In this document: piece by piece, positions 1 through 64,000 of the stretch
Layout of the letters: each line of letters opens with the position of its first letter
How positions within the stretch are numbered: the first letter of the stretch is position 1
Source: Candidatus Yonathbacteria bacterium
GTDB lineage: Bacteria; Patescibacteriota; Minisyncoccia; Phycocordibacterales; UBA1550
Length of the DNA stretch: 64,000 nucleotides
NCBI GenBank assembly: GCA_016215205.1
Contig: JACRKU010000013.1
Span: 29,016-93,015, forward strand
Direction of reading: 5' to 3'
Made by a program: the position numbers and the translations under genes
The notes under the pieces: generated by a model
The model's database searches: none
The model's input: the letters and a program-made list of their open reading frames with translations, nothing else
What the model was told of the DNA's origin: nothing

Positions 1-103
1 AAAACGGCATCACGAAACATCATCGCAAGAGTTTCCTAAAAAATGTTATGAGCTGATCGCAACACTTGATTTTTTGCGGCTCTTTTGTTATACTACCGGA
101 ACT

Positions 104-331
104 ATGGTAATACGAATGAGACACACCCGCGCGCATACGGCAAACCGCCGTTCGCATCACGCGCTCAAAGGCGCGCGCCTTTCAAAGTGCGTAAAGTGCG
201 AGGCGCTTCACCTTCGCCATCAGGTTTGCACCGCTTGCGGGACATACCGCGGAAAACCAGTCCTCAAATTGGTAAAGACAATGGCGAAGACCGAGAAGCG
301 CGTCGGAGCAAAGAGTAAGGCGGTAAAATAA
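104..331 (+). CDS. rpmF: 50S ribosomal protein L32 (bL32)
   Basis: RRSHHAL...CVKCEALHLRHQVCTACGTYRGK matches the L32 zinc-ribbon pattern; start chosen at ATG 104 to match typical L32 length; TATACT -10-like box just upstream. Confidence 0.8.
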   Translation: MVIRMRHTRAHTANRRSHHALKGARLSKCVKCEALHLRHQVCTACGTYRGKPVLKLVKTMAKTEKRVGAKSKAVK

Positions 332-406
332 GCCCCTCCTTCCGTTAATTTTTTTTGCTTTTATGCTTTTACTCGCGTACAATATGAGTATAAGTACTTT
401 TTAAAT

Positions 407-1324
407 ATGGCAAACAGGCACCTTTCACGAAGTATCGTAATGCAGGTTCTCTACGAATGGGATTTTCGCGGAGGTGCTCTTACCGACCTCGAGATAGAGC
501 AGGCTATCGCGCGAAATGCCGAAGAGTTTGCTCCCGGGGTTGGCGACATTTCGTTTATGAGGAAGCTCCTCTTGGGTATACTGGGCAAACGCGCCAAACT
601 CGACGATATTATTGAAAAAGCGGCGCCGGATTGGCCAATTGATAAAATTGCGCTCATCGACCGAAATATTCTTCGCATCGGACTTTACGAACTTCTTTTT
701 GAAGATCGCGCGCAAGTACCCGCAAAGGTTGCTATTAACGAAGCAATCGAACTTGCGAAAACATACGGCGGCGAGACAAGCGGTAAATTTATAAACGGCG
801 TGCTCGGCGCTGTGTACAAAGAGCTCGGCGAGCCGGGAAAAGACGAAACAAGCAAGAAGAAAAATTTGCAAAAAATTTCGCGTGTGCCGGTTGACCCCAA
901 AACCCTTCCGCTCGACAAGCTCGGCGGCGCGGTGGTGTACGCGCGTGACGGCGCGGATGTATATCTCGGTCTCGTGCATGATATTTTTGGGCACTGGACG
1001 CTCTCAAAGGGTCATTATAAAGACGGAGAGGACGATAAAACCGCGATTACGCGCATTGTGATGGAGGAGATTGGTCTTCCCATAACACTCGGAGAAGTCC
1101 TTGGCGAAAATGAATATGTGGCGTCACACCCAGAGAAAGGAAAGATGCGAAAACATGTGAGCTACTTTCTAGCAGAGGCGCCGTATCAAGAGATTAAGCT
1201 TATGAAAAAAGGCGGTCTTGATGATGCGCAGTGGTTCAAGCTCGCAGATATCATCGACCTTAATATGTATGACGATATGCTTCCGGTGATTACGAAGGCG
1301 GTGAATATATTACTCAAGAAATAA
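407..1324 (+). CDS. nusB: NusB antitermination factor fused to a C-terminal NUDIX hydrolase domain
   Basis: N-terminal ~140 aa NusB-like (SIVMQVLYEWDF..., ALIDRNILRIGLYELLF); C-terminal ~150 aa carries a Nudix box GHWTLSKGHYKDGEDDKTAITRIVMEEIGL (GX5EX7REUXEEXGU); single continuous ORF. Confidence 0.75.
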   Translation: MANRHLSRSIVMQVLYEWDFRGGALTDLEIEQAIARNAEEFAPGVGDISFMRKLLLGILGKRAKLDDIIEKAAPDWPIDKIALIDRNILRIGLYELLFEDRAQVPAKVAINEAIELAKTYGGETSGKFINGVLGAVYKELGEPGKDETSKKKNLQKISRVPVDPKTLPLDKLGGAVVYARDGADVYLGLVHDIFGHWTLSKGHYKDGEDDKTAITRIVMEEIGLPITLGEVLGENEYVASHPEKGKMRKHVSYFLAEAPYQEIKLMKKGGLDDAQWFKLADIIDLNMYDDMLPVITKAVNILLKK

Positions 1325-1334
1325 GAACAGTTTT

Positions 1335-2033
1335 ATGGAAAAGTTTAGAGCATTTGAAGAAAAGATTGGCGTGCATTTTAAAGACCGCGCGGTTCTCCGT
1401 GAGGCTTTTACGCATCGCTCATACATAAACGAAACACGCGAGCGCGGGCTTGACCACAACGAGCGTTTGGAGTTTCTGGGCGACGCGGTGGTGGAGCTTG
1501 TCGTAACAAATTTTCTATACAAAAAATATCCTCAAGCAAATGAAGGCGACCTCACAAGCTACCGCGCGGCGCTCGTAAATGCGGTGACGCTCGGCAATCT
1601 TGCTATTGATATGGGGATGGAGGAATATCTGCTCCTTTCAAAGGGCGAAGCGAAGGACAAGGGAACGAAAGCAAGGCAGATTATTCTTGCTAATGCATTT
1701 GAGGCGCTCGTCGGTGCTATTTATCTTGACCTCGGCTACGAAGCAGCGGATAAATTTCTGAAAGACTATCTCCTTGGAAAAACAGAAGAAATCGTGAAGA
1801 AGGAACTCTGGCGCGACGCAAAAAGCTTTTTTCAAGAAGAAGCGCAGGAGCATGTTGGAATCACTCCATCGTACCGCGTTATTAGTGAAGTTGGTCCCGA
1901 CCACGATAAGGATTTCAATGTGGGAGTGTATCTCAATGATGAACTCATTGGTATCGGAACAGGTAAGTCAAAGCAAGACGCCGAACAAGGCGCCGCCGCG
2001 GATGGGTTGAAAAAGAAAGGGTGGAATAAATAA
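1335..2033 (+). CDS. rnc: Ribonuclease III
   Basis: FTHRSYINE...ERLEFLGDAVVELVVTNFLY RNase III signature plus C-terminal dsRBD-like region. Confidence 0.9.
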   Translation: MEKFRAFEEKIGVHFKDRAVLREAFTHRSYINETRERGLDHNERLEFLGDAVVELVVTNFLYKKYPQANEGDLTSYRAALVNAVTLGNLAIDMGMEEYLLLSKGEAKDKGTKARQIILANAFEALVGAIYLDLGYEAADKFLKDYLLGKTEEIVKKELWRDAKSFFQEEAQEHVGITPSYRVISEVGPDHDKDFNVGVYLNDELIGIGTGKSKQDAEQGAAADGLKKKGWNK

Positions 2034-2070
2034 TTTGAAGGTCTATAAAGTCGCAAAGTCGAGAGGTACT

Positions 2071-2106
2071 TGACACATAATATATTATTTGATACGGTTT
2101 ATTTTA
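2071..2106 (+). promoter_or_regulatory. Putative sigma70-like promoter for the small ORF at 2147
   Basis: TTGACA followed ~17 nt later by a TA-rich -10-like hexamer; AGGAGG RBS 8 nt upstream of ATG 2147. Confidence 0.3.
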
Positions 2107-2146
2107 GAGAATTTGTTGTTTAACGTTACAGATAGGAGGTGCTTGT

Positions 2147-2425
2147 ATGTACATGGATTTGGGTACAAGGACTATTCTGGTTTCTAATGTATGCATGATT
2201 CTGCAGATCCAGGGGCTCGCCCTCCTTCTTTTAATGACGCTATTGATACCCATCGCCGTTTGCGCCAGTTTTGTGGGCTTGGATTGCAATTTCTGGGTTT
2301 GCGGCGGTAATAACCGCACTCCTGTGGCCACAGATTCGTATGTCTATGTCGACAGTTCTTTCAGGGTTGTCTGGGGTCGGTATAATGATTTTCTCACTCA
2401 TCAAACTTGTTCCATAGAGCGGTAA
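2147..2425 (+). CDS. Small hypothetical protein (92 aa) with central hydrophobic helix and Cys-rich C-terminal half
   Basis: Strong AGGAGG RBS, own putative promoter, intrinsic terminator immediately downstream; hydrophobic stretch LALLLLMTLLIPIAVCASFVG then C47, C52 and further Cys in the C-terminal half. Confidence 0.4.
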   Translation: MYMDLGTRTILVSNVCMILQIQGLALLLLMTLLIPIAVCASFVGLDCNFWVCGGNNRTPVATDSYVYVDSSFRVVWGRYNDFLTHQTCSIER

Positions 2426-2430
2426 GCCAA

Positions 2431-2470
2431 AAGCTTGAAACCCACAGAGGTTTCAGGCTTTTTCTTTTTG
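2431..2470 (+). terminator. Rho-independent terminator
   Basis: aagcttgaaacc/ggtttcaggctt 12-bp stem (one G.U) followed by TTTTCTTTTT. Confidence 0.7.
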
Positions 2471-2508
2471 TCGCATCGGTAAAGCCATTATGGTAAACTA
2501 TTCCCACA

Positions 2509-4758
2509 ATGCGCGTAAAAAGTTTGGAAATTTCTGGGTTTAAGTCCTTTGCAAAGAAGAGTGTTTTTGAGTTTGGGGCATCGATTTCGGCTATTGTGGG
2601 ACCGAATGGCTCTGGAAAGTCCAACGTCGCTGAAGCGCTTCGTTTCGTGCTCGGCGAGCAGTCGCTCAAGAGTATGCGTGGCAAGCGCACAGAAGACCTC
2701 ATCTTTAACGGCTCGAAAAGCGCCGAACGGCAAAATCGCGCGAAGGTGACGATTACCTTCGACAACAAAGACCGCACATTTCCCGTGGACTTTGACGAGG
2801 TTTCCATTGCGCGCGAAATCCACCGCGACGCCTCCAGTGAATATTTTTTGAATGGGTCTTCGGTACGCTTGAAAGATATTATTGAACTCCTTGCTTCGGT
2901 GCACATCGGCGCATCGGGACACCACATCATTTCGCAGGGCGAAGCGGATAGAATTTTGAATTCGTCGCCAAAGGACCGCCGCGCGATGATAGAAGACGCC
3001 CTCGGACTCAAGATTTACCACTGGAAAATAAACGAGAGTGAAAAGAAACTTTTGAAGACTGAGGAAAATATGCGTCAGTCGGAGTCTCTCCGCCGCGAGA
3101 TTGCGCCGCATATTAAATTTTTGAAAAAGCAGGTGGAGAAAGTCGAGCAGGCTAGAACATTGCGTGATGAACTCGCGCTTCTCTATGGCGATTATTTAAT
3201 TCGTGAGGAAACATACATCAAACACGCTCGTGAGAAGCTTCATGGAGAAAAAGGAAATCTTGAACGCGAACTTCATGAGGCAAATGAGGCGCTTCTCCGC
3301 GCGGATAGTTTGCGCGGCGTGCAGACGAAAGAAAGCGCCGAGGTTTCGGAGCTTGTGCGCGTGCGCTCGGAAATGGGCGCGGTGCGCCGCGAGCGAGATG
3401 ACCTTGGGAGGAAAATCGGTCGTCTCGAGGGAATGATAGAGTATGAAGAGCGCCGTTTGAATGCGCCGGAAGTTGCGCACGAGAAAACCGTTTCTGCAGA
3501 AGAGGCGGAAAATCTCGCGCAAAATCTGTATGACGAGCTCGGTCATGCAGAGGGAAGCGAGGACTATTTGTATATTAAAGGCGTAGTGAGCGCAACGCGT
3601 AACAAGCTCGGTAAATTCCTCGAACACATCAGGGGAAGTGGTGTCCAAAGAGGTCCCCGCGAGGCGGCAATAAAAGTGCTTGAGGATTTGCGCATTGAAC
3701 ATAAAAACCTTTTGGGCGCACAAGAGAACCTTGAGGATTTGATTTCAGGCTTTGAAGAAAAAATGCGCGAGCTTGAAGCAATACTTGAGACAAAGCGCAG
3801 AGATACCACCGATGCAGAACGCGCATCTTTTGAGTTTCGCGCAAAAAAACAAGAACTTACACTACGCATTGGCATAGTACGCGAACACATTGAAAATTTC
3901 ATGCGCGACGAAGTTGCATTTCGTGAAGAACTCCGCGAGGGGGGAATCCTCGTTGGTCGTTCCATTCTCGATTATGTGAATAATCATATTGATATCGAAC
4001 AAGCCCTTTCAGAGTCACGCGCCGAGCAAGAGAGTCGTCGCAAAAAAATTGAGCGCACTAAAATTCGTTTGGAGGATATTATGGGCGGAGGGTCAGGGGA
4101 GGATATTATGCGCGAGTATGAAGAAGCGGTGGAGCGTGATGTGTTTCTCTCGAAAGAACTCGAGGATTTGAAAACAAGCGCGGAGTCTCTCCGTGAATTG
4201 ATGCGCGGACTCGACGAGGAGCTTGGCGCGCAGTTCAAGGACGGTATTAAGAAAATCAATAAGCAGTTTGGAGAATTTTTTGCATTGATGTTTGGCGGTG
4301 GTACTGCATCGCTTGAAGTTGCGTTAGATAAAAAGAGGAAGCGTGGCGATACAGATATCGAAGGACTATTCGAAGGAGAGCCTGACGACGAAGAAGAAAC
4401 AGAAGAGGGAATTGATGTTGCGATTTCTTTGCCGCACAAAAAAATCCGCGGACTGCAAATGCTTTCTGGTGGCGAGCGCGCGCTCACATCTATCGCACTC
4501 ATCTTTGCGGTTTCGCAGGTGAATCCGCCGCCATTTCTTGTACTCGATGAAACTGATGCGGCTCTCGATGAAGCAAACTCTAAAAAGTATGGCGACATGG
4601 TCGCAACGCTCGCAAAATATTCCCAGCTCATCGTCATAACGCACAACCGCGAAACAATGTCCCGAGCAGGAATTATTTACGGCGTGACGATGGGCTCTGA
4701 CGCTATCTCAAAACTCCTCTCTATTAAGTTTGAGGAAGCGGAGCAGTTGGCGAAGTGA
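2509..4758 (+). CDS. smc: SMC-family chromosome condensation ATPase, short hinge-less form (749 aa)
   Basis: N-terminal head with FKSF, Walker A GPNGSGKSN, Q-loop region; long coiled-coil middle; C-terminal head with signature LSGGERALTSIALIFAV, Walker B FLVLDETDAALD, D-loop; no recognisable hinge (no G-rich hinge motif), length ~430 aa shorter than canonical SMC. Confidence 0.8.
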   Translation: MRVKSLEISGFKSFAKKSVFEFGASISAIVGPNGSGKSNVAEALRFVLGEQSLKSMRGKRTEDLIFNGSKSAERQNRAKVTITFDNKDRTFPVDFDEVSIAREIHRDASSEYFLNGSSVRLKDIIELLASVHIGASGHHIISQGEADRILNSSPKDRRAMIEDALGLKIYHWKINESEKKLLKTEENMRQSESLRREIAPHIKFLKKQVEKVEQARTLRDELALLYGDYLIREETYIKHAREKLHGEKGNLERELHEANEALLRADSLRGVQTKESAEVSELVRVRSEMGAVRRERDDLGRKIGRLEGMIEYEERRLNAPEVAHEKTVSAEEAENLAQNLYDELGHAEGSEDYLYIKGVVSATRNKLGKFLEHIRGSGVQRGPREAAIKVLEDLRIEHKNLLGAQENLEDLISGFEEKMRELEAILETKRRDTTDAERASFEFRAKKQELTLRIGIVREHIENFMRDEVAFREELREGGILVGRSILDYVNNHIDIEQALSESRAEQESRRKKIERTKIRLEDIMGGGSGEDIMREYEEAVERDVFLSKELEDLKTSAESLRELMRGLDEELGAQFKDGIKKINKQFGEFFALMFGGGTASLEVALDKKRKRGDTDIEGLFEGEPDDEEETEEGIDVAISLPHKKIRGLQMLSGGERALTSIALIFAVSQVNPPPFLVLDETDAALDEANSKKYGDMVATLAKYSQLIVITHNRETMSRAGIIYGVTMGSDAISKLLSIKFEEAEQLAK

Positions 4759-4831
4759 TTGACTAAGTTTCCATTTATGGTTTACTGTTTACTGGGTTGT
4801 ATCATTGATTAAACATCATAAGGAGCGCGTT

Positions 4832-5137
4832 ATGGCGAAAAAGCTTACTCTTGGAATTGTTTCTGCGAATGGTGAAATTGTACTGAAAGTAGAGAAGATG
4901 GAAGAGAAAGTTCGCCCTTGGCGAAGGATACCTATTCTTCAGGTGTTGCGAGTGCTTATTGGCACTATGACAGCCCTCTCTTTTGGTTCGAGGGTAATTC
5001 TTACGGACGCAAAAATTTGGTCTTCCGCTACGACCATGTGGATGCTCGCGTTCTCCTTTATGTTTTTGTTTTGGCTGGTTGAGTATATTATGCACAATTT
5101 ATTGCGCATAAAATTTGATTTGTATAAAACCGAGTGA
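4832..5137 (+). CDS. Small hypothetical membrane protein (101 aa)
   Basis: AAGGAG RBS before ATG 4832; hydrophobic segments (LIGTMTALSFG, WMLAFSFMFLFWLV); followed by terminator. Confidence 0.45.
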   Translation: MAKKLTLGIVSANGEIVLKVEKMEEKVRPWRRIPILQVLRVLIGTMTALSFGSRVILTDAKIWSSATTMWMLAFSFMFLFWLVEYIMHNLLRIKFDLYKTE

Positions 5138-5142
5138 TTAAA

Positions 5143-5181
5143 ATACCCAGCCTTTCTGGAAAGGCTGGGTATTATCTTTTT
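5143..5181. terminator. Bidirectional rho-independent terminator
   Basis: Perfect 13-bp stem atacccagccttt/aaaggctgggtat with 4-nt loop and T-run; sits between convergent genes (small ORF + and rnr -). Confidence 0.75.
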
Positions 5182-7210
5182 ACTTCACGAGTTCGTAGTC
5201 GATTGATTTGCGTTCTAGATCAACCGCTTTGACGCGGATTTTTAATTTATCTCCAAGAGTAAAACGCTCCCTAGTTTGTTTGCCGACGATGCGGTAATTC
5301 TCTTTTTCAAAAATATAGTAGTCATTGCCGAGGTCGCTGATGCGGATGAGACCTTCGCACTTTGTTTCATCTTCTTCCACAAAGACGCCCCATTCAGCAA
5401 CGCCGGAGATTGTGCCATTGAATTCTTTGCCTACTCGTTCGCTCATATATTCTGCTTGTTTGAATTTTATAGACGCGCGCTCGGCATCGGCGGCGAGTTT
5501 TTCCATTTCGGATGAATGCGCCGCAAGTGAGCGGTACTCGCTCATTTCTTCTTTTGTTACCTTCTCGTCCGCAAGGAAGTGCGCGAGAATGCGGTGCACC
5601 ATTACATCGGGGTAGCGGCGAATCGGCGAAGTAAAATGCGCGTAGTGCTCGTAAGCAAGGCCATAGTGCCCGATGTTTCGCGTCGAGTAGATTGCTTTTG
5701 CCATCGTGCGGATGGTCGCGGTGTTAAGCATTGTTTCTTCGGGCTTACCTTTTATTTGTTCAAGGAACTTATTTATGTCCGCGGACGAAACACGGCCTTC
5801 TTTAAGCGGGAGCTTGTATCCGAGCCCAGTGGCAAATTTTGCGAGTTCCGCGAGGCGCTCTGGTTTTGGTTCATCGTGCACGCGATACACAAAGAGGTCG
5901 CCCTCGTGCTCACCTTTGTTGCCCGTCTTCTCAAGTTTTTCTGAGACATATTCCGCAACTTTTTTATTTGCGAGAAGCATAAACATTTCCACGAGTTTGT
6001 TTGTATCCTGAAACTTTTTCGTGTACACGCGAATTGGCTTTTTGTTTGCATCGAGCTCAAAGCGCACCTCTTCGTGTTCAAATGATATAGCGCCTCCGGC
6101 TTTGTCTTGCACTACTAGTTTTTTTGCGATGATATTGAGGGTGTTGAGTTCGTCATAAAAAAGACCCGATCCGCTGTCTATTACTTCTTGCGCATTTTCA
6201 TATGTAAAACGTTTTGCCGAGTTGATGATTGCGCGCCCGAACCATGCGTTTCTCATCGTCACTTTTGAAGTTGGATTAGTTGCGGTGTCTGGCGCAAAAG
6301 TGAATACTGCCGAGAAAACAAGTTTGTCTTCTTTTTCGTTCAGACTGCAAAGGTCGTTAGAGAGGACCTCTGGGAACATTGGGATAACGCGGTCAACGAG
6401 GTAAATAGATGTCGCACGCTTGCGCGCCTCTTCGTCTATCAGAGCGTGCGGTTTTACATACGCCGATACATCCGCAATATGCACACCGATTTCAATGTCG
6501 CCATTTGGTAGTGTTTGAATAGAAATAGCGTCGTCAAAATCTTTTGCATCTGCGGGGTCGATGGTGAAAGTCGTTACCTTGCGGAAATCCCGACGCTTCT
6601 TTGCTTCTTCGGCAATGAATGCAGGCGCGGTTTTTTTGAGCGTGTCTGCTTCGCGGTGGATTTTCTCCGGGAGCTCCATTTGGAGACCTTTGTCGAGCAC
6701 AATCGCGCGGATTTCTGTTTCGTTGTCGCCGGCATCGCCAAGGACTTCGATAATTTCTGCAGTAGGGTTTTTCTTTGGGTCGGTCCAGTCTGAAAGACGA
6801 ACAAGGGCCTTCTTTCCGCGTAGTTTTTCACCATGTGGTGGGTTGGAGATGAGGAAATCCACATAGATGCGCGTATCTTGAGGAATGAGAAATGTTGCGC
6901 CGTTCTCTTCGTCAATTGTGCCAACAAAATTTACTTTAGCGCGCGCGAGAACCTCCACCACTTCGCCGGTTTGCTGTATGTCACCGATTTTGGCATTAAG
7001 CCTTACCTTTACCCTGTCGCGGGGAAGGGCGGTATTGAGAAAACCCGCCTCAATGCGAATGTCGTTTTCACGCGGACTGTCTTCGCCCACCGAAACAAAA
7101 CCAAAGCCCTTTGCAGTCGTCGTAATGACGCCCTCAACGAAGCTTCTGGTGAGAGTTTTTTCTTTGATCATATTGTTCCCAAGATAGCATAAAACTAACC
7201 CCTTGACCAT
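5180..7210 (-). CDS. rnr: Ribonuclease R / exoribonuclease II family (RNB domain, C-terminal S1)
   Basis: Cold-shock/OB N-terminus, central RNB catalytic region (…HIADVSAYV…, …GAISFE…), C-terminal S1-like (GTISGVAEWGVFVE); alternative start at 7171 (MIKEKTL). Confidence 0.85.
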   Translation of the reverse strand: MVKGLVLCYLGNNMIKEKTLTRSFVEGVITTTAKGFGFVSVGEDSPRENDIRIEAGFLNTALPRDRVKVRLNAKIGDIQQTGEVVEVLARAKVNFVGTIDEENGATFLIPQDTRIYVDFLISNPPHGEKLRGKKALVRLSDWTDPKKNPTAEIIEVLGDAGDNETEIRAIVLDKGLQMELPEKIHREADTLKKTAPAFIAEEAKKRRDFRKVTTFTIDPADAKDFDDAISIQTLPNGDIEIGVHIADVSAYVKPHALIDEEARKRATSIYLVDRVIPMFPEVLSNDLCSLNEKEDKLVFSAVFTFAPDTATNPTSKVTMRNAWFGRAIINSAKRFTYENAQEVIDSGSGLFYDELNTLNIIAKKLVVQDKAGGAISFEHEEVRFELDANKKPIRVYTKKFQDTNKLVEMFMLLANKKVAEYVSEKLEKTGNKGEHEGDLFVYRVHDEPKPERLAELAKFATGLGYKLPLKEGRVSSADINKFLEQIKGKPEETMLNTATIRTMAKAIYSTRNIGHYGLAYEHYAHFTSPIRRYPDVMVHRILAHFLADEKVTKEEMSEYRSLAAHSSEMEKLAADAERASIKFKQAEYMSERVGKEFNGTISGVAEWGVFVEEDETKCEGLIRISDLGNDYYIFEKENYRIVGKQTRERFTLGDKLKIRVKAVDLERKSIDYELVK

Positions 7211-7238
7211 TTAACCCAATTTTGTTAGGATGCTTTTC

Positions 7239-7607
7239 ATGTTAGCAATTCGACTACAGCGCGTTGGCCGCAAAAATGATCCGTCATTTCGCGTCATCGT
7301 GACAGATTCAAAGATGAAAACCAAGACTGGAAACTTCCTTGAAGTTCTCGGTTCGTACAATGCGCGCATGGGCAAGCCGGTTATTAATACCGAGCGCGCA
7401 AAATACTGGATATCTGTAGGCGCAAAAGCGTCCGGTACCGTGCACAACCTCCTTGTAGACTTCAAGGCGGTTTCGGGAAAGAAAATCAATGTTTTGGGTA
7501 AAAAAACTCCCATCGTAAAAGAGGTTCCCGCCGCAGTCGAGATTGCTTCCGGCAAGCCCGCAGAAGAAGTAGTGGAAGCAACGCCAGAAGTTAAACCAGC
7601 TCAGTAA
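7239..7607 (+). CDS. rpsP: 30S ribosomal protein S16 with C-terminal extension
   Basis: MLAIRLQRVGRKNDPSFRVIVTDS...GNFLEVLGSYNA...ERAKYWISVGAKASGTV matches bS16; ~40-aa low-complexity tail. Confidence 0.85.
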   Translation: MLAIRLQRVGRKNDPSFRVIVTDSKMKTKTGNFLEVLGSYNARMGKPVINTERAKYWISVGAKASGTVHNLLVDFKAVSGKKINVLGKKTPIVKEVPAAVEIASGKPAEEVVEATPEVKPAQ

Positions 7608-7617
7608 GTTCAATTAC

Positions 7618-7652
7618 AAAAGCCCCGCCCTTTTCAAAAGGGCGGGGCTTTT
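7618..7652. terminator. Rho-independent terminator (symmetric, bidirectional)
   Basis: aaaagccccgccctttt / aaagggcggggctttt perfect stem with T-runs on both sides. Confidence 0.8.
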
Positions 7653-7656
7653 GTAA

Positions 7657-7686
7657 TTGAAAATTTGTACCACTGCATGGTACAAT
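7657..7686 (+). promoter_or_regulatory. Putative promoter (-35 TTGAAA, -10 TACAAT)
   Basis: TTGAAA at 7657-7662, 18-nt spacer, TACAAT at 7681-7686, ATG at 7696. Confidence 0.35.
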
Positions 7687-7695
7687 ATAAACACG

Positions 7696-8892
7696 ATGGC
7701 ATTTTCTTTTTTTACTAATCGCGGAAATGATGAAACGCTGATCCTCCTTGTTGATATCGGGTCAGCGAGCGTGGGCGGCGCTCTTGTAAAGATTGAAAAA
7801 GGTCGCGCGCCGAATGTTCTTGCAACAGTTCGCAAAGACATCTCATTCCAAGAAGCGCTTTCTTCCGCTCGTTTCTTATCTGCAATGAATCACGCGCTCG
7901 ACCAAGTTTTAAAAACTATCCACCCAAAAACTACCGTCTTAGGTTCTCCCGCGCATATTTTTTGCACGCTTTCGTCCCCTTGGTTTATTTTAAAGACTCG
8001 CCGTTTATTGATTTCACGTCAAGAAGAATTTGAAGTAACCGAACGAGCTCTTGATGAATTTATAAGTGAAGACATCGCGCGTCTGAAAGAAGAACTCAAA
8101 GAAACGCTTCCGCCGAAGGATGTGAAAATCATCGAAAAGAAAATCATTCAGATGAAATTGAATGGATATGAGATCAAAAATCCATACGGCCAAAAAACGT
8201 CACAAATGGAGATTTTGATGACCATCGGGGTTTCGTCCGAAAAGGTTATTGAAAGCATCGAGCGTAAGCTCGGCAATGTTTTTCACGCAAAATCAGTCCA
8301 CTTCGGCGCATTTCCCATTGCCGCATTTAGCGCAGTAAGGGATATTTCCCCAACCGAAAAGAATTTCCTTTTTCTCGACATCACTGGCGAGGCGACCGAT
8401 GTATCACTGGTAAACAATGATCTTTTAATGGGGACGGTGACATTCCCCCATGGAAAAAATTTTTTTATTCGCGAAATTTCTGCGGAGATGCGCACTGTCC
8501 ACTTTGAGGCGGCAACGCTCTTTGCAATGTTTCTCCGTGATGAGTTGGATGACACAAAACGCGCCAGGATTGCGGCTATTATTGCGCGCGCTGAAGACGA
8601 ATGGCTTGCGCGCCTCGAAAAGTCGCTTGGTGCCCTTGCGAAGAACGGTGTATTGCCTCAGAAGGTATTTTTTACAACAGATGCTTTTATCGCTCCACTG
8701 TTTTCTTTGCTCCTCTCTCGCCGAGACCATATCGCAAAGATGGAGCACGGAACGAACGCATCGTTTGAGGCTCAGTATCTCGACCAGCTTATTGTTGAAA
8801 AGTTTGTTTCGTTCAATACGGGAGTTATTAGGGATCCGTTTATGGTCATTGAAGCGCTCCTAGCTTTCAAAATAGTCACGCAACACAAATAA
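7696..8892 (+). CDS. Actin-fold ATPase-like protein (FtsA/PilM/Ppx-GppA superfamily), hypothetical
   Basis: Two phosphate-binding-like motifs LLVDIGSASVGGALV and FLFLDITGEATDVSLV typical of ASKHA/actin-like ATPases; no family-specific motif recognised. Confidence 0.5.
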   Translation: MAFSFFTNRGNDETLILLVDIGSASVGGALVKIEKGRAPNVLATVRKDISFQEALSSARFLSAMNHALDQVLKTIHPKTTVLGSPAHIFCTLSSPWFILKTRRLLISRQEEFEVTERALDEFISEDIARLKEELKETLPPKDVKIIEKKIIQMKLNGYEIKNPYGQKTSQMEILMTIGVSSEKVIESIERKLGNVFHAKSVHFGAFPIAAFSAVRDISPTEKNFLFLDITGEATDVSLVNNDLLMGTVTFPHGKNFFIREISAEMRTVHFEAATLFAMFLRDELDDTKRARIAAIIARAEDEWLARLEKSLGALAKNGVLPQKVFFTTDAFIAPLFSLLLSRRDHIAKMEHGTNASFEAQYLDQLIVEKFVSFNTGVIRDPFMVIEALLAFKIVTQHK

Positions 8893-8893
8893 T

Positions 8894-10240
8894 ATGAATG
8901 ACATTATCCGAAAACAAATGAAAGATGTGATTGTTCCTCATAACGAGGTTATTCGTCGAGTGCCAACCGTACCCGAACCGTACGCCGCGCCAAAGCCTTC
9001 AGAAGAAATGGGGCGCATCGAAAAAAATCCATTTTTCAAAAAGGAGAGAAAAAAAGATGACGAACCACCAAAAGGCAAAAGCGCGCGTTCCCACGCGCTT
9101 ACTTGGGCGTTTCTGGCAGTCGCACTTTTGGTCGCAGTTTTTGTTGTCGCAAACTATTTTTCATCGGCGACGGTAGAAATCACGCCTATCACGCGAAGTA
9201 TAAATCTAGACCGTGATTTTACAGCGGTTTCGTCCGACAAAGCGGTGGAAGGCGATCTCATTTTTCATTTTGTTGCAACTTCCACGGAAAAAATAAAAGA
9301 GGTCCCCGCAACGGTCGAAAAGAAGATTCAAAAAAAAGCGTCAGGGAAAGTAACAATTTTCAACTCCTATAATGGAGAAAGTCAGCGTCTCATCAAAAAC
9401 ACGCGCCTCGAGTCTCCCGGTCGCAAAACATATCGCATCGACCAGTCGGTGATTGTGCCAGGGATGAAGGTCGTCAATGGCAAAAATATGCCCGGCTCTG
9501 TTGAGGCGGTCGTCTATGCCGATGCTCCCGGTCCGGATTATAATATTGATAAACCTGCCGATTTTACAATCCCCGGGTTTAATGGTGACCCCCGATATAC
9601 GAAGTTTTACGCACGCTCAAAACCGGATTCTCCTATCACGGGCGGTTTTTCCGGAACCGTGAATATTCCCTCGGACGAAGCAATCCTACTTGCGCAAGAA
9701 GAATTGAAGCAAGAGCTCCCTAAAATCGCGATTGAAAAAGCGCGCGCGCAGATTCCCGACGGAATGTCGTTGTTTCCCGGAGGTGTGATAATAAAATTTG
9801 AAGATGTGCCGCAGGACATAACCTTAGGCACGCTGTCAAAGGTTGTCGTGCGCGCCACGGCATCGGTATTTTTCTTTGATACGACTGTTCTCACAGAGAA
9901 ACTTGCAGCCGCATTATTGTCCGAAGACAAAGGAAAAACATTCGTAGTCTCTAATATGTCCGCTCTCGCATTCTCATTCGTTGACCCCGTGAACAACGTA
10001 GTTCTCTCTGACCTCTCAAAGATAAGTTTTCATATCAAGGGGGACTTGGTGTTTGTGGGGCAGATTGATGCCACAAAAATCCGCGCGGAACTCGCGGGCA
10101 AAGAAAAAAAAGATTTTGGCAAACTTATCGTCGGAGAGAATAGTATCGGCAAGGCGGATGTTGTTATTCGTCCAATGTGGAAAACTGCCTTTCCTAAAGA
10201 CCCCACAAAGATTACAATAAAAATTGTTAGCGGGGAATAG
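8894..10240 (+). CDS. Bitopic membrane protein with ~360-aa extracytoplasmic domain, hypothetical
   Basis: Translationally coupled to upstream gene (TAA-T-ATG); charged N-terminus, single TM (LTWAFLAVALLVAVFVVANYF), large C-terminal domain without recognised motifs. Confidence 0.5.
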   Translation: MNDIIRKQMKDVIVPHNEVIRRVPTVPEPYAAPKPSEEMGRIEKNPFFKKERKKDDEPPKGKSARSHALTWAFLAVALLVAVFVVANYFSSATVEITPITRSINLDRDFTAVSSDKAVEGDLIFHFVATSTEKIKEVPATVEKKIQKKASGKVTIFNSYNGESQRLIKNTRLESPGRKTYRIDQSVIVPGMKVVNGKNMPGSVEAVVYADAPGPDYNIDKPADFTIPGFNGDPRYTKFYARSKPDSPITGGFSGTVNIPSDEAILLAQEELKQELPKIAIEKARAQIPDGMSLFPGGVIIKFEDVPQDITLGTLSKVVVRATASVFFFDTTVLTEKLAAALLSEDKGKTFVVSNMSALAFSFVDPVNNVVLSDLSKISFHIKGDLVFVGQIDATKIRAELAGKEKKDFGKLIVGENSIGKADVVIRPMWKTAFPKDPTKITIKIVSGE

Positions 10241-10246
10241 TTGTAA

Positions 10247-10275
10247 TTGACGCCACACTAAACTTTTGGTATCAT
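10247..10275 (+). promoter_or_regulatory. Putative sigma70 promoter upstream of infA
   Basis: TTGACG -35, 17-nt spacer, TATCAT -10, 12 nt before ATG 10288. Confidence 0.5.
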
Positions 10276-10287
10276 GAAGATTCACAA

Positions 10288-10503
10288 ATGGCAGAAATAG
10301 AAAAAGAGGAGCTAACACAAGGGGAGGTTACCGAAGCGCTTCCGGGCGCAATGTTTCGCGTAGAGTTTCCGGACGGGCAAGTTGTCATATCCTATCTCGC
10401 GGGCAAGATGCGTCTGCACCGCATCAAGGTCCTCATCGGGGATAAGGTTATGGTAAAGCTTGATCCGTATGGCGGAAAAGGCCGTATTATCAAGCGACTA
10501 TAG
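10288..10503 (+). CDS. infA: Translation initiation factor IF-1
   Basis: GEVTEALPGAMFRVEFPDGQVVISYLAGKMRLHRIKVLIGDKVMVKLDPYGGKGRIIKR matches IF-1 S1-like fold. Confidence 0.9.
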   Translation: MAEIEKEELTQGEVTEALPGAMFRVEFPDGQVVISYLAGKMRLHRIKVLIGDKVMVKLDPYGGKGRIIKRL

Positions 10504-10596
10504 AGGGCTTGCATTTAATTCCAAAATACGATATAGTACCCTCACTGTTTTGTTTTTGTGGTTTTGTTTGTGTTTTCGTAGGTTTGCGCGAAATTT

Positions 10597-10655
10597 ACTC
10601 TATTGCCGCCTACTTAAAAAGGTAGGTATCAATAGAGAGTTTTTGTTCAATTTTT
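10597..10655 (+). terminator. Putative terminator / structured element between infA and rpmJ
   Basis: Imperfect long hairpin ctctattgccgcctactt...aggtaggtatcaatagagag followed by TTTTTGTTCAATTTTTGTTT. Confidence 0.4.
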
Positions 10656-10688
10656 GTTTAAATAGTAGTGGATACCAATATCTTTAGT

Positions 10689-10802
10689 ATGAAAGTACGA
10701 GCATCAGTAAAAAAAATTTGCGTAAAATGCAAGACGGTCAAGCGCGGCGACCGTATTCGCGTTATCTGCACAAACCCGCGTCATAAACAGCGTCAGGGAT
10801 AA
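10689..10802 (+). CDS. rpmJ: 50S ribosomal protein L36 (bL36)
   Basis: Translates to [37 protein letters not shown] (37 aa), canonical L36; below ORF-track size cutoff. Confidence 0.85.
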
Positions 10803-10839
10803 CTATAGAGTAATCATTTAAGTATAAGACATTATATAT

Positions 10840-11220
10840 ATGCGAATCCTAGGAGTAACAATACCGGATGAAAAAAGATTGGAGATAAGTTTGACCGCAG
10901 TGTACGGCATCGGCCGTCCGCGCGCAAAAGAGCTTCTTGATTCCGCAAAAATCGACCATGGCAAGCGCGCCAAAGATTTGACTCCGGGGGACGAGGCGAA
11001 GATTCGTAAAATTATTGAAGAGCTCACTCTTGAAGGAGACCTCAAACGCGAAATTTCGACAAACATAAAGCGTTTGAAAGAAATCAAAGCGTACCGAGGA
11101 TTACGTCACGCAAAAAAGCTTCCCGTTCGCGGACAACGCACAAAGACAAACTCTCGCACCGTGCGCGGGAACAAGCGCACAACGATGGGTTCAGGACGTC
11201 GCAAGGCTGACAAGAAATAA
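10840..11220 (+). CDS. rpsM: 30S ribosomal protein S13
   Basis: MRILGVTIPDEKRLEISLTAVYGIGRPRAKELL... and basic C-terminal tail. Confidence 0.9.
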   Translation: MRILGVTIPDEKRLEISLTAVYGIGRPRAKELLDSAKIDHGKRAKDLTPGDEAKIRKIIEELTLEGDLKREISTNIKRLKEIKAYRGLRHAKKLPVRGQRTKTNSRTVRGNKRTTMGSGRRKADKK

Positions 11221-11242
11221 TAGACTTCAAGCAAAGACCATT

Positions 11243-11677
11243 ATGGGTAAAAAACGAATTATTAAAAAAGAAGGACAGAGCGTTGATCAGGGATTGGTAT
11301 CTCGCGCCCTTTCTCGTACCGCAAAAAAGAAGCATGTTGAAGGGGTACTCTATGTGCAGTCAACATACAATAATACAAAAGTGCTCCTCGCGGACAAGGC
11401 GGGCAACGCGCTCATCTGGTCTTCGTGCGGCTCTCTCGGTTTCAAGGGGGCAAAGAAGGGGACGCCGTTTGCCGCCGCAAAAGTTGGAGAGCTTGTTGGT
11501 GAAAAGGCCGCAATGATCGGAATGAAGGCGGTTGACGTAGTGGTAAAGGGTGTAGGCGCCGGGCGCGAGAGCTCGATTCGCGCGTTCAACTCAAAAGGCA
11601 TCGATATTGCGCTTATTCGCGATGTAACGCCGGTTCCGCACAATGGTCCGAAGCCAAAGAAACCGCGAAGAATTTAA
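11243..11677 (+). CDS. rpsK: 30S ribosomal protein S11
   Basis: VLYVQSTYNNTKVLLADKAGNALIWSSCGSLGFKGAKKGTPFAAAKV...VKGVGAGRESSIRA...VTPVPHNGPKPKKPRR. Confidence 0.9.
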   Translation: MGKKRIIKKEGQSVDQGLVSRALSRTAKKKHVEGVLYVQSTYNNTKVLLADKAGNALIWSSCGSLGFKGAKKGTPFAAAKVGELVGEKAAMIGMKAVDVVVKGVGAGRESSIRAFNSKGIDIALIRDVTPVPHNGPKPKKPRRI

Positions 11678-11693
11678 ACCATCAATATAATAT

Positions 11694-12305
11694 ATGAGCA
11701 GAGTTACATGTAAAATTTGTCGTCGTCTCGGGGAGACCGTTTGCGGACGCGAGAAGTGCGCGTTTAAAAAGCGTCCGTACCCGCCGGGAAAGTTGCTTTC
11801 TGAAAAAAAGCATCGCGCAACATTGACCGACTTCGGACTCCAGCTTCGTGAGAAGCAAAAAGTTCGCCACACATACGGTGTGAGCGAAAAGCAATTTTCG
11901 AATTATGTTAAAGAGGCATCGGGCAAGCGCGGTACGAACCCTGCTGAATACCTTTTTGAAGCTCTTGAGTCTCGTTTGGACAGTGCCGTGTATCGTTCGG
12001 GTTTTGTGGCATCTCGTTCTCTTGCGCGCCAGATAGTATCACACGGACACATTATGGTAAATGGTCGCCGCGCAAACATCGCGTCACGACGAATGAAAGT
12101 TGGCGACACGATATCAATCCGTCCCGGAAGTATGAGTTCGAAACTCTTTGAAGGGCTCGCGGAACGTTTGAAGGCCGCGACAGTGCCAACTTGGTTCAAG
12201 CTTGATACAGATAAGCTCGAAGCAACGTTTCAAGGAAAGCCAAAAGTGGGGCAGGCAGAAATGTCTTTCAATCTCACTTCTGTCATTGAATTTTACAGCC
12301 GTTAA
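11694..12305 (+). CDS. rpsD: 30S ribosomal protein S4 (zinc-finger form)
   Basis: N-terminal CKICRRLGETVCGREKC zinc ribbon, S4 domain (LESRLDSAVYRSGFVASRSLARQIVSHGHIMVNGRRANIAS). Confidence 0.9.
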   Translation: MSRVTCKICRRLGETVCGREKCAFKKRPYPPGKLLSEKKHRATLTDFGLQLREKQKVRHTYGVSEKQFSNYVKEASGKRGTNPAEYLFEALESRLDSAVYRSGFVASRSLARQIVSHGHIMVNGRRANIASRRMKVGDTISIRPGSMSSKLFEGLAERLKAATVPTWFKLDTDKLEATFQGKPKVGQAEMSFNLTSVIEFYSR

Positions 12306-12371
12306 TTCCTGTGCCCTGTTTGCATTTATCAAAAATTTAAGGTATAGTTTCAACTTCTAATTTACACCACA

Positions 12372-13337
12372 ATGCTCGACTACAACATCACATTGCCATC
12401 GAAACCAAAAGTTCTCTCCGAGGACGGTTTTAAGGGAAGCTACGAAATCGAAAGTCTTTATCCGGGATATGGGCATACGCTCGGAAATTCACTTCGCCGC
12501 ATTATTCTCTCATCGCTTTTGGGTGCCGCAATCACAACGGTAAAGATTGAAGGCGCTTCGCATGAGTTTTCTACTGTAGAAGGAGTCAAAGAGGATGTTA
12601 TTACGATACTTCTCAATTTGAAAAAGGTGCGCTTCAAACTTTCCACAATGGAGCCGCAGGTTGTTACGCTTTCCGTGAAAGGCGCGAAAGATGTTACCGC
12701 AGGCGATATCAAAGTTTCCGGTCAGGTGGAAGTTTTGAATCCGGAACAGCATATTGCGACACTGACCGACAAAAACGCAACACTCAATATCGAGATTGTT
12801 GTTGTAAAAGGTTTCGGCTATGTTTCAAAAGAAATCCACCAGAAAGAAAAGATGGAAATCGGTACCATCGCCGTTGATGCAATCTTTACACCGATTCGTC
12901 GTGTAAATTACGAGGTAGACAACATGCGCGTGGGAAATCGCACCGACTACAACCGTTTGCGCATTTCTATAGAGACTGACGGCACCATTTCTCCTCGCCG
13001 CGCCCTTGAAGCATCGATTGAGATTATGGTAAACCAGCTCAAGTCAGTTATTGGTTTTGTCGAGAAAGTTGAAGTTGAGGCAAAAGAGACTCCGGAGATA
13101 AAGGAGGTTTCTCCAAAGAAAGACGCTGCGGACAATGACTTCTTGAAGACTCGCGTAGAAAATCTCGACCTTTCGACTCGCACGAATAATGCGCTTTCAA
13201 ACGCAAATATTCGCACCATCGGCGGCTTGGCAAGGAAGACCGAAGAGGATCTGCTTGAGATTGATGGTTTGGGAGACAAAGGAATTCAAGAAATAAAGCG
13301 CGCCCTTGGAGCACACAACATCACTCTCAAAAGCTAA
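12372..13337 (+). CDS. rpoA: DNA-directed RNA polymerase alpha subunit
   Basis: GYGHTLGNSLRRIILSSLLGAAIT..., alpha-CTD (RTNNALSNANIRTIGGL). Confidence 0.9.
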   Translation: MLDYNITLPSKPKVLSEDGFKGSYEIESLYPGYGHTLGNSLRRIILSSLLGAAITTVKIEGASHEFSTVEGVKEDVITILLNLKKVRFKLSTMEPQVVTLSVKGAKDVTAGDIKVSGQVEVLNPEQHIATLTDKNATLNIEIVVVKGFGYVSKEIHQKEKMEIGTIAVDAIFTPIRRVNYEVDNMRVGNRTDYNRLRISIETDGTISPRRALEASIEIMVNQLKSVIGFVEKVEVEAKETPEIKEVSPKKDAADNDFLKTRVENLDLSTRTNNALSNANIRTIGGLARKTEEDLLEIDGLGDKGIQEIKRALGAHNITLKS

Positions 13338-13359
13338 CTATTAACTATTTACTAATACC

Positions 13360-13719
13360 ATGAAACACCACAAGTCGATGAGAAAATTTGGACGAGACCA
13401 CGCGGGGCGTATTGCGCTTCTTCGCTCGCTCGCTCTCGCGCTCATAAAGACCGAGCACATAGAGACCACCGAGGCGCGCGCCAAGGAGCTTCGTCCATTC
13501 GTCGAGAAGCTGGTGACTCGAGGCGGAAAGGCAGATTTGACGTCACGCCGTCTTATTATTTCTCGCCTGGGCGGCGTGTCTGGAGAGGAGGGCGCAAAAA
13601 AGCTCATTGATGAGATTGCGCCTCGCTACAAGGAGCGCGCCGGCGGATACACGCGTATTTTGAAACTCCCGCGCCGCCATGGGGACGCATCGAAAATGGC
13701 TGTTATTGAATTTGTTTAG
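13360..13719 (+). CDS. rplQ: 50S ribosomal protein L17
   Basis: MKHHKSMRKFGRDHAGRIALLRSLALALIKTEHIETTEARAKELRPFVEKLVT. Confidence 0.9.
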   Translation: MKHHKSMRKFGRDHAGRIALLRSLALALIKTEHIETTEARAKELRPFVEKLVTRGGKADLTSRRLIISRLGGVSGEEGAKKLIDEIAPRYKERAGGYTRILKLPRRHGDASKMAVIEFV

Positions 13720-13742
13720 TACACCCATTAAAATTAATCACC

Positions 13743-14087
13743 ATGACATACAAAATTGACGCAAAAGGAAAATCCGTAGGGCGCGTTGCCACCGAGGCGG
13801 CGAGTGTTCTTATGGGCAAAACTTCACCCGCATTTCAGAAGCACATCCCTGCAGATGTTCTTGTAATAATCGAGAATGCATCAAAGGCATCAATTACTCC
13901 ATCAAAGATGGGGCAAGTGCATTCAAAGACTTATTCCGGTTATCCTGGCGGACTTCGTGAACGCACGGTCGCATACACAATCGAGAAAAAGGGTCACACT
14001 GAAGTTTTCCTTCGCGCAATTTCACGCATGATTCCGCGCAATCGTTTGCACAAGATTCGCATGAAGAATTTAAAAATTACCGAATAA
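13743..14087 (+). CDS. rplM: 50S ribosomal protein L13 (short form)
   Basis: Position in rpoA-rplQ-rplM-rpsI block; ...KTYSGYPGGLRERT...RAISRMIPRNRL... Confidence 0.85.
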   Translation: MTYKIDAKGKSVGRVATEAASVLMGKTSPAFQKHIPADVLVIIENASKASITPSKMGQVHSKTYSGYPGGLRERTVAYTIEKKGHTEVFLRAISRMIPRNRLHKIRMKNLKITE

Positions 14088-14088
14088 T

Positions 14089-14544
14089 ATGACGACCAAA
14101 GATACTACAAAAAAAGAATCAGTTTCAAGAATACATGCGGTAAAGAAAGCGCATGCTCGCTATGTCGAAGCTGTTGGTCGTCGCAAGACTTCAACCGCCC
14201 GCGTTCGCATCGCCGAGTCTTCAAAAGAATCAGCCACAATAAACGACAAGGATGTTCCGGTGTATTTCCCGACAGCAGAGCTTCAGTCTATTGTTGCCAA
14301 GGCAATCGAGAAATCAAAAGTTGTCGGAAAGTTTGCCGTTTCAGCGCGAGTAACGGGTGGTGGAATTCACTCGCAAGCAGAAGCGGTTCGCCACGGACTC
14401 TCTCGCGCCATCGTTAAATTTGATGAAGAAACAAGGAAGCGTTTGAAGAAACTCGGTTTCCTAAAGCGTGATCCACGCATGAAAGAGCGCCGCAAGTTCG
14501 GCCTTAAGAAAGCGCGCAAGGCGCCACAATGGTCTAAGCGCTAA
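14089..14544 (+). CDS. rpsI: 30S ribosomal protein S9
   Basis: C-terminal ...GFLKRDPRMKERRKFGLKKARKAPQWSKR canonical S9 tail. Confidence 0.9.
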   Translation: MTTKDTTKKESVSRIHAVKKAHARYVEAVGRRKTSTARVRIAESSKESATINDKDVPVYFPTAELQSIVAKAIEKSKVVGKFAVSARVTGGGIHSQAEAVRHGLSRAIVKFDEETRKRLKKLGFLKRDPRMKERRKFGLKKARKAPQWSKR

Positions 14545-14567
14545 TATTGCATAAAGAGTTTTTATAA

Positions 14568-14609
14568 AAGAAAGAGAGAAATTATCAGTCGATAATTTCT
14601 CTCTTTCTT
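14568..14609. terminator. Perfect 17-bp hairpin after rpsI (terminator-like)
   Basis: aagaaagagagaaatta / taatttctctctttctt with 8-nt loop; U-rich 3' arm but no separate T-tract on + strand. Confidence 0.5.
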
Positions 14610-14648
14610 AAATTGTGGGCAATATGATAAGATGAGGTTTCAATAACT

Positions 14649-15278
14649 ATGACAGACACAGAAAACGCGGAAAAAGATGATAAAATAGTGGGTACAGAGG
14701 CTCAAAACGAGTCGCTTGACACAAAAGAAGACCCCATGTATAGTGGTGACCTCCAATACGAGGATGAGGAGGATTTGGAAAGTCCGGCGCTTGCGACGAA
14801 GAAACTTCGCGATAAACTTAAAGCCTGTGAGAAGGAAAAGAAAGAGTATCTTGATGGTTGGCAGAGAATGCGCGCGGATTTTGCAAATGTGAAAAAAGAA
14901 GAGGAAACCCGCCGCGGAGAAATGATAAAATTTGCCTCCGAGGGGCTCGTCGATGACCTGCTTCCAGTTTTAGACAGTTTTTCGATGGCATTTGGAAATC
15001 GTGAAGTGTGGGAAAAGGTGGACGAGAACTGGCGCAAGGGGGTTGAATATATTTACGCGCAAATGTATTCTGTCCTTGAGTCGCGAGGCTTGAGCGAGAT
15101 AGGAAAAGTAGGCGAGAAAGTAGACCCGAGGACCCATGTTGCGATAGAGGAAATCCCTTTGCCTTCCGAAAAAGAAGCAGACACGGTAGCCGAGGTGGTG
15201 CAAAAGGGATACCGTCTGCATAGTAAAGTTATACGCCCCGCAAAAGTAAAAGCATTTGGGCATAAAGTCGAAATTTAA
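14649..15278 (+). CDS. grpE: Nucleotide exchange factor GrpE
   Basis: ...WQRMRADFANVKKEEETRRGEMIKFASEGLVDDLLPVLDSF... GrpE pattern; precedes dnaK. Confidence 0.85.
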   Translation: MTDTENAEKDDKIVGTEAQNESLDTKEDPMYSGDLQYEDEEDLESPALATKKLRDKLKACEKEKKEYLDGWQRMRADFANVKKEEETRRGEMIKFASEGLVDDLLPVLDSFSMAFGNREVWEKVDENWRKGVEYIYAQMYSVLESRGLSEIGKVGEKVDPRTHVAIEEIPLPSEKEADTVAEVVQKGYRLHSKVIRPAKVKAFGHKVEI

Positions 15279-15311
15279 CAGTCTCATTAATCGTAATCAC
15301 ACAAAAATATC

Positions 15312-17210
15312 ATGGCAAAAATTTTAGGCATTGACTTGGGTACAACAAACAGCGCGGTCGCTATCATTGAAGGCGGCGAACCGCGCATCGTAGAAAACAT
15401 CGAAGGCGCGCGCACGACGCCGTCTATTGTTGCCGTTTCAAAAAGTGGTGAACGCTTGGTGGGACTTCTCGCAAAGCGTCAAGCAGTGACGAATCCGAAA
15501 AACACGCTTTTTGGCATCAAGCGTATGATAGGTCACACATTTGAAGACGAGGGTGTTCAGCGTGACAAAAAAACAGCGCCGTTTGGCATTGAGAAATCTC
15601 CCACTGGTGGCGTGCAGGTGAAAATGGGGGATAAGCAGTATCGCCCCGAGGAAATTTCGGCGATGGTGCTCCAGAAACTCAAAGCGGACGCCGAAGCAAA
15701 ACTTGGTGAAAAAATTACCGAGGCGGTAATTACTGTGCCTGCGTACTTCAACGACTCACAGCGTCAGGCGACAAAGGACGCTGGGCAGATTGCGGGTTTT
15801 GATGTGAAGCGTATCATCAACGAGCCGACTGCGGCCGCTCTCGCGTACGGTTTTAATAAAAAGAAAGATGAGAAGATTGTCGTGTACGACTTTGGCGGTG
15901 GTACGTTTGACGTGTCGGTGCTCGAAGTGGGCGGGGATGTTATTGAAGTAAAGTCCACCGACGGCGATGTGCACATGGGTGGGGAAGACATTGACCAGAA
16001 AATTATTCGTCATATTGCGAGTGAGTTCAAAAAAGAATCGGGGATTGATGTTTCAACAGACGTGATGGCGCTCCAGCGTTTGAAAGAATCTGCAGAAAAA
16101 GCAAAGCACGAGCTTTCTACCACCATGGAGGCTGAGATTAACATTCCATTTATTACTTCAGGAGCGGACGGTCCAAAGCACCTTCTTTTGAAACTTTCGC
16201 GCGCGACGCTTGACGACCTCGCTCGCGAGTATATCGACAAGTCAATCGAGATTACCAAGCGCGCGCTCGCCGCTTCTCCGTTCAAAAAGGAAGACATCAA
16301 CGAAATCATTATGGTTGGCGGACAGACCCGCATGCCGGCTATTGTTAATGCAGTGAAGGAGCTTTTTGGTAAGGAGCCAAATCGTTCAATCAATCCGGAT
16401 GAAGTAGTTGCTATTGGTGCGGCCATTCAGGCGGGAATCCTTCAGGGTGATGTAAAAGACGTGCTTCTCCTTGATGTTATTCCTCTCTCGCTCGGTATCG
16501 AAACATTCGGCAATGTCGCGACAAAACTCATCGAAAAAAATACCACGATTCCGGCGTCACGCTCGCAGATTTTCTCGACCGCGGCAGACAACCAAACATC
16601 AGTGGAGATTCATGTGGTGCAAGGCGAACGCCCAATGGCGCCCGACAACAAGTCTCTCGGCCGATTTATTTTGGACGGTATTCCGCCAGCACATCGCGGT
16701 GTGCCACAGGTGGAAGTTTCTTTTGATGTGGACGCAAACGGCATTCTTCAGGTAAAGGCAAAAGAAAAGACTACCGGCAAAGAACAATCCATTCGCATTG
16801 AAGCAAGCTCCGGTCTTTCAAAAGACGACATTGCGCGCATGCAAAAAGAAGCGGAGATGAATGCAGAAGAAGATGCGAAAAAGCGCGACAGCGCCGAGAC
16901 AAAAAACATGCTTGAGCAACTCGTATACACAGCCGAGAAATCACTTCGCGATAACGGCGACAAAGTTTCCGCTGAAATGAAATCTGCCGTTGAGGAAAAG
17001 CTCGCTCTTGCAAAAACCGCAAGCGCGGGAACAGATATTGAAGCAATGAAGAAAGCATCTACAGAGCTTTCAGAGACACTTTCCAAAATCGGCGAAGAAA
17101 TGATGAAGAACGCAGATGCGGCGAAAGCAGAGGGTGGCGCAGGCGAAAAACCGGAAGGCGGCGAGGGTAATGTTCACGACGCAGAGTATAAGGAAGGGGA
17201 GAATAAGTAA
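15312..17210 (+). CDS. dnaK: Chaperone DnaK (Hsp70)
   Basis: [17 protein letters not shown]..., [13 protein letters not shown], full Hsp70 architecture. Confidence 0.95.
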
Positions 17211-17287
17211 AAAGTGACAAGTTAAAAGTAAAAAGTAGATGCATTTGTATCACTTTCAACTTTACACTTTTAACTTTCGACTTGCCT

Positions 17288-18337
17288 ATGGCAAAAGACT
17301 ACTACAAAACACTCGGTGTTGAAAAAAACGCCTCTCAAGACGAAATTAAAAAAGCGTTTCGTACTCTTGCGCACAAATATCATCCCGACAAGGGCGGTGA
17401 TGAGAAAAAGTTCAAAGAGGCAAGCGAAGCGTATCAAGTGCTTTCAGACGAAAAGAAACGCTCCGAATATGACACCTATGGTTCGGCGGGTCCGGGGCGA
17501 GGCAATGGCTTCGGGCAGGGCGGTTTTGACTCGTCTGGTTTCCAAGGGTTTGAAGGTGTGGACATAAACGACATCTTCGGAGATTTTTTTGGCGGTGGCC
17601 GCCGAGAACAGGTGCATCGCGGTCGCGACATTTCTGTTGACATTGAAATATCATTTTCGGAGGCTGTTTTTGGCGTGGAACACAAAGTTCGCATCACAAA
17701 AACCTCTTCTTGCGATACATGTCATGGCAGTGGCGCCAAACCGGGTACCAAAACAAAAGAGTGCGCAAAATGCAAGGGTAAGGGGCGCACACAGGAGTCC
17801 GTTAGGACAATTCTTGGTACATTTGCGCAAGAGCGCGAATGCAGTGCTTGTCACGGCTCCGGAAAAATTCCCGAAGAAAAATGCACCGCTTGCAAAGGCG
17901 CAGGTGTGGCGCGAAAAGAAGAGCAAATTACGATTCGCGTACCCGCAGGTATTCAAAATGGCGAGCAAGTGCGACTCACTGGCGCGGGTGAGGCAATACA
18001 GAACGGCAAGACAGGGGATTTGTATGTGCGTATTCATGTTGCTCCGCACAAAGTTTTCAGGCGCGAGGGTTACAACCTTGTGATGGCGCTCAGTGTGAAG
18101 CTCACCGACGCAATTCTCGGCGCCGAGTACCCCATACAGACTCTCGACGGAGAAATTAAATTAAAAATTCCGAGAGGTGTTTCGTCAGGCGAGGTTTTGC
18201 GCGTGCGCGAAAAAGGTGTACCCGTGGATAGCAAGCGCCGCGGCGATTTACTTATCAAGCTCGACATCAAAAATCCCGCAAAACTTTCCCGCACCGCCGA
18301 AAAACTCATCGAAGACCTTCGCAAAGAGGGGATTTAA
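17288..18337 (+). CDS. dnaJ: Chaperone DnaJ
   Basis: J-domain (DYYKTLGV...HPDK), G/F region, four CxxCxGxG zinc-finger repeats. Confidence 0.9.
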
Positions 18338-18536
18338 ATTTGCGAGATTATGTTTGCAAATTTCTTGAATACAATGCATAGTTTTTGCAGAGATGCTAAT
18401 GGCCAAATGCCGAGATTCCCTCGGCAACAAGAGCATCCTTTGTGAAGAGGAGTGCAAAATGAATATGTTTCTGCGCGTTGGCCCGGGTGATCCGGGCGAT
18501 CCGCCCTGCGACGGCGCTTAAACCACGCCCTCCATA

Positions 18537-18575
18537 ATCCCCCCGCTTCCTGTAAAGCGGGGGGATCTTTATGTT
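18537..18575 (+). terminator. Rho-independent terminator
   Basis: atccccccgctt / aagcggggggat 12-bp stem, loop cctgt, then CTTTATGTT. Confidence 0.6.
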
Positions 18576-18592
18576 AAGATGTCTAAGATTAC

Positions 18593-20035
18593 ATGAACTT
18601 TCTAAAAACAAAACGAGAAGAAACAAGAGAAGATATTTTTGGTATTAAAGTTGCAGACCCGTACCGCTGGCTTGAAGATGTAAAAAATCCAGAGGTTAAA
18701 GAGTGGATTGATGCACAAAATACTCACACCGATAATACTCTTCGAAATGAAACATTTGAGACTTTTTCTCGTGAGCTTGTGAAAAATTTTAAAGTCACTA
18801 CTTTTTCAAATCCTGTCCCAATTAAAGGGAGATACTTTTACTATGAGCGACAGCCAGATGAAGACCAAGATGCTTTTTATATGAAAATTGGTATAGACGG
18901 CGAACCCATAAAGCTTGTTGACCCGAACGGCATGAATTATGGTAATACAGTTTCTCTGGATTTTTGTTTTCCGTCTCGGACGGGAAAATATCTCGCATAC
19001 GGTCTTTCTCAAAGGGGGGGGGATGAAATGCCAACTATACATATTAAGGACACTGGCACAAACAAAGACCTTGGTTACAAAATCCCTCGTTGTAAAACTG
19101 CTAATGTAAGATGGCTCCCGGATGACTCAGGTTTTTTCTATAAACGAAACCACGCTGTTGGTGATGTTCCGCAAAACGAAGAGCATCTGCATACGAAAGT
19201 ATATTTTCATAAACTTGGCGATGATCCAATGCCGGATGACTATGCAGTCAAACAAGAATGGTATACATCAAAAGATAGCACACGCGTTCCAATGTTCATT
19301 TTTCATCGCAAGGATATCGCCCATGACGTGGCGCATCCTACCATTCTTTATGGGTATGGTGGTTTTGGAAGAGTTGAAAGCCCCAATTTTAAAAGAGGTT
19401 TTGTGCCATGGATAGAGCGTGGAGGTATTTTTGCAGTAGTGAATATCCGTGGTGGCGGTGAGTTTGGCGAGGTCTGGCACAATAGAGCTACTAAAGAAAA
19501 AAAGCAAAACAGTTTTGACGATTTTATTTCTGCAGGAGAATATTTAGTAGAACAAGGATATACTAGCGCGGAGCATCTAGGAATTTTTGGGGGAAGTAAT
19601 GGCGGACTCCTTGTGTCCGCAGTAGCAGTCCAAAGGCCAGATTTATTTAAGGCGGTGTGCTCCCGCGTACCACTCACTGATATGGCGCGTTTTCCGAAGT
19701 TCGGTATGGCTTTACGCTGGGTTCACGAATACGGTAATCCCGAAAATGAAGTGGATTTGAAAAATATATTAAAATGGAGTCCTTATCACAATGTAAAAGA
19801 GGGAACAGAATACCCAGCCTTTTTGTTTACCACTGCGGAGAAAGATGCGCGTGTCGACCCGCTTCATGCGCGCAAAATGGCCGCGATACTTCAGTCGGTG
19901 AACAAGAAAAACGAGATTTTTCTTTTTACGGAAAAAGAAGCGGGACATGGAAAAGGTAAACCTATTAAAAAAATTGTGGAAAGCCAAGCTCTAACGTTGG
20001 CATTCTTTGTTAAGAAATTAGGACTACGCATCTAG
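18593..20035 (+). CDS. S9-family serine peptidase (prolyl oligopeptidase-like) with strongly reduced beta-propeller
   Basis: N-terminal DPYRWLED POP hallmark; catalytic GGSNGGLL nucleophile elbow and downstream Asp/His region; only 480 aa vs ~700 typical, so propeller region ~130 aa; gene is AT-rich (~38-40% GC) relative to flanks. Confidence 0.75.
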   Translation: MNFLKTKREETREDIFGIKVADPYRWLEDVKNPEVKEWIDAQNTHTDNTLRNETFETFSRELVKNFKVTTFSNPVPIKGRYFYYERQPDEDQDAFYMKIGIDGEPIKLVDPNGMNYGNTVSLDFCFPSRTGKYLAYGLSQRGGDEMPTIHIKDTGTNKDLGYKIPRCKTANVRWLPDDSGFFYKRNHAVGDVPQNEEHLHTKVYFHKLGDDPMPDDYAVKQEWYTSKDSTRVPMFIFHRKDIAHDVAHPTILYGYGGFGRVESPNFKRGFVPWIERGGIFAVVNIRGGGEFGEVWHNRATKEKKQNSFDDFISAGEYLVEQGYTSAEHLGIFGGSNGGLLVSAVAVQRPDLFKAVCSRVPLTDMARFPKFGMALRWVHEYGNPENEVDLKNILKWSPYHNVKEGTEYPAFLFTTAEKDARVDPLHARKMAAILQSVNKKNEIFLFTEKEAGHGKGKPIKKIVESQALTLAFFVKKLGLRI

Positions 20036-20100
20036 ATATTCAAATGTCCTTGGCCTATTGGATTAGCAGGACAAGGGGTTTTTGAGTTATAATCATCTCA

Positions 20101-20625
20101 ATGAACCTTACGAATAACTATAAAGGCCACGCCGGTGTCGAGTATATTTTTGAATATTCTGATGCTGATTCTTTTGATGATTTGAATTTTAATAAGTGCA
20201 CTCAAGTATACGGAGTTTGTTTTTATGGCGATAAAATTGTAATAGGCTTTGGCGGCGCAAAGAAAAGCTGGGGACTAATCGGCGGGACAATTGAAAGAGG
20301 GGAAACGTTTGCGCAAACACTTGTGAGAGAAATACAGGAAGAATCAAATATGAAAGTGATGTCATTCTTGCCAATAGGATATCAGAAAGTTATAGATACA
20401 CGCGATGATAGTTTTTACTATCAGCTTCGCTATGTTTGCCTCGTACAACCCTACGGACCTTTTGTATCTGACCCAGCTCTCTCAGTAACAGAGATAAAAT
20501 TCATAGACCCCAAAGAATACAAGCAGTATTTTGACTGGGGGAGCATAGGTGACAGAATAATAGAAAGAGCATTAGAATTAAAGCATAAACTCAATTACGT
20601 GGGACTTGACAAAAAGCTGAAATAG
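20101..20625 (+). CDS. NUDIX hydrolase
   Basis: Nudix box GGTIERGETFAQTLVREIQEESN; AT-rich like the upstream peptidase gene. Confidence 0.75.
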   Translation: MNLTNNYKGHAGVEYIFEYSDADSFDDLNFNKCTQVYGVCFYGDKIVIGFGGAKKSWGLIGGTIERGETFAQTLVREIQEESNMKVMSFLPIGYQKVIDTRDDSFYYQLRYVCLVQPYGPFVSDPALSVTEIKFIDPKEYKQYFDWGSIGDRIIERALELKHKLNYVGLDKKLK

Positions 20626-20673
20626 TGTACACTTGATATAGTAATTTCACTCACCCAAAAGGAGCTCTTTGTT

Positions 20674-21087
20674 ATGAATATGGCGATTGTGAAGCAGTAT
20701 CTGAAGAATGCTTTTCGGGTTGTAGCCGTACTGACGATTGCCGCCCTCAGTATGATTATCGGCGACAAGTTTCAGCCGGTCACCTATTTAGGACTGACTG
20801 CGGATTATCTGCATCAGACGGAGGTGAAAAAGACGGTCGTTCACAAAACGTCGCCCGTAAAGGTTGCCGATAAGGTTACCAAAAAGGGAGAGACTCAGAC
20901 GTCGCAGAAAGACGTGCTCTGGGAACATGTCGGGAAGCTCAAGGGCGAATATGTGGTGAAAGACGGAGACACGCTGTGGAACATTGCGCGAAAGCACGAT
21001 GTTTCGCCGAAGAAACTCCTTCTCGCAAACAACATGACACGCGACACCAAATTGCGCCCCGGCCAGCTGATCACAATTCCAAACTGA
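20674..21087 (+). CDS. LysM domain membrane-anchored protein
   Basis: N-terminal TM (VVAVLTIAALSMIIG), C-terminal LysM (YVVKDGDTLWNIARKHDVSPKKLLLANNMTRDTKLRPGQLITIP). Confidence 0.7.
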   Translation: MNMAIVKQYLKNAFRVVAVLTIAALSMIIGDKFQPVTYLGLTADYLHQTEVKKTVVHKTSPVKVADKVTKKGETQTSQKDVLWEHVGKLKGEYVVKDGDTLWNIARKHDVSPKKLLLANNMTRDTKLRPGQLITIPN

Positions 21088-21107
21088 TACAAGCATATGT
21101 ATTTCTT

Positions 21108-21149
21108 ATACACGGAACCGTAAGTATGGTTCCGTGTATTTTCTTTTTG
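21108..21149 (+). terminator. Rho-independent terminator
   Basis: atacacggaacc / ggttccgtgtat perfect stem then TTTCTTTTTG. Confidence 0.8.
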
Positions 21150-21267
21150 TTAAACTCTGGCAATAGACGTTTGCGTTAATGTAGATTATATGTTACGATG
21201 CAGTCAGTTTTTAAGTGTTCTTTTCAATTGGCACATCGTGCCCGTAAACTAAGGGGAGAAAGCAGTA

Positions 21268-21432
21268 ATGAATGACAATATTGACAAACACATGGAAGTA
21301 GAGGTGGGAGCGTTTTGCCCCGTTGATTTTACTCCACTTATCGGAAAGCGAGACCACTGTGGGAAACCATGCACAAACATTGGTACCTCCTCCGACCAGG
21401 ACAAGAAAAATAAAGAAGACACAATAGATTAA
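21268..21432 (+). CDS. Small hypothetical protein (54 aa, 3 Cys), below ORF-track cutoff
   Basis: AAGGGGAG RBS 8 nt upstream of ATG; translates MNDNIDKHMEVEVGAFCPVDFTPLIGKRDHCGKPCTNIGTSSDQDKKNKEDTID; own terminator at 21458. Confidence 0.35.
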   Translation: MNDNIDKHMEVEVGAFCPVDFTPLIGKRDHCGKPCTNIGTSSDQDKKNKEDTID

Positions 21433-21457
21433 TATCCTGTGTTTTCATTCATTTCAG

Positions 21458-21492
21458 CCTCGCGCATTACGATGCGCGGGGTTTTTTTTCTT
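21458..21492 (+). terminator. Rho-independent terminator
   Basis: cctcgcgcat-tacg-atgcgcgggg hairpin followed by TTTTTTTTC. Confidence 0.7.
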
Positions 21493-21559
21493 TTCTCCTT
21501 ACTATGCGTGGCGCCCTTGCGCACTTTTACAATTTGTGGAAATAGATTAAAATAAGTTT

Positions 21560-21985
21560 ATGGTAGTCAATTTGATTTTTATATCGGCAATTTTATTTTT
21601 CAGCATCTTATTTGTTCTCGGTGTTCACAAAGACATCCGAGACCGCAAGCGAGTTGAGATGCTCATAAAGAATACGAAAGTGTCGAACGAGCGTTTGCGA
21701 ACAATGGAAGGACAGAAAATGGAGTTTGCATCTATTGCAGTGCATCAGTTACGCGCGCCACTCGCGGTTATAAAAGGGTATGCCTCAATGATTCTTGAGG
21801 GGACATTTGGCGCTATTTCCGACCCTGCGCGCGACGCGGTGGAGAAGCTTTATAAATCGAGCGAAAAAGTTGTTGCATCGGTCGAGGACCTGCTTGCTCT
21901 ATCGAGTAGCGATAGAGCGGACTTCGACCAAGGCGCGTGGATGACGGATGAGCCTCAGAATACAGCAAATCGCGAAGGTTCATAA
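21560..21985 (+). CDS. Membrane-anchored histidine-kinase DHp (HisKA) domain protein lacking a catalytic ATP-binding domain
   Basis: N-terminal TM; H-box AVHQLRAPLAVIKGY aligns to SHELRTPLtsIkGY with the phospho-acceptor His present; protein ends after second DHp helix (141 aa), no N/G1/G2 boxes. Confidence 0.65.
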   Translation: MVVNLIFISAILFFSILFVLGVHKDIRDRKRVEMLIKNTKVSNERLRTMEGQKMEFASIAVHQLRAPLAVIKGYASMILEGTFGAISDPARDAVEKLYKSSEKVVASVEDLLALSSSDRADFDQGAWMTDEPQNTANREGS

Positions 21986-22036
21986 GAAGAACCTATCTAA
22001 GTGAAATTTGAGCAAAAAGAATGATATACTTATTTC

Positions 22037-23272
22037 ATGATTGGCAGCATATTTGATATTATCAACAACATCTCGCTTGCAGGATTGGGGGTTGTAATAA
22101 GCAGTTTTTTTGCAGCTCTACTTTGTGGGGTTATTTTTTGGCAAGATGTAACAAAACAGAGGAGCTTGCTCCTCTTTCTTTTTGGAATCGTTAACGCCTT
22201 GGCGGCGCTTGCTTACGCATTTTTGGGAGATTCACTGGGCACTTCTGTCGCCTATGCGGGAATGATAATGCTCTATATCGCTTCTAGTGTTGCGCCGGTG
22301 TTTCTTTTTGTAAAATATAATTTGGGGGATATTAAAATCATAGCGATTGAATTATTTATTTCAATAACAGTGCTTGTGCTCGCCGTGGAACTTTTTTTTG
22401 CGGACTCGCTTCTTGATCTGTTTATCAAAACGGGGATTACGGTTCTTGTTGTTTTTGCAAGTTCATTTTTGGTGCGGAGTGTAAAGCGCGAGATACAGTC
22501 CCAAGATCAAATTGCGTGTTTCTCGCATAACCTAGACATTACGCGCGAGCGATTGCGAATTCTCGACAAGAAAAAATCAGAGTTTATTTCCATTGTAGCG
22601 CGTGATTTACTCGGACCACTGACCGCAATAAATGGCTACGCCTCCACGCTCGCAAGAGGGTCCTTTGGCGAGCTTTCAAGACCGATACAAGAGGCAGTTG
22701 AAAAAATCTTTATCTCAAGCGGACACCTTGTTGCCGTGGTTTCTGATTTTGTGGATATTTTACGCATTGAAAGTGGAGACATGAAATACAATTTTACCGA
22801 TGTAGATATGAAGAAACTCGTACTCAGTGTAGCAAACGAGACGAAGAGGGTTGCAGACAGCGCACATTTGACATTTAACACAACAATTGATGACAGCGCG
22901 CCTCTCAGACAATTTATAACAGTGGGCGATGAAAACAAATTGCGACAAGTTATTTTGAACCTTATTGATAATTCCATAAAATATACGCCTCACGGAGAAG
23001 TTTCACTGCTCCTCCGCGAAAGTCCCGATAAGAAAAAAATTCTTTTTAGTCTGTCGGACACGGGGATAGGGATGAGTCCGTCAACGCTCGGAAAAATCTT
23101 TAGAAAATTTAGCCGTGCCGAACAGGTAAACACGGTATATACTGAAAGTATCAGTCTAGGTCTCTACGTCGCAAAAGAGATCGTGGATAAGCACGCGGGC
23201 AGGATTTGGGCGGAATCAAAGGGGGAGGGAATGGGGTCAACGTTTTTTGTAGAGCTTGCGGCAAAGCCATAA
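22037..23272 (+). CDS. Polytopic sensor histidine kinase-like protein with His-to-Arg substitution at the phospho-acceptor position
   Basis: ~5 TM helices; DHp SIVARDLLGPLTAINGY aligns to canonical H-box with R in place of H; intact HATPase_c (N-box LIDNSIKYT, G1 SDTGIGM, G2 GLGLY); DHp helices paralogous to upstream 141-aa gene (GTFGAIS.P..DAVEKLY vs GSFGELSRPIQEAVEKIF). Confidence 0.75.
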   Translation: MIGSIFDIINNISLAGLGVVISSFFAALLCGVIFWQDVTKQRSLLLFLFGIVNALAALAYAFLGDSLGTSVAYAGMIMLYIASSVAPVFLFVKYNLGDIKIIAIELFISITVLVLAVELFFADSLLDLFIKTGITVLVVFASSFLVRSVKREIQSQDQIACFSHNLDITRERLRILDKKKSEFISIVARDLLGPLTAINGYASTLARGSFGELSRPIQEAVEKIFISSGHLVAVVSDFVDILRIESGDMKYNFTDVDMKKLVLSVANETKRVADSAHLTFNTTIDDSAPLRQFITVGDENKLRQVILNLIDNSIKYTPHGEVSLLLRESPDKKKILFSLSDTGIGMSPSTLGKIFRKFSRAEQVNTVYTESISLGLYVAKEIVDKHAGRIWAESKGEGMGSTFFVELAAKP

Positions 23273-23393
23273 AAACCTTGTCAAATGGTGCTTTTTGGTG
23301 TATTGTGCGTCAGTGCTATCGTATTTTGGGAGATCGTCGTATGGTGGGAATGAAAAATGAAGCAGTTCATTTTTCATCCGGTTTCGTGAGAAA

Positions 23394-23509
23394 ATTGCCG
23401 TTGTTTTTGTTTTAAGCTGGGAGATCGTCTAATGGTAGGACAGCGGCCTTTGAAGCCGTGAATCTAAGTTCGATTCTTAGTCTCCCAGCTTAAAACAAAA
23501 ACCGGCAAT
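23394..23509. repeat. ~28-30 bp inverted repeat flanking and overlapping the tRNA-Gln gene
   Basis: attgccgttgtttttgttttaagctgggag (upstream) vs reverse complement of ctcccagcttaaaacaaaaaccggcaat (downstream): near-perfect pairing extending the acceptor stem by >20 bp. Confidence 0.55.
23418..23488 (+). tRNA. tRNA-Gln (anticodon UUG)
   Basis: Manual fold: acceptor TGGGAGA/TCTCCCA, 3-bp D-stem (Gln-like), anticodon stem GCGGC/GCCGT loop CTTTGAA (U33, UUG, A37), T-arm CTAAG-TTCGATT-CTTAG, discriminator G; D-arm closely resembles E. coli tRNA-Gln. Confidence 0.8.
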
Positions 23510-23515
23510 AGGCGA

Positions 23516-23559
23516 GCCTTTGAAGCCGTCAATCTTGGTTCGATTCCAAGCCTCCCAGC
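23516..23559 (+). repeat. Degenerate direct repeat of the 3' half of tRNA-Gln (anticodon-loop to acceptor 3' end), no 5' half
   Basis: gcctttgaagccgtcaatcttggttcgattccaagcctcccagc vs tRNA ggcctttgaagccgtgaatctaagttcgattcttagtctcccagc; T-stem changes are compensatory (CTTGG/CCAAG) but no complementary 5' acceptor strand exists upstream. Confidence 0.5.
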
Positions 23560-23600
23560 AATGAATATAAACCACCGATAGAAAGTGATAGGATTCTTTT

Positions 23601-23906
23601 ATGAAGAAGAGTAATTACAGAGTTGGCGCCAAGGTGTGGATTTATCCGAGCGAAACTGCGCAGTGGCACTTTGTGAATGTTCCCAAAAAGGAATCAATAG
23701 AAATTACTAAGAATTTTGGTGGAGTTTTGCGCGGGTGGGGTTCGCTTCCCGTATCTGTAACAATTGGAAAGACAACATGGATTACATCAATTTTTTCGGA
23801 CAAAAGATCAGGTTGTTATCTTTTACCAATTAAGTCTAAGGTGAGGGAAAAAGAAGGAATTCTAGTAGACGACAATATTGTCTTTACTTTTAAAATTTTC
23901 CCATAA
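23601..23906 (+). CDS. DUF1905-like small protein (hypothetical)
   Basis: ...VWIYPSETAQWHFVNVPKK...GWGSLPVSVTIGKTTWITSIFSDKRSGCYLLPIKSKVREKEGI... resembles the DUF1905 pattern (KxxxYxxxGGWxFVxxP...VxVTIGKTTWxTSLFP...YLLPVKKxVR) as remembered, not searched. Confidence 0.5.
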   Translation: MKKSNYRVGAKVWIYPSETAQWHFVNVPKKESIEITKNFGGVLRGWGSLPVSVTIGKTTWITSIFSDKRSGCYLLPIKSKVREKEGILVDDNIVFTFKIFP

Positions 23907-24097
23907 AGATACACTGATATATAGCCCCAAAATGTTCCAATCCCCCCCCTTATACCCCCGCCAAGCTCAAAAGCTTGACATTAAAACCAAGGTAGTGTAG
24001 GATACCCCAATCGACCAATTCTCTGGTCGATTTCATTTTTTGCCATCTGGCAAGACAGTGAATGTTCTTTCAACTCAACTACACGGAGAATTACACG

Positions 24098-24391
24098 ATG
24101 AACAATCGCAAGACTGGTACGCAGAAGAAAGCCATGCTCCCCATCACGATCAACGGCTCCAAGGCCGCGATCGACGCCTCCACCATCCCTGCGAACAAGT
24201 GGTACCACTGCCACGGCCAGACCAAGGCCGGCGTCCAGGTGAACAGCCTGCAAGCCTCCTTCGTTGGTGATTCGGTCATCGTCAAGCGCCACGACGGCTT
24301 CGAAACTTCGTTCGATGCCAACGAGTTCGAGATCCTGGCGGCGAAGTACAACGAAGCCCGCGATGCGGCGAACAAGGCGCTGTTGGCCTAA
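24098..24391 (+). CDS. Hypothetical protein encoded by a compositionally foreign high-GC (~60%) gene
   Basis: GGAG RBS; GC3-rich codon usage (atc, acg, ggc, gcc, aag) unlike neighbours; upstream TTGACA promoter-like box and two palindromes (atcgaccaattctctggtcgat; ttgccatctggcaa); no recognised domain. Confidence 0.5.
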   Translation: MNNRKTGTQKKAMLPITINGSKAAIDASTIPANKWYHCHGQTKAGVQVNSLQASFVGDSVIVKRHDGFETSFDANEFEILAAKYNEARDAANKALLA

Positions 24392-24425
24392 GCCGGAAGC
24401 AGTCATCATTTTGTAGTAAGTAGCA

Positions 24426-24460
24426 AAGACGGTCCCGTAAAAAGGACCGTCTTTTTTCTG
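24426..24460 (+). terminator. Rho-independent terminator
   Basis: aagacggtcc / ggaccgtctt stem, loop cgtaaaaa, then TTTTTTCTG. Confidence 0.75.
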
Positions 24461-24508
24461 TCTTTTTTCTTGCAAAATTTTAGGTGGAATTGATATACTG
24501 GCATATAT

Positions 24509-24904
24509 ATGTCACACATCACAAATATACTCAAAGAGACTGTCGAGAATACCAATTTTAGAAAAGTGCTTTTCACCGGCGCACGAAGCCAACTTGTGGC
24601 GATGGATATTCCATCAGGCGGTGAAATAGGAGAGGAGATACATCATAACGTAGAACAAACTCTTTTTTTCTTGAGTGGCACAGGGAAAGCGATTCTCGAC
24701 GGGAAAGAAAGTTCAATCGGCGCCGGAGACGTCGTGGTTGTGACACCTGGCACGAAACATAATTTCAAAAATGACGGAATTGATTCGCTCAAAGTTTATA
24801 CCGTGTATGCACCTCCAAATCACATTGATGGACGGATTCACGCCACAAAAGCCGATGCAGACAAAGACGATGCCGACGAAGCGTACGGCGAGGCCGTAAA
24901 ATAG
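24509..24904 (+). CDS. Cupin-domain protein
   Basis: ...GGEIGEEIHHNVEQTLFFLSGTGKAILDGKESSIGAGDVVVVTPGTKHNFKNDG... cupin_2 two-motif pattern (G(X)5HXH...E / G(X)5PXG(X)2H). Confidence 0.7.
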   Translation: MSHITNILKETVENTNFRKVLFTGARSQLVAMDIPSGGEIGEEIHHNVEQTLFFLSGTGKAILDGKESSIGAGDVVVVTPGTKHNFKNDGIDSLKVYTVYAPPNHIDGRIHATKADADKDDADEAYGEAVK

Positions 24905-24962
24905 CGCCGCAAGTTCTTATTGAAGTTTGAGCGGAATCTTGATAAGATATTGTCCATATCAT

Positions 24963-25514
24963 ATGGTATACGATTTTTCAGGATTTAAGAAAAAAACAGG
25001 CTGGATTGCCGAACATTTGAGCAAAGAGCTTTCCGCTATTCACACAGGGCGCGCGTCCGCAGCGATACTTGACGGTATTTTTATCGAGTCGTACGGCGCC
25101 GCGCTCGCGGTTCAGCATGTGGCAACTATCGCAAGCGAAGATGCGCGTACGCTCCGTATCGTGCCGTGGGAAAAAGCGAACGGCAAAGAAATTGAAAAAG
25201 CAATCAACGCCGCAAACCTTGGCGTTTCCGTATCCACGGATGATGCCGGGCTCCGCGTCTTTTTCCCGCCGCTTACTACCGAGCGTCGAGTTTCTTTTAC
25301 AAAAATCGTGCGCGACAAAGTAGAATCCGCGCGCGTGACACTAAAGAGCGCGCGCGAGCAAACAAAGAATTCCATCATTGAGACGGAGAAGGGCGGCGAG
25401 ATGAGTGAAGATGAAAAAACTCGCGCGCTCGAAGATCTTCAAAAGTTTGTCGATGAGGCAAACAATAACCTCGAGTCTATCGGGGAGAAAAAAGAAAAAG
25501 AAATAATGGGCTAA
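24963..25514 (+). CDS. frr: Ribosome recycling factor
   Basis: ...AIHTGRASAAILDGIFIESYGAALAVQHVATIASEDARTLRIVPWEK...GLRVFFPPLTTERR... RRF pattern; start chosen at M13 of track ORF. Confidence 0.85.
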   Translation: MVYDFSGFKKKTGWIAEHLSKELSAIHTGRASAAILDGIFIESYGAALAVQHVATIASEDARTLRIVPWEKANGKEIEKAINAANLGVSVSTDDAGLRVFFPPLTTERRVSFTKIVRDKVESARVTLKSAREQTKNSIIETEKGGEMSEDEKTRALEDLQKFVDEANNNLESIGEKKEKEIMG

Positions 25515-25606
25515 AACATTCTGCGGAGCTCCGCAGAATGTTCGCCCGAACATTTGTAATCAAATGTTTTAGGGAGAGTAATTCGCTCTGTTTTAACACT
25601 ATCTAG

Positions 25607-26701
25607 ATGAGTATTATTTTATTTATAATTATCCTTGGCGCGCTTATTCTCGTGCACGAGCTGGGGCATTTTATTGCCGCAAAACGCGCGGGCGTGCGTG
25701 TCGATGAATTCGGCATTGGTTTCCCGCCTCGTCTCTGGAAGAAAAAAGTGGGTGAGACAGTGTACTCCATCAATGCGTTTCCTGTTGGCGGATTTGTGAA
25801 AATTTTCGGCGAGGACCCAAGCGAAGAATCTTTGAAAGGAAAGGATTCTTCGCGAAGTTTGACCCACAAAAAGCGCATTGTGCAGGCGTGGATTATTGCT
25901 GCCGGAGTTGTTTTTAATCTGCTTTTTGCGTGGTTGCTCGTTAGTTTTGGGTTTATGGTAGGGCTTCCATATTCGGCAGACGACTCCATAAACGGCGCGC
26001 GCGTGCAAAATCCAAGTCTTACCATTACGCAGGTCGTGCCTTTGTCGCCCGCGAAAATTGCGGGCCTAAAAGGCGGCGACATTATCATGCGCCTTTCTTC
26101 GGGCGCGGACAATCTTAGTAATCCAAAAGTAGAAACAACGCAAAAGTTCATCGCTTCGCATGAGGAAATCGAACTTGCCTTTATCCGCGGAGCCGAAGAA
26201 AAGACTGTTGTGATGCGCGGAATAGACGGGGCCATTGACGGCCGCCGCGCTATCGGCATCTCTATGGATATCGTTGGCACATTAAAGCTACCCATTCACG
26301 AAGCGCTGTATATGGGCATGAAAACAACCGCTTCCATCACCGCCGCGATGGCTGTGGGCATCTTGGAATTTTTTAAAAATATATTTATTGGACAAGCGGA
26401 CTTAAAAGATATTTCCGGTCCTGTGGGGATTGTTGGTATTGTTAGTGACGCGTCAACATTGGGTTTTATACATTTGCTCTCGCTCACCGCGATTATTTCG
26501 ATTAATCTCGTTATTATAAATTTACTGCCGTTTCCTGCGCTCGACGGCGGGCGGCTTTTGTTTTTGCTCATTGAGGCGATAAAACGTTCGCCCATAAAAC
26601 CCGCAGTCGCAAACGCCACCAACGGAATTGGTTTCCTCATCCTCATTGCGTTCATGGTGTTTATTACTTTTAATGATGTGATGAAGTTAATTCAATGGTA
26701 G
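25607..26701 (+). CDS. rseP: RIP metalloprotease RseP (site-2 protease, M50 family)
   Basis: HEXXH in TM1 (LVHELGHFIAAK), internal PDZ-like region, C-terminal LDGG motif (PFPALDGGRLLF). Confidence 0.85.
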   Translation: MSIILFIIILGALILVHELGHFIAAKRAGVRVDEFGIGFPPRLWKKKVGETVYSINAFPVGGFVKIFGEDPSEESLKGKDSSRSLTHKKRIVQAWIIAAGVVFNLLFAWLLVSFGFMVGLPYSADDSINGARVQNPSLTITQVVPLSPAKIAGLKGGDIIMRLSSGADNLSNPKVETTQKFIASHEEIELAFIRGAEEKTVVMRGIDGAIDGRRAIGISMDIVGTLKLPIHEALYMGMKTTASITAAMAVGILEFFKNIFIGQADLKDISGPVGIVGIVSDASTLGFIHLLSLTAIISINLVIINLLPFPALDGGRLLFLLIEAIKRSPIKPAVANATNGIGFLILIAFMVFITFNDVMKLIQW

Positions 26702-26794
26702 AGGGCGACTACTTTCGACATTTTAAGCGCAAACAGTCAACCTATTTGGTACTGTATGGTTTTTAAGGTAAGATACAGAGACTACAAGATACAT

Positions 26795-28060
26795 ATGCGA
26801 CAATCTCAATTATTCACAAAAACTCGGAAAGATGCGCCCGCAGACGAGGTGGCAAAAAACGCTAAGCTCCTCATCCGTGCGGGTTTTGTCGACAAGCTTC
26901 AAGCGGGTGTTTACACGTATCTTCCGCTCGGTCTTCGCGTTCTGAAAAAAATTGAAAACATTATTCGCGAGGAAATGAATAATGCGGGCGGACAAGAAAT
27001 TTTGATGCCGTCGCTTCAGCCAAAAGAAAACTGGCAGACCACGGGGCGATGGGACACGATGGATGACCTTTATAAAGTGAGCGACTCGTCTGGTCGCGAA
27101 AACGCGCTCGGTCCCACACACGAGGAGATCGTGGTGCCGCTTGTGAAGCAATTTGTTTCATCGTATCGCGACCTTCCTTTTTCCGCATATCAATTTCAAA
27201 ACAAGTTTCGTATGGAGCTTCGCGCAAAATCGGGCATTCTCCGCGGGCGCGAGTTTATGATGAAAGATATGTATTCCTTTCATCGCGATGAGGCTGATAT
27301 GGAAGTATTTTATGAAAAGATGAAAGGCGTGTATGCGAATGTATTTGAACGAATGGGAATTGGTGCAACAACATTTTTAACTTTTGCTTCAGGCGGAAGT
27401 TTTTCAAAATACTCGCACGAATTTCAGACCGTCACCCCTGCGGGAGAGGATACAATTTACATTTGTGATAAATGTCATATAGCGGTGAACAAGGAAATCA
27501 TCGAGGATCAGAATAACGCATGTCCAAAGTGTCATGGAAAGAATTTGCGCACGGAAACGTCCGTAGAGGTAGGGAATATTTTTGAGCTAAAGACAAAATA
27601 TTCAGCCCCATTCAACCTTTCGTATAAAGACGAAGAAGGGAAAGAGCAAACGGTCGTTATGGGGTGCTATGGTATCGGGCTTGGGCGCGTTTTGGGTACT
27701 GTCGTAGAGGTGCTTGGCGATGAAAAGGGGCTTGTTTGGCCAGCTAGTATTTCTCCGTTTAATGTACATTTAGTTGACCTAGCAAATACAATCGAAGCGC
27801 GGCAATTGTATGATGAACTTGTGGCGGCCGGAGTCGAGGTGCTCTGGGATGATCGCGACTTGCGAGCAGGGGAGAAGTTTGCGGAGAGCGACCTCATTGG
27901 AATCCCTATCCGCGTTGTGGTATCCGCAAAAACTATTGAATCCGGTAAGCTCGAAGTGAAGACGAGAGCAACTGGCGAGGTTTCCATGGTCGACCGCGCC
28001 GAGTTATTCAAAATTCTCGAATCAGCAGATTCGCGTCTTGGACGCTGTTCAAAATTCTAA
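26795..28060 (+). CDS. proS: Prolyl-tRNA synthetase, short form without editing insertion
   Basis: MRQSQLFTKTRKDAPADEVAKNAKLLIRAGFVDKLQAGVYTYLPLGLRVLKKIENIIREEMNNAGGQEILMP class II motif 1 region; ~420 aa; C-terminal anticodon-binding domain. Confidence 0.85.
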   Translation: MRQSQLFTKTRKDAPADEVAKNAKLLIRAGFVDKLQAGVYTYLPLGLRVLKKIENIIREEMNNAGGQEILMPSLQPKENWQTTGRWDTMDDLYKVSDSSGRENALGPTHEEIVVPLVKQFVSSYRDLPFSAYQFQNKFRMELRAKSGILRGREFMMKDMYSFHRDEADMEVFYEKMKGVYANVFERMGIGATTFLTFASGGSFSKYSHEFQTVTPAGEDTIYICDKCHIAVNKEIIEDQNNACPKCHGKNLRTETSVEVGNIFELKTKYSAPFNLSYKDEEGKEQTVVMGCYGIGLGRVLGTVVEVLGDEKGLVWPASISPFNVHLVDLANTIEARQLYDELVAAGVEVLWDDRDLRAGEKFAESDLIGIPIRVVVSAKTIESGKLEVKTRATGEVSMVDRAELFKILESADSRLGRCSKF

Positions 28061-28072
28061 ATTCTACCCTAT

Positions 28073-29122
28073 ATGTTCGACAAATTTTACCAACTTTTTT
28101 CCAATGACATCGGCATCGATCTCGGTACCGCGAATACTCTTGTGTATTTGCGCGATCACGGCATCGTTATCAACGAGCCGTCGGTTGTTGCGGTAAATCA
28201 GAAAACGGGGCAGGTTGTCGCGCTAGGGACGCAGGCAAAACAAATGCTCGGTCGCACGCCGGGGCACATTGTTGCGGTGCGTCCTCTTGTTGACGGTGTC
28301 ATTTCAAACTTTGAAGTTACTGAAGAAATGCTCTCATACCTTATCGGAAAGGCGAATAAGATAAGCAAAAAAACGGTGCGGCCGCGCGTGGTTATCGGCG
28401 TGCCTTCCGGTATTACGACCGTTGAAGTGCGTGCCGTTTACGATGCGGCAAAAAATGCTGGCGCGCGAGAAGTGCACATTGTTGAAGAGCCGATGTCCGC
28501 GGCTATCGGCATAAAACTCCCCGTGAAAGAGCCGATTGGCAATATGATTATAGATATCGGCGGCGGCACGACAGACATCGCAGTAATTTCGCTCGGCGGT
28601 ATTGTACGCTCGAAAAATCTGCACATTGCGGGAGACCGTTTAAACAATGACATTATTAATTATGTGCGTGATGAATTTCGCGTGCTTATCGGCGAGCGCA
28701 CCGCGGAAAGCGTGAAAATCGCGATTGGCTCGGCTAAAAAAGGCGCAAGCCCGATGGAAGCGGTCATTCGCGGGCGCGACCTTGTGACAGGGCTTCCTCG
28801 CGAGGTGGTGGTGACAGACACGGATATTCGGGAAGCAATGAGCGCTTCGATTGTGGGTCTTGTTGAGTCGGTAAAAGAAGTCATTGAAACCACGCCGCCT
28901 GAAGTTCTTTCTGATGTGATGAGTCGCGGAATTATTTTGGTCGGCGGCGGCGCGCTCCTTCGCGGACTTGACGAGCTTCTTTCTCAAACGCTTCATGTCC
29001 CTGTTTATGTGGCCAACGACCCATTGACCGCAGTCGCGCGCGGCGCGGGGGTCATCCTTGAAGATATGGAAGGATTCCGCGAAGTGCTTATCGAACACGA
29101 AAATGACACACCGCCGCGATAG
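28073..29122 (+). CDS. mreB: Rod shape-determining protein MreB
   Basis: IGIDLGTANTLVY..., DIGGGTTDIAVISLGG actin-like motifs, 349 aa. Confidence 0.9.
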   Translation: MFDKFYQLFSNDIGIDLGTANTLVYLRDHGIVINEPSVVAVNQKTGQVVALGTQAKQMLGRTPGHIVAVRPLVDGVISNFEVTEEMLSYLIGKANKISKKTVRPRVVIGVPSGITTVEVRAVYDAAKNAGAREVHIVEEPMSAAIGIKLPVKEPIGNMIIDIGGGTTDIAVISLGGIVRSKNLHIAGDRLNNDIINYVRDEFRVLIGERTAESVKIAIGSAKKGASPMEAVIRGRDLVTGLPREVVVTDTDIREAMSASIVGLVESVKEVIETTPPEVLSDVMSRGIILVGGGALLRGLDELLSQTLHVPVYVANDPLTAVARGAGVILEDMEGFREVLIEHENDTPPR

Positions 29123-29897
29123 TTTATTGTTTGCACGAAAACATCGTGCATTTGTTGTTCTCATTGTCGTAAGCGCCCTTGCTCTTTTTTACGCACCGGT
29201 TAGGAATGCGCTTACGCAGGCGGTGTATACGGTTGCGCCGGGCGTGTGGGGTATCGGCAAGGCATCTTCGAGCGCATGGAATTCTTTTATAACAAATTTT
29301 CTCGTAAAGGATGCTCTGGTTGCCGAAAATGATTTGCTCCGCTCGGATGTCAGCCGTATGCAGGCGCAGGTTCTCGACAGAAATCTCCTCGGTGAGAAAG
29401 TAAATAAACTCGAAGAGGCGCTTGGCCGCGCGCAGGAGGACAATCGCGTTGTTGCCTATGTGCTCGCGGGACCGGGCTTGTCGCCCTATGACACGCTTAT
29501 TGTTGATGCGGGCACCGACAATGGTGTTGCATTGGGTAATACGGTTGTATACGCCGGGTCGGGTGTCATTGGAGAGGTTGTCGAAGTTACTTTGGCTACT
29601 TCAAAAATAAAACTGTACTCGTCCCCGGGGGTTGAACATTTGGTGGGGATTGGCGGACAGTCTATTCCGTCGCGGGCGTTCGGGAAAGGTATGGGAAATT
29701 TTGAAGCAAAGGTGCCGGAGGGAAGCGCTGTGGCTCCAGGAGACGCCGTTGTTTCTTTAAAAAGCGGACTTTTGCTCGGCATCGTTTCTTCTATTGAAGG
29801 AGAATCATCCTTGCCGTTTGTGCGCATATTTTTTAGAGTCCCGTTCAACATTACCGAGATTCGTTCCGTGGAAATTGTTGTTGATAAGCGTTCTTAA
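29103..29897 (+). CDS. mreC: Rod shape-determining protein MreC
   Basis: Follows mreB; N-terminal TM, coiled-coil (NDLLRSDVSRMQAQVLD), beta-rich C-terminal domain; start at M16 of track ORF overlaps mreB stop. Confidence 0.7.
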   Translation: MTHRRDSLLFARKHRAFVVLIVVSALALFYAPVRNALTQAVYTVAPGVWGIGKASSSAWNSFITNFLVKDALVAENDLLRSDVSRMQAQVLDRNLLGEKVNKLEEALGRAQEDNRVVAYVLAGPGLSPYDTLIVDAGTDNGVALGNTVVYAGSGVIGEVVEVTLATSKIKLYSSPGVEHLVGIGGQSIPSRAFGKGMGNFEAKVPEGSAVAPGDAVVSLKSGLLLGIVSSIEGESSLPFVRIFFRVPFNITEIRSVEIVVDKRS

Positions 29898-29902
29898 ATA
29901 TA

Positions 29903-30151
29903 ATGAGAAATCGTATTATTTTTGATATTGTGCTATTTTGCGCGGTTTTTTTTACGCCGTGGTGGTTTGTAGCGGCACTTGCTTTTTTGGGTGCCTTTTT
30001 CTTTTCGTCGTTTTATGAAATTATAGCGTTCGGCGCGCTCGTTGATTTTTTATATGGCGCGCGCGCTTTGGCAGCTTCGGGAATGCTCGGTATTCTCGGA
30101 GCTGTCGTTATTTTTGTGCTGGCTACTTATATGAAGAAAATAGTGCGATAG
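29903..30151 (+). CDS. Small membrane protein, possible MreD
   Basis: 82 aa, 2-3 hydrophobic helices, positioned between mreC and PBP2 where mreD normally sits; shorter than typical MreD. Confidence 0.3.
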   Translation: MRNRIIFDIVLFCAVFFTPWWFVAALAFLGAFFFSSFYEIIAFGALVDFLYGARALAASGMLGILGAVVIFVLATYMKKIVR

Positions 30152-30169
30152 TAACCGTACAGCAATTTT

Positions 30170-31915
30170 ATGTCAAAGAAAATTTCCGCGCACCACTTAA
30201 GACAGCTTTCGCGAGACATCAATCCGGACGAGATTTTTCTTGATTCAAAAAACTTGCCCGGATTTGATAAAAATCAATTTGAGGGGCGCATAGAAAAATC
30301 TATAAGTCGGATGTCTATGTGGGGTATTTTTTTATTTTTTCTCTTGGTGGTTTTTGTTTTTCTTGCAAAAGTGACAAGTCTGCAAATTTTTCAGGGAACA
30401 GATTTTTTTAAAAAGAGCGAGAATAATCGCCTCGACCATACGCCCCTCTTTGCAATGCGCGGTGTTATTTACGATCGCAACAAAGTGCCGCTTGCGTGGA
30501 ATTCTTTTGATGACGAGGCGTCCAGAACAGCGCTCATCGTGTCTGATACAAGCTCGACAACCGAAAAAATGCCATTCCCGCATCGTTCTTATATCGCGGC
30601 ATCGGGGTTTGGTCACACGCTCGGCTATGTGAGCTATCCAAAGCGCGACAATCGCGGATATTATTTTCAAGAAAATTTTCTGGGCAAGGACGGCATCGAA
30701 GAATACTACAATGAAATTCTTTCCGGAAAAAATGGACTTCAGATTGTTGAGACAGATGCTCTTGGAAAAATAGAAGAGGGAAGCATTGTGGAGAATCCGC
30801 AAAATGGCACTGCGCTCATTTTGGGAATTGATGCGCGCGTACAAGAAAAACTGCATATCACGATTCGCGACACCACAAATGATTTTGGCTACATGGCGGG
30901 AGCGGGAGCTATTATGGATATTGAAACAGGCGAGCTTCTCGCGATGACGAGTTTTCCGGAATACGATAGCGCCACACTTTCCGAGGGAAAAAACAAAAAA
31001 CTTATTCAGAGCTACAATCTGGACAAACGTGCTGTGTTCCTCGACCGCGCGGTGTCGGGTGTGTACACACCCGGCTCTATTATAAAACCTTTTATGGCGA
31101 TTGCCGCGCTTGCTGAAGGTGTTGTCACTCCGGAAAAACAAATTTTGAGCACCGGGTCTATTTCCATTCAAAATCCATATTACCCGAATATAAAATCAGT
31201 GTTTAACGACTGGAAGGCGCACGGGTGGGTGGATATGCGCCGCGCTCTCGCAGTATCGTCGGACGTGTATTTTTATGAAATCGGCGGCGGCTTCGAAGGT
31301 CAAAAGGGCATCGGCATCGCGAACATTGAAAAATACGCGCGTATGTTCGGTTTTGGCGCGCCTACGGGTGTGGATATTACAGATGAAAAACTCGGCACGA
31401 TTCCGAACCCGGCGTGGAAAGAAAAAATGTTTGGAGGGGAAGCATGGCGCCTGGGAGACACATATCACACGGTCATCGGGCAGTATGGTTTTCAGGTTAC
31501 AATTCTGCAGGCGCTTCGCGGCGTCGCAAGTATCGCAAACGGCGGCACCCTTGTTACACCGCATTTTTTAAAAGACCCCGCGCAAGAATTTACATCATCA
31601 AAGATTTCAATTCCTTCGGAATATTTTCAAGTCGCGCGCGAGGGAATGCGCGCCGCGGTAATTGATGGCGGTACGGTGCGCGGACTTGATGTGCCGTATG
31701 TTGCTGTTGCCGGCAAGACCGGTACTGCCGAAATAGACGCAGGGAAAAAATATATCAACTCATGGGTTGTAGGTTTTTTCCCGTACGAAAAACCGCGTTA
31801 CGCGTTTACGGTCGTGATGGAGCGCGGTCCGCACGCAAACACTATCGGAGGCGTGTACATTATGCGCCAGATGTTTGACTGGATGAAGCAAAATACGCCG
31901 GAGTATCTAAATTAA
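30170..31915 (+). CDS. mrdA: Penicillin-binding protein 2 (elongasome transpeptidase)
   Basis: N-terminal TM, dimerisation domain, transpeptidase motifs SIIKPF (SXXK), SSD-like, KTGTAE. Confidence 0.8.
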   Translation: MSKKISAHHLRQLSRDINPDEIFLDSKNLPGFDKNQFEGRIEKSISRMSMWGIFLFFLLVVFVFLAKVTSLQIFQGTDFFKKSENNRLDHTPLFAMRGVIYDRNKVPLAWNSFDDEASRTALIVSDTSSTTEKMPFPHRSYIAASGFGHTLGYVSYPKRDNRGYYFQENFLGKDGIEEYYNEILSGKNGLQIVETDALGKIEEGSIVENPQNGTALILGIDARVQEKLHITIRDTTNDFGYMAGAGAIMDIETGELLAMTSFPEYDSATLSEGKNKKLIQSYNLDKRAVFLDRAVSGVYTPGSIIKPFMAIAALAEGVVTPEKQILSTGSISIQNPYYPNIKSVFNDWKAHGWVDMRRALAVSSDVYFYEIGGGFEGQKGIGIANIEKYARMFGFGAPTGVDITDEKLGTIPNPAWKEKMFGGEAWRLGDTYHTVIGQYGFQVTILQALRGVASIANGGTLVTPHFLKDPAQEFTSSKISIPSEYFQVAREGMRAAVIDGGTVRGLDVPYVAVAGKTGTAEIDAGKKYINSWVVGFFPYEKPRYAFTVVMERGPHANTIGGVYIMRQMFDWMKQNTPEYLN

Positions 31916-31958
31916 GCCTAAATTGACTTTTAGCCATTAAACCGATAGAATGGGGCAT

Positions 31959-32426
31959 ATGTCAGAAGAAAAAGAATATTTAAGCAAAGAGAAATTTGAG
32001 GAATTGACCAAGGAGTTGGATTACTTGAAAAGCGTGCGCCGCAAGGAAATTGCGGAACAGCTTGAGTTTGCAAAGGGTCTAGGGGACCTATCGGAAAACG
32101 CCGAGTACCACGAGGCGCGCCAAAACCAAGCAGAGACCGAAGAGCGTATCGCAAAGCTTGAGCAGATGATCAAGAATGTTGTCATTACCGAAAAACACAA
32201 GGGCGGTTCTGTGGGCATCGGTTCAACGGTAGTCATTGTAAAAGGCGGAGAGAAATCGGAGCGCCACTACCAGATTGTCGGCTCCGAAGAAACAAACACA
32301 AAAGAGAGCAAAATCTCAAACAAATCTCCGCTCGGAGAAGCTATTATGGGGAAGAAAAAAGGAGACAAAATCTCTTACGAAACACCAGCGGGTGCTGTTG
32401 AAGCAAAGATTGTTAATGTGGAGTAA
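31959..32426 (+). CDS. greA: Transcription elongation factor GreA
   Basis: YLSKEKFEELTKELDYLKSVRRKEIAEQLEFAKGLGDLSENAEYHEARQNQAETEERIAKLEQMI coiled-coil plus C-terminal FKBP-like domain. Confidence 0.85.
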   Translation: MSEEKEYLSKEKFEELTKELDYLKSVRRKEIAEQLEFAKGLGDLSENAEYHEARQNQAETEERIAKLEQMIKNVVITEKHKGGSVGIGSTVVIVKGGEKSERHYQIVGSEETNTKESKISNKSPLGEAIMGKKKGDKISYETPAGAVEAKIVNVE

Positions 32427-32484
32427 TTTTAAATTTGTATCTGGGCTACTAATCACTATTGGCTAAAAACTAATAACTACTTCA

Positions 32485-33957
32485 ATGGCTTCCATCCTAG
32501 AGATTCGCGCCGAACGAATAAAGAAACTTGAACTTCTCAAAGAGAATGGAATGAGCGCATATCCGATCGTAACAAAACGTTCACTTTCGGTAGCGCAAGC
32601 TCTGTCTTCGTTTGCAAAACTTTCTCGCGAAAATAAAAAAATGACGCTTGCCGGGCGAGTGATGGCTCTCCGCGGACAGGGCGCGCTTGTGTTCTTTAAT
32701 CTGCGCGATGGAGAAGCCCTGATTCAGGGTTTTCTCAAGCGCGATGAAATGGACGAAAAGATTTTTGCGCTTTTTCAGGATACTGTCGATGTGGGCGATT
32801 TTATCGAATGCACGGGGACGCTTTTTATGACAAAGCGCAAAGAGCGCACGATACTCGTGAAGGATTGGAAAATTCTCGCCAAAAGTTTGCGCTCGCTTCC
32901 GGATAAATGGCACGGCCTTCAGGATGTAGAGGAGCGTTTTCGCAAACGCTATTTGGATTTGCTTATGTCAGACGAAGTCCGCGCGCGTTTTGTAATGCGT
33001 TCAAAAATCATCACCGAGATTCGCAAGTTCTTGAACGAGGCGGATTATCTCGAAGTTGAAACACCGCTCCTTCAATCGCTTGCGGGAGGCGCTCTCGCGG
33101 AGCCTTTTAAAACGCATCACAATGCGCTCGATATCGACCTCAACCTCCGCATCGCGCCCGAGCTTTATTTGAAAAAACTTTTGGTCGGCGGGTTTCCGCG
33201 CGTGTATGAGATTGGCCGTAATTTTAGAAATGAAGGTATCGATATGACGCACAACCCGGAATTTACGATGCTTGAGTTTTATGCCGCATACGAAACCGCG
33301 GGGTCCCAGATGGCGTTTGTCGAGAAGCTCTTGAAGACTCTCGTAAAAACAATTCTCAAGGGGAACAAAATAAAAAACGGAGAGGATGTTATAGATGTTT
33401 CAAGAAAGTTTGCCGTTGTGCCGTTTTTTGACTTATTCAAGCGTTACGCATCTATCGAAAATCCCGAGACAATGTCTTTGGATGACTGGTGCTTGTCTTC
33501 AGAACGTTTTGGCGTGCGTGTAGAGCCATCGGACTCCATAGAAAAAATAATGGACAATGTTTACAAAAAAGCATGCCGCCCAAAAATAATTCAACCGACA
33601 TTTATCATTGACTTTCCTGTAGGATTTTCACCATTCGCAAAAAAACAGGAAAAAAATCCGAGTTTAATCGACCGTTTCCAACTCGTTGTCGCCGGCATTG
33701 AAATGGTGAATGCATTTTCAGAATTGAACGACCCGCTTGATCAGCGTGCGCGCTACGAAGAGCAGGACAAAAAGAAAAAAGGAGGAGAAGGGGATGTGTC
33801 GCCATCGGACACTGATTATCTCGAAGCCATCGAATACGGCCTTCCCCCAGCTGGCGGTGTCGGTATCGGCATAGACCGCGTGGTAATGATTCTTTCCAAT
33901 ATGCGGAATATTCGCGAAGTAGTGCTGTTTCCCACAATGCGGCCAGAGAGCGAGTAA
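32485..33957 (+). CDS. lysS: Lysyl-tRNA synthetase (class II)
   Basis: OB anticodon-binding N-domain; motif 2 region FRNEGIDMTHNPEFTMLEFY; motif 3 GGVGIGIDRVVMIL. Confidence 0.9.
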   Translation: MASILEIRAERIKKLELLKENGMSAYPIVTKRSLSVAQALSSFAKLSRENKKMTLAGRVMALRGQGALVFFNLRDGEALIQGFLKRDEMDEKIFALFQDTVDVGDFIECTGTLFMTKRKERTILVKDWKILAKSLRSLPDKWHGLQDVEERFRKRYLDLLMSDEVRARFVMRSKIITEIRKFLNEADYLEVETPLLQSLAGGALAEPFKTHHNALDIDLNLRIAPELYLKKLLVGGFPRVYEIGRNFRNEGIDMTHNPEFTMLEFYAAYETAGSQMAFVEKLLKTLVKTILKGNKIKNGEDVIDVSRKFAVVPFFDLFKRYASIENPETMSLDDWCLSSERFGVRVEPSDSIEKIMDNVYKKACRPKIIQPTFIIDFPVGFSPFAKKQEKNPSLIDRFQLVVAGIEMVNAFSELNDPLDQRARYEEQDKKKKGGEGDVSPSDTDYLEAIEYGLPPAGGVGIGIDRVVMILSNMRNIREVVLFPTMRPESE

Positions 33958-33971
33958 AAACCTACCTGAAA

Positions 33972-34008
33972 AGAGCCCGTTCGCGAAGCGAACGGGCTCT
34001 TTTTCTTT
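33972..34008 (+). terminator. Rho-independent terminator
   Basis: agagcccgttcgc-gaa-gcgaacgggctct then TTTTCTTTAT. Confidence 0.8.
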
Positions 34009-34011
34009 ATC

Positions 34012-34165
34012 GTCGCTTGTGGATATAACTGGGTACAATATCCACTTCGCTCGCTCGGGGCTAAAAAGGGTACTTTTTGACCCCTCACTCGCTTGTGGAT
34101 AACTATTGTTGTAGAGTGGGACAAAGTGTAATATAATGTAGCCAAGTGGGAAATTGTGGTAAATT
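34012..34165 (+). promoter_or_regulatory. mraZ promoter region with repeated GTGG(G/A) MraZ-box-like motifs
   Basis: TGTGGAT at 34018 and 34095, GTGGGA at 34116 and 34146 (30-nt spacing), TGTGG at 34155; -35 TTGTAG (34109), 17-nt spacer, -10 TATAAT (34132); palindrome gtggatat...atatccac at 34018-34047. Confidence 0.4.
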
Positions 34166-34198
34166 AGAAAAACCACAAAAACCCCACTAAGAATCTTT

Positions 34199-34633
34199 AT
34201 GTTAATCGGCGAATACATTCACACACTCGACCCAAAGAAGCGCCTCGCGCTGCCGGTGAAATTTCGCAAGGAGCTTGGCAAAAAGGTGGTCATCACGCAC
34301 GGTCTCGACAACTGTCTTTTCGTATATCCAATGAAGGAATGGGAAAAGGTTGCGGAGAAACTTGCGGGGCTTCCCATGGGGCAGGCAGACACGCGCGGAT
34401 TCGGACGCTTTATGCTCGCTGGCGCGGTAGAAACGGATGTGGACAGCATCGGCCGTATTCTCGTTCCGGATTTTTTAAAAGAGTTTGCGAATTTAAAAAT
34501 AGAAGTCGCTGTCGTGGGGGTGTCCACGCGCGTTGAACTCTGGAACGAAAAAGAGTGGCTTGGATACAAAGCACGGATTCAAAAAGGCGCAGATGCGCTT
34601 GCTGAAAAGCTTGGAGAGATTGGTGTCATATAA
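34199..34633 (+). CDS. mraZ: Transcriptional regulator MraZ
   Basis: Two MraZ repeats (LDPKKRLALPVKFRKEL and ...GRILVPDFLKEFANL), 144 aa. Confidence 0.9.
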   Translation: MLIGEYIHTLDPKKRLALPVKFRKELGKKVVITHGLDNCLFVYPMKEWEKVAEKLAGLPMGQADTRGFGRFMLAGAVETDVDSIGRILVPDFLKEFANLKIEVAVVGVSTRVELWNEKEWLGYKARIQKGADALAEKLGEIGVI

Positions 34634-34639
34634 GCGAGT

Positions 34640-35524
34640 ATGGATCGTCATATCCCAGTTCTTTTACAGGAATCCACAGAAGGGCTCGCGCTCAAAGAGG
34701 GTAGCGTGGTGTTTGAGGGTACTGTCGGGCTCGGCGGACACAGTCGCGTACTTTGCGAAAAGATAGGGAAGTCGGGTCTCTTTATCGGTACCGATGCCGA
34801 CCTAGAATCGCTCAAGATTGCAGAAGAGCGTTTGAAAGATTTGCCGTGTAAAAAACTCTTTATATGCGACAATTTTCGAAACATTGATGCGGTACTAAAA
34901 AACGCAGGCGCAGAAAAAGTTGATGCCATTTTACTCGACATCGGCCTCTCCAATCGGCAACTTGAAGTCGCGCCACGCGGATTCTCATTTATGCGCGACG
35001 AACCGCTCCTTATGACCTTTCGTTCAAGCGGAGACGGTCTCACTGCGCGCGAGATTGTAAACGAATGGGCGGAGGAAAGCATTGCGGACATTATTTACGG
35101 CTATGGCGAGGAACGCTATGCGCGTCGCATAGCGCGCGGAATCGTAGAAGCGAGAAATGAAAAGCCTATCGAAACATCGGGACAGCTTGCGGAAATCGTA
35201 AAGCAAAGCGTACCGAAGCGTTTTGGCAAGATAAATCCCGCCACAAAGACCTTTCAGGCGCTACGCATTGCGGTAAACGATGAACTCGGCGCGCTCCGCG
35301 AAGGCATTGCAAAGGGATTTGAACACCTCGCTCCGGGCGGCAGAATGGCGGTCATTTCATTCCACTCGCTTGAAGATCGCATCGTAAAAGAATTTTTTAG
35401 ACAAAAAAAAGAAGAAGGAATAGCAACACTTTTTGCAAAGAAGCCGATCGTCCCCGACAACGCTGAAATAAAAGAAAATCCAAAATCACGAAGCGCAAAA
35501 TTAAGAATCATCATAAAAAATTAG
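34640..35524 (+). CDS. rsmH: 16S rRNA (cytosine1402-N4)-methyltransferase RsmH (MraW)
   Basis: HIPVLLQESTEGLALKEGSVVFEGTVGLGGHS, ILLDIGLSNRQLE SAM-MTase motifs. Confidence 0.9.
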   Translation: MDRHIPVLLQESTEGLALKEGSVVFEGTVGLGGHSRVLCEKIGKSGLFIGTDADLESLKIAEERLKDLPCKKLFICDNFRNIDAVLKNAGAEKVDAILLDIGLSNRQLEVAPRGFSFMRDEPLLMTFRSSGDGLTAREIVNEWAEESIADIIYGYGEERYARRIARGIVEARNEKPIETSGQLAEIVKQSVPKRFGKINPATKTFQALRIAVNDELGALREGIAKGFEHLAPGGRMAVISFHSLEDRIVKEFFRQKKEEGIATLFAKKPIVPDNAEIKENPKSRSAKLRIIIKN

Positions 35525-35545
35525 CAACAAATTAATTTCAATACC

Positions 35546-35881
35546 ATGACCACAAAAACACTTGAACTGAATAATATTGAACAAAAGATTTTTTGGATAT
35601 TGGCGTCACTTATCGGCGTGGTGGTCGCTTTCTATTTGTACTCGGTTTTGTCTCTCACGCTTGCAGTCGTGGACCGCAATAGTATGAATGTCGCGGCGCG
35701 TTCCATCGCGAACAATGGCGCCATGCTTGAGGCTGAATATCTGTCGCAAACGAATTCAATCACACTTGCCTATGCGCAAAGACTCGGTTTTTCTGAGGTG
35801 AATGCGAAGTTTGCGGGTGAGCCGCTCGCCTCGGCGGCAACGGCAGTGATGTCTCCCGCAAAAATTTCAATGGCGCGTTAA
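35546..35881 (+). CDS. FtsL-like small bitopic membrane protein (dcw-cluster position)
   Basis: 111 aa, single TM (IFWILASLIGVVVAFYLYSVL), located between rsmH and ftsI as ftsL usually is. Confidence 0.4.
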   Translation: MTTKTLELNNIEQKIFWILASLIGVVVAFYLYSVLSLTLAVVDRNSMNVAARSIANNGAMLEAEYLSQTNSITLAYAQRLGFSEVNAKFAGEPLASAATAVMSPAKISMAR

Positions 35882-35887
35882 AACGGG

Positions 35888-37594
35888 ATGAAAGACCGTC
35901 GGCTTTACAATATATGGTTTTTAAACACAGGAGTGCTTTTGATAGCGCTCCTTTTAATTGCGAAGCTTGGATATATACAAATCGGCAAGGGGGAATTTTA
36001 TCGAAATCGCGCAGAGTCGCCCTATCTAGCCCTCCCTAACGGAACATTTGACAGAGGCACAATATTTTTTACAGAAAAAACAGGGCGAACTATTTCCGCC
36101 GCTACCGTAGTGCCCGACTACACGCTCGCCGTGGACCCTTCAAAGATTACAAATAAAGAAGCGCTCGCGGATAAATTGACGGCGCTCTTTTCTTTTGATC
36201 GGGCGGATTTGATTGCGCGAATGGGACGTGTGAACGACCAGTATGAAGAAGTCGCAAAGCATTTGTCCGAGAAAGAAATTGAAGGAATCAAATCACTCGC
36301 CGACAAAAGCACAATTTTACAAAAAGACAAAAAACGTTTTTATCCGGGGGGTCAGCTTGCGGCGCAAGTCCTCGGTTTCATCGGGTCAAACGGCTCTACA
36401 GTTACTGGCAGATACGGGCTTGAGCGATATTATAATGAGACATTGACTCGGTCCGGAAATAGCGAGTCATCTGGTTTCTTTGCCGATTTATTTTTGAAGC
36501 CCGGCGCGGCGATACTTTTTGACCGAGGACGCGAAGGGGATTTGGTGACGACCATTGAGCCGACCGTGCAGGGATTCCTCGAGCGAACTCTAGAGGATGA
36601 TATTCTAAAAAAATATAATGCCGCCGGCGCCGGCGGCATTATTATGAACCCAAAAACAGGCGAGATATTGGCAATGGCGACAGCGCCGGCATTCGACCCG
36701 AATAATTTTTCAAAAGAAAAAAACCAAAGTGTTTTCGCAAATTCGCTCGTGGACGGCGTATACGAAATGGGCTCCATTATAAAACCTCTCACGATAGCGG
36801 CAGGAATAGACGCGGGCGTAGTGACTGCAAACACAACTTATGATGACAAAGGATTTCGCACCATAAACACAAAGCGTATCGCGAATTACGATAGGAAAGC
36901 GCGCGGGGTAGTGCCCTTGCAGGAAGTTTTGAATCAGTCTCTCAACACCGGAACGATGTTTGTGGAAGACCGCCTCGGCAGAGATCGTTTCAGGGAATAT
37001 TTCAAAGCATACGGACTGGGAGAGGAGACGGGGATTGATTTGCCGAACGAAGGAGTTGGTAATTTGCGAAACCTTGAGAGTCCTCGCGATATTGAGTATG
37101 CAACCGCATCATTCGGGCAGGGTATTTCGATGACACCAATCGCGACCATTCGCGCGCTTGCGTCGCTTGCAAACGGCGGAGTTTTGGTAACTCCTCACGT
37201 GGTCAAGCGCACTGAATACGGTATCGGTCCTTCGCGTGATTTTGTGCCACCCTACGAACGCCGCGTTCTCAAAAAAGAAACATCGGAAGAAATTTCACGA
37301 ATGCTTACCGTGGTGGTCGACAAGGCGCTCATGGGCGGAATGCTCAAAATGGAACACTACAGTATTGCCGCAAAAACTGGTACCGCACAGCTCGTGGAAG
37401 ATGGCGCGTATTCAAAAACAGATTACCTTCACACGTTCTTCGGATACTTCCCTTCTCGTGATCCAAAATTTATTGTATTCATCGCGCTCAAAAATCCGCG
37501 CGGGGAAGCGTACGCATCACACACACTCTCCTCGCCGTTTATGCAAATCACGAAATTTTTGATAAACTACTATGAAATCCCGCCCGATCGTTAA
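35888..37594 (+). CDS. ftsI: Peptidoglycan D,D-transpeptidase FtsI-like (class B PBP)
   Basis: N-terminal TM, transpeptidase motifs SIIKPL (SXXK), SLN, KTGTAQ. Confidence 0.8.
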   Translation: MKDRRLYNIWFLNTGVLLIALLLIAKLGYIQIGKGEFYRNRAESPYLALPNGTFDRGTIFFTEKTGRTISAATVVPDYTLAVDPSKITNKEALADKLTALFSFDRADLIARMGRVNDQYEEVAKHLSEKEIEGIKSLADKSTILQKDKKRFYPGGQLAAQVLGFIGSNGSTVTGRYGLERYYNETLTRSGNSESSGFFADLFLKPGAAILFDRGREGDLVTTIEPTVQGFLERTLEDDILKKYNAAGAGGIIMNPKTGEILAMATAPAFDPNNFSKEKNQSVFANSLVDGVYEMGSIIKPLTIAAGIDAGVVTANTTYDDKGFRTINTKRIANYDRKARGVVPLQEVLNQSLNTGTMFVEDRLGRDRFREYFKAYGLGEETGIDLPNEGVGNLRNLESPRDIEYATASFGQGISMTPIATIRALASLANGGVLVTPHVVKRTEYGIGPSRDFVPPYERRVLKKETSEEISRMLTVVVDKALMGGMLKMEHYSIAAKTGTAQLVEDGAYSKTDYLHTFFGYFPSRDPKFIVFIALKNPRGEAYASHTLSSPFMQITKFLINYYEIPPDR

Positions 37595-38894
37595 TTTAAC
37601 CATGAAAGCACTTATACGGCATATTATTACGGTTATTCTTGAAGCAGAGGCGCGCCTCGTGCTTCGCAAGTATAGACCCAAAATTATCGCTGTGACGGGA
37701 AGCGTTGGAAAAACTTCAACAAAAGACGCGATTTTTGCGGTAGTGGGGGAGGCGTTGGTGGCGCGCAAAAGCATGAAGAGCTTTAACAGCGAGATTGGTC
37801 TCCCGCTTACTATTTTAGATTGCGAAAACGCGTGGTTGAATCCGCTCCTCTGGTTAAAAAATATTTTAAAAGGCCTCATGCTCATTGTTACGCGCGTTCA
37901 CTATCCGAAGTGGCTTGTGCTTGAAATCGGCGCGGGTAAACCGGATGATATCACGCGCGCAACGAAGCTCGCCGTGCCGGATATTGCCGTCATCACGCGT
38001 TTTGGCGATGTGCCGGTGCATGTGGAATTTTTCAAATCCCCCGCGGAACTTTTTGAAGAAAAAACGATATTGGTAAAGTCCCTCCGCCCCACAGGCGTCC
38101 TCATTGTGAATGCCGACGATGAGCGTGTGCTTGCACTTCGCGAAAAAACAAAAGCCAAGTCGATTACTTACGGATTGAATGCTGGCGCTATGTTTCGCGC
38201 ATCAAACATACAAACCGCTTACGAAGGAGACGCGCCAGTCGGCACGACATTCAAACTCGAATATGACGGTAATGTATTTCCAGTTGATATGCGCGGTGTT
38301 TTGGGTGTTCAGCCGGTGTACAGCGCGCTTGCCGCAATAGCGACCGGCGTATATTTGAAACTCAATGTGGTGGATATTATCGGGCGACTTTCTTCGTACA
38401 CGAGCCCGCCTGGGCGAATGAGAGTAACTCCCGGACTAAAAGGTTCAACAATTATCGATGACACCTATAATGCGTCTCCGGTAGCATCTGAAGCCGCGGT
38501 AGAGACACTTAAGAATATAAACACAAAAGGTAAACGCATTGCGGTACTCGGCGATATGCTTGAGCTCGGAAAGTTTACTGTCGAAGAACACAAAAAAATC
38601 GGCAAGCTTGTCGGAAATTTTGCGGATTTCTTGGTAGCTGTTGGACCGCGCGCAAAGTACATTGTGGATGGCGCGCTCGATTCCGATATGAGCGAAAAAA
38701 ATATCATTGAATTTGATGATTCGCGTTTGGCGGGAAAGTACCTCGAAAGTATCATCGGCGCCGGGGATGTCGTTCTCATAAAAGGTTCACAGGGCGTGCG
38801 TATGGAGCGCGCCGTAGAAGAAATAATGGCAGAGCCCGAACGCGCCGCAGAGCTACTTGTTCGACAGGAAGAAGAGTGGAAGGCAAAAATCTAG
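37572..38894 (+). CDS. murF: Mur ligase, MurF-like (UDP-MurNAc-tripeptide–D-Ala-D-Ala ligase) with short N-terminal domain
   Basis: P-loop IIAVTGSVGKTSTKD, NSEIGLPLTIL (MurF-like NNEIGVPLT), C-terminal Mur ligase domain; only ~45 aa before P-loop. Confidence 0.6.
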   Translation: MKSRPIVNLTMKALIRHIITVILEAEARLVLRKYRPKIIAVTGSVGKTSTKDAIFAVVGEALVARKSMKSFNSEIGLPLTILDCENAWLNPLLWLKNILKGLMLIVTRVHYPKWLVLEIGAGKPDDITRATKLAVPDIAVITRFGDVPVHVEFFKSPAELFEEKTILVKSLRPTGVLIVNADDERVLALREKTKAKSITYGLNAGAMFRASNIQTAYEGDAPVGTTFKLEYDGNVFPVDMRGVLGVQPVYSALAAIATGVYLKLNVVDIIGRLSSYTSPPGRMRVTPGLKGSTIIDDTYNASPVASEAAVETLKNINTKGKRIAVLGDMLELGKFTVEEHKKIGKLVGNFADFLVAVGPRAKYIVDGALDSDMSEKNIIEFDDSRLAGKYLESIIGAGDVVLIKGSQGVRMERAVEEIMAEPERAAELLVRQEEEWKAKI

Positions 38895-38947
38895 TGAGTC
38901 TAGATTTCTGTAGAAAATAGTGTTATAGTAATGGACGTTTGAAACGA

Positions 38948-39019
38948 GGCCCTATCGTCTATCGGTTAGGACATATCCTTCTCAAGGATAGAAGCGCGGT
39001 TCGATTCCGCGTAGGGTCA
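38948..39019 (+). tRNA. tRNA-Glu (anticodon CUC)
   Basis: Manual fold: acceptor GGCCCTA/TAGGGTC (one G.U), D-arm TCGTCTATCGGTTAGGACA (Glu-like), anticodon stem TATCC/GGATA loop TTCTCAA (U33, CUC, A37), T-arm CGCGG-TTCGATT-CCGCG, discriminator A. Confidence 0.85.
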
Positions 39020-39029
39020 CAAAGCGTTA

Positions 39030-39057
39030 AGAAAAAGTGAATTGCTTCACTTTTTTA
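39030..39057 (+). terminator. Terminator hairpin after tRNA-Glu
   Basis: aaaagtgaa-ttgc-ttcactttt followed by TTTAG. Confidence 0.5.
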
Positions 39058-39061
39058 GCTT

Positions 39062-39125
39062 TGTGAAGGCGCAGTGATGTTTTCTCTGCTCCCCGCAGAG
39101 AAAACCACGAGCCGGGGTCGCGAGC
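39062..39125 (+). repeat. Structured repeat element copy 1 (~64 nt)
   Basis: tgtgaaggcgcagtgatg + hairpin ttttctctgc-tcccc-gcagagaaaa + ccacgagccggggtcgcgagc; copy 2 at 39349 has same flanks with a different but self-complementary hairpin (compensatory). Confidence 0.5.
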
Positions 39126-39231
39126 ACTTAATAGATTGCGAGCAAAGCGAAGCAATATATTTAGTGACTTGTGACCACGCAGATTTTGCCGAACCTTGTT
39201 CGTCTGTAAAGTGTGGTAAAATACTTAGTAA

Positions 39232-39259
39232 CCCGTGAACGATTCCCCGTAGGGTCACA
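39232..39259 (+). repeat. Degenerate direct repeat of tRNA-Glu 3' end (T-loop to acceptor, att-like)
   Basis: cccgtgaacgattccccgtagggtcaca vs tRNA gcgcggttcgattccgcgtagggtcaca (22/28 identical), 240 bp downstream of the tRNA. Confidence 0.45.
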
Positions 39260-39348
39260 TTTAGAAACTTCAGCAGGTGTGAACGAAAAAATGACGCGCG
39301 CCGCAGGCGGAGCCCGATTTTGAGCTCACTTCCGACCAAGTTTCTGAA

Positions 39349-39413
39349 TGTGAAGGCGGAGCGATGTTTTTGTTTCCATCTGAAACAAAAACCGCGAACA
39401 GGATTGACCGAGC
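39349..39413 (+). repeat. Structured repeat element copy 2 (~65 nt)
   Basis: tgtgaaggcggagcgatg + hairpin tttttgtttc-catct-gaaacaaaaa + ccgcgaacaggattgaccgagc. Confidence 0.5.
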
Positions 39414-39529
39414 TTCGCTCGTCGATGTACCCAAAACGGCAATGGTAAAGCTCTGTAAAAACAAGTTTATTTGTGGTATGGTGGGAATTGGATAGTCATT
39501 TCAAATGTTTGTAAGGAAAGGAGGATAAT

Positions 39530-39895
39530 GTGAATTATGAAAAGTCGGAAAAAGTGACGAGGTGGTTCGTGGAGCCGCGTAATGCGGCTACCAATGAAAA
39601 TGCGATGATGGCTCTCGTAGGGTTGTGCAATGCGACCGAAGACAAGATTTATCGCGGTAAAGCGGACAACAAAGGTATGATGCATGATGTGGTAGAGGTT
39701 GATCGTCCTTTTGTCGCGCTCATGGAACGCAATATTGCAAACCATAAACATCTCTTTCGCGTGTTCACGCAGACAGAGGGCGAGAGCGCGATGAAACTGT
39801 GGCCTTTCAGCAACAGAAAGAAACTCCACCGCACGAAAGAAGTACGACGCGTCACGCAAGTTCTCGAAAGGCGTCCTACGCGTCCCAAAAAATGA
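39530..39895 (+). CDS. Hypothetical protein (121 aa), GTG start
   Basis: AGGAGG RBS 5 nt before GTG 39530; no recognised domain; basic C-terminal tail (RKKLHRTKEVRRVTQVLERRPTRPKK); terminator downstream. Confidence 0.5.
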   Translation: MNYEKSEKVTRWFVEPRNAATNENAMMALVGLCNATEDKIYRGKADNKGMMHDVVEVDRPFVALMERNIANHKHLFRVFTQTEGESAMKLWPFSNRKKLHRTKEVRRVTQVLERRPTRPKK

Positions 39896-39911
39896 AAACA
39901 CAAAAAACTCA

Positions 39912-39943
39912 AAACGCCCATGCTTCGCATTGGCGTTTTTTTT
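39912..39943 (+). terminator. Rho-independent terminator
   Basis: aaacgcc...ggcgttt stem with inner atgc-ttc-gcat, followed by TTTTTTTTG. Confidence 0.55.
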
Positions 39944-39973
39944 GCGCCCGTGCCTCAAGTGATGTAAAATGTA

Positions 39974-40686
39974 ATGAATATGACGATACTCAAAAAAGAT
40001 ACATTGCGCAAAGTGGCGATATTCGATATAGACGGCACTATTTTCCGTTCGAGTTTGCTTATTGAGCTTGTTGAGGTTTTGATTGAGCTTGGGCTTTTCC
40101 ACACCAAAGTGCGCGCAGAATACGAGCGTGAAAAAGTGCGATGGCTCGACCGCAAAGGTGACTACGAGGCATACATCATGGCGGTCGTCGGAGTTTTTTG
40201 AAAAATATAAAAGGAATGCCGTACAGTGAGTTTTTGCGCGCATCCGAGCTAGTGGTTGCGCGCTATCGTCATCGCACATACATATTCACAGAGGATCTCA
40301 TCAGGAACTTAAAAAAGGAGGGATATTTCCTTCTCGCCATTTCGCAGTCGCCAAAGGGAACCCTCGATTTGTTTTGCAAAGAAATCGGTTTTGATAAAAC
40401 ATACGGCCGGCTTTATGAGACCGGTCCGACAGAATGTTTTACGGGGAATATTATGGATGAGCATTTGATTGCGAACAAAGCGGCTATCGTGCGCCGAGCT
40501 ATTGAAAAAGATGGGCTCACTCTTGATGGTTCGGTTGGCGTGGGGGACACCGAGGGTGATATTTCATTTCTTGAACTTGTTGACCGGCCGATTTGTTTCA
40601 ATCCAAATTTGAAACTTTACCGCCATGCAAAGAGAATGAATTGGGAAACGGTGGTCGAGAGGAAGGACGTGATTTATGAACTGTAA
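39974..40686 (+). pseudogene. HAD-superfamily hydrolase (HAD-IB/PSPase-like) split by a frameshift at a T-homopolymer
   Basis: ORF 39974-40201 carries motif I (VAIFDIDGTIF); ORF 40198-40686 in another frame carries motif IV (GVGDTEGDISFL); junction at ggagttttttgaaaaa (T6/A5 run) - authentic frameshift or sequencing error. Confidence 0.6.
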
Positions 40687-40689
40687 AAA

Positions 40690-41604
40690 TTATTTCAATA
40701 GAGATGAAATAGGAACTTCAAGTGCGGCAAACGCCGAGTTTTTTGATACTCTGCCATCTTTGCGAATAAGGAAATAGGGGAGGCCGCGCTTTTCCAATCG
40801 CGCAATCGCTTCAGTTTCTGAAAGCAAAATTGCAAGAGAAGCCTCTGTGTCCGCTTCTTCGCATGTGTTTGCAATGACTGTCGCGCTCGCAAACCCCGTA
40901 GACGGTTTGCCTGTTCGCATATCAACGAGATGGTGCCACTCTCGACCCTTGTTTGCGCCTTTTGTTTGGTAAGTGCCTGATGTCGCCATCCCGCCGTTTT
41001 GGATTGTTACTGCCGCTACTATGGCGTCTGGATTACGCGGATCTTCTATTGCGATGTTCCACGGCGCGTCGTTTTCGTACATGCCACGGGTGATTATATC
41101 CCCTCCCGCATTTATCAAAAATCCGGGAACTTTGATGAGCGACTTCCCCGCCTCGTCTATTGCCATCCCTTTTACAATACTTGCTGGTTCAAGGACTTGC
41201 GCGGGAGCGAGGCGGACGGAAAGCTCGCGGTCGTTAAACTCAATGTTACGGTATGTTAGGGGAGGTGATGGCGGTGTAAAATTACTAGGAAGGCCGTAAT
41301 CATACGATGCGAGTACGCCGCCGACTGACGGGTCAAATGCGCCGCGGGTTTCTTCCGCGAGCGCGACACACTTTTTTAATACTTGAAACATAGGAAGGCT
41401 TGCCGTGAACCATTGACCGCCCGCAGTGTTTAATTTGTGAAGCTCGCTTGTTTCATTGAAACGACTGAAACGTTTATCATACTCATGAAAAATATTTTCC
41501 GCTTCGGAAACATATTTTCTTGCTTCTGATTTTTTTATTCCGACAAGCGTAATATGCACCGGAATACCCATTGAGTGAAATACATGATGAATTGTTTCAG
41601 TCAT
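40690..41604 (-). CDS. apbE: FAD:protein FMN transferase (ApbE family flavin transferase)
   Basis: ApbE motifs: GAFDPSVGG, IVKGMAIDEAG, LINAGGDI, GMATSGTYQT; start chosen at M33 (41604), 2 nt after upstream stop. Confidence 0.8.
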   Translation of the reverse strand: MTETIHHVFHSMGIPVHITLVGIKKSEARKYVSEAENIFHEYDKRFSRFNETSELHKLNTAGGQWFTASLPMFQVLKKCVALAEETRGAFDPSVGGVLASYDYGLPSNFTPPSPPLTYRNIEFNDRELSVRLAPAQVLEPASIVKGMAIDEAGKSLIKVPGFLINAGGDIITRGMYENDAPWNIAIEDPRNPDAIVAAVTIQNGGMATSGTYQTKGANKGREWHHLVDMRTGKPSTGFASATVIANTCEEADTEASLAILLSETEAIARLEKRGLPYFLIRKDGRVSKNSAFAALEVPISSLLK

Positions 41605-41605
41605 A

Positions 41606-42193
41606 CTAATCGTCCCATTCGTCGTCGTCACCACGATATTTGCGCGGCACAGAAGGTTTGCTTGCGGGGAATCTAGTCGCAGAAGAGTTTGTGACAGCAT
41701 CGGTAGAAGAAATAATACTTTGCCCCCTTGCGCTTGCCTTCACAATAGCGTCTTCAAGCGATGACTTGAACGCAATACTTGTGTATGTTGCTCCCGATAC
41801 GCCCTGAATGTTTGCCGAGCCATTTTTCAGCGCTTGTTGTACGAGGTACGGTTCTGCGTACTGCGAGGGAGGAGAGTTTGGAACCTGTGGCATCGTAACA
41901 TCCGTAATTTTGCCATTGATTACGCTGATTGACGCCACCACATTTCCCCACGGTGTTTGGTATGTTCTGCCGGTGAATGTGCTGGCGACCATCGTCCCCT
42001 GTGTGGTTGTCGGTGTGACGGAAATAATTGGCTTTTTTGCGGTTGTGGGTTCTTGCCCCGGAGCTGGAGTTACGGACAAAGTTTCGCTCTTTGATCGAGT
42101 TGCTCCGATGATAACGAGAACAACAGATGTCGCCGTGAAAGAAAAGACCAGAAATCTCTGTAAGTTTTTTTGGAATGGAGACATAATCATCAA
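41606..42193 (-). CDS. FMN-binding domain protein (flavinylation substrate), membrane-anchored, extracytoplasmic
   Basis: N-terminal TM/signal anchor, Thr/Pro-rich linker, FMN_bind motif GVSGATYTSIAF (S/TGAT flavinylation site as in NqrC/RnfG); acidic C-terminal tail. Confidence 0.7.
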   Translation of the reverse strand: MMIMSPFQKNLQRFLVFSFTATSVVLVIIGATRSKSETLSVTPAPGQEPTTAKKPIISVTPTTTQGTMVASTFTGRTYQTPWGNVVASISVINGKITDVTMPQVPNSPPSQYAEPYLVQQALKNGSANIQGVSGATYTSIAFKSSLEDAIVKASARGQSIISSTDAVTNSSATRFPASKPSVPRKYRGDDDEWDD

Positions 42194-42664
42194 TTATACA
42201 ACTTCAAAAAGCTCGCGCACTTTCGAGCGGACGAAAAACCACCATCCGAGCAGGAGCACCACTTCACCAACATAGAGCAGAAGAAGCGCAAGCGCAAAAT
42301 TTTGAACCTCGTGCTTTATCGACTCCTCTAATTTCACAAGAACGTAATTATTGCTTCCGTTTGCGTACGCGAGATACTTTTTTTCCGCAATTTTTGTCTC
42401 ATAAAAACCGACACGCTCCACTTTAGTCACATGAAAAGAAAGAATATCGTCAGGCAGAGCAATTGTTTGCTCTGTTTTGGGAGTTGTTTGCGCGGGTAAC
42501 TTTTCCGAAAGTGTCGCAAGCTCGTTTTTGAGCTCATTTGTTTCAAACCACTTGAGTGCGCCCAGAGTTATCGCATTTAAAGCGAAGAGAGCCACTAACA
42601 CCAAGATGCCGTAGTTTCGCACCGCCCCAAGTCCTCTATATAATGCTAATTCTGTTGATTCCAT
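42194..42664 (-). CDS. Hypothetical membrane protein (156 aa), translationally coupled to FMN-binding gene
   Basis: TM helices at both ends (ILVLVALFALNAITLGAL; FALALLLLYVGEVVLLLGWWFFV); stop abuts downstream start. Confidence 0.5.
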   Translation of the reverse strand: MESTELALYRGLGAVRNYGILVLVALFALNAITLGALKWFETNELKNELATLSEKLPAQTTPKTEQTIALPDDILSFHVTKVERVGFYETKIAEKKYLAYANGSNNYVLVKLEESIKHEVQNFALALLLLYVGEVVLLLGWWFFVRSKVRELFEVV

Positions 42665-42850
42665 ACTTTTTTATTATACCCCTGCATTTAAAGAAAACCA
42701 AGCTATTTTTTCTGCGCTCTTTGTCAGCGCACTCAACCTTAGAGCGAGCCGCTTCCTTTTTCAGTGCCTTGCGCAGCGCGGCGGCGCGAGCAGAGCAAAT
42801 TTTTAGCAAAAAATTATGCGTGCAATGAAAAAGTAAGCGGCGAGCGGCCT

Positions 42851-43639
42851 TTATCCGAATTTTTGCACGAATATCTGATTTTTTGGAACACCAATACCCT
42901 TGAGCGCGCCAAGGACGCCAAAGGTCATTGCTGGGATGCCGCAAATATACACATCGCTTTTACCTAAAAATTCTTCTTTGCCATTGACTTGGTCTGTCAC
43001 ATATCCTCGCGCGCCGCTCCACGATGCGTCAGCATCGGATACGCATGGTACAAAAGTGAAGCTTGGGTGCTTGCGGGAGAGTTCCTCAAACTCCTTCTTG
43101 AATGCGATATCCGACTCTTTTGGCGAGCCGAGAAGAAGAACAGAGTTTACATTTTCCTTGATTGCCTCCTCTATCATACGACGGAACGGCGCAACACCCG
43201 TGGATGTTGCAAAGAATACTTTTGCGCGGCCTGTGCCATAGTGATAAGGAAAATCATCAAATGGGCCATAGCAAGTGACCTTGTCGCCGACGACTGCGTC
43301 GCGGAAAAAACGCGCGCCTGCGCCGCCTCCAGAAAAACTCACAAGAATAGTGAATGTTCGCGTATCTGCGGTGGCAACTGAATATGCGCGGGGGATACAC
43401 CCCCATGCAATTGTTTGTATGTAGCAACCAATATGGAATGGTTCGGCGATTTGGGAGGGGAGCGCAATGGTGACTTTTTGAATGCGCGTGCCAATACGCT
43501 CGGATGCTACGATGGTCCCTTCAAAATGTGTGGCCTCCGTGAACCAGTATTTAATTATTTTAAAAAAAGACATAGAAAACAGAAGAAAACAGGGCGAGGA
43601 TGAAATGAATACCAAGAATCCCCAGACAGAGCCACCCAA
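42851..43639 (-). CDS. Membrane-anchored FNR-family FAD/NAD(P)H-binding oxidoreductase
   Basis: N-terminal TM; FAD-binding RAYSVAT (RxYS), GGGAGARFF; NAD(P)-binding ATSTGVAPF; C-terminal ...CGIPAMT... FNR-like; alternative start M22 at 43576. Confidence 0.7.
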   Translation of the reverse strand: MGGSVWGFLVFISSSPCFLLFSMSFFKIIKYWFTEATHFEGTIVASERIGTRIQKVTIALPSQIAEPFHIGCYIQTIAWGCIPRAYSVATADTRTFTILVSFSGGGAGARFFRDAVVGDKVTCYGPFDDFPYHYGTGRAKVFFATSTGVAPFRRMIEEAIKENVNSVLLLGSPKESDIAFKKEFEELSRKHPSFTFVPCVSDADASWSGARGYVTDQVNGKEEFLGKSDVYICGIPAMTFGVLGALKGIGVPKNQIFVQKFG

Positions 43640-43802
43640 ACCAATGATGGAGCGGGGTAAGCGGAATCTGAAGTTTCATGAAAATATTGTAATTGTATTG
43701 CTTCACGAGCGCGGAGATGATAAGGAGCAGAAAAAAGAACCCGCCAACCATTCCCGTCCACCACACAAGTCCATGCCCTGCAAAAATAGTCATTGATGTC
43801 AT
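43555..43802 (-). CDS. His-containing 2-3 TM membrane segment (80 aa), possibly the heme-binding ferric-reductase-like N-terminal part of the downstream oxidoreductase
   Basis: H53 and H67 spaced H-x13-H within one TM helix (LHHWFGWLCLGILGIHFIL), reminiscent of bis-heme FRD/NOX helices; overlaps the FNR-like ORF by 85 nt (22 nt with the alternative start M22) in another frame, with an A/T7 homopolymer in the overlap. Confidence 0.4.
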
Positions 43803-43907
43803 ATATTTTTCATTTTAGCATCTACTGACTTTGTATGGAATAGCCCTGTTGCTTTTTTCATGTAATTGTGGTACGGTAAAAATGGAAATCACATACGGAG
43901 GTACTCT

Positions 43908-44015
43908 ATGTTTAAGAAACTCTGGAAGACTCTTGTGGCGGTACTCCGAGCGATTGTGTCACCGGGGGAATTCCCGGAATTGATCGGACAAGACAAACAG
44001 GAACGTAAGCGCTAA
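43908..44015 (+). CDS. Small ORF (35 aa) with strong RBS and terminator
   Basis: GGAGG 8 nt upstream of ATG; MFKKLWKTLVAVLRAIVSPGEFPELIGQDKQERKR; terminator at 44027. Confidence 0.3.
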   Translation: MFKKLWKTLVAVLRAIVSPGEFPELIGQDKQERKR

Positions 44016-44026
44016 AAACAGTCTAA

Positions 44027-44066
44027 GCAAAAAGAAAAATGCCCAGCCACTCTAGAGTGGTTGGGC
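44027..44066. terminator. Bidirectional rho-independent terminator
   Basis: aatgcccagccactc-taga-gtggttgggcatt then TTGTTTT; between convergent small ORF (+) and 98-aa gene (-). Confidence 0.7.
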
Positions 44067-44086
44067 ATTTGTTTTGAGTGTGGCAA

Positions 44087-44383
44087 TCAACGGTCGTCTT
44101 CGGGAATCCCCACGACGAGAGATGCTTCGCTCTTTGCGGCGTCTTCTAGTACTTTGCCTCTCCGGTTTTTAGGGAATAAGTTCAATTGTTTCGCTGTACT
44201 ACTTTTCTTCCGCTCTCGCCGCTTCCTTTTGCCGAGAATGCTACCGACTTCGCGGCGAGTTGTCGCCCAGTCGAAATTTTTGTAGTTCTGCATTACTTTG
44301 GCGAATGCGGCATCGAATCCCATTTCTTGCTTTCGCATGACATACGAAACTTCATTTGCCACATCATCGTAGACTGAATCCAC
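44087..44383 (-). CDS. Hypothetical protein (98 aa), basic C-terminal half
   Basis: No recognised domain; KRKRRERKK basic stretch; divergent from parB. Confidence 0.45.
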   Translation of the reverse strand: MDSVYDDVANEVSYVMRKQEMGFDAAFAKVMQNYKNFDWATTRREVGSILGKRKRRERKKSSTAKQLNLFPKNRRGKVLEDAAKSEASLVVGIPEDDR

Positions 44384-44553
44384 AGGTCAACCTCCGTTTG
44401 TAAAGTTCAACTATGACAATTATACCATATTTACAATAAAGTGCAAGCTCCGAAGGTTTGCACAAAATATCCACAGAATTAAGCACTTTTTGGGAATTTT
44501 CAAGTTTGCGAAGACGCACATGTGTGATAAACTGAGAGGATAATTTCCCCATC

Positions 44554-45546
44554 ATGCCAATCGGAATGCCAAATCAAATGTATCAAAATTCAATCTTTTG
44601 GATTGAAATTGACAAGATTAAACCAAACCCTTTTCAACCGCGAAAGGAGTTTGACGAGCACAAGCTTCGCGACCTTGCGGATTCCATAAAACAGTACGGC
44701 ATTTTGCAGCCGCTTGTTGTTACGCGCCGCGAGATTGAAAAGTCCGATGGAGGTCTCGCTGTGGAGTATGAGCTTATCGCAGGAGAGCGCCGTTTACGCG
44801 CGGCGAAAATCGCCGGACTCTCGCAAGTTCCAGTACTTATTCGTATTGGAGAAGAGGGAAAAGAGGAAGAAGACAGGGTGAAGCTTGAGCTCGCCATCAT
44901 TGAAAACTTGCAACGCGAAGACCTAAACCCGGTGGACCGCGCAAAAGCATTTCAGCGTCTTGCCGATGATTTTGGTTTCAAGCATGTGCAAATCGCCGTA
45001 AAAGTAGGCAAGAGCCGCGAGTATGTTTCAAACACATTACGCTTGCTCGCGCTTCCGGAGGAAATGCAGACTGCGCTCGCGGAGCGCAAAATTACCGAGG
45101 GACACACGCGCCCGCTCCTTATGCTTTGCGACCGCAAAGAAGAACAGCTGACGCTCTACAAAGAAATAATTTTCAAAAAGTTGAATGTGCGCGAAGCGGA
45201 GCGTATCGCGCGCCGCATCGCGGTGGAAAAAGTTCGAAAGATAGGGTTAATTGATCCGGAAGTTGCAGAACTCGAACAGGAGCTCACGGAGCGGCTTGGC
45301 ACTCGGGTACAAATTGAAAAGCGAGAAACTGGCGGAAAAATTGTTATCGACTTTTTTTCAAACGATGATGTGCGCAACTTTTTGAAGCGGTTGCACGCGG
45401 AAATGCAGACGGCGCCGCCACTGGGCGAAACTGCCAAAGAAGCGTCAACACCCGCGGCAGCAGACGAGCTTGCAGAAGGCGGGGAAGATGTGATGGAAAA
45501 AGATCCGGACGAGGATATATACAACGTGAAAAATTTCTCGTTGTAA
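44554..45546 (+). CDS. parB: ParB/Spo0J-family partition protein (no adjacent parA)
   Basis: ParB N-domain GILQPLVV...YELIAGERRLRAAKIAGL, HTH, ...IIENLQREDLNPVDRAKAF...; long C-terminal extension. Confidence 0.85.
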   Translation: MPIGMPNQMYQNSIFWIEIDKIKPNPFQPRKEFDEHKLRDLADSIKQYGILQPLVVTRREIEKSDGGLAVEYELIAGERRLRAAKIAGLSQVPVLIRIGEEGKEEEDRVKLELAIIENLQREDLNPVDRAKAFQRLADDFGFKHVQIAVKVGKSREYVSNTLRLLALPEEMQTALAERKITEGHTRPLLMLCDRKEEQLTLYKEIIFKKLNVREAERIARRIAVEKVRKIGLIDPEVAELEQELTERLGTRVQIEKRETGGKIVIDFFSNDDVRNFLKRLHAEMQTAPPLGETAKEASTPAAADELAEGGEDVMEKDPDEDIYNVKNFSL

Positions 45547-45561
45547 GAACATGTTTAGAAG

Positions 45562-45610
45562 ATAGCGGGGTGTCGCGAAGCGACACCCCGCTATTTGTCA
45601 TTTCTTTTTG
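45562..45610. terminator. Bidirectional rho-independent terminator
   Basis: atagcggggtgtcgc-gaa-gcgacaccccgctat perfect 15-bp stem, T-tracts both sides; between convergent parB and relA. Confidence 0.8.
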
Positions 45611-47082
45611 AAAAATTTTTGGGCGATGGCGCCGATTGTGCTCGTCTTGTCAAGATAGATGCGAATGTGTCTCTTTGCCATTGTTGTTTTTGTATAGTCG
45701 AGCCATTTACGCTTTGGGGTCGCGTTTTCTTTTGTCTCAATTTCAACAATATCACCGCTTTTGAGTTTTGTTTCAATGGAGACGAGCTTGCCGTTTATTT
45801 TTGCTCCTGACAAATGGTTGCCTATGTTGGAGTGAATCGCGTAAGCAAAATCTACAGGGCTTGATTCTTCGGGAAGGTCAATGACATCGCCCTTTGGAGT
45901 GAATACGAAAACGCGGTTTTTGAAGAAGTCCATATGCAGATGTTCCATAAATTCATCAGAACCCGCAACTTCCTTTTGCCACTTGGCAAGCTCCTTTACC
46001 CACGCGAGATTTTTATCAATATCCTTGGCGGATTCCCCTTTTTCTTTGTACGCGAGGTGTGAAGCGATACCGAACTGCGCCTCATTGTGCATTTCTTCGG
46101 TACGAATTTGTATTTCAATAATGCCGCCGTCCCCGCGGAAAATAGTGGTGTGGAGCGAGCGGTAGCCGTTTGTTTTTGGTACAGCGATGTAGTCTTTGAT
46201 GCGGCCGGAAACCGGGCGCCAGTGCTTGTGAATGATGCCGAGTGCCCGATAGCAGTCTTCCATAGACTTCACAATTACCCGCACGGCGAGAATGTCGAAT
46301 ACTTTGTCCGGGTCCATATCTTTGCGCGCGAGTTTTTTCCACAAACTAAAAAGATTTTTTACGCGGTAGTCCACGCGTGCGGTTTTGAGACCGTTTGCGG
46401 CAAGTTCTTTTTGAATAGAGCGATGAATTTTTTCGGCATACTTTTCATCGGCAATCCGCTTATTCTTGATGATGGCGAGGACTTGCCCGTGTTCTTTTGG
46501 ATAAGCATAAGGGAAGGCCGCATCTTCAAAGATTGCTTTCCATTTTCCCATACCAAAACGGTCGGCGAGGCGCGCGTGAATTTCAAGTGTTTCAAGCGCT
46601 ATACGCGCTCGTTTTGCTTCGGGCACATGTTCAAGAGTTTGTATATTGTGCAGACGGTCGGCGAGTTTAATTAAAAGCACGCGAATGTCGTGAGACATTG
46701 CAATAAAAAATTTACGCAAACTTTCCACGTGACGCTCCACGCCGTGATACTTGAGTTTGCCGAGTTTGGTGACACCTTCAACAAGCGTAAGCACTTCTTT
46801 GCCAAACTCTTGCTCTATTATTTTTGGCGAAACATTCGCATCTTCTATTGTGTCATGAAGGAATCCTGCCGCGATTGTCGGTGCATCGACATGAATCTGC
46901 GCAAGGTTTACGCCTACATGGGCGACATGGTTGAAGTATGGTTCGCCAGAGTAACGTTTTTGTCCCGCGTGCGCTTTCTCTGCAAACGCGTATGCTTTTT
47001 CGATAAGCTCGCGATCGCTCTTGGTCGGCGACTTCATAAGAGCAATAATTTCATCGACTGAAGGATATGACGGATGAGACAT
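45598..47082 (-). CDS. relA: (p)ppGpp synthetase/hydrolase RelA/SpoT homolog, short form (HD + synthetase + TGS)
   Basis: HD domain (HDTIED), synthetase domain (…GYRSLHTTIF…), TGS (VFVFTPKGDVIDLPE); 494 aa, lacks C-terminal regulatory domains of long RSH. Confidence 0.85.
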   Translation of the reverse strand: MSHPSYPSVDEIIALMKSPTKSDRELIEKAYAFAEKAHAGQKRYSGEPYFNHVAHVGVNLAQIHVDAPTIAAGFLHDTIEDANVSPKIIEQEFGKEVLTLVEGVTKLGKLKYHGVERHVESLRKFFIAMSHDIRVLLIKLADRLHNIQTLEHVPEAKRARIALETLEIHARLADRFGMGKWKAIFEDAAFPYAYPKEHGQVLAIIKNKRIADEKYAEKIHRSIQKELAANGLKTARVDYRVKNLFSLWKKLARKDMDPDKVFDILAVRVIVKSMEDCYRALGIIHKHWRPVSGRIKDYIAVPKTNGYRSLHTTIFRGDGGIIEIQIRTEEMHNEAQFGIASHLAYKEKGESAKDIDKNLAWVKELAKWQKEVAGSDEFMEHLHMDFFKNRVFVFTPKGDVIDLPEESSPVDFAYAIHSNIGNHLSGAKINGKLVSIETKLKSGDIVEIETKENATPKRKWLDYTKTTMAKRHIRIYLDKTSTIGAIAQKFFKKK

Positions 47083-47108
47083 CTTTTTATCTTATGGGAA
47101 TGTGTAAG

Positions 47109-47157
47109 GAAAAGCAAACACCCAGCCTGTCATCTGACAGGCTGGGTGTTTGCTTTT
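47109..47157. terminator. Long perfect hairpin terminator (23-bp stem)
   Basis: aaaagcaaacacccagcctgtca-tc-tgacaggctgggtgtttgctttt; between topA 3' region and relA start. Confidence 0.75.
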
Positions 47158-47169
47158 CCTTACTTCGTT

Positions 47170-47236
47170 TTCTCCAATTTGTGGGGTTTATGATTTGGGC
47201 ACAATTTGTTTGAGCAGCGTTCCGGAATTGTCTTCG
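47170..47236. repeat. Direct repeat copy 1 (~67 nt) matching the 3' end of topA
   Basis: ttatgatttgggcacaatttgtttgagcagcgttccggaattgtcttcg (49-nt identical core) repeated at 47402-47450 inside the topA C-terminal codons. Confidence 0.7.
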
Positions 47237-47373
47237 GTCACGAGTTACTAAGTCTGCTTGAGTGATTACACTCTGCGCGGACTAAGTACTCTCGACCCCG
47301 GCTCGGCTCCCTCGCAAGAGCCTCGGGATGCCTCCGCCCCACGAAGACGATTTGCGCATGCGGTGCATGCTTC

Positions 47374-49560
47374 CTATTTAGACTTCTCCAGTTTATGCGG
47401 ATTATGATTTGGGCACAATTTGTTTGAGCAGCGTTCCGGAATTGTCTTCGTGCCGAGCATCATAAGCGACCCGCACAAGTCGCATACTTTCCCCGTTGGT
47501 TTTGCTTTGATGGCATACTTGCAGTCAGGGTAGTTTGTACAACTATAGAAAATTCCGAAGCGACCTTTGCGTTCGGTCATAAAACCTTTTTTACAAACAG
47601 GGCATGGAACGCCCGTGTGGTTTAGGAGTGCGGCCGTCTCGTCTTTTTTAATAAATTTGCATTTTGGGTAACTTCCGCAGGCAATGAATCTTCCAAAGCG
47701 GCCGTCGCGTTCGACGAGATTTACCTTTCCGCATTTTGGACAAAGCTCGCCCGTGTCGCGCGGGCCGGCGAGCTCGGTGCCGTCTATCATGCGCGCGCCA
47801 ACACACTCGGGATAATTTTTACACGAGAGAAATTTCCCCGTGCGCGCGAGCTTTATAATCATCGGACCGTTGCATTTTGGACACTTGTGTTTTGGGTCTG
47901 CGTCGCCGAGCGTGGTGAGTTTGTCAATCTTGTCTTTTGATTTCACTTCTTTCAAAAATGGTCCGTAAAATTCTTTGAGTACTTTCACATACTCGCGCTC
48001 GCCGTTCGCAATATCATCAAGCTTGTCTTCCATTTCGGCAGTGAACACGTCACTGATGTAGTTTGCAAAATGAGCCTCTAGGAACGAACTCACCACATCG
48101 CCAGTGTCGGTGGGCTTGAGAGCTTTGCTATCTTTAATGACATAGCCGCGGTCAATTATCGTCTTGATGATAGACGCGTATGTGGAAGGGCGGCCGATAT
48201 CGCGTTTTTCGAGCTCTTTCACAAGCCCCGCTTCGGAGTAGCGTGGAGGCGGCTCAGTGAACTTTGCTTCGTCATCCAGAGAAAGAAGGATGAGCGATTC
48301 ACCTGAGGTCAACTTTGGCAGCTCCACATCCTCACCGCGCGAGTCTGTGTCTGCGGCGAGCCAACCTGGCATAATGACGCGAGAACCGGTAACGGAAAAA
48401 TTGGGTATTGAAAAATCACGGACATTGGCGAGAATGGTTGTGCGGGCGAGTTTTGCGTCAATCATCTGCGATGCGATGGTACGCGCCCAGATGAGTCGAT
48501 AAAGTTTTTTCTCTTCAGGGTTGATACCGAGGTCGTCCTTGCTCATGTCGGTGGGGCGAATAGCTTCGTGCGCCTCTTGCGCATTTTTGCTTTTAGTTTT
48601 AAACACGCGTGCTTCCGCGGATTGCGCGCCGTATCTCTTTGTTACTTCAGCGATGACGGCTTTTTGCGCGTCTAAAGAGAGTGTTGTGCTATCGGTACGC
48701 ATATATGTTATGAAACCCCTTTCGTAAAGTTTTTGAGCGATACCCATCGTGCGTGACGGCGCAAAGCCAAAACGCGAAGAGCCTGCTTGTTGAAGTGTGG
48801 ATGTAATGAACGGCGCTTTTGGCGCACGACTGACTTCGCTTTCTTTTACTTCTCGCACAACCCACTGATTTGCGCGCCCGATTTTTAAAATATTTTTTAC
48901 GATTGACTCATCACGCGGCTCCTCCGTACACGAAAGTAGAAGCTCAACACCTTTTCCCGTCTTTACTTTTGCGCTGAGCGACCAGTACGCCTCGGGAATA
49001 AACGCGCGGATTTCACGCTCGCGCTCCATAATGATGCGGAGGGCGGGGGACTGCACTCGCCCAGCCGAAAGACCGTAGCGTACTTTTTTCCAGATGAGCC
49101 CCGAGAGGTCATAGCCCACGAGCCGGTCGAGCACACGACGCGCCTCCTGAGCAACGCGCAAGTTTTCATCAATTAAGCGCGGATGCTTGAGAGCCTCTTC
49201 AATCGCACTTTTTGTAATTTCGTGAAAAACAATTCGCTTTGGTTTTTTCAAACCGCACGCTTCTTTGATGTGCCATGCTATAGCCTCGCCTTCGCGGTCA
49301 GGGTCGGTCGCAAGAAGCACTTCGCTCGCTTTTTTTGCAAGCACATCAATCTCGTGTACCACCTCGGCTTTACCTTTTGAAATTTCATAATGCGGAATAA
49401 AGCCGCCGGGGATGTCGATAGCTTTCTTATTGCTCTTTGGAAGGTCGCGAATATGCCCCACGCTCGCTTTTACGACATATTCGTTGCCCAAATATTTTCC
49501 AATCGTCTTCGCTTTTGACGGCGACTCGACAATGAGAAGTTTGTATTGTTTAACGGTCAT
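47374..49560 (-). CDS. topA: DNA topoisomerase I
   Basis: TOPRIM N-terminus, catalytic Tyr region, multiple C-terminal zinc ribbons (CPKCNGPM, CPKCGKVNL, CPVCKKGFM, CDLCGSLM). Confidence 0.95.
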   Translation of the reverse strand: MTVKQYKLLIVESPSKAKTIGKYLGNEYVVKASVGHIRDLPKSNKKAIDIPGGFIPHYEISKGKAEVVHEIDVLAKKASEVLLATDPDREGEAIAWHIKEACGLKKPKRIVFHEITKSAIEEALKHPRLIDENLRVAQEARRVLDRLVGYDLSGLIWKKVRYGLSAGRVQSPALRIIMEREREIRAFIPEAYWSLSAKVKTGKGVELLLSCTEEPRDESIVKNILKIGRANQWVVREVKESEVSRAPKAPFITSTLQQAGSSRFGFAPSRTMGIAQKLYERGFITYMRTDSTTLSLDAQKAVIAEVTKRYGAQSAEARVFKTKSKNAQEAHEAIRPTDMSKDDLGINPEEKKLYRLIWARTIASQMIDAKLARTTILANVRDFSIPNFSVTGSRVIMPGWLAADTDSRGEDVELPKLTSGESLILLSLDDEAKFTEPPPRYSEAGLVKELEKRDIGRPSTYASIIKTIIDRGYVIKDSKALKPTDTGDVVSSFLEAHFANYISDVFTAEMEDKLDDIANGEREYVKVLKEFYGPFLKEVKSKDKIDKLTTLGDADPKHKCPKCNGPMIIKLARTGKFLSCKNYPECVGARMIDGTELAGPRDTGELCPKCGKVNLVERDGRFGRFIACGSYPKCKFIKKDETAALLNHTGVPCPVCKKGFMTERKGRFGIFYSCTNYPDCKYAIKAKPTGKVCDLCGSLMMLGTKTIPERCSNKLCPNHNPHKLEKSK
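47384..47450. repeat. Direct repeat copy 2 (inside topA 3' coding end)
   Basis: Identical 49-nt core plus similar flanks; encodes ...MLGTKTIPERCSNKLCPNHN on minus strand. Confidence 0.7.
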
Positions 49561-49599
49561 TGAGATACATTAGTACTATAGAGTGATTTATTTTGCAAA

Positions 49600-50487
49600 T
49601 TATTTAACTTTTTCTATTTTTCCCATTCGTTCTTGAATCACGCCTTTGATTTCTAAAACAGTAAGAATGGAAAGTGTTTGCGCGGGCGGAGTGTCGAGCG
49701 ATGCGAGAAGTTCCTCGCGCTCGCGGGGCTCATCTAATAGTATGAGCACCGCTTGTTCTTCGCGGGTAAAAAGCGTGAGGTCGAGGGTGCCGATAGCTTG
49801 TTCTATAAAACCAAGCTCCTCAAGTAAATTCTTTGCCGATGTGATAGGTGTCGCGCCTTGGCGCAATAAATTGTTTGTACCTTTTGATGTTGCTGAAAAA
49901 ATAGGTCCCGGAACCACAAATACATTTCTATTGTAGTCGAGTGCCATGCGTGCAGTGATAAGCGTTCCCGACTTTTCCTCAGCTTCTATGATAAGTACTC
50001 CTTGTGAGAGCCCAGCCATGATTCTGTTTCGCTGGGGGAAGCTCCACGGTGCTGCGCGGAAGTCTGGTTCGTATTCAGAAAGAAGCGCTCCGTCATTTTT
50101 GACAATCTCACGGGCGAGGTTTAAATGCGTACGCGGGTAAATAACTTTCGGATTAAGGCCTGAGCCGGGGATGGCGACCGTGCGAAGCCCTGCGTCTAGT
50201 GCGGCACGATGCGCAATGCCGTCGATCCCCATAGCAAGCCCCGACACGATACAAATAGGATACCCCGCAAGCCCCTTGATAATCCGCTCGCACGCCTCGC
50301 GCCCGTAGCTCGTGTATTTCCGTGAGCCCACGACCGACAAATAGTAGTAATCGGCAGGATCTGGAAGTTTCCCCGCGAGGAAGAGCTTTTCAGGAACTTG
50401 TGGAATTTCTAGCAGAGCAGGCGGGAATTCGTCCTGCGGAAGCGTACTTATCGCATACAAATGTGCATCGCTCATAATTTTACTCAT
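49600..50487 (-). CDS. dprA: DNA processing protein DprA (Smf)
   Basis: Rossmann-like DprA core: VVGSRKYTSYGREA, IVSGLAMGIDGIAHRAAL, TVAIPGSGL; start set at MSKIM (50487) to avoid overlap with serS. Confidence 0.85.
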   Translation of the reverse strand: MSKIMSDAHLYAISTLPQDEFPPALLEIPQVPEKLFLAGKLPDPADYYYLSVVGSRKYTSYGREACERIIKGLAGYPICIVSGLAMGIDGIAHRAALDAGLRTVAIPGSGLNPKVIYPRTHLNLAREIVKNDGALLSEYEPDFRAAPWSFPQRNRIMAGLSQGVLIIEAEEKSGTLITARMALDYNRNVFVVPGPIFSATSKGTNNLLRQGATPITSAKNLLEELGFIEQAIGTLDLTLFTREEQAVLILLDEPREREELLASLDTPPAQTLSILTVLEIKGVIQERMGKIEKVK

Positions 50488-50518
50488 TCTATCATGTTTG
50501 CTATACTCAGTCATACAT

Positions 50519-51784
50519 ATGTTGGACATCAAATTCATTCGTGAAAATGCAGACCTTGTGAAAGCGGCAGCGGTTAAAAAGAACATTGCCTTTGATGTGG
50601 CGGAGCTTTTGGCTGCGGATGATTCTCGCCGCACTCTTCTACTTGAAGTAGAAACAATGCGCAGTAAACAAAACGAAATTGCAAATGCCGTACCGCGCGC
50701 CACAGACACCAAAGAACGCGAACGCCTGATTTCTGAATCAAAATCAATGAAAGATGTCCTTCAAAAAAAAGAAGTCGAGCTTCAGGAAGTGATGAAAACA
50801 TGGCACGGGCTTATGGTGCAGGTGCCTAATATTCCCGATGTGTCGGTGCCGGAAGGCAAAGAAGATTCTGACAATGTGGAAGTGCGCACATGGGGCTCAA
50901 TTCCGAAATTTGATTTTACTCCCAAAGACCACATTGAACTTTTTGAAAAACACGGTATGGCGGACTTTGAGCGCGGCACAAAAGTTGCCGGTTTTCGCGG
51001 ATATGTTTTGAAGAGCGATGGCGCGCGGCTTGTTTTTGCTCTTTCGCAATTTGTACTCAACGAACTTTCAAAAGAAGGATTTGAGCCGATGATTGTGCCA
51101 TCACTCGTGCGTCGTGCGCCACTTATTGGTACCGGTTTTTTGCCGCAAGGAGAAGAAGATTTATATAAAACACAGGATGGCGACTTTCTTGCGGGCACTG
51201 CCGAGGTGGCAACGATGGGCTACCACATGGATGAAGTTTTGAACATCTCTGATTTTCCGAAAAAATATATTTCATTCTCGCCGAGTTTTAGGCGCGAAGC
51301 GGGAAGCCACAGCAAAGACACAAAAGGACTTATCCGTGTCCACGAGTTTTTCAAATGGGAGCAAGTCATTTTGTGCGAGGCAAGCCATGAGCAAAGCGTA
51401 AAATTCCACGAATACCTCACCGAAAACTCCGAAAAGCTGATGCAGAAACTCGGCATTCCGTATCACATAGTATTGAACTGCGGCGGCGACCTTGGTCTCG
51501 GTCAAGTAAAGAAATACGACATTGAAGCATGGGTTCCTTCGCAAAACACCTACCGCGAGACGCACTCCGCTTCATACTTTCATGATTTTCAAACACGCCG
51601 CCTGAACATTCGCTACAAGGATGCCAACGGCAAGCTTCGTTTTGCGCACTCGCTCAATAACACAGCCATTGCGATGCCGCGCATTCTTGTGCCGCTTGTT
51701 GAAAATTTCCAGCAGGCGGATGGTAGCATTACTATCCCCGAAGTTCTGCGTCCATATATGGGCGGGAAACATAAGATTGGGTAG
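50519..51784 (+). CDS. serS: Seryl-tRNA synthetase
   Basis: MLDIKFIRENADLV N-terminal coiled coil; class II motifs (FRREAGSHSKDTKGLIRVHEF, GYHMDEV...). Confidence 0.9.
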   Translation: MLDIKFIRENADLVKAAAVKKNIAFDVAELLAADDSRRTLLLEVETMRSKQNEIANAVPRATDTKERERLISESKSMKDVLQKKEVELQEVMKTWHGLMVQVPNIPDVSVPEGKEDSDNVEVRTWGSIPKFDFTPKDHIELFEKHGMADFERGTKVAGFRGYVLKSDGARLVFALSQFVLNELSKEGFEPMIVPSLVRRAPLIGTGFLPQGEEDLYKTQDGDFLAGTAEVATMGYHMDEVLNISDFPKKYISFSPSFRREAGSHSKDTKGLIRVHEFFKWEQVILCEASHEQSVKFHEYLTENSEKLMQKLGIPYHIVLNCGGDLGLGQVKKYDIEAWVPSQNTYRETHSASYFHDFQTRRLNIRYKDANGKLRFAHSLNNTAIAMPRILVPLVENFQQADGSITIPEVLRPYMGGKHKIG

Positions 51785-51786
51785 TA

Positions 51787-51840
51787 TACCATCCTCAAAA
51801 AATCTATGTACAGTTATTCAAAAATTTTTTGAGGATGGTA
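51787..51840 (+). terminator. Rho-independent terminator overlapping a TATAAT -10 box
   Basis: taccatcctcaaaaaat...attttttgaggatggta 17-bp stem; 3' arm runs into TATAAT (51839-51844) 7 nt before ATG 51851. Confidence 0.7.
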
Positions 51841-51850
51841 TAATTTAAAT

Positions 51851-52711
51851 ATGACACGCTTTGGCAATCTCTTTGCGCGCCTTCACGATCAATTTGGTGT
51901 ATGGTTTAGTCGAATGTTTATTATAGCCCTTCTTTCTTTTTTGTTTTTTGTCGCACTGGGCGGCGTATCACACAATAGTAAGTGGCAAATTTTCCAAATT
52001 AAGGTAACAGGGGCAACCACTATTTCTTCGGACACAGTACGCTCGCTCGCACTTGAAAAGATTCTTGGAAATTATTTTCTTGTGTATGCGCGGAATAACA
52101 GCTTTTTGTTTCCTATTGGAGAAATAGAACAATCGCTTCTTGATTTGTATCCACAGATTGCGAGTGTTTCAGTAAATCGCATTGATGATCATTCTATAGT
52201 AATAAATATTTCTGAACGCAAGCCGTACGCGCTATGGTGCGGGGAAGAATTTAGTTTGATACCGCGCGAACTTATTGATTGTTGGTTTATCGATAACAAT
52301 GGTTTTATATTTGACCAAGCGCCGGTGTTTTCTAGCGGGGTTTATCTTGAGGTATATTCCAAATTAATTGAAAAAAACGAGGGTGAGCCATTGCGCGCCG
52401 GAGTTCCTTATGAGCGATTTTATGCCGCGGATTCTTTTGTAAAACTTTTGCGCGAGGAAGTCGGCGAGCCGCTTCGCGTCAGTTTGAAACCCGAAGGAGA
52501 AGCCGAGGTTACTTTGCGCACGAGCGCGATATACCCGTTTCTTGCTGGAGTCATCGTACGATTCAAAGACGAAGAGATTCCGCAAACGCTCGTAAAAACT
52601 TTGCGCGCGGCAATTTCCAGAGAGTTTCCCGATAACACAGCGTTAAAAAAGAAGCTTCTTTACATTGATATGCGCTTTGGAAATAAAATTTTCTTTGGGT
52701 TTGAAAACTGA
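51851..52711 (+). CDS. ftsQ: Cell division protein FtsQ/DivIB-like (POTRA domain)
   Basis: Short cytoplasmic N-terminus, TM (MFIIALLSFLFFVALGG), POTRA-like segment (...SLLDLYPQIASVSVNRIDDHSIVINISERKPYALW). Confidence 0.6.
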   Translation: MTRFGNLFARLHDQFGVWFSRMFIIALLSFLFFVALGGVSHNSKWQIFQIKVTGATTISSDTVRSLALEKILGNYFLVYARNNSFLFPIGEIEQSLLDLYPQIASVSVNRIDDHSIVINISERKPYALWCGEEFSLIPRELIDCWFIDNNGFIFDQAPVFSSGVYLEVYSKLIEKNEGEPLRAGVPYERFYAADSFVKLLREEVGEPLRVSLKPEGEAEVTLRTSAIYPFLAGVIVRFKDEEIPQTLVKTLRAAISREFPDNTALKKKLLYIDMRFGNKIFFGFEN

Positions 52712-52734
52712 CAAACTGTGCTAGAGTATCCGCA

Positions 52735-53733
52735 ATGAATAATGACACCCAAAAACCAATTATGGGGTTCTGGGCAAACTTGCCAAAACCATTTTTTGTG
52801 TCTGCGCCAATGGCGGATGTAACAGATGCGGCGTTTCGTCAGATGATTGCAAAGTACAGCAGACACGGTGAGAAGGGCGGTGGGCCTGATGTATTTTGGA
52901 CGGAATTTGTTTCTGCAGATGGTCTCTGTAGCGCAGGGCGCGAAGCTTTGAAACGCGATCTCGCGTTTAGCGACCGCGAGCATCCAATCATTGCGCAGAT
53001 TTTTGGTTCTACGCCGGAGCACATGAAAAAGACCGCACAGCTCATCAAGGAACTTGGATTTGATGGCATTGATATCAATATGGGTTGCCCCGATAAAAGT
53101 ATCGAGAAGCAAGGAGCCGGTGCGGCGCATATAAAGAACCCGAAACTTGCGCAAGAAATTATTCGCGCGACAATAGAGGGCGCAGGAGGACTTCCCGTGT
53201 CGGTCAAAACTCGCATCGGGTACAACAAAGAAAATCTTGAAGAGTGGCTTGGCGCGATACTTGAAACAAAACCAGCGGCCATCACTGTGCATGCGCGTAC
53301 GCGCAAAGAGCTTTCGCTTGTGCCTGCGCGTTGGGAGGAAGTTCGGCGCGCCGTGAAGCTCGCCCGAGGCACAGGCACACTTATTATTGGCAATGGAGAT
53401 GTGAAGGACATTGACGATGCAAACGAGAAAGCGTTGACAACGGGCGCAGACGGCGTGATGCTTGGTCGCGCGATGTTTGGCACACCGTGGCTTTTTGACC
53501 GGCTCCGCAAATGGCCGCCGACTCTTGAAGAAAAATTTGAAATACTCATCGAACACACCCATCTTTTTGAAAAACTTTTGGGCGATATTAAAAACTTCGC
53601 GATTATGAAAAAGCATTACAAGGCGTATGTGAACGGTTTTGATGGCGCGAAAGAGCTTCGCGTGAGAATAATGGACGCGAAAAATGCCGACGAGGTAGAG
53701 CGCATTGTCCGCGATTTTCTCAAGTCACTTTAG
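52735..53733 (+). CDS. dus: tRNA-dihydrouridine synthase
   Basis: FVSAPMADVTDAAFR..., DINMGCP, TIM-barrel Dus pattern with C-terminal helical domain. Confidence 0.85.
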   Translation: MNNDTQKPIMGFWANLPKPFFVSAPMADVTDAAFRQMIAKYSRHGEKGGGPDVFWTEFVSADGLCSAGREALKRDLAFSDREHPIIAQIFGSTPEHMKKTAQLIKELGFDGIDINMGCPDKSIEKQGAGAAHIKNPKLAQEIIRATIEGAGGLPVSVKTRIGYNKENLEEWLGAILETKPAAITVHARTRKELSLVPARWEEVRRAVKLARGTGTLIIGNGDVKDIDDANEKALTTGADGVMLGRAMFGTPWLFDRLRKWPPTLEEKFEILIEHTHLFEKLLGDIKNFAIMKKHYKAYVNGFDGAKELRVRIMDAKNADEVERIVRDFLKSL

Positions 53734-53753
53734 TTTGTTATACTATTGTTACA

Positions 53754-54788
53754 ATGTCTTCGAGCCTCGCACTTTATACCAAATATCGCCCGAAAACCTT
53801 TGAGGAGGTCATCGGACAAGAGCAAACCATAAAAACGCTTTTAGGTGCTATAAAAGCCGGCTCTGTCGGGCATGCGTATCTTTTTTCTGGCTCTCGCGGT
53901 ACCGGCAAGACTTCCATCGCGCGTATTTTTGCGCGCGCAATCGGCGCGCACAATGACGACATTTACGAGATTGACGCGGCTTCAAATCGCGGCATTGATG
54001 ACATCCGCGCGCTTCGCGATGCCGTGCACACAGTGCCAATGCACTCGCCATATAAAGTATATATTATTGACGAAGCCCACATGCTTTCACATGATGCATT
54101 TCCGGCGCTCTTGAAAACCCTTGAGGAGCCGCCGCGGCATGTCGTGTTCATTCTCGCTACGACCAACGAGAGAAAAATTCCGGAAACAATCGTCTCGCGC
54201 TGTCAGAGTTTCCGTTTTGAGAAACCTTCACAGGCGACGCTCAAAGTGATGGTGGAGCGCGTGGTTAAACAAGAGGGTTACATACTTGAGCCGGCATCGG
54301 CAGACCTCATCGCGCTACTTGGCGACGGTTCATTTCGAGACACTTACGGCATTCTTCAAAAAGTCATAGCGGCATCTTCCGACAAAAAGATTTCTCAAGA
54401 AGAAGTGGAAGCGGCGACAGGCGCGCCAGATAGTCGCCTTGTGAATTCGTTTCTTCGTGCAGTGGTGGCGCGCGACGTAGAAGCTGGAGTTACTTCTCTC
54501 TTCGGCGCTGTGGAACACGGAGTGGAAGAAAAAGTTTTTCTTGATTTGCTCCTTCGAAAGATGCGCGCAGTGATGATGTTCCGTTTTGTGGCAGGGTCTG
54601 CAAAGCGTCTCGCCGAGGATTTCCCGACAGAAGATATGTCGCTCATTGAAGATCTTGCCAAGAACGCAACACATACTTTAACGTCCAAAGAGCTCGCCGA
54701 GTTCCTTCGTGCATATGAATCAGTGCGCGTGGCAGCCGTGCCCGGCCTCGCTCTCGAGCTGGCACTTCTCCGTATTTCAGGAAAGTAA
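53754..54788 (+). CDS. dnaX: DNA polymerase III gamma/tau-like clamp-loader ATPase, compact (344 aa)
   Basis: YRPKTFEEVIGQE, Walker A GSRGTGKTS, DEAHML, sensor TTNERKIPETIVSRCQSFRF; only the N-terminal AAA+ and lid domains. Confidence 0.75.
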   Translation: MSSSLALYTKYRPKTFEEVIGQEQTIKTLLGAIKAGSVGHAYLFSGSRGTGKTSIARIFARAIGAHNDDIYEIDAASNRGIDDIRALRDAVHTVPMHSPYKVYIIDEAHMLSHDAFPALLKTLEEPPRHVVFILATTNERKIPETIVSRCQSFRFEKPSQATLKVMVERVVKQEGYILEPASADLIALLGDGSFRDTYGILQKVIAASSDKKISQEEVEAATGAPDSRLVNSFLRAVVARDVEAGVTSLFGAVEHGVEEKVFLDLLLRKMRAVMMFRFVAGSAKRLAEDFPTEDMSLIEDLAKNATHTLTSKELAEFLRAYESVRVAAVPGLALELALLRISGK

Positions 54789-54825
54789 CCTTTTGAAAAG
54801 CGCATTTTTCTGATATGATAACGAA

Positions 54826-55794
54826 ATGCGGAAAACACTACTTTCAGGAGTACAGCCGTCGGGTACGGCACATATTGGCAACTATTTTGGCGCGATGCGC
54901 CAGTTTGTTGACCGCCAAGGCGATTATCGCCAATTTATTTTTATTGCGAATTATCATGCGCTCACGAGCGTGTCAGATGGTGCGCTTCTCCAGAAGCTTA
55001 CGCTTGAGCTCGCGATGGATTATCTCGCTATCGGCGTGGACCCTAAAAAGACAACAATTTTTCTTCAGTCCGATGTTCCTGAGGTGACAGAACTTGCGTG
55101 GATTTTTAACACGATTACGACGGTGCCATATCTTGCTCGCGCAACTTCATTTAAAGATGCCGAGGCAAAAAATAAAGAGGTGAATGTCGGACTTTTTGAT
55201 TATCCGATTTTAATGGCTGCTGATATTTTGATGTACAATGCTGATGTGGTGCCAGTGGGGCTTGACCAAAAACAGCATATTGAAATCGCAAGAGATACGG
55301 CGCAAAAGTTTAATCGCATTTTTGGCGAGACATTCAAAATTCCCGAACCGATGATTTTGGAGAAGGTGAAAACAGTCCCCGGTACTGATGGACGCAAGAT
55401 GAGCAAGAGTTACGGAAACGTAATTGGACTTTTTGCGAGCGACGAGGAAATCAAAAAAGCGGTGATGAGTATTCCCACAGACTCAAAGGTGGTTGAGGAG
55501 CCAAAAAATCCGAGCGAGTGCAAGGTGTTCGCGCTCCACGAGCTTTTTCCCGGTGCAGACCTTGAGGCTCTGCGCACGCGCTACCTCGCGGGTGGTGTCG
55601 GCTACAAGGAATCAAAAGATTTACTTGTAGAAAAAATCATTGCATTCGTATCACCAATGCGTGCACGTCGTGAGGAAATCGCGCGTAATCCTGATGCTGT
55701 TTTGAAAATCTTGCGCGATGGTGGGGAAGTGGCTCTAGCGCAGGCACAGAAGACAATGCAGGAGGTACGCAAGAAGGCGGGGTTAATTTTATAG
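54826..55794 (+). CDS. trpS: Tryptophanyl-tRNA synthetase
   Basis: LSGVQPSGTAHIGNYFGA (HIGH region), KMSKSYGN (KMSKS). Confidence 0.9.
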   Translation: MRKTLLSGVQPSGTAHIGNYFGAMRQFVDRQGDYRQFIFIANYHALTSVSDGALLQKLTLELAMDYLAIGVDPKKTTIFLQSDVPEVTELAWIFNTITTVPYLARATSFKDAEAKNKEVNVGLFDYPILMAADILMYNADVVPVGLDQKQHIEIARDTAQKFNRIFGETFKIPEPMILEKVKTVPGTDGRKMSKSYGNVIGLFASDEEIKKAVMSIPTDSKVVEEPKNPSECKVFALHELFPGADLEALRTRYLAGGVGYKESKDLLVEKIIAFVSPMRARREEIARNPDAVLKILRDGGEVALAQAQKTMQEVRKKAGLIL

Positions 55795-55803
55795 TGAACT
55801 ATT

Positions 55804-56067
55804 ATGGTAAATTTTGAAAATTTTTCCAACAAAACAGAGAGTAACATTGATTCTGATCAGGGTAAATTTGAAATTATGCAGAGCGCTCAAATTGACTTAA
55901 TAAACAGAGCTGGCGGAAACGATGTTACGATGGAATGGATTACTGCAAATAGCGCGCGGTTTCGAACGCTTGTAAATGACCCGCAAAATAATTTTATAGA
56001 AAGACTTGCAAACGAAAATACGCGCGAAGAAACGCTTGATGAAATACAGAAAAAACTTGCCAACTAA
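55804..56067 (+). CDS. Hypothetical small protein (87 aa)
   Basis: Fills the gap between trpS and aspS (stop TAA directly before aspS ATG); no recognised domain. Confidence 0.4.
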   Translation: MVNFENFSNKTESNIDSDQGKFEIMQSAQIDLINRAGGNDVTMEWITANSARFRTLVNDPQNNFIERLANENTREETLDEIQKKLAN

Positions 56068-56068
56068 T

Positions 56069-57397
56069 ATGACCAGAACATATATTAAAAACCTGAATGA
56101 ACATATCGGAAAGGAAGTCACCGTCGCAGGATGGGTAGATGTTCGCCGCGATCAAGGGAAAATGGTTTTTCTTGATTTGCGCGATATGAGCGGCAAAGTG
56201 CAGGCAGTCGTACTTCCTAATCACACTCTGGCACTTGACGTGGCACAGCGCCTACGCCCCGAGTGGGTAGTGAGCGTTTCTGCTCAAGTGAATAAACGTC
56301 CTGAGCGCAATGTTAAAGCAGATGTTTTGAACGGCGAGATTGAACTCGAGGTTTTGAATATTGAGGTTTTAAGTAAAGCAAAAGAGCTTCCTTTTGAACT
56401 TGGAGCAGAACTCAACCTTGATACATATCTGGACAACCTCCCGTTGACACTTCGCGAAGAAAAAGCGCGCGCAGTATTTAAGGTGCAGACGGTTATCGTT
56501 CATGCATTTCGCAATTTTCTCGTTGGGGAAGGTTTTACAGAGTTTCAAGCTCCAAAACTTATTGGAGAAGATGCCGAAGGTGGCGCGAACTCGTTTAATG
56601 TTGAGTATTTTGGTCATACCGCTCACCTCGCGCAGAGTCCGCAACTCTACAAACAAATCATGGTTGGGGTATTTGAGCGCGTATTTTCAACGGGGAATGT
56701 ATATCGCGCAGAAAAGCACAGCACCACGCGCCACTTGAACGAATATACGAGCCTTGACCTTGAGATGGGATTTATCAAGGACCATACTGACGTGATGAAT
56801 ATGGAGAATCGTGTTCTCGCGCATATTACGAAGGAGCTTAAGGAAAAATGTGCTACCGAATTTGCACTTTTTGGCGCGACGATTCCCGAGGTTCCTGCAA
56901 AAATTCCCGCGATGAAACTTCGTGAAGCGCAGGAGATTATCAAGAAAGAAACTGGGGAAGACTGCACAAAAGAACCTGACCTTGAACCAGCGCATGAACG
57001 CTTTTTGTGCGAATATGCTAAAAAGGAACTCAATTCTGATTTTATTTTTATCACTCATTTTCCTATTTCAAAGCGACCATTCTATACATACGAGGATGAA
57101 AATGACCCAGGGTATGCAAAAGGTGGCGACCTGCTTTTTCGCGGTATTGAAATCACGACGCTCGCACAGCGCATCCATGATTACGACACCCTCGTTCAAT
57201 CAATGAAAAACAAAGGCCTTGATCCTGAGAAGTTCCGCTTCTATTTGCAGGCTTTTAAGTATGGCATGCCACCGCACGGCGGACTTGGCCTAGGTCTTGA
57301 GCGCTTGACTGCAAAATTCTTGGGGCTAGAAAATGTAAAACGGGCGGCGCTTTTCCCTCGCGACTTGAATCGCATCGACAACTTGCTTTCGGAGTAA
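56069..57397 (+). CDS. aspS: Aspartyl-tRNA synthetase, compact archaeal/eukaryal-type (AsnRS not excluded)
   Basis: OB-fold N-domain (VTVAGWVDVRRDQGKMVFLDLRD), class II core (FRNFL..GFTEFQAPKL, QSPQLYKQ, GGDLLFRGIEI, GLGLGLERL); ~440 aa. Confidence 0.75.
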   Translation: MTRTYIKNLNEHIGKEVTVAGWVDVRRDQGKMVFLDLRDMSGKVQAVVLPNHTLALDVAQRLRPEWVVSVSAQVNKRPERNVKADVLNGEIELEVLNIEVLSKAKELPFELGAELNLDTYLDNLPLTLREEKARAVFKVQTVIVHAFRNFLVGEGFTEFQAPKLIGEDAEGGANSFNVEYFGHTAHLAQSPQLYKQIMVGVFERVFSTGNVYRAEKHSTTRHLNEYTSLDLEMGFIKDHTDVMNMENRVLAHITKELKEKCATEFALFGATIPEVPAKIPAMKLREAQEIIKKETGEDCTKEPDLEPAHERFLCEYAKKELNSDFIFITHFPISKRPFYTYEDENDPGYAKGGDLLFRGIEITTLAQRIHDYDTLVQSMKNKGLDPEKFRFYLQAFKYGMPPHGGLGLGLERLTAKFLGLENVKRAALFPRDLNRIDNLLSE

Positions 57398-57409
57398 GGT
57401 ACGATATCT

Positions 57410-58147
57410 ATGCAGTCAGACTACCAAACTAAAACGGATATTTTTGAGGGTCCACTGGAGCTCTTGCTTGACATGGTGGAAAAACGGAAACTTTTCATCA
57501 ACGAGATTTCGCTCGCGCAGGTGGCGGATGATTACATTGCGCACTTGAAACAGTTTGAAAAAATGCCAGTTGATTTTGTGTCCAACTTTCTTATCGTCGC
57601 GTCGACGCTTATTCTTATTAAATCAAAATCGCTTCTGCCGACACTCTCTCTTACGGAGGAAGAAACACAGGATATAGACGAGCTTGAACGACGCCTCAAA
57701 GAGTATCAAAAAATTCGCGAACTCTCTGTTCATGTGAAGCAAATGTTTGGTGCGCAAGTGTCATTTCCAAAAGGACAGTCGCGCGAGCGGGAGGCAGTGT
57801 TCATGCCGAGCGAGGAAATTACCGCACAAAGTATTTTTTCCGCGATACAGGATGTGATTTTACATTTTCCCAAAAAGATTACTTTGCCAAAAGTAGTGGT
57901 AAAAAAAGTTGTTTCGCTTGAGGAGATGATGGACAGGCTCACAAGGCGAATTACGGGTAGCTTAAAGATGAGTTTTCGTGATTTTGCCGGAGTAGGAAAG
58001 GAGGAGAAGGTAAACATCATTGTGAGCTTTCTCGCAATGCTTGAACTCGTGAAGCAGGGGATGATTGCAGTGACTCAAGGCGCGCACGGAGATGATATTG
58101 AAATTGAAACAAATACTCTTGAAACTCCAAATTACGGAGTAAAGTAG
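57410..58147 (+). CDS. scpA: Segregation and condensation protein A (kleisin)
   Basis: GPLELLLDMVEKRKLFINEISLAQVADDYIAHL ScpA N-terminal pattern. Confidence 0.85.
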   Translation: MQSDYQTKTDIFEGPLELLLDMVEKRKLFINEISLAQVADDYIAHLKQFEKMPVDFVSNFLIVASTLILIKSKSLLPTLSLTEEETQDIDELERRLKEYQKIRELSVHVKQMFGAQVSFPKGQSREREAVFMPSEEITAQSIFSAIQDVILHFPKKITLPKVVVKKVVSLEEMMDRLTRRITGSLKMSFRDFAGVGKEEKVNIIVSFLAMLELVKQGMIAVTQGAHGDDIEIETNTLETPNYGVK

Positions 58148-58169
58148 GGTGTGATATAATGGCAAATAT

Positions 58170-58721
58170 ATGGAACTTTCGCGACAAATCGAAGCACTGC
58201 TTTTCTTTAAAGGCGAACCTGTAACTGTGGGCTTTTTGGCAAAGACATTAAATATCTCGGAGGATGATGCGCGCGCCGGACTCGCAGAGCTAGAAAAGTC
58301 GCTCTCTGGTCACGGGATTATTTTGATGCAAAATGGTAACGAATACATGCTTGGCACCGTGCCGCAAATGGGCCCGACCATCGAAGCGCTTCTCAAAGAG
58401 GAGTTGGCTCGTGAGCTCGGCAAGGCAGGTCTCGAAACCCTTGCGATTGTGCTTTATCGCGGACCGATTTTACGAAGCGAGATCAACTACTTGCGTGGTG
58501 TAAACTCCAATTATATTTTGAGAAGCCTCCTTGTTCGCGGACTTATTGAAAAAGTTGACCAAGGCGGACGAAGCACAGTGTATCAGCCGACATTTGAACT
58601 CCTTTCTTATATGGGTGTGAGCAAAGTCGCGGATTTACCCGGATTTGATGAGACGCAAAAAGCGGTTGAAGAATTTAAACAAGAGTCGCAGAAAAACAAA
58701 AATGAACACGAAGAAGAATAG
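58170..58721 (+). CDS. scpB: Segregation and condensation protein B
   Basis: Tandem winged-helix ScpB pattern (IEALLFFKGEPVTVGFLAKTL...; LETLAIVLYRGPILRSEIN). Confidence 0.85.
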   Translation: MELSRQIEALLFFKGEPVTVGFLAKTLNISEDDARAGLAELEKSLSGHGIILMQNGNEYMLGTVPQMGPTIEALLKEELARELGKAGLETLAIVLYRGPILRSEINYLRGVNSNYILRSLLVRGLIEKVDQGGRSTVYQPTFELLSYMGVSKVADLPGFDETQKAVEEFKQESQKNKNEHEEE

Positions 58722-59676
58722 AGAACAACTTGTTACAAAAAGGGCTCACGCTCTTATTGTGGTGCTGGGCGGCGGAGCAGGTCTCGCAATTACATTGCAG
58801 GGGCTTCTTTCATTTGCGATACCGACGGAAGCGCAAACGAATGCGAATGTTTCCGCCCAAGAGGAAATTCGTTCCATGAAATCCGTAAATCCATTTGAGA
58901 ATGTTTCCCTTGAAGCCCGCGCGGTGTATGTGTTTAACTTAAAAACAAATGCCGTATTGTATGCCAAAAACGAAAACGAAAAACTTCCGCTCGCATCGAT
59001 TACAAAACTTATGACTGCGCTTGTTGCGCGCGAGTACATGCCTTTAGGCGCGGTTATCACTCTTACAAAAGACGACCTCGCTTCCGAAGGTGATTCCGGA
59101 TTTCGCCCGGGAGAACGGTGGCGACTCGGCGATATACTGAATGCAATGCTCCTCGTCTCTTCAAATGATGCGGCGCATGCCGTTTCAGAATTTGTGGGCG
59201 GGAGCGGGCGAATAGAAATTGATCCCGCGACCGCGCACAATAATTTTGTAAAAATGATGAACGAAAAAGCGAACGCGCTCAAGCTCGACCAAATGGAATT
59301 TTTTAATGAATCGGGGCTCGATATAAACGAAACACAAAACGGGGGATATGGTTCTGCGCGAAATGTTGCAACACTTTTTTCTGAATTGTGGAAAAGATAC
59401 CCGGAAAATGTTGAAATAACCGCGCGCAAATATGTGCACATTCTTTCTCAAGATGAGATTGATCATTTTCTTGCCAACACAAATGAAATAATAGGGCGTA
59501 TTCCGGGACTCATTGCTTCAAAGACCGGGTTCACCAACATTTCCGGTGGCAATTTGGCTGTTATTTTTGATAAAGGGCTAGGGGAACCCGTCGTTGCGGT
59601 GGTCTTGGGTTCAAGCTATAAGGAGCGTTTTGATGATATGCAGAAGCTTGTTGAGGCGTCACTAAAAGAGCAGTGA
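58702..59676 (+). CDS. D-alanyl-D-alanine carboxypeptidase (S11, PBP5/6-like)
   Basis: Signal anchor, SXXK (LASITKLMTA), SXN (SSNDAA), ...KTGFT (KTG) motifs. Confidence 0.75.
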   Translation: MNTKKNREQLVTKRAHALIVVLGGGAGLAITLQGLLSFAIPTEAQTNANVSAQEEIRSMKSVNPFENVSLEARAVYVFNLKTNAVLYAKNENEKLPLASITKLMTALVAREYMPLGAVITLTKDDLASEGDSGFRPGERWRLGDILNAMLLVSSNDAAHAVSEFVGGSGRIEIDPATAHNNFVKMMNEKANALKLDQMEFFNESGLDINETQNGGYGSARNVATLFSELWKRYPENVEITARKYVHILSQDEIDHFLANTNEIIGRIPGLIASKTGFTNISGGNLAVIFDKGLGEPVVAVVLGSSYKERFDDMQKLVEASLKEQ

Positions 59677-59742
59677 CTACTGAAATACAAAATCGGTAAA
59701 AGTTTGGTGTTTGCTGATATTTTTGTATAATATATACATATT

Positions 59743-60852
59743 ATGCCGATTGATGTCGTTAAAATCTTTCTCACTACCGCAACAGCCTTTTTTGTCGGCA
59801 TCGCCATAACCCCGTTTCTGACGGATTTTCTCTATCGTCACAAGATGTGGAAGAAGTCTAGTGTACGGCTCGCCATGGACGGCAGACAAGCCACTATCTC
59901 AAGCAAGCTCCACAATGACGAAGAGCGAAAGACTCCGCGTATGGGCGGAGTGGTGATTTGGGGGTCGGTTTTCATTACCGCTTTTTTGTTTTTTATTCTC
60001 GCCGCGATATTTCCGGAAAGTATTTTTGCAAAATTTTCGTTTCTTTCACGCGAGCAGACATGGCTTCCGCTTTTTACACTTATCGCCGGCGCGTCTTTTG
60101 GTCTCATTGATGATTATCTTGTTTGTCGCGATGCCGGCCTGCCCGCCACTGCCTATCGCTCGATAGAAGCAGCTGGGCGGTGGCAGGCGGGCACATACGC
60201 CGGAGGAGGGCTTTCTCTCCGCATAAGACTTGCATTTGTGTTTATTCTTGCGTCGGCAGGCGCGTGGTGGTTCTACGCAAAACTTGGCATGGATGTTGTG
60301 CATGTGCCGTTTGTGGGGGATGTATACTTAGGCTTATGGTTTATTCCGCTTTTTATTATTTTTATGGTTGGTATTTACTCCGGGGGAATTATTGACGGTA
60401 TAGATGGACTTTCGGGCGGGGTGTTCGCGGCGATTTTTTCAGCGTATGCCATCATCGCCTTTGCACAAGGACAAATCGATCTGGCGGCGTTTTCCAGCGT
60501 GGTTGTCGGCGGACTTCTTGCATTTCTTTGGTTCAATATTCCACCAGCCAGATTTTTTAATTCTGAAACAGGAACAATGGCTCTCACGACATCTCTCACG
60601 GTCGTCGCATTTTTAACAAAAGCCGTGCTTGTGCTTCCTGTCATCGCTCTCATTCTTGTAGTAACGAGCGCATCAAGTTTGATTCAGATTCTTTCAAAAA
60701 AATACCGCAACGGCAAGAAAGTATTTTTGGTGGCGCCGCTCCACAACCACTTTCAAGCGCTCGGCTGGCCGGCGTACAAAGTTACTATGCGATACTGGGT
60801 TATTGCAGTGGTACTTGCGCTTGTCGGCACCATAATTGCGCTTGTCGGTTAG
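59743..60852 (+). CDS. mraY: Phospho-N-acetylmuramoyl-pentapeptide transferase MraY
   Basis: Polytopic membrane protein; DDxxD-like LIDDYLVCRD; His-rich motif VAPLHNHFQALGWP (PxHHHxE-like). Confidence 0.85.
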   Translation: MPIDVVKIFLTTATAFFVGIAITPFLTDFLYRHKMWKKSSVRLAMDGRQATISSKLHNDEERKTPRMGGVVIWGSVFITAFLFFILAAIFPESIFAKFSFLSREQTWLPLFTLIAGASFGLIDDYLVCRDAGLPATAYRSIEAAGRWQAGTYAGGGLSLRIRLAFVFILASAGAWWFYAKLGMDVVHVPFVGDVYLGLWFIPLFIIFMVGIYSGGIIDGIDGLSGGVFAAIFSAYAIIAFAQGQIDLAAFSSVVVGGLLAFLWFNIPPARFFNSETGTMALTTSLTVVAFLTKAVLVLPVIALILVVTSASSLIQILSKKYRNGKKVFLVAPLHNHFQALGWPAYKVTMRYWVIAVVLALVGTIIALVG

Positions 60853-60864
60853 CTTGAATAAAAA

Positions 60865-61962
60865 ATGAAAAAAATTCATTCAGTCGATAAAATTTTCCTA
60901 AGCATTACCGCCCTCCTCACACTGGCAGGGCTTTTTGTTTTTACTTCGGCTTCATTCGGTCTTTTTGCACACAAAGGATTTTCGCTAAAAGATATGTTTT
61001 TTGATCAAGTCGTACTCGGCTTCTTTTTGGGAATTGTGATGCTTATTATAATGTTTAATATCCCGCTCAAGATATTTCGCACATATGCGCTCTCTATTTT
61101 TATCGGAGCGGCATTATTCACACTTCTTGTTTTTGTGCCGGGTATTGGCGCAGAACATGGCGGGGCAAAGCGCTGGTTATGGCTCGGGCCAACCTCATTT
61201 CAACCTTCCGAAATTCTTAAACTTGGTACGATTATTTATTTTGCCGCAATCCTCTCTCTCTTGAAGGACCGTCTACAAACCGCAAAATATGCGATTGGCG
61301 TGTTTTTTGCAGTTATTGCGGTGCCGGCTATTATTCTTCTTCTTGAGCCGGACAATGGTACGCTTGGTGTCCTCTTTGTCGCGATGTGCGCGATGCTTCT
61401 TGCAAGCGGAGCAAAAATTCGACATTTTTTTATTCTTGCCGCTATAGGCATCATCTCTGTGGGCGTGCTCGCTTTGGCAAGTCCTCATGTAAAAGCGCGC
61501 ATGCTTACTTTTTTTAATCAATCGCGTGATCCGCAAGGCGCGGGTTATCAAATACAAAAATCATTTCTCGCTATCGGGTCTGGCGGCATTACTGGACGCG
61601 GTTTTGGTCAAAGTATTCAAAAATTCGGGTCTCTTCCGGAACCGACAGGAGACTCTATTTTTGCGGTGGCGGCGGAGGAGTTTGGGTTTATTGGCGGAGC
61701 AATCCTCATCGTTCTTTTTCTTTTGTTTGGTGTCCGCGGGCTTCAAATAGCGTATCGCGCCCCTGATTTGTTCAGTGGACTCTTGGCCGTTGGAATTGTT
61801 ATACTTATAGTATCGCAGTCGTTTGTGAATATAGGAGCGATGCTCGGCGTTATTCCACTCAAGGGGATCCCTCTTATTTTTGTGAGCAAGGGCGGGTCGG
61901 CACTCATCTTTGCTTTTATTGAGATTGGCATACTCTTAAATATTTCGAAACTAAAAATATGA
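60865..61962 (+). CDS. ftsW: SEDS-family peptidoglycan glycosyltransferase FtsW/RodA
   Basis: 10-TM SEDS pattern, ...PDNGTLGV..., position between mraY and murG. Confidence 0.8.
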   Translation: MKKIHSVDKIFLSITALLTLAGLFVFTSASFGLFAHKGFSLKDMFFDQVVLGFFLGIVMLIIMFNIPLKIFRTYALSIFIGAALFTLLVFVPGIGAEHGGAKRWLWLGPTSFQPSEILKLGTIIYFAAILSLLKDRLQTAKYAIGVFFAVIAVPAIILLLEPDNGTLGVLFVAMCAMLLASGAKIRHFFILAAIGIISVGVLALASPHVKARMLTFFNQSRDPQGAGYQIQKSFLAIGSGGITGRGFGQSIQKFGSLPEPTGDSIFAVAAEEFGFIGGAILIVLFLLFGVRGLQIAYRAPDLFSGLLAVGIVILIVSQSFVNIGAMLGVIPLKGIPLIFVSKGGSALIFAFIEIGILLNISKLKI

Positions 61963-63095
61963 AAATTCTTTTTACCGGTGGCGGCAGTGGCGGACATTTT
62001 TATCCTATTCTCGCCGTTGCAGAAAAATTAAATAAAATGCTTGAGCGCGAAAATGTCGCGAACATAGAGTTTTTTTATATGTCGACCGAGCCCTACAACG
62101 AGCGTCTTTTATCTGATAATAAAATAACATTTAAGCGGGTGGTTGCCGGTAAAATTCGCGCATATTTTTCAATTCAAAACTTCTTTGATTTATTTAAGAC
62201 GGCGTGGGGAGTCTTTAAAGCATTTTTTCAGCTTTTTGCACTGTATCCCGATGTTATTTTTGCTAAAGGAGGATTCCCAAGTTTCCCCGTCCTTTTTGCC
62301 GCGCGATTTTTCCGCATTCCGGTTATTATTCACGAGTCGGACAGTGTTCCGGGGCGGGTGAACGCGTGGGCAGGGAAGTTTGCTCAAAAGATTGCGATTT
62401 CATACGCTGAAGCGGCGCAGTTTTTTCCCGCGGGTCGCACGGCTCTCACGGGAAATCCGATTCGCGAAGAACTCCTGCGTCCATCGGGAAAAGATGCATT
62501 CAAAGAACTCGGTCTTGACCCAAGTGTTCCGGTGATTTTGGTGCTCGGCGGCTCAAATGGCGCTCGCATTATCAACGGGCAAATGGAAACTCTTGCGCCG
62601 CGGCTTGTAGAAAAGTACCAGATTGTACATCAAACGGGCGAAGCGAATATGGCGGAAGTAAAAACTACAGTTAGCGGACTTTTAGGCGGTAATCCAAATG
62701 CGTCACGCTACCATATTTATGGATATCTTGATAATCAAACAATGAAACTTGCAGCGGAGGCGACGACTATTGTTGTGTCGCGCGCAGGGTCCGCGATTTT
62801 TGAAATTGCCGTTTGGGGTGTGCCAGCGATACTTATTCCAATCGCAAACCATGTTGGCGACCATCAGCGCAAGAATGCGTTTGCGTATGCGCGCGCGGGC
62901 GGCGCGGTAGTTATCGAAGAGGCAAATCTCGGACCGCATATTTTAATGTCAGAAATTGAGAATTTAATGCAAGACGGGAATAAACGCGCGGCAATGAAAG
63001 ATTCCGCAAAAGCGTTTGCGCGTACCGATGCCACGGAGCGGATTGCGGAACAGATTGTAGCGGTGCTTATGCGGCATCAAGAAGGCTTTAAATAA
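61959..63095 (+). CDS. murG: Lipid II synthase MurG (UDP-GlcNAc transferase)
   Basis: MKILFTGGGSGGHFYPILAV N-terminal G-rich loop; GT-B fold length. Confidence 0.9.
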   Translation: MKILFTGGGSGGHFYPILAVAEKLNKMLERENVANIEFFYMSTEPYNERLLSDNKITFKRVVAGKIRAYFSIQNFFDLFKTAWGVFKAFFQLFALYPDVIFAKGGFPSFPVLFAARFFRIPVIIHESDSVPGRVNAWAGKFAQKIAISYAEAAQFFPAGRTALTGNPIREELLRPSGKDAFKELGLDPSVPVILVLGGSNGARIINGQMETLAPRLVEKYQIVHQTGEANMAEVKTTVSGLLGGNPNASRYHIYGYLDNQTMKLAAEATTIVVSRAGSAIFEIAVWGVPAILIPIANHVGDHQRKNAFAYARAGGAVVIEEANLGPHILMSEIENLMQDGNKRAAMKDSAKAFARTDATERIAEQIVAVLMRHQEGFK

Positions 63096-63096
63096 A

Positions 63097-64000
63097 ATGA
63101 CAAAAGTAATTACGCGTTTCGCGCCATCTCCAACGGGGGTGCTCCATATCGGTTCTGTGCGCACCGCGCTCTATTCGTGGCTGTATGCAAGACAGAACAA
63201 CGGAAAGTTTATTCTTCGCATTGAGGATACCGACAAGGAGCGTTCAAAAAAAGAATTTGAAGACAACATCATTGATGGGCTTAATTGGCTCGGTCTCACT
63301 CATGATGAGTTTTTCCGACAGTCGGATCGCTCGGTTTTTTACAAAGAGAAAATTATTGAACTCATCGCAAAAGGCGCGGTGTATGTGTCAAAAGAAGAAC
63401 CAAAGGAACCCGGCGGTCGCGCAGAAGTGATTCGTTTCAAAAATCCAAATCGCGTGGTGACTTTTGAGGATGTTGTGCGCGGAGATATTTCTTTTGACAC
63501 CACAGAGCTCGGTGATTTTGTCATCGCAAAGGATTTTGACACACCGCTGTACCACTTTGCGGTGGTGGTGGATGATTTTGAGATGGGAGTCACGCATGTG
63601 ATTCGCGGTGATGACGCTATTTCGAATACACCGAGACAAATTCTCATTCAAGAAGCGCTTGGCGCGCCACGCCCTATTTACACGCATTTGCCAATGATTC
63701 TCGCGCCTGACAAATCAAAACTTTCCAAGCGTCATGGCGCTTTGGCAGTTACTGAATATCACGAGGAAGGATATTTGCCTGAAGCGATATTAAATTTTGT
63801 CGCGCTTATGGGGTGGAACCCGGGCAATGATCAAGAAATCATTTCTCTTGAAGAGATGGTAAAACTTTTCACACTTCCAAAAGTCCAAAAAAGCGCCGCC
63901 GTTTTTAATATCGACAAATTAAAATGGCTCAACAAACATTATATGAAACTTCTTTCTGCGGATAGAGCAGGGGAGGAGATTCTCACGCGGTTCCCTCCCA
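63097..64000 (+). CDS. gltX: Glutamyl-tRNA synthetase (5' partial, continues beyond window)
   Basis: TRFAPSPTGVLHIGSVRTALYSW (HIGH), ...RIEDTDKERS...; open to window end. Confidence 0.85.
   Translation, partial: MTKVITRFAPSPTGVLHIGSVRTALYSWLYARQNNGKFILRIEDTDKERSKKEFEDNIIDGLNWLGLTHDEFFRQSDRSVFYKEKIIELIAKGAVYVSKEEPKEPGGRAEVIRFKNPNRVVTFEDVVRGDISFDTTELGDFVIAKDFDTPLYHFAVVVDDFEMGVTHVIRGDDAISNTPRQILIQEALGAPRPIYTHLPMILAPDKSKLSKRHGALAVTEYHEEGYLPEAILNFVALMGWNPGNDQEIISLEEMVKLFTLPKVQKSAAVFNIDKLKWLNKHYMKLLSADRAGEEILTRFPP

Follow-up and report, generated by a model that had tools for sequence, protein, structure and literature searches.

A NusB protein extended by a Nudix-fold domain with a degenerate catalytic box in Patescibacteria

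Gene layout and neighbourhood of the nusB-nudix fusion

The locus described here lies in a 64-kb window (the whole 64,000-nucleotide stretch of Candidatus Yonathbacteria DNA that was analysed) and carries a gene in which a NusB domain is followed, in the same frame, by a Nudix-fold domain (Table 1). Few bacterial transcription factors are as conserved or as well studied as NusB, which nearly always occurs as a bare protein of 140 amino acids. An earlier reading made from the sequence only had proposed that the two halves share one frame and are connected by a Lys-rich linker, and both proposals were borne out: the 305-aa open reading frame runs without interruption, the Pfam NusB and NUDIX domains both score above their gathering cut-offs, and the AlphaFold model of the fusion shows two folded domains separated by a disordered Lys-rich linker (residues 143-161, pLDDT <50). 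A database protein is 100% identical to the fusion and is annotated 'transcription antitermination factor NusB [Candidatus Yonathbacteria bacterium]'. In support of a start at 407, the residues M1, A2, R4, H5, L6, R8 and S9 are near-invariant in the homolog alignment.

Table 1 Features of the nusB-nudix locus (positions are those of the window)
Feature	Position	Strand	Basis or remark
Promoter-like site before rpmF	66..94	+	TTGATT-17-TATACT, extended TG
rpmF (ribosomal protein L32)	74..331	+	Pfam Ribosomal_L32p, E=3.2e-13
nusB-nudix fusion gene	407..1324	+	Uninterrupted ATG-to-TAA ORF, 305 aa plus TAA stop
NusB domain, residues 1-140, all-helical	407..826	+	Pfam, TIGR01951, PDB and Foldseek matches
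Junction motif Y137-K-E-L-G-E-P-G-K145 (end of NusB domain, start of linker)	815..841	+	Near-invariance
Lys-rich flexible linker, residues 146-167	842..907	+	Low pLDDT, low conservation
Nudix-fold domain, residues 168-305, Ap4A/ApnA-hydrolase type	908..1321	+	Pfam, PDB, Foldseek
Nudix box segment, residues 202-224, GHYKDGEDDKTAITRIVMEEIGL	1010..1078	+	Matches GX5EX7R-UXEEXGU, without the Glu after Arg
Codon ATT for Ile217, first-Glu position of REUXEE	1055..1057	+	Alignment with NUDT2 and C. elegans Ap4A hydrolase
rnc (RNase III)	1335..2033	+	Pfam Ribonucleas_3_3, Ribonuclease_3, dsrm
Strong terminator	2429..2462	+	Terminator-like site search

The gene order rpmF, nusB-nudix, rnc and smc is conserved. 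In the window, rnc begins 10 nt past the stop codon of the fusion gene, and no terminator-like site was found on the + strand from 331 to 2033 except a weak match at 1703 inside rnc. Among the 80 species loci, about 75 had rpmF upstream in the same orientation. Of the 79 that carry the fusion, 78 had rnc downstream in the same orientation, either immediately adjacent or no more than about 2 kb away, and the exception (L080) is a 1.4-kb contig; rnc was also present downstream in the highly divergent members P0239 and P0186. Co-transcription of rnc with the fusion gene is probable. The window also contains rnr nearby. The nusB gene of E. coli, unlike the fusion gene, is not known to adjoin rnc.

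The N-terminal half is an orthodox, bona fide NusB, as its first description had suggested. It matched the Pfam family (PF01029) over residues 7-138 (E=1.3e-33, 116.7 bits against a gathering cut-off of 23.1), and the NCBIfam nusB equivalog model TIGR01951 gave 128.5 bits against a cut-off of 88.35, so that residues 1-140 constitute an equivalog-level match. NusB chains in the PDB were matched with E=4e-21 to 4e-14. In Foldseek comparisons, the half superposed on T. maritima NusB with a target-normalised TM-score of 0.85 (rmsd 1.9 A) and on the NusB structures 1tzv, 1eyv, 4eya and 3r2c with scores of 0.84-0.87; the AF2 model places six helices across residues 4-140, with mostly high confidence. 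Conservation extends to R4 and R8 in the N-terminal segment and to the Tyr that matches E. coli Y18, indirect evidence that the half may pair with S10/NusE and bind boxA RNA. Compared with the characterised NusB proteins of E. coli, T. maritima, Aquifex and M. tuberculosis, the half therefore shows the same fold and an equivalog-level match, whereas those proteins stand alone, with solved chains of 139-156 aa; the fusion adds the GEPGK junction, the Lys-rich linker and a Nudix domain of ~140 aa, a real departure from the usual NusB of about 140 aa.

No second NusB-like ORF was found in the 64-kb window besides the fusion gene, and when the window was scanned with Rfam for signs of an rRNA leader or boxA, two tRNAs were the only matches. 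Because the N-terminal half is a bona fide NusB and rnc lies directly downstream, a link of the fusion to rRNA transcription and processing is reasonable. A precedent for a NusB-fold RNA-binding domain joined to an rRNA-acting enzyme fold in one polypeptide is RsmB/Sun, the 16S rRNA m5C967 methyltransferase. The RsmB models matched residues 7-153 of the fusion (E 6e-16 to 1e-11) at 58 bits, far under their cut-off of 319; RsmB differs in carrying a paralogous NusB-like domain that is joined to a SAM methyltransferase instead of a Nudix domain.

Distribution of the fusion and conservation of its junction

Related genomes were then compared for the same architecture. Both Pfam domains were present in all 120 homologs listed (65-100% identity; NCBI, JGI, ENA and Logan assemblies). 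Relatives of the Nudix module occur in at least 592 species-representative genomes, and among the best 80 of these, examined as GTDB species-representative loci, 79 carried both domains in one stop-free frame, the exception being cut by a contig end. Fusions accounted for 56 of the nearest 150 clusters at 50% identity, with Nudix identity falling to about 30%, and in 40 diverse members Pfam recovered NusB in 40 and NUDIX in 37. All named fusion genomes belong to Patescibacteria/Paceibacterota. Few named entries occurred among the clusters of divergent fusions and stand-alone relatives, and these were 'NUDIX hydrolase' proteins of Actinomycetota and Omnitrophota. Literature searches on NusB together with Nudix, Patescibacteria or antitermination returned no published description of the fusion architecture.

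The junction between the two halves is the most conserved stretch of the fusion protein, with a mean majority conservation of 0.92 for the junction motif versus 0.74 for the NusB and 0.73 for the Nudix domain (79 species). In the set of 80 formed by the window protein and the 79 species genomes, the motif residues G141, E142, P143, G144 and K145 are each found in 77-80 sequences; among the matches listed, they occur in at least 119 of 120 homologs. The linker is the least conserved segment (0.57); that of the window protein bears a private 4-aa insertion, KNLQ, which is absent from 119 of the 120 homologs among the matches listed.

These data bear on whether adjacent nusB and Nudix genes were merged by a frameshift or a missed stop in the assembly. 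A 2.4-kb metagenomic contig (L086), in which NusB and Nudix are called as separate genes, would fit such an artefact; its split, however, is a single in-frame TAA at the Tyr137 codon, after which the junction motif continues in the same frame (..GAV*KELGEPRKD..). The artefact is also at odds with the junction being the best-conserved part of the protein, and with the one continuous frame seen in the 120 listed homologs and the 79 of 80 species loci, which come from independent projects. Because the frame is continuous across so many independent assemblies and species, the artefact is effectively refuted and we regard it as exceedingly improbable; no frameshift or stop separates the halves, and the two-gene reading is rejected. 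We conclude that the fusion is no erroneous merger of two genes but a genuine feature that has become fixed throughout a large and diverse clade.

Several candidates for other architectures were set aside. The entry P0140 on contig L086 was not accepted as a split arrangement, its lone TAA on a 2.4-kb contig being a sequencing error or a recent nonsense mutation, and P0130, a supposed split relative, is a gene cut by a contig end. An apparent NusB-Nudix-RNase III triple fusion arose from overlapping stop-to-stop ORFs in different frames, and no ORF held all three domains. Those of the close, short 'stand-alone' matches that were looked up were not intact stand-alone genes; the other short matches, with a partial Nudix profile or without a start Met, were taken to be gene fragments on short contigs. 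One relative, P0155, does genuinely stand alone; it has a full box, and its surroundings resemble a phage or mobile element.

The Nudix-fold domain and its catalytic box

The C-terminal half matched Pfam NUDIX (PF00293) over residues 176-290 (E=6.7e-13, 49.3 bits against a gathering cut-off of 21.1). A phmmer search of the PDB with this half retrieved CT771 (4.4e-6), human NUDT2 (1.8e-5) and the C. elegans Ap4A hydrolase (2.3e-4). Foldseek gave a probability of 1.00 against many Nudix structures, with target-normalised TM-scores of 0.75-0.85 for the Aquifex and C. elegans Ap4A hydrolases and CT771, and of 0.68-0.85 across NUDT2-type Ap4A hydrolases; the Nudix sensor domain of NrtR was among the fold matches, and the fold similarity to the MutT1 Nudix domain was a general one. 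Overall, the best sequence and fold matches to residues 168-305 were the asymmetric Ap4A/ApnA hydrolases (NUDT2, the C. elegans enzyme, CT771, Aquifex aq_158, T. thermophilus Ndx1 and mycobacterial MutT1/Rv2985), which share with the fusion the motifs GHWT..KGH..GEDD and K.V.Y[FW]LAE, the flanking HWTxPKGH and YWLAE being aligned. Scores fell well below the cut-offs of the NCBIfam equivalog models for RppH (NF001936, 19.6 bits versus 118; NF001938, 11.5 versus 116), MutT1 (NF052459, 24.9 versus 475) and MutT (NF008044, 11.7 versus 148). Two differences from the Ap4A/ApnA hydrolases stand out: their Glu after the Arg (NUDT2 E58, C. elegans E52) is Ile in the window protein, and those enzymes are free-standing, whereas the domain of the fusion is tethered to NusB and has lost further box residues in most fusions. 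Descent of the domain from an Ap4A/ApnA-hydrolase-type (NUDT2/RppH-like) enzyme, taken jointly with the binding role proposed below, has in our judgement an even chance of being right.

The Nudix box had initially been described as canonical. Relative to the consensus GX5EX7REUXEEXGU, the window protein reads G202-X5-E208-X7-R216-I217-V-M-E220-E221-I-G223-L, which means that the box is not canonical, Ile replacing the first Glu of REUXEE. Ile217 aligns with NUDT2 Glu58 (LRETQEE in the wild-type chain and LRATQEE in the E58A chains) and with C. elegans Glu52. Some enzymes of the Nudix superfamily work without the Glu after the Arg, for example the GDP-mannose mannosyl hydrolase of E. coli. In NUDT2, which dephosphorylates pppRNA in an RppH-like manner, the E58A mutant is inactive on this substrate (PMC8616924), and the 'RIL' variant of NUDT9 (E230I/F231L) is inactive and yet binds ADP-ribose with a Kd of 16 nM (PMC7612441); the box of the TRPM2 NUDT9-H domain likewise does not support hydrolysis (PMC4974056).

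Position 217 changes among E, I, V, K, G and A, close relatives included: the 120 close homologs among the matches listed have I in 72, E in 36 and V in 7, and the 79 species have E in 33, V in 16, K in 11, G in 7, A in 6, I in 5 and N in 1. The rest of the box is well kept in the window's own sub-clade (at least 65% identity, 120 matches listed), where E220 and E221 occur in 119-120 of 120, E208 in 105 (plus 14 with Asp) and R216 in 108 (plus 11 with Lys). Over a wider range it decays. A complete box was found in 25 of the 79 species orthologs, about a third; among 49 diverse fusion representatives, 7 have the full box, 13 lack E217 only and 29 lack further core residues; and in 40 diverse fusions E217 is kept in 8, E220 in 21, R216 in 25, E208 in 27 and E221 in 33. 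By comparison, the textbook GEREEEG box is intact in 20 of 30 representatives that lack the NusB half; the remainder include fragments or disrupted copies of fusion genes.

The fold as a whole behaves differently from the box. Within the Nudix domain, the box segment shows the lowest majority conservation (0.60 across the 79 species). In the 40 diverse fusions E208, R216, E217, E220 and E221 all stay below 90%, whereas G174, D192, W197, T198, K201, Y237, Y253, L255, W276 and Y288 are conserved at 90% or more. For columns at least 80% conserved in the stand-alone relatives, retention in the fusions was 0.57 at catalytic versus 0.77 at non-box positions, a modest contrast on a small sample (one-sided Mann-Whitney p=0.039). 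Judged from these alignments, purifying selection acts on the Nudix fold as strongly as on NusB, while the catalytic box residues are under relaxed constraint. They have also been lost repeatedly: in a tree built without the box columns, fusions with a full box are interspersed with members whose boxes are degenerate in different ways.

Candidate roles of the Nudix module

The sequence-only reading had further held that the fusion couples rRNA antitermination to a Nudix hydrolase, possibly one decapping RNA at the transcription complex. The first part stands, in that the fusion is real and its link to rRNA reasonable; the active hydrolase is not supported, the Glu equivalent to NUDT2 E58 being missing and the box degenerate in most lineages. 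Spelled out, this alternative would have NusB deliver to nascent rRNA either an RppH/NUDT2-like RNA 5'-pyrophosphohydrolase or decapping enzyme, or an Ap4A hydrolase, which would convert the leader 5' end for later 5'-end-dependent decay or clear Np4N nucleotides and caps at the transcription complex. It is consistent with the nearest characterised relatives being Ap4A/ApnA hydrolases, with the activity of NUDT2 on pppRNA (PMC8616924), with the G202, E208, R216, E220, E221 and G223 kept by the window protein and strongly conserved in its sub-clade, with the full box in 25 of 79 species and 7 of 49 diverse representatives, and with the RNase genes in the neighbourhood (rnc adjacent, rnr nearby). 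Against it stand the Ile at the Glu whose mutation inactivates NUDT2 (PMC8616924) and NUDT9 (PMC7612441), the variability of position 217 even between close relatives, the 29 of 49 diverse fusions that lack additional core residues while the rest of the domain is conserved, the 19.6 bits against the RppH model, and a separate canonical Nudix gene in the same window. We consider an active hydrolase, in either form, somewhat unlikely. The protein of that separate gene has an intact REIQEE box.

Since no part of the domain is less conserved than the catalytic box, which is degenerate in most lineages, hydrolysis is not the conserved function of the module. Its conserved role is probably, to go by the pattern of residues kept and lost, the binding of a nucleotide or an RNA 5' end within the rRNA antitermination and RNase III processing machinery. 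That the module binds a ligand as a pseudo-enzyme, or at best as a feeble enzyme, is the best overall explanation, in which our confidence is evenly balanced. The window protein, which keeps E208, R216, E220 and E221, may have residual or atypical activity; because about a third of species retain the complete box, some full-box orthologs are probably active enzymes, and the fusion family may be functionally heterogeneous. The retention of E220, E221, E208 and R216 in the sub-clade would be expected if metal-dependent chemistry were still selected there, a point against binding alone.

The most likely ligand would be a nucleoside polyphosphate moiety, for instance a free ApnN-type nucleotide or the 5' end of the nascent pre-rRNA leader bearing a (tri)phosphate or an Np4 cap. 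In the proposed sequence of events, NusB-S10 would bind boxA first, and the tethered Nudix module would then act as an anchor or sensor in the rRNA antitermination complex, where it could help to present the leader strand for the leader-trailer helix that is cut by the co-encoded RNase III. From synteny and the biology of E. coli, we infer this role in anchoring the leader or its 5' end. The window protein, with its R-I-VMEE box, is predicted to bind ligand and Mg2+ through E208, R216, E220 and E221, with poor or no turnover.

There are precedents for such a module. In TRPM2 NUDT9-H, CFIm25/NUDT21 and the NrtR effector domain, the Nudix fold has a degenerate box and has been kept for binding a ligand or RNA as part of a larger regulatory assembly. 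The Glu-to-Ile change of the window protein is also present in TRPM2 and in the NUDT9 'RIL' variant, with binding kept and catalysis lost (PMC4974056, PMC7612441), and CFIm25, which works in RNA processing, binds Ap4A or ATP and does not hydrolyse it (PMC2425470). These modules differ from the one described here in belonging to other Nudix subfamilies (ADP-ribose pyrophosphatase-like or CFIm) and in their partners, namely an ion channel, a eukaryotic cleavage factor and a winged-helix DNA-binding domain, and none of the three modules is joined to a Nus factor.

A purely structural role should also be weighed, in which the module would be a protein-protein interaction domain of the antitermination complex, with no small-molecule or 5'-end ligand, and would contact RNA polymerase, NusA or NusG, S10 or RNase III in a manner analogous to SuhB in the E. 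coli rrnTAC. The conservation of the fold while catalytic residues decay agrees with this role, as does the near-invariant YKELGEPGK, which lies in a predicted disordered region and resembles a docking motif. However, D192, W197, K201, K249 and Y288 are conserved in the fusions and also in stand-alone canonical enzymes, K201 and Y288 align with C. elegans Ap4A hydrolase K36 and Y121, which we take to be a phosphate-binding and an adenine-stacking residue, respectively, and E221 persists in 33 of 40 fusions. The coincidence of the conserved fusion residues with those of canonical enzymes and with K36 and Y121 points to a preserved nucleotide pocket. Pocket residues are assigned by sequence alignment with partial ambiguity, and the assignment of the adenine-stacking Tyr is not used as support: HMMER pairs H241, not Y237, with NUDT2 Tyr87, and by eye NEY237VA resembles LNYVA. 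In E. coli, the NusB-containing complex includes SuhB, which has an enzyme fold, stabilises the complex (PMC6614801) and promotes RNase III processing. Its likeness to the Nudix module is a functional analogy only, that of an enzyme fold inside a NusB-containing complex; SuhB has an inositol monophosphatase fold, is a separate polypeptide and binds NusA, NusG and RNA polymerase. Taken together, we find the structural role quite improbable.

In a more specific form of the binding role, which we consider unlikely, the module would have lost catalysis and would serve as a 'reader' of a nucleoside-polyphosphate mark. This mark would be either a free ApnN alarmone or the 5' end of the nascent pre-rRNA leader, carrying a triphosphate or an Np4N cap. 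Such a reader could clamp the leader 5' end into the antitermination complex and hand the leader-trailer helix to the co-encoded RNase III, or it could make rRNA antitermination responsive to a stress nucleotide. If this were true, the module would be a new lineage-wide component of the Patescibacteria machine for rRNA transcription and processing, and might functionally replace a factor such as SuhB.

Genome-reduced organisms seldom keep dispensable sequence, and the rRNA biology of Patescibacteria is known to be unusual. Because the hosts are genome-reduced and the Nudix domain is as conserved as NusB itself, the domain probably contributes to rRNA synthesis or maturation. For annotation, these fusion proteins are labelled simply 'NusB', and their Nudix half should not by default be called an active hydrolase. 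Overall, an extra domain has become permanently attached to NusB across a radiation of ultra-small, uncultivated bacteria; its catalytic motif decays while its fold persists, which provides a natural series from enzyme to pseudo-enzyme, and the fusion offers a testable entry point into the architecture of the antitermination and processing complex in Patescibacteria.

Architecture and spread of the NusB-Nudix fusion

The nusB-nudix gene is one uninterrupted reading frame from ATG to TAA. In its product, the Pfam NusB match covers residues 7-138 (E=1.3e-33) and the NUDIX match residues 176-290 (E=6.7e-13), both over the gathering threshold, and the NCBIfam nusB equivalog TIGR01951 (cut-off 88.35) scored 128.5 bits. 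In a PDB sequence search, the N-terminal half matched stand-alone NusB chains (139-156 aa) and the C-terminal half matched Ap4A hydrolases (Chlamydia CT771, human NUDT2 and the C. elegans enzyme); no NCBIfam equivalog (RppH, MutT and MutT1 models) was reached by the C-terminal half. An AlphaFold2 model (18 homologs as input, mean pLDDT 82) contained two folded domains, a helical one (NusB) and an alpha/beta one (Nudix), separated by a disordered segment (143-161). Foldseek against the PDB matched the former to NusB (target-normalised TM-score about 0.85) and the latter to ApnA-hydrolase-type Nudix proteins, with the non-catalytic NrtR Nudix sensor domain also among the matches. These results bear out the sequence-only reading that NusB is fused in-frame to a Nudix domain, and identify the protein as a NusB, presumably that of the organism itself, to which a domain derived from an Ap4A hydrolase is appended. 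The two halves belong to the NusB family and the Nudix fold superfamily, respectively, the latter being most like NUDT2-type Ap4A hydrolases.

An identical copy of the window protein is in the databases, encoded on a 106-kb contig of a Candidatus Yonathbacteria MAG, and both Pfam domains were present in 120 of 120 listed homologs with 65-100% identity from NCBI, JGI, ENA and Logan assemblies. Related genomes were surveyed by a GTDB scan (one genome per species) with a Nudix-only alignment as query, and at least 592 species genomes were found to encode a relative of the Nudix module. The best 80 of these matches all came from Patescibacteria/Paceibacterota, including Yonath-, Nomura-, Taylor-, Kaiser-, Zambryski-, Lloyd- and Campbellbacteria (many MAGs carry generic taxon labels, e.g. 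'uncultured Candidatus Saccharibacteria'), and 79 of the 80 loci had NusB and Nudix in a single stop-free frame, the exception ending at a contig end. The recurrence of the same in-frame fusion in both sets excludes a frameshift or merging artefact. The one gene that seems to be split, at database locus L086 on a short contig, merely has TAA as its Tyr137 codon; since the frame and junction motif continue unchanged past this lone in-frame stop, it is either a nonsense mutation of very recent date or an error of sequencing.

The Nudix half was also compared exhaustively by phmmer with 1.84 billion 50%-identity representatives. This gave 140 matches at E<=1e-10, and a NusB N-terminus was found on 56 of the best 150 matches, at Nudix identities as low as about 30%. 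Of 40 diverse full-length members, all had a Pfam match to NusB and 37 had one to NUDIX. One divergent fusion member gave a weak match (E=6.5e-4) to Pfam NUDIX_2 (PF13869), the family that includes the non-catalytic CFIm25. Hundreds of NusB-Nudix proteins are already in databases, labelled 'NusB' only, and a literature search found no description of this architecture. RsmB is a precedent for joining a NusB-fold domain to an rRNA-directed enzyme fold.

The best-conserved stretch of the entire protein is the junction motif YKELGEPGK (Y137-K145), in which G141, E142, P143, G144 and K145 were each kept by 77-80 of the 80 proteins compared (one from each of 79 species genomes, and the window protein). 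The larger part of it falls in the predicted disordered segment. It resembles the short linear motifs used for docking, and the NusB proteins of E. coli and T. maritima do not have it. In the window protein, the linker that follows has a private four-residue insertion (KNLQ, residues 152-155), missing in 119 of 120 close homologs.

Genomic setting and other features of the window

The fusion gene lies in the order rpmF (L32), nusB-nudix, rnc (RNase III) and smc, with rnc beginning 10 nt past nusB-nudix and an RNase R gene close by on the opposite strand. No convincing terminator was found between rpmF, nusB-nudix and rnc; a strong one follows in the rnc-smc spacer. The order rpmF, nusB-nudix, rnc (then smc) was seen in essentially all 80 species loci and is also kept around P0239 and P0186, very divergent members with an unrecognisable Nudix box (in P0186, NUDIX is below Pfam detection). 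That RNase III might be part of the fusion as a third domain was suspected, checked explicitly and rejected.

The rnc-smc spacer is unusually long and gave no Rfam match; the ORF within it probably represents a separate small gene whose product is secreted or membrane-bound. In the SMC homolog, the SMC_N match spans residues 3-734, so that both heads and the coiled coil between them are packed into a compressed form. Typical bacterial SMC proteins are much longer (about 1,150-1,200 aa), and the short form may be a reduced-genome feature. Two adjacent large ORFs had no Pfam match at E<=0.001.

Coordinates of the features discussed (window positions unless a database locus is named)
Feature	Position	Strand	Remarks
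nusB-nudix ORF	407..1324	+	305 aa
Junction motif	815..841		end of NusB domain
Linker	842..907		
rnc-smc spacer	2034..2508		about 475 nt
Promoter-like sites	2059..2088		inside rnc-smc spacer
ORF, 92 aa	2147..2425		hydrophobic N-terminal stretch; AGGAGG Shine-Dalgarno 8 nt upstream of ATG 2147
Intrinsic-terminator-like hairpin	2429..2462		strong; in rnc-smc spacer
SMC homolog	2509..4758	+	749 aa; downstream of rnc
Large ORF	7657..8892	+	411 aa
Large ORF, adjacent	8894..10240	+	448 aa
Second, stand-alone Nudix gene	20101..20625	+	174 aa
TAA replacing Tyr137 codon	L086 937..942		metagenomic contig; gene call split into 'NusB' and 'NUDIX'
P0155 (stand-alone Nudix relative)	L087 4001..4453		

State of the Nudix box

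The sequence-only reading had called the Nudix box canonical, which did not hold. Against the consensus GX5EX7REUXEEXGU, the window box reads G202..E208..R216-I217-V-M-E220-E221-I-G223-L, with Ile217 replacing the Glu that follows Arg, and the C-terminal half thus lacks the complete catalytic motif that defines Nudix hydrolases. Among 120 close homologs, position 217 is Ile in 72, Glu in 36 and Val in 7, and E220 and E221 are near-invariant. The box was complete in 25 of 79 species orthologs, lacked only the Glu after Arg in 30 and had further losses in 24; the corresponding numbers for 49 diverse representatives were 7, 13 and 29. Degenerate boxes among the fusions include GMSVREG, SHAAKEG, NSETDEG and GGDGNEN.

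Majority conservation across the 79 species orthologs was 0.73 for the Nudix domain and 0.74 for NusB, the box segment being the least conserved part of the former (0.60). In the Nudix half of 40 diverse full-length fusions, G174, D192, W197, T198, K201, Y237, Y253, L255, W276 and Y288 were at least 90% conserved, a level that none of E208, R216, E217, E220 and E221 reached. When the comparison was limited to columns with 80% or higher conservation among 14 stand-alone relatives, retention in the fusions was 0.57 at catalytic versus 0.77 at non-box positions (one-sided Mann-Whitney p=0.039, small sample); the counts show this contrast in conservation clearly, although sample sizes are modest. 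These data show purifying selection on the appended domain, with relaxed constraint on its catalytic motif. That the module is a purely structural, SuhB-like interaction domain is quite improbable, because the residues that stay constant among the fusions do so in canonical stand-alone enzymes as well.

In a neighbour-joining tree with the box columns left out, intact-box fusions were scattered among variously degenerate members, which indicates repeated and independent decay from a canonical ancestor. As a control, 20 of 30 representatives without a NusB half had the textbook GEREEEG pattern, and at least some of the other 10 derive from fusion genes, either as fragments or as disrupted copies. 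The second Nudix gene of the window (Pfam NUDIX E=4.7e-8, no NCBIfam equivalog reached), which served as an internal control, has an intact REIQEE box (GGTIERGETFAQTLVREIQEESNM). Canonical boxes thus stay where catalysis is presumably needed. P0155, a full-box and genuinely stand-alone protein among the closest such relatives of the fused domain, has an integrase, a DNA methylase and a Phage_rep_O-like gene as neighbours, a phage- or mobile-element-like context.

A possible ligand-binding role for the Nudix module

Alignment to the C. elegans Ap4A hydrolase equates K201, H196 and Y288 with K36, H31 and Y121, which would make them residues of a preserved pocket. Ile217 aligned (HMMER) with Glu52 of that enzyme and Glu58 of human NUDT2, in which the site reads LRETQEE in wild-type and LRATQEE in E58A crystal chains. 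NUDT2 is an RppH-like RNA 5'-phosphatase, and its E58A variant did not dephosphorylate pppRNA or pppGpA (PMC8616924). NUDT9 E230I/F231L, with a TRPM2-type box and the identical Glu-to-Ile change, was inactive and still bound ADP-ribose with a Kd of 16 nM (PMC7612441). TRPM2 NUDT9-H box proteins showed no ADP-ribose hydrolysis (PMC4974056), and CFIm25, a Nudix-fold subunit in the machinery that processes pre-mRNA 3' ends in eukaryotes, bound Ap4A/ATP and did not hydrolyse them (PMC2425470). Given the NUDT9, TRPM2 and CFIm25 cases, Nudix folds turned into ligand- or RNA-binding modules in regulatory machines are well precedented.

An active hydrolase at the transcription complex, as the sequence-only reading proposed, would be RppH/NUDT2-like and is unlikely: hydrolysis is possible for some orthologs, and those with complete boxes may well be active, but with catalytic boxes mostly incomplete it cannot be what the family as a whole conserves, and the window protein is missing a residue that two related enzymes have been shown to need. 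Weak or atypical hydrolysis by the window protein is possible because E208, R216, E220 and E221 are retained.

We instead propose that the module binds a ligand. NusB-S10 would bind boxA of the pre-rRNA leader, as elsewhere in bacteria, and the Nudix module, on a linker of about 25 residues, would bind a nucleoside polyphosphate moiety via its preserved pocket. The most plausible ligand would be a 5'-ppp or Np4-capped leader end, or a free ApnN nucleotide, the binding of which may serve to anchor or sense inside the antitermination complex. In E. coli this complex bridges the 5' and 3' rRNA ends, promoting co-transcriptional RNase III processing (see also PMC10250234), and the invariant rnc adjacency fits such a role. 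If the fusion does place a 5'-end or alarmone reader in the rRNA transcription/processing machine of Patescibacteria, its interest would be notably higher.

What the first reader, a model, noticed from the sequence alone, without database searches (positions are those of the whole stretch)
2509..4758. Canonical SMC head domains but only 749 aa and no hinge, with ScpA/ScpB encoded at 57410-58721
Seen in sequence: the N- and C-terminal head halves are unmistakably SMC (FKSF, Walker A, Q-loop; LSGGE signature, Walker B, D-loop). The intervening region is ~430 aa of predicted coiled coil with no G-rich hinge motif. Established: SMC dimerises through the hinge and binds the ScpAB kleisin at the heads. 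Inference: either a hinge-less SMC that folds back like RecN/Rad50 or dimerises only through heads and kleisin, or an internal deletion. The presence of intact scpA/scpB argues the complex is functional.
Basis: partly seen in the sequence, partly recalled or inferred. Interest (0 to 1): 0.55.

Follow-up and report, generated by a model that had tools for sequence, protein, structure and literature searches.

The report
Natural hinge-less, short-armed bacterial SMC
This Candidatus Yonathbacteria genome, like hundreds of related Parcubacteria/Paceibacteria species genomes, encodes a chromosome-organising SMC protein that keeps its ATPase heads and kleisin partners but has no hinge and arms about half the usual length, so it is a natural test of what the hinge is for.

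Summary
ORF 2509-4758 (+) is an intact 749-aa Smc with every ATPase motif and no hinge (no PF06470 hit even at E<=10). ScpA, ScpB and ParB lie in the same window.

It is not an assembly collapse. The 150 best-scoring 50%-identity cluster representatives are 586-782 aa, and nearly all align end to end. At least 551 species genomes carry it, and the 80 best loci share rpmF-nusB/Nudix-rnc-smc synteny.

Head, neck and the Smc "joint" are retained (B. subtilis-group Smc ~1-270 and ~922-1186). The remaining ~650 aa, distal arm plus hinge, are replaced by 196 aa. AF2 secondary structure plus covariation (antiparallel register i+j ~703 distal, ~742 proximal) put the fold-back point at aa 349-352. It is capped by a cysteine-free helical hairpin (aa 330-374) held on two facing loops.

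Some sister lineages (e.g. Vogelbacteria) carry CxxCGQ at that same apex. A profile of those tips has the Pyrococcus Rad50 zinc hook as its top PDB match (E 5e-6).

Inference: the tip, a hook or a helical cap, replaces the hinge as the dimerisation module. Dimerisation itself could not be tested here.

Verdict: a new variant of a known kind. I found no paper describing it.

The parts
2509..4758 (+). smc: 749-aa hinge-less Smc (stop codon included)
   Evidence: ORF. SMC_N aa 3-734, no hinge hit. TIGR02168 517 bits. A 100% identical protein exists in an NCBI Cand. Yonathbacteria MAG, named only 'AAA family ATPase'.
2509..3009 (+). N-terminal half of the ATPase head (aa 1-167), with Walker A at nt 2599-2622 and Q-loop at nt 2935-2949
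   Evidence: Motif positions. Invariant columns in alignment A1. AF2 beta/alpha head fold. Foldseek matches to Smc heads.
3010..3552 (+). N-terminal (ascending) strand of the coiled-coil arm, aa 168-348. Helices 168-269 and 277-317, loop 318-329, helix 330-348. Contains the conserved GRLEG motif (aa 304-308).
   Evidence: AF2 DSSP. Conservation. Antiparallel covariation with the C strand.
3496..3630 (+). Terminal 'cap' helical hairpin, aa 330-374 (helix 330-348, turn, helix 353-374). It is cysteine-free and is the proposed substitute for the hinge.
   Evidence: AF2 DSSP. Covarying pair 330-371. Hydrophobic fraction 0.33-0.34 against 0.22-0.26 in the rest of the distal arm. Conserved pattern D352 ... 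R364 ... F370.
3553..3564 (+). Arm apex (fold-back turn), aa 349-352, GSED
   Evidence: Distal register i+j ~699-705 puts the apex at about aa 351. AF2 places a turn there. The CxxC of hook-bearing relatives aligns to aa 353-356.
3460..3495 (+). Loop aa 318-329 on the N strand. It is indel-rich and faces loop 375-384.
   Evidence: AF2 pLDDT <50 for aa 319-328. Indels. Residue 325 covaries with 374, 376 and 377.
3631..3660 (+). Loop aa 375-384 on the C strand (RGSGVQRGPR). I first took it for the apex and later rejected that.
   Evidence: AF2 pLDDT <50 for aa 375-383. Variable with indels. Covariation places it opposite loop 318-329.
3565..4293 (+). C-terminal (descending) strand of the arm, aa 353-595
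   Evidence: AF2 helices 353-374, 385-482, 484-491, 496-501, 504-525 and 530-595. Covariation registers.
3925..4098 (+). C-side of the Smc joint, aa 473-530 (ELREGGILVGR ... KIRLEDIMGGGSG). It is homologous to about residues 922-990 of the 1186-aa B. velezensis Smc.
   Evidence: Family HMM against B. velezensis Smc. Broken into short helices, as in the published joint, where Bs 922-1011 splits into four helices (PMC5526789). Best Foldseek match is Smc head+joint 5XEI. About 40-residue register shift here.
4294..4755 (+). C-terminal half of the ATPase head (aa 596-749): signature nt 4462-4476, Walker B nt 4534-4551, D-loop nt 4552-4569, H-loop nt 4636-4647
57410..58147 (+). scpA (kleisin), 245 aa
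   Evidence: PF02616, E 8e-22, profile positions 1-230 of 232.
58170..58721 (+). scpB (kite subunit), 183 aa
   Evidence: PF04079, E 2.5e-38, profile positions 2-158 of 160.
44554..45546 (+). parB, 330 aa. It is the likely Smc loader by analogy with other bacteria.
   Evidence: ParB_N, HTH_ParB and ParB_C domains.
1335..2033 (+). rnc (RNase III), the upstream neighbour that marks the canonical rnc-smc locus
   Evidence: Pfam. rnc lies upstream of smc in 71 of 80 related loci and in B. velezensis.

Best explanation
This is the orthologous condensin Smc (Smc-ScpAB) of a Parcubacteria/Paceibacteria bacterium (Cand. Yonathbacteria), in a naturally minimised form.

Shown here. It keeps a complete ABC-ATPase head, the head-proximal neck and the Smc joint. 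It lacks the hinge domain and most of the distal arm. The remaining arm is an intramolecular antiparallel coiled coil. Its N strand is aa 168-348 and its C strand aa 353-595, about half the B. subtilis arm length. It folds back at aa 349-352. The arm ends in a 45-residue, cysteine-free helical hairpin (aa 330-374) attached through two facing loops (318-329 and 375-384). ScpA, ScpB and ParB are encoded in the same window.

Inferred. Two Smc chains are held together at this tip, most simply by two hairpins packing into a four-helix bundle, so that the tip does the job of the hinge. Heads then engage and disengage with ATP, and ScpA bridges them, as in canonical Smc-ScpAB. This would close a smaller ring or rod that is loaded via ParB and translocates on the roughly 0.6-1 Mb chromosome.

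The inference rests on three things: sister proteins carry a Rad50-type CxxC zinc hook at the homologous apex; published experiments show that the B. subtilis hinge can be replaced by a zinc hook; and arm and tip length are tightly conserved.
For: Smc identity:
- SMC_N E 6e-70.
- TIGR02168 517 bits against about 50 bits for RecN and Rad50 models.
- Best structural match is Smc head+joint 5XEI.
- The family HMM aligns aa 1-~270 and 473-749 to B. velezensis Smc 1-~270 and ~922-1186.
- rnc-smc synteny as in Bacillus.
- ScpA/ScpB and ParB are present.

Not an artefact:
- A 100% identical protein is deposited at NCBI, and more than 100 clusters at 53-90% identity are 738-765 aa when full length. 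They come from NCBI, ENA, JGI and Logan assemblies.
- The top 150 50%-identity representatives are 586-782 aa.
- At least 551 species genomes carry it.

Architecture:
- AF2 DSSP.
- MI-APC covariation on 444 sequences (Neff 265) gives antidiagonals i+j ~699-705 (z 3.4) and ~738-747. They hold 21 of the top 40 long-range pairs, against a hand estimate of ~2.4 expected by chance.
- The ~40-residue C-strand excess at the joint matches the published joint (PMC5526789). The B. subtilis register i+j=1171 is implied by the Burmann constructs (PMC5344682).

The tip as a dimerisation site:
- 45 of 382 collected family members have CxxCGQ at the apex, usually as their only two cysteines.
- A profile of these tips has P. 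furiosus Rad50 hook chains 6ZFF and 1L8D as its top two matches among 177,635 PDB sequences (E ~5e-6, CxxCG aligned). The next hits are above E 0.02.
- AF2 of hook-bearing P0171 shows two long helices joined by one 18-residue loop with CPVC at its centre.
[quoted passage not shown] The reverse swap, Rad50 carrying a MukB hinge, also works (PMC6969161).
- The cap hairpin is more hydrophobic than the rest of the arm.
- The tip segment length is tightly conserved, with an interquartile range of 125-133 aa.
Against: - No dimer could be modelled. Tip-tip contact in the cysteine-free type is therefore pure inference.
- The cap profile matches nothing specific in the PDB.
- The cap is only moderately conserved in sequence and is flanked by low-confidence loops.
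- The hydrophobicity excess is modest and is compatible with a monomeric hairpin.
- Absence of a second, hinge-bearing Smc or a separate hinge protein elsewhere in the genome was not tested. Only this 64-kb window and ±6-kb flanks of relatives were seen.
- The NJ tree does not resolve whether hook or cap is ancestral.
Confidence: 0.55

Rival explanations
1. The cysteine-free tip does not dimerise. The two Smc chains are joined only by ATP-engaged heads, the ScpA bridge and perhaps lateral zipping of the arms. The complex would then work as a DNA clamp at the heads and kleisin, without a topologically closed Smc compartment.
For: There is no cysteine and no recognisable dimerisation fold at the tip. 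Tip sequence is much less conserved than head and joint. The loops around the cap have low confidence. Intact ScpA and ScpB could supply bridging.
Against: Arm and tip lengths are tightly conserved over deep divergence, which is hard to explain for a free-ended arm. Sister lineages keep a dedicated intermolecular zinc hook at the same place, so tip joining seems to be under selection in this family. In B. subtilis a dimerisation module at the arm end is retained in all functional constructs described (PMC5344682).
Confidence: 0.27
2. The tip docks onto another protein that provides the hinge-like closure or DNA-binding function. That partner could be a separately encoded hinge, or ScpB, ParB or an unknown factor. 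The Smc would then be only one half of a split system.
For: CPR genomes hold many uncharacterised proteins, and two adjacent ORFs without Pfam hits lie 3 kb downstream. Whole genomes could not be screened.
Against: No conserved extra gene accompanies smc in 80 loci. The 110-aa ORF just downstream is not conserved. None of the 38 window ORFs scanned against Pfam shows a hinge domain. The hook-type relatives need no partner to dimerise.
Confidence: 0.08
3. It is not the condensin Smc but a repair-type SMC-like ATPase (RecN-, Rad50/SbcC- or defence-type) that merely resembles Smc in its heads.
For: Its length of about 750 aa and hinge-less fold-back arm resemble RecN and Rad50. Relatives have a Rad50-like hook. 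It scores below the TIGR02168 cutoff, and NCBI names it only 'AAA family ATPase'.
Against: The SMC_prok_B score of 517 bits is about ten times the RecN and Rad50 scores. The Smc-specific joint is retained. It sits in the canonical rnc-smc position in 71 of 80 genomes. ScpA and ScpB are present. No Mre11/SbcD-like neighbour appeared in the window ORFs scanned.
Confidence: 0.05
4. It is an assembly collapse, a recent deletion or a pseudogene.
For: None beyond the unusual length.
Against: The reading frame is intact and all catalytic motifs are invariant. Hundreds of independent assemblies from four sources give the same length. Covariation shows that the arm evolves under structural constraint.
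Confidence: 0.01

Closest known systems
Canonical bacterial Smc of Smc-ScpAB (e.g. B. subtilis / B. velezensis Smc, 1186 aa)
   Same: It has the same ATPase head with all motifs, the same neck and the same joint (aa 1-~270 and 473-749 align to B. velezensis 1-~270 and ~922-1186). It occupies the same rnc-smc locus. It has the same partners ScpA, ScpB and ParB. Its coiled coil is intramolecular and antiparallel, with a C-strand excess at the joint.
   Different: It has no hinge domain. About 650 aa (distal arm plus hinge) are replaced by 196 aa. The N strand is 181 aa instead of about 331, so the arm is about half as long. The arm ends in a 45-aa helical hairpin on two loops. The score falls below the TIGR02168 equivalog cutoff.
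Engineered Mini-Smc and Smc(Zh) of B. subtilis (Burmann et al. 2017, PMC5344682)
   Same: These are shortened arms and/or a hinge replaced by an unrelated dimerisation module, with head and joint kept. The hook-bearing sister proteins are in effect natural Smc(Zh).
   Different: Those are laboratory constructs, whereas this is the wild-type gene of a large clade. The window protein has neither hinge nor hook. By my estimate its arm is about 180-200 aa on their scale, between their natural length modes of 163 and 238 aa. I did not apply their measurement method.
Rad50/SbcC zinc hook (P. furiosus Rad50, PDB 1L8D and 6ZFF)
   Same: The arm is a fold-back coiled coil with the dimerisation element at the apex. 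Sister Smc proteins have CxxCG at the apex with a significant profile match (E 5e-6).
   Different: The window protein has no cysteine and cannot form a zinc hook. Its head is Smc-type, not Rad50-type. Its partner is the kleisin ScpA, not an Mre11/SbcD nuclease.
RecN
   Same: It is a hinge-less SMC-family ATPase with a short fold-back coiled coil. From my own knowledge of the RecN structure, which was not tested here, RecN dimerises through the coiled-coil tips.
   Different: TIGR00634 scores 54 bits against a cutoff of 408. RecN has no joint, no ScpAB partners and a different locus.

Membership tests
Smc (Smc-ScpAB condensin) | ABC-type ATPase head with Walker A, Q-loop, LSGGE signature, Walker B, D-loop and H-loop | tested here: met
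   All motifs are present and invariant across the family. SMC_N E 6e-70.
Smc (Smc-ScpAB condensin) | Scores above the curated cutoff of the equivalog model TIGR02168 (SMC_prok_B) | tested here: not met
   It scores 517.1 bits against a cutoff of 567.35. The shortfall fits the missing hinge and distal arm. It is by far the best model: the next SMC model scores 286 bits, and RecN and Rad50 about 50.
Smc (Smc-ScpAB condensin) | Hinge dimerisation domain (PF06470) | tested here: not met
   There is no hit at E<=10. None of the listed homologues carries PF06470. A profile of the central region finds no hinge structure in the PDB.
Smc (Smc-ScpAB condensin) | Long intramolecular antiparallel coiled-coil arm | tested here: met
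   AF2 helices span aa 168-595. Covariation shows antiparallel antidiagonals. The arm is about half the canonical length.
Smc (Smc-ScpAB condensin) | Head-proximal Smc joint (continuous N helix; C strand split into several short helices) | tested here: met
   The C strand at aa 473-530 is split into short helices. It aligns to residues ~922-990 of the 1186-aa B. velezensis Smc. The best Foldseek hit is head+joint 5XEI. There is a ~40-residue register shift. Published definition in PMC5526789.
Smc (Smc-ScpAB condensin) | Kleisin ScpA and kite ScpB encoded in the genome | tested here: met
   PF02616 E 8e-22 and PF04079 E 2.5e-38, both with full-length matches.
Smc (Smc-ScpAB condensin) | Orthologous genomic position (rnc-smc) | tested here: met
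   rnc is directly upstream here, in 71 of 80 related loci and in B. velezensis.
Smc (Smc-ScpAB condensin) | Constitutive homodimer joined at the end of the arm | not testable with these tools
Rad50/SbcC | CxxC zinc hook at the coiled-coil apex | tested here: not met
   The window protein has zero cysteines. The motif is present in sister lineages only.
Rad50/SbcC | Rad50-type head (equivalog models) and an Mre11/SbcD partner | tested here: not met
   Rad50 models score 46-50 bits against cutoffs of 700-1000. No Mre11/SbcD domain appeared among the window ORFs scanned. The whole genome was not examined.
RecN | Match to the TIGR00634 equivalog | tested here: not met
   It scores 54 bits against a cutoff of 407.85.

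The most novel reading that the evidence does not exclude
In a whole class of ultra-small bacteria, the universal SMC hinge has been replaced in nature by unrelated tip modules. Some lineages use a Rad50-type zinc hook. Most, including this genome, use a previously undescribed cysteine-free helical 'cap' that forms a four-helix-bundle mini-hinge on flexible loops. This would show that hinge-specific activities, such as DNA binding and gate opening, are dispensable for a working Smc-ScpAB motor. It would also provide a 749-aa minimal SMC complex with roughly 25-nm arms for mechanistic and structural study.
Probability: 0.45. Interest if true: 0.78.

Novelty: new variant of a known kind. Interest (0 to 1): 0.66.

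Why it matters
Models of how SMC motors organise DNA differ in the role they give the hinge and the long arms. The proposed roles include a DNA-binding site, an entry or exit gate, a swinging element and a passive clasp.

In B. subtilis the hinge could be swapped for a zinc hook, and arms could be shortened only in discrete steps (PMC5344682). That was engineering in a single species.

Here evolution appears to have done the same experiment across at least 551 species genomes. Head, joint, ScpAB and ParB are kept. The hinge is gone and the arm is halved. Two alternative tip solutions coexist in sister lineages.

If the tip dimerises, it would argue that the hinge's only indispensable job in Smc-ScpAB is to hold two arms together. 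If it does not, a bacterial condensin can work without a closed Smc ring, which would be more surprising still. Either outcome is directly testable with small, tractable proteins.

There is also a practical point. Annotation pipelines call these genes 'AAA family ATPase' because they fall below the SMC model cutoff. Surveys may therefore wrongly score Parcubacteria as lacking Smc.

Tried and rejected
1. Apex at loop 375-384. I first assumed a symmetric hairpin (N strand 207 aa, C strand 211 aa). I rejected this for three reasons. Covariation gives i+j ~703, not ~763. The CxxC of hook-type relatives aligns to aa 353-356. Canonical Smc has the same C-strand excess at the joint.

2. AF2 dimer by a tandem tip-linker-tip alignment (A2).

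I used DSSP plus covariation instead.

4. Profile of the cysteine-free tip (A4) against PDB sequences returned only generic or designed coiled coils (best E 0.006). hhalign of A4 against the hook tips A3 aligned only the C-side coiled coil.

5. A conserved partner gene next to smc was not found. The 110-aa ORF at 4805-5137 has no Pfam hit and no homologue in 80 related loci.

6. A canonical parS (TGTTTCACGTGAAACA, up to 3 mismatches) is absent from the window.

7. Taxon names for hook-type clusters: the listing of cluster members gave none. Names come only (Vogelbacteria, Paceibacterota).

8. Direction of evolution (hook to cap, or cap to hook). In the NJ tree rooted on four canonical Smc, hook clades are interspersed with cap clades and no intermediates appear. 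The question is unresolved. A first tree attempt timed out.

9. The nearest hinge-bearing relatives could not be reached, because the best-hit lists are saturated by the short family.

10. Literature. Eight searches combining SMC, Smc-ScpAB, hinge, hingeless or zinc hook with CPR, Patescibacteria, Parcubacteria or related terms found no description of this family.
Full report
**1.

The ORF at 2509-4758 (+) encodes 749 aa with an ATG start and no interruption.
- FKSF, aa 11-14
- Walker A, aa 31-38
- Q-loop, aa 143-147
- LSGGE signature, aa 652-656
- Walker B, aa 676-681
- D-loop, aa 682-687
- H-loop, aa 710-713

Pfam SMC_N covers aa 3-734 (E 6e-70). No hinge model (PF06470) appears even at E<=10. 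The best NCBIfam model is the bacterial Smc equivalog TIGR02168 at 517 bits, just under its 567-bit cutoff. RecN and Rad50 models reach only about 50 bits.

ScpA (57410-58147) and ScpB (58170-58721) are intact. ParB lies at 44554-45546. The protein has no cysteine.

**2. It is not an artefact; it is the standard Smc of a large clade**

- An identical protein is deposited from a Candidatus Yonathbacteria MAG, named only "AAA family ATPase".
- More than 100 clusters at 53-90% identity are 738-765 aa when full length. They come from NCBI, ENA, JGI and Logan assemblies, and none is annotated with a hinge domain.
- In an exhaustive search of 1.84 billion representatives, the 150 best 50%-identity clusters are 586-782 aa. 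Nearly all align end to end, down to 42% identity.
The 80 best are Parcubacteria/Paceibacteria: Yonath-, Nomura-, Lloyd-, Wolfe-, Taylor-, Kaiser-, Vogel- and Campbellbacteria. Some "Saccharibacteria" titles in third-party assemblies look like placeholder names.
- In these loci the order rpmF - nusB/Nudix - rnc - smc ... rnr(-) - rpsP is conserved. rnc is present in 71 of the 80 loci, and its coordinates lie upstream of smc on the same strand in nearly all of them. rnc-smc is also the arrangement in Bacillus.

The gene is therefore the orthologue of canonical smc, not a paralogue.

**3. What was kept and what was lost**

I recovered four canonical Smc proteins (1183-1194 aa) from chromosome fragments filed as plasmids. 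I then scored them with an HMM of the short family.
- Window aa 1-~270 correspond to B. velezensis Smc 1-~270.
- Window aa 473-749 correspond to ~922-1186.
- The conserved ELREGGILVGR (aa 474-484) aligns to "LKDEEVKLGR" near residue 930.
- KIRLEDIMGGGSGED aligns to "KLSIEELGTVNLGS" near residue 980.

These segments are the Smc "joint". Diebold-Durand et al. describe it as an N helix (188-253) that stays continuous and a C part (922-1011) that splits into four helices (PMC5526789).

AF2 (pLDDT 76) predicts exactly this pattern: helices ending at 482, then 484-491, 496-501, 504-525 and 530-595. The best PDB match of the model is the Pyrococcus Smc head+joint, 5XEI.

So head, neck and joint are retained. 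The roughly 650 residues of distal arm plus hinge are replaced by 196 residues (aa 277-472).

**4. Where the arm folds back**

AF2's secondary structure shows this sequence of elements:
- helices 168-269 and 277-317
- loop 318-329
- helix 330-348
- turn 349-352
- helix 353-374
- loop 375-384
- helix 385-482

I first took loop 375-384 for the apex.

The averages along antidiagonals peak at i+j = 699-705 (z 3.4) for the distal arm and at 738-747 for the head-proximal part. Of the 40 strongest long-range pairs, 21 fall on these two antidiagonals, against a hand estimate of about 2.4 expected by chance. Examples are 241-468, 226-478, 266-444, 325-377, 330-371, 174-569 and 195-544.

Four conclusions follow:
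- The apex is at about aa 351, which is the AF2 turn GSED (349-352).
- Loops 318-329 and 375-384 face each other.
- Together they set off a terminal hairpin, aa 330-348 / 353-374.
- The ~40-residue register shift sits at the joint, where N residues 223-236 covary with both C 467-485 and C 504-510.

The same kind of C-strand excess exists in B. subtilis. There the Burmann constructs imply i+j = 1171 (PMC5344682).

The N strand is 181 aa, against about 331 aa in Bacillus. That makes the arm roughly half the published 47-49 nm.

**5. Sister proteins carry a Rad50-type zinc hook at the same apex**

While aligning the shorter family members, I found CxxC motifs at the tip. A search seeded with one of them (P0171, Cand. 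Vogelbacteria) raised the count to 45 of 382 collected sequences. The consensus is C-P/x-Y/x-C-G-Q, and in most of them these are the only two cysteines in the protein.

In the unbiased representative set the fraction is about 4% (6 of the 150 listed; 5 of the 145 that passed the length filter).

A profile of these tips (A3) was searched against all 177,635 PDB sequences. Its two top hits are the P. furiosus Rad50 zinc-hook fragments 6ZFF and 1L8D (E ~5e-6), with CxxCG aligned to CPVCG. Everything else is above E 0.02.

AF2 of P0171 (pLDDT 78) shows helices 273-325 and 344-449 joined by a single 18-residue loop, with CPVC (331-334) at its centre. One hook-type gene examined in context also has rnr downstream.

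These proteins are in effect natural versions of the engineered Smc(Zh). In the window protein the hook position aligns to aa 353-356 (DYLYIKGVV), which coincides with the apex found independently by covariation.

**6. The window protein's own tip**

It has no cysteine. In place of the hook loop it has about 34 extra residues (median tip segment 130 aa against 96 aa). These form the cap hairpin.

The cap has a conserved pattern: AE-S-S-E-D, then hydrophobic-x-x-[ILV]-[KR], then R364, then F370-[LI]. Its hydrophobic fraction is higher than in the rest of the distal arm, 0.33-0.34 against 0.22-0.26.

A profile of the cap finds nothing specific in the PDB.

Two such hairpins could pack into a four-helix bundle hanging on flexible loops, a "mini-hinge". 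This is my inference and is not shown.

**7. Mechanism proposed**

Shown: the parts list (Smc with head, neck, joint, short arm and cap; ScpA; ScpB; ParB) and the fold-back architecture.

Established elsewhere:
- ScpA bridges the two heads, and ATP drives head engagement.
- The B. subtilis hinge can be replaced by a zinc hook.
- Arm length is functionally tuned (PMC5344682).
- Hook and hinge are interchangeable in the other direction too (PMC6969161).

Inferred: the cap, or the hook in sister lineages, holds two arms together so that a smaller Smc-ScpAB ring or rod forms and works like the canonical one.

The main rival is that the cap does not dimerise and the complex is joined only at the heads and kleisin. 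The conserved arm and tip length and the hook in relatives argue against it, but no result excludes it. A speculative rationale for short arms is the very small cell and genome size of these bacteria. I have no evidence for that.

**8. Comparison and novelty**

It works like Smc-ScpAB and is its orthologue. It fails two formal membership criteria: the hinge domain and the equivalog cutoff. It is not Rad50/SbcC or RecN.

The nearest precedents are laboratory constructs (Mini-Smc and Smc(Zh)). Eight full-text searches found no paper describing hinge-less or hook-bearing Smc in CPR/Patescibacteria. The two key engineering papers do not mention natural examples. The library does not cover most subscription journals, so prior mention cannot be excluded.

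I rate it a new variant of a known kind, with interest 0.66.

**9. Limits**

- There is no dimer model and no model coordinates.
- Whole genomes were not screened for a second SMC or a stand-alone hinge.
- The node where the hinge was lost, and the polarity of hook versus cap, are unresolved (NJ only).
- The hook's zinc binding is inferred from sequence.

Noticed in passing
related proteins P0171, P0129, P0174, P0176, P0198, P0199, P0269-P0303 etc.; locus L022:2654-4789; L085:8001-10142: A subset of the same hinge-less Smc family (e.g. Cand. Vogelbacteria) carries CxxCGQ at the arm apex, usually as its only two cysteines. The motif has a significant profile match to the Pyrococcus Rad50 zinc hook. 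These look like natural Smc-zinc-hook proteins.
   Followed up: yes
window 4327-4410 (Smc aa 607-634): A basic-then-acidic insertion (DKKRKRGDTDIEGLFEGEPDDEEETEEG) sits in the C-terminal head half. It is absent from B. velezensis Smc, is variable in length across the family and has very low AF2 confidence. Its function is unknown.
   Followed up: partly
window 407-1324 (+): A NusB domain is fused to a C-terminal NUDIX hydrolase domain in one 305-aa ORF. Full-length homologues (about 290-330 aa) lie upstream of rnc-smc in most of the 80 related loci (68 have a hit).
   Followed up: partly
window 2509-4758; protein P0001: NCBI annotation calls this protein, and most relatives, 'AAA family ATPase' or 'hypothetical protein'. 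The likely reason is that it falls below the TIGR02168 cutoff (517 against 567 bits). Gene-content surveys could wrongly score these bacteria as lacking Smc.
   Followed up: partly
window 7657-8892 (+) and 8894-10240 (+): Two adjacent large ORFs (411 and 448 aa) have no Pfam match at E<=0.001. The second has an N-terminal hydrophobic segment.
   Followed up: no
window 44554-45546 (+): A complete ParB (N, HTH and C domains) is present, but no canonical parS (TGTTTCACGTGAAACA, up to 3 mismatches) occurs anywhere in the 64-kb window.
   Followed up: partly
window ~18000-24000: G+C drops to 0.42-0.44, against about 0.47 elsewhere. The stretch includes an S9 prolyl oligopeptidase (18593-20035) and a histidine kinase (22037-23272). 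It may be acquired DNA.
   Followed up: no
window 4805-5137 (+): A 110-aa ORF immediately downstream of smc has no Pfam hit and no homologue in the 80 related loci. It is probably lineage-specific or not a gene.
   Followed up: yes
window 58645-59676 (+): The longest ORF of the D-Ala-D-Ala carboxypeptidase (Peptidase_S11) starts at a TTG that overlaps the last ~77 nt of scpB. The true start is probably further downstream.
   Followed up: no

Follow-up and report, generated by a model that had tools for sequence, protein, structure and literature searches.

Genes and signals downstream of dnaJ

The window, i.e., the whole stretch of 64,000 nucleotides of Candidatus Yonathbacteria DNA analysed here, carries downstream of dnaJ a truncated prolyl oligopeptidase (POP) gene, the small elements that precede it and a stand-alone NUDIX gene. 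These features, all on the + strand, are the following:

18337-20096 (+): segment containing the peptide ORF, the hairpin, the deleted POP gene and spacers; absent from the relatives L005-L007, intact in L124
18354-18382 (+): putative promoter of the peptide gene (-35 TTGCAA, 17-nt spacer, -10 CATAGT), its function predicted from sequence
18459-18521 (+): unannotated small ORF, MNMFLRVGPGDPGDPPCDGA and a stop codon, preceded by a GAGGAG Shine-Dalgarno-like site
18537-18566 (+): hairpin resembling an intrinsic terminator, placed after the peptide ORF and before POP (12-bp stem with 8 G-C pairs, -23 kcal/mol); CTTTATGTT comes next
18572-18580 (+): extended -10-like element TGTTAAGAT, located 12 nt upstream of the start codon (ATG) of POP, a candidate by likeness to the consensus only
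18593-20035 (+): truncated POP gene, S9A prolyl oligopeptidase of 480 aa (relatives about 677 aa) with an internal in-frame deletion
19229-19234 (+): deletion junction Met213/Pro214, with the break at nt 19231/19232 and 198 codons missing compared with every relative
19595-19597, 19844-19846 and 19946-19948 (+): codons of the intact POP catalytic triad, Ser335, Asp418 and His452
20101-20625 (+): stand-alone NUDIX hydrolase of 174 aa, a resident gene outside the POP module

POPs cleave after proline in peptides shorter than about 30 residues, and a complete S9A propeller has about 355 aa arranged in seven blades between two hinge strands. The window protein contains the DPYRWLED N-terminal segment (residues 22-29) and an alpha/beta-hydrolase domain (Pfam PF00326, residues 266-477, 181 bits) with the GGSNGGLL elbow (residues 333-340), and S335, D418 and H452 fall in invariant alignment columns. 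A complete seven-bladed beta-propeller between two hinge strands is not found: PF02897 (S9 N-terminal/propeller) matches residues 6-216 over profile positions 3-219 of 414 only, and the propeller remnant comprises about 143 residues (approximately 71-213). The preliminary description of this DNA, which had recognised an S9A POP with a drastically shortened propeller and had estimated the remnant at about 130 residues, was thus correct on this point.

The AlphaFold2 model, built with a 120-sequence alignment (a 10-sequence run with pLDDT 50.8 was discarded), agrees with the earlier expectation that no complete propeller would be predicted, since it consists of the catalytic domain and a partial propeller with blades 1 and 2 plus three strands of the third, i.e., about 2.75 of the seven blades. 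Its pLDDT is 86, at least 90 in the N-terminal helices 33-50 and 53-66 and below 50 at the junction residues 207-216, and the confidence in the retained blades stems from the full-length homologs and is uninformative on stability either way. Foldseek aligned the model with 2BKL with a TM-score of 0.92 when normalised by the query and 0.66 when normalised by the target.

The closest known enzymes are the bacterial S9A prolyl endopeptidases, such as those of Myxococcus xanthus (2BKL) and Aeromonas punctata (3IUJ), and the mammalian PREP (1QFS/1H2W). As in the S9A enzymes, the window POP has an N-terminal hydrolase segment, a nucleophile elbow of the GGSNGG type and a triad in the order Ser-Asp-His, and its full-length homolog P0002 aligns end to end with 2BKL (E = 5e-142). 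In contrast to PREP, it does not have the equivalent of roughly human residues 221-429 (an estimated mapping, with domain limits from PMC5446394), so that the window protein is devoid of the fourth and last strand of blade 3, of the whole of blades 4-7 and of most of the 'hinge in' strand that returns to the catalytic domain.

A unique in-frame deletion in the POP gene

The deletion has left a clean junction and an undisturbed reading frame (LGDDPM/PDDYAVKQ), and the 198 missing amino acids represent 594 bp. All the relatives (119/119) have 197-200 residues in the deleted region. The window protein (MBI5078035.1, from a Candidatus Yonathbacteria metagenome-assembled genome) forms a singleton cluster, and among the 120 homologs listed, hits 2-120 have 658-761 aa, mostly about 677 aa, with identities up to 83%. 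Full length is also found in the best 150 of 20,279 cluster representatives, except for three fragments at contig edges, and the shortened architecture recurs in neither set. A second, independent propeller deletion was found in L078, which is different from that of the window and breaks the frame, and it is counted here among the signs of decay. Therefore, the proposal of a distinct propeller-reduced enzyme type does not hold, since the window gene is a one-off in-frame deletion allele whose 119 listed relatives are all full length, and the alignment gave no naturally propeller-free S9 subfamily either, the architecture not being recurrent in the listed homologs.

A singleton allele in a metagenome-assembled genome, whose junction was unmatched in a degenerate search of the JGI metagenomes, might be an assembly or binning artefact, the deletion then not existing in the organism. 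This explanation is contradicted by the Logan contig SRR12113407_1590686 (L127; 4,267 bp), which comes from an independent assembly made with an independent assembler and is 100% identical to positions 19186-23452 of the window, junction included. Since this assembly gives the identical junction, the deletion is real. Moreover, a repeat collapse is unlikely, since the junction has no more than about 5-10 nt of microhomology, less than the k-mers that assemblers normally use. We consider an artefact extremely improbable; the POP deletion is unique, in frame and truly present in the reads.

Concerning its origin, the deletion may have occurred by illegitimate recombination or replication slippage, as the break falls at the short in-phase direct repeats (GAT-GAY) that the relatives carry on both sides of the missing stretch. 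An exact 10-nt repeat, CCGGATGACT (positions 19118 and 19232), was also considered as the deletion-flanking repeat and dropped, because its copies do not flank the deletion.

The private changes of the window gene show an amino-acid to synonymous ratio of 24:19, as compared with two full-length relatives in which it is 8:25 and 18:30 (Fisher p = 0.013). At the 141 columns conserved in at least 95% of the sequences, the window POP has no private substitution while its relatives average 2.2, and the pairwise dN/dS of POP ranges from 0.03 to 0.16. These dN/dS values imply that either the deletion is very recent or the retained parts are still selected; they are unable to date the deletion because pairwise dS is saturated (>1 or undefined).

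The deletion could have opened the active site, yielding a functional ungated peptidase that would degrade longer peptides or proteins, or would act as an esterase. The reading frame is kept, the triad is intact, no conserved position is changed, and the module still has its promoter-like and Shine-Dalgarno-like signals, observations that at the same time count against regarding the gene as a remnant. The parts of the propeller in contact with the active-site loops, namely blade 1, blade 2 and the region of loop A, are also still there. In PREP, the assembly of the active site is aided by the propeller, the hinges and loop A (PMC5446394). Against an ungated peptidase, a fragment of 2.75 blades would be unable to close, leaving beta-sheet edges exposed together with the hydrophobic surface between the domains. 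In addition, the catalytic moiety alone of an S9 acylaminoacyl peptidase was unstable and inactive (PMC3574126). Those Sporosarcina psychrophila variants resemble the window POP in having a catalytic moiety without a complete propeller, but they are laboratory constructs of the S9C type with the whole propeller removed, whereas the window POP results from a natural deletion and keeps the N-terminal segment and 2.75 blades. The mildly raised amino-acid to synonymous ratio on the window branch and the parallel shortening of the partner peptide gene point in the same direction, and since no protein with the same architecture was found among the 120 homologs listed or the best 150 of the 20,279 representatives, there is no sign that the truncated POP has been selected and propagated. 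An ungated enzyme seems to us unlikely. The gene is most likely a decaying remnant whose product would be unable to close its propeller and, for this reason, is probably unstable or inactive.

Base composition, synteny and the NUDIX gene

The GC content of positions 18593-20640 is 40.3% versus 46.6% for the window, the lowest value among all the 2,048-bp windows of the stretch (z = -3.6). By gene, it is 41.3% in POP and 38.3% in NUDIX, and their GC3 values (0.341 and 0.366, respectively) are the two lowest of the 53 ORFs (mean 0.480, sd 0.046). Both genes are, as it had been noticed before, compositional outliers with respect to their host.

This deviation had led to the proposal that POP and NUDIX form an AT-rich islet acquired horizontally. 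It would fit with this proposal that the nearest POP homologs are located on contigs of 38-41% GC, that at least four different genomic contexts have been found for the POP module, and that the closest syntenic relatives, L005-L007 (DnaK 96% identical), have no POP segment, dnaJ being followed by NUDIX with nothing between them. However, the NUDIX gene of these POP-free relatives is at the same position, starting 5-8 nt past the dnaJ stop codon, with 86-87% DNA identity and also 38% GC, so that only one of the two genes is missing from the site. The POP module, in turn, is found at the same post-dnaJ site in L124, a more distant relative with the order S13...GrpE-DnaK-DnaJ-peptide-POP (L124/L010; POP of 675 aa), which is collinear with the window and has a homologous dnaJ-to-peptide spacer. 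There, the next genes after the intact module are ThiF-like, PaaK-like and nitroreductase-like. The divergence between the window and L124 is 68% for POP, in agreement with the 67% for DnaJ, and the POP of L124 lies as well about 6-7 GC points below its dnaK and dnaJ. Neither flanking repeats nor a boundary tRNA were found at the borders of 18337-20096, there is no integrase gene among the ORFs adjoining this segment, and Rfam detected two tRNAs and nothing else across the window.

The synteny relations of the window, L124 and L005-L007 hold, and they do not support a transferred islet. POP and NUDIX are not one transferred unit, because NUDIX is inherited vertically and in the relatives is both syntenic and just as AT-rich; and the 1,760-bp segment 18337-20096, which was considered as a fresh insertion, was dropped as such because L124 holds this module at the corresponding site. 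A horizontal acquisition of the islet is accordingly quite improbable, and the low GC is probably usual for the accessory genes of the post-dnaJ region and no mark of recent import.

The NUDIX product contains the Nudix box GTIERGETFAQTLVREIQEESNM, which is near-canonical with one deviation (Asn for the last Gly) when compared with the consensus GX5EX7REUXEEXGU within the NUDIX fold domain, and it matches Pfam PF00293 with 33.6 bits (cutoff 21.1). It has the Nudix box and the Pfam domain in common with the Aquifex Ap4A hydrolase 3I7U, the nearest solved Nudix protein, although its similarity to characterised members is weak (E = 7e-5), and every NCBIfam match of the window NUDIX was far under its cutoff. 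Judging from the sequences, it is a separate, vertically inherited gene that is unrelated to the POP module. The previously reported NusB-NUDIX fusion is also present as a different ORF (332-1324, +) and was confirmed by Pfam, in addition to the stand-alone gene.

The peptide-POP module and its probable loss

The small ORF upstream of POP belongs to a group of ORFs located directly upstream of Patescibacteria POP genes, which encode peptides of 20-35 aa rich in Pro, Gly, Asp and Cys with the core ...CPDCPGDPGDPPCGGE. They were found in the window and in L001, L002, L008, L010/L124, L037/L099, L102 and L119. The peptide of the closest relative is MKMFLFAGPGEGYCPDCPGDPGDPPCDGG. These short ORFs are co-oriented with the protease gene and conserved as coding sequences, the pairwise codon differences in the 11-codon core being 61 synonymous versus 12 nonsynonymous. 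No Pfam or NCBIfam family matches the POP-linked peptides, and a protein-database search with a padded peptide alignment retrieved two 29-aa entries only. In the JGI metagenomes, a degenerate DNA pattern for PGDPGD[PA]PC gave 34 loci, 30 of them chance matches in GC-rich DNA and four genuine, and in these 4/4 POP lies about 100 nt downstream.

The window ORF is nine codons (approximately GYCPDCPGD) shorter than all the relatives of the CPDC type. The possibility that it is a natural short variant was dropped, as its closest homolog, P0393, has the nine missing codons between PGD/PGE repeats.

The module is organised as a promoter-like site, the peptide ORF, the terminator hairpin and POP. The dnaJ-to-peptide spacer of L124 keeps the same promoter-like element (TTGCAA-17-TATAGT). 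A hairpin of different sequence occupies the same position in seven other loci, at 13-19 nt from the peptide stop codon in 7/8 loci and at about 60 nt in L119; a sub-threshold Rfam match to RsaJ upstream of POP turned out to be merely this terminator hairpin. The relatives also have, 3' of the hairpin, TGnTAAGAT or TGTTAA elements related to the extended -10-like element of the window. An ABC exporter adjoins the module in L001, L008, L102 and L037, an AmcB-type cyclophane radical-SAM maturase gene comes directly after POP in L002, and MurA is the partner in L119. The partner genes vary by locus in the relatives, and the window contains no modifying enzyme or exporter.

The small ORF, the hairpin and POP could constitute an undescribed peptide-processing module of Patescibacteria, a suggestion that we make tentatively, and such a module might operate in two alternative ways, by peptide trimming or cyclisation or by leader-peptide control. 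In the first one, POP would trim or cyclise the co-encoded peptide in a minimal RiPP-like system, helped by the variable accessory genes (ABC exporter, ThiF/nitroreductase, cyclophane radical-SAM enzyme). Several S9 enzymes act on ribosomal peptides, either as macrocyclases (PCY1, GmPOPB and OphP) or as RiPP proteases (FlaP and WprP2). The POP module resembles these systems in that a short peptide gene, followed by a terminator hairpin, adjoins that of an S9 enzyme, and the length of the peptides (20-35 aa) fits the substrate size limit of POP. The radical-SAM maturase after POP in L002 resembles the WprB2/WprP2 arrangement (PMC12957482). In contrast to RiPP systems, the module of the window has no modifying enzyme or exporter, its peptide matched none of the described precursor families in Pfam and NCBIfam, and the cleavage of the peptide by POP is putative.

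In the second way, the Pro-rich ORF would be an arrest or leader peptide controlling POP transcription via the hairpin. Leader-peptide attenuators and arrest peptides are exemplified by the his and trp leaders and TnaC. By analogy, a short Pro-rich ORF precedes a terminator hairpin upstream of a Pro-acting enzyme; the difference is that no alternative antiterminator structure was identified and that POP is separated from the hairpin by a promoter-like element.

Considering all these data, the window contains a genuine POP gene that has lost 594 bp in this lineage, and the module to which it belongs is probably on its way out of a streamlined Patescibacteria genome. The module is seated in the variable region downstream of grpE-dnaK-dnaJ, where three stages of the loss may be represented, i.e., the intact module in L124, an intermediate in the window (POP shortened by 198 codons and the peptide by nine), and the complete loss in L005-L007. 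If the peptide and POP do work together as a module, the window would have a doubly shortened copy that records the loss of such a module.

The truncated POP by itself is of minor weight, since it is a deletion allele found in one genome and the enzyme is well known; it mainly advises caution, as a short ORF in a metagenome-assembled genome should not be taken for a new architecture. If it were active, nature would have provided a test of the propeller-gating model, although activity is disfavoured by the evidence. The locus would rather offer a three-stage snapshot, intact, partly deleted and gone, of the loss of accessory genes adjacent to the dnaK operon in streamlined CPR genomes. Peptide natural products are, to our knowledge, not something that Patescibacteria are known for. 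Of more interest as a lead is the unannotated peptide family, which is under purifying selection and tightly linked to the Patescibacteria POP genes, a linkage that could supply a defined substrate for these POPs.

A truncated prolyl oligopeptidase beside a NUDIX gene

The preliminary description had reported a low-GC stretch with a prolyl oligopeptidase (POP) gene and a NUDIX gene, as well as a second NUDIX domain fused to NusB elsewhere in the window. The GC scan, motifs and Pfam confirmed the former, and the fusion was also found. The corresponding ORFs are:

18593-20035, + strand: POP ORF, 480 aa, same orientation as NUDIX
20101-20625, + strand: NUDIX ORF, 174 aa
332-1324, + strand: NusB-NUDIX fusion, single ORF (NusB domain, residues 32-163; NUDIX domain, residues 201-315)

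The GC content of 18593-20640 is 40.3%, versus 46.6% for the window, being the minimum of all 2,048-bp windows (z = -3.6), and the GC3 values of the POP and NUDIX ORFs (0.341 and 0.366) are the two lowest among 53 long ORFs (mean 0.480, sd 0.046). The POP contains the motifs DPYRWLED (residues 22-29) and GGSNGGLL (333-340) and a Pfam Peptidase_S9 match (266-477), and the Nudix box of the neighbouring protein is near-canonical. The Pfam S9 N-terminal/propeller model was matched only at model positions 3-219 of 414.

Among 5.8 billion proteins searched, the window POP is a singleton (MBI5078035.1, on a 105,929-bp contig of a Candidatus Yonathbacteria MAG). The next 119 matches listed, all from Patescibacteria-type assemblies, are without exception POPs of 658-761 aa (mostly about 677 aa) sharing at most 83% identity with it. 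In alignments, the window POP passes cleanly from LGDDPM to PDDYAVKQ (Met213|Pro214, nt 19231/19232) across a single 198-residue gap, and the missing segment comprises 197-200 residues in all 119 listed relatives. The result was the same when 1.84 billion cluster representatives were searched exhaustively and without a profile: the best 150 of 20,279 are full length save three short entries, which were rejected as shortened POPs, since they start mid-sequence and represent fragments at contig edges. P0002, a full-length homolog, and the prolyl endopeptidase of Myxococcus xanthus (2BKL) align over their entire lengths (E = 5e-142); the family is a bona fide S9A POP.

The AlphaFold2 model of the window POP (second run, 120-sequence alignment; pLDDT 86, pTM 0.85) did not reveal a complete propeller. 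It contains the catalytic domain, blades 1 (75-109) and 2 (121-164) with four strands apiece, and a partial blade 3 ending at about residue 205, followed by a low-confidence junction chain (207-216). Its superposition on 2BKL yielded a TM-score of 0.92 by query length and 0.66 by target length, so that the model covers a subset of that fold. Given the limits of human PREP (hydrolase 1-71 and 428-710, propeller 72-427, hinge-in 424-434, loop A 189-209; PMC5446394), we estimate that the loss extends from the last strand of blade 3 through blades 4-7 to most of the return hinge. Thus, the truncated propeller of the preliminary description stands on the Pfam match, the gap and the model, but a new enzyme type does not, the listed relatives being full length: the window POP is a one-off deletion derivative and not a naturally propeller-free subfamily.

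An assembly artefact appears extremely improbable. A degenerate junction search did not recover the deletion allele from JGI metagenomes, which would favour an artefact, but the Logan contig SRR12113407_1590686 (4,267 bp), from an independent assembly, is 100% identical to window 19186-23452. It starts 46 nt left of the deletion junction and reads ...HKLGDDPMPDDYAVKQ..., so a different assembler recovered the same junction from reads. The exact window NUDIX protein also recurs in the Logan assembly. The microhomology of the relatives at the deletion point is only about 5-10 nt (GAT GAY on each side), and the k-mer sizes normal for assemblers exceed this length, making repeat collapse unlikely.

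Origin of the low-GC segment

The window segment 18337-20096 includes, in front of the POP gene, two further elements that form a module with it:

18459-18521, + strand: peptide ORF, 20 aa, Pro/Gly/Asp/Cys-rich; MNMFLRVGPGDPGDPPCDGA
18537-18566, + strand: terminator hairpin after the peptide ORF, -23 kcal/mol

The preliminary description had suggested that POP and NUDIX might form a horizontally acquired islet. The GC and GC3 minima would fit this view, as would the absence of any counterpart of 18337-20096 from the alignment of three contigs of Hainich groundwater Patescibacteria (L005-L007). These contigs are collinear with the window from S13 through RpoA, GrpE, DnaK and DnaJ at about 82-87% DNA identity (protein identity, 96% for DnaK and 87% for DnaJ). 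However, after the gap collinearity restarts at NUDIX, which starts 5-8 nt past the dnaJ stop codon and likewise has 38% GC, followed by LysM and a split histidine kinase. Since these contigs carry NUDIX in synteny at the same low GC, the gene is, from sequence comparison, resident, vertically inherited and intrinsically AT-rich, and no part of an imported block.

As for the POP segment, a fresh insertion was discarded, because the more distant isolate H41-bin181_1 (L124/L010; DnaK 84% and DnaJ 67% identical to the window) has the module at the same post-dnaJ site. There, on the same backbone, dnaJ is followed by the same spacer, the small peptide ORF, a hairpin and a full-length POP of 675 aa, and the alignment with the window is unbroken from dnaK into POP as far as the deletion point. 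POP divergence (68%) is in line with that of DnaJ (67%), the L124 POP is also about 6-7 GC points lower than its dnaK and dnaJ, and neither flanking repeats, nor an integrase, nor a boundary tRNA were found at the window POP segment. An islet bearing both genes is therefore very unlikely. The simplest history is a module ancestral at the post-dnaJ site, with a clean loss in the L005-L007 lineage and a partial deletion in that of the window. Transfer by homologous replacement may also have occurred, because the peptide-POP module occupies at least four different genomic contexts elsewhere. The window POP is a known enzyme in the form of a deletion allele from one population, neither a new enzyme type nor an imported islet, and hence its novelty is low.

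The 174-aa NUDIX protein is a member of a large family in Patescibacteria, with proteins about 165 aa long (984 matches, identity up to 92%). It is weakly similar to characterised Nudix enzymes, and is tied to POP solely by adjacency in the window genome. A paralogous NUDIX about 3 kb from POP in another relative (L008) was given no weight, because the family is so common. A TATAAT hexamer precedes the NUDIX ATG by 10 nt in the window (within 20085-20103). Since this hexamer is within a spacer unique to the window, and NUDIX abuts dnaJ directly in relatives, the window gene may have gained its own promoter and a near-leaderless transcript.

L005-L007 have an IS200/IS605-type Y1 transposase gene and a 276-aa gene inserted just past the tRNA (window 23418-23488); the 1.9-kb Y1 transposase insert (L005 14278-16166) is absent from the window at about 23532-23579. 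Between NUDIX and LysM, L005 also has two additional genes (8694-10657), one for a methyltransferase and one of 255 aa, both missing in the window (20590-20594), L006 and L007. Gene gain and loss concentrate in the whole interval between dnaJ and the histidine kinase, which is a hotspot for both. At 21560-23272 (+ strand), a 141-aa HisKA-only ORF precedes a 411-aa histidine kinase with its own HisKA, a pair kept in L005-L007.

Fate of the truncated gene

We consider it fairly probable that a real, recent deletion has left a protein without a closed propeller, probably unstable or inactive, in a module that is being lost. The deletion would have arisen where relatives have short in-phase repeats, the product would be unable to close the propeller, and the whole module would be in the course of loss from the window lineage. 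This account rests partly on the literature: in an S9 acylaminoacyl peptidase, the isolated catalytic moiety was unstable and inactive, and integrity needed interdomain contacts (PMC3574126), and in PREP, blade loops, hinges and loop A help to assemble and gate the active site (PMC5446394). The acylaminoacyl peptidase case differs in that the window POP keeps blades 1 and 2 and part of blade 3. Indeed, retention of the loop A region and of blades 1 and 2 would favour the active, ungated peptidase predicted in the preliminary description, which we nevertheless regard as unlikely.

The following observations speak for decay of the window copy. Private changes in the window POP have an amino-acid:synonymous ratio of 24:19, versus 8:25 and 18:30 in two full-length relatives (four-taxon comparison, Fisher p = 0.013). 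Relative to its closest homolog (P0393, MKMFLFAGPGEGYCPDCPGDPGDPPCDGG), the window peptide lacks 9 codons; the missing stretch lies between two PGD/PGE repeats, and with it the CPDC motif, kept in all other Cys-type members, is gone. An independent, frame-shifting deletion of the POP propeller (about residues 120-395) is found in Candidatus Paceibacteria MAG Co_metawrap_1985 (L078, 3977-5190), where an N-terminal ORF of 141 aa remains together with one of 273 aa, the start of which lies 10 codons 5' of the right-hand junction in the window; propeller loss thus recurs as a pseudogene route. Decay is contradicted by the lack of private changes in the window POP across 141 highly conserved columns (relatives' mean, 2.2), by its intact catalytic triad and by a pairwise dN/dS of 0.03-0.16, with dS saturated. 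Therefore, the deletion is recent or the remaining sequence is still constrained.

The peptide-hairpin-POP module

The unannotated small ORF is directly 5' of POP in the window and in the relatives' loci L001, L002, L008, L010/L124, L037/L099, L102 and L119. Homologous peptide ORFs of 25-35 aa, sharing the core CPDCPGDPGDPPCGGE, are found in front of POP genes in at least seven other Patescibacteria loci; examples are:

L001 peptide: MKPTRLFYTGPGDDSPSYPDPHGPDGDGSQQE
L002 peptide: MKTTYMFYADPNCPNCPDCPGDPGDPPCGDE
L037 peptide: MKLSYTDPNCPDCPGDPGDPPCGGE
L124 peptide: MNIISYAGPGEGTCPDCPGDPGDAPCDGG

The core is retained in L037 although the POPs share just 44% identity. Codon differences among five loci comprise 61 synonymous versus 12 nonsynonymous changes, and therefore the ORF is translated and subject to purifying selection. 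Scanning the DNA of JGI metagenomes for the peptide first gave four genuine copies, all with POP about 100 nt downstream; the remaining 30 matches were discarded as having arisen by chance in GC-rich DNA. In 8/8 loci, the peptide ORF is followed by a strong G+C-rich hairpin with a T-run, of locus-specific sequence, and most of them have a TGnTAAGAT-like element between hairpin and POP. The peptide matched no Pfam or NCBIfam family, and our literature search found no paper linking POP genes with Patescibacteria.

The neighbouring genes vary. A gene for an ABC exporter of the MsbA/HlyB type (about 600 aa) adjoins the peptide-POP pair in L001, L008, L102 and L037, and MurA neighbours the module in L119. 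In L124 (12091-15681), 3' of the full-length POP, a PaaK-like adenylating enzyme is flanked by a ThiF-like and a nitroreductase-like protein, which match the N- and the C-terminal half, respectively, of the Rv1355c family; this trio, absent from the window, may be a peptide-modification set. In L002 (4356-5585), the pair is directly followed by a radical-SAM enzyme scoring 435.5 bits against the NCBIfam equivalog AmcB (cutoff 425), a cyclophane-forming maturase, and then by a 45-aa ORF without family match. This arrangement resembles RiPP pathways, where S9 proteases adjacent to cyclophane radical-SAM enzymes are known (PMC12957482).

By this analogy, the module could be a small peptide-processing system. 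Alternatively, the ORF could encode a Pro-rich leader or arrest peptide working via the hairpin. The conserved peptide-hairpin-POP unit, just beyond the stretch first singled out, is the lead worth following.
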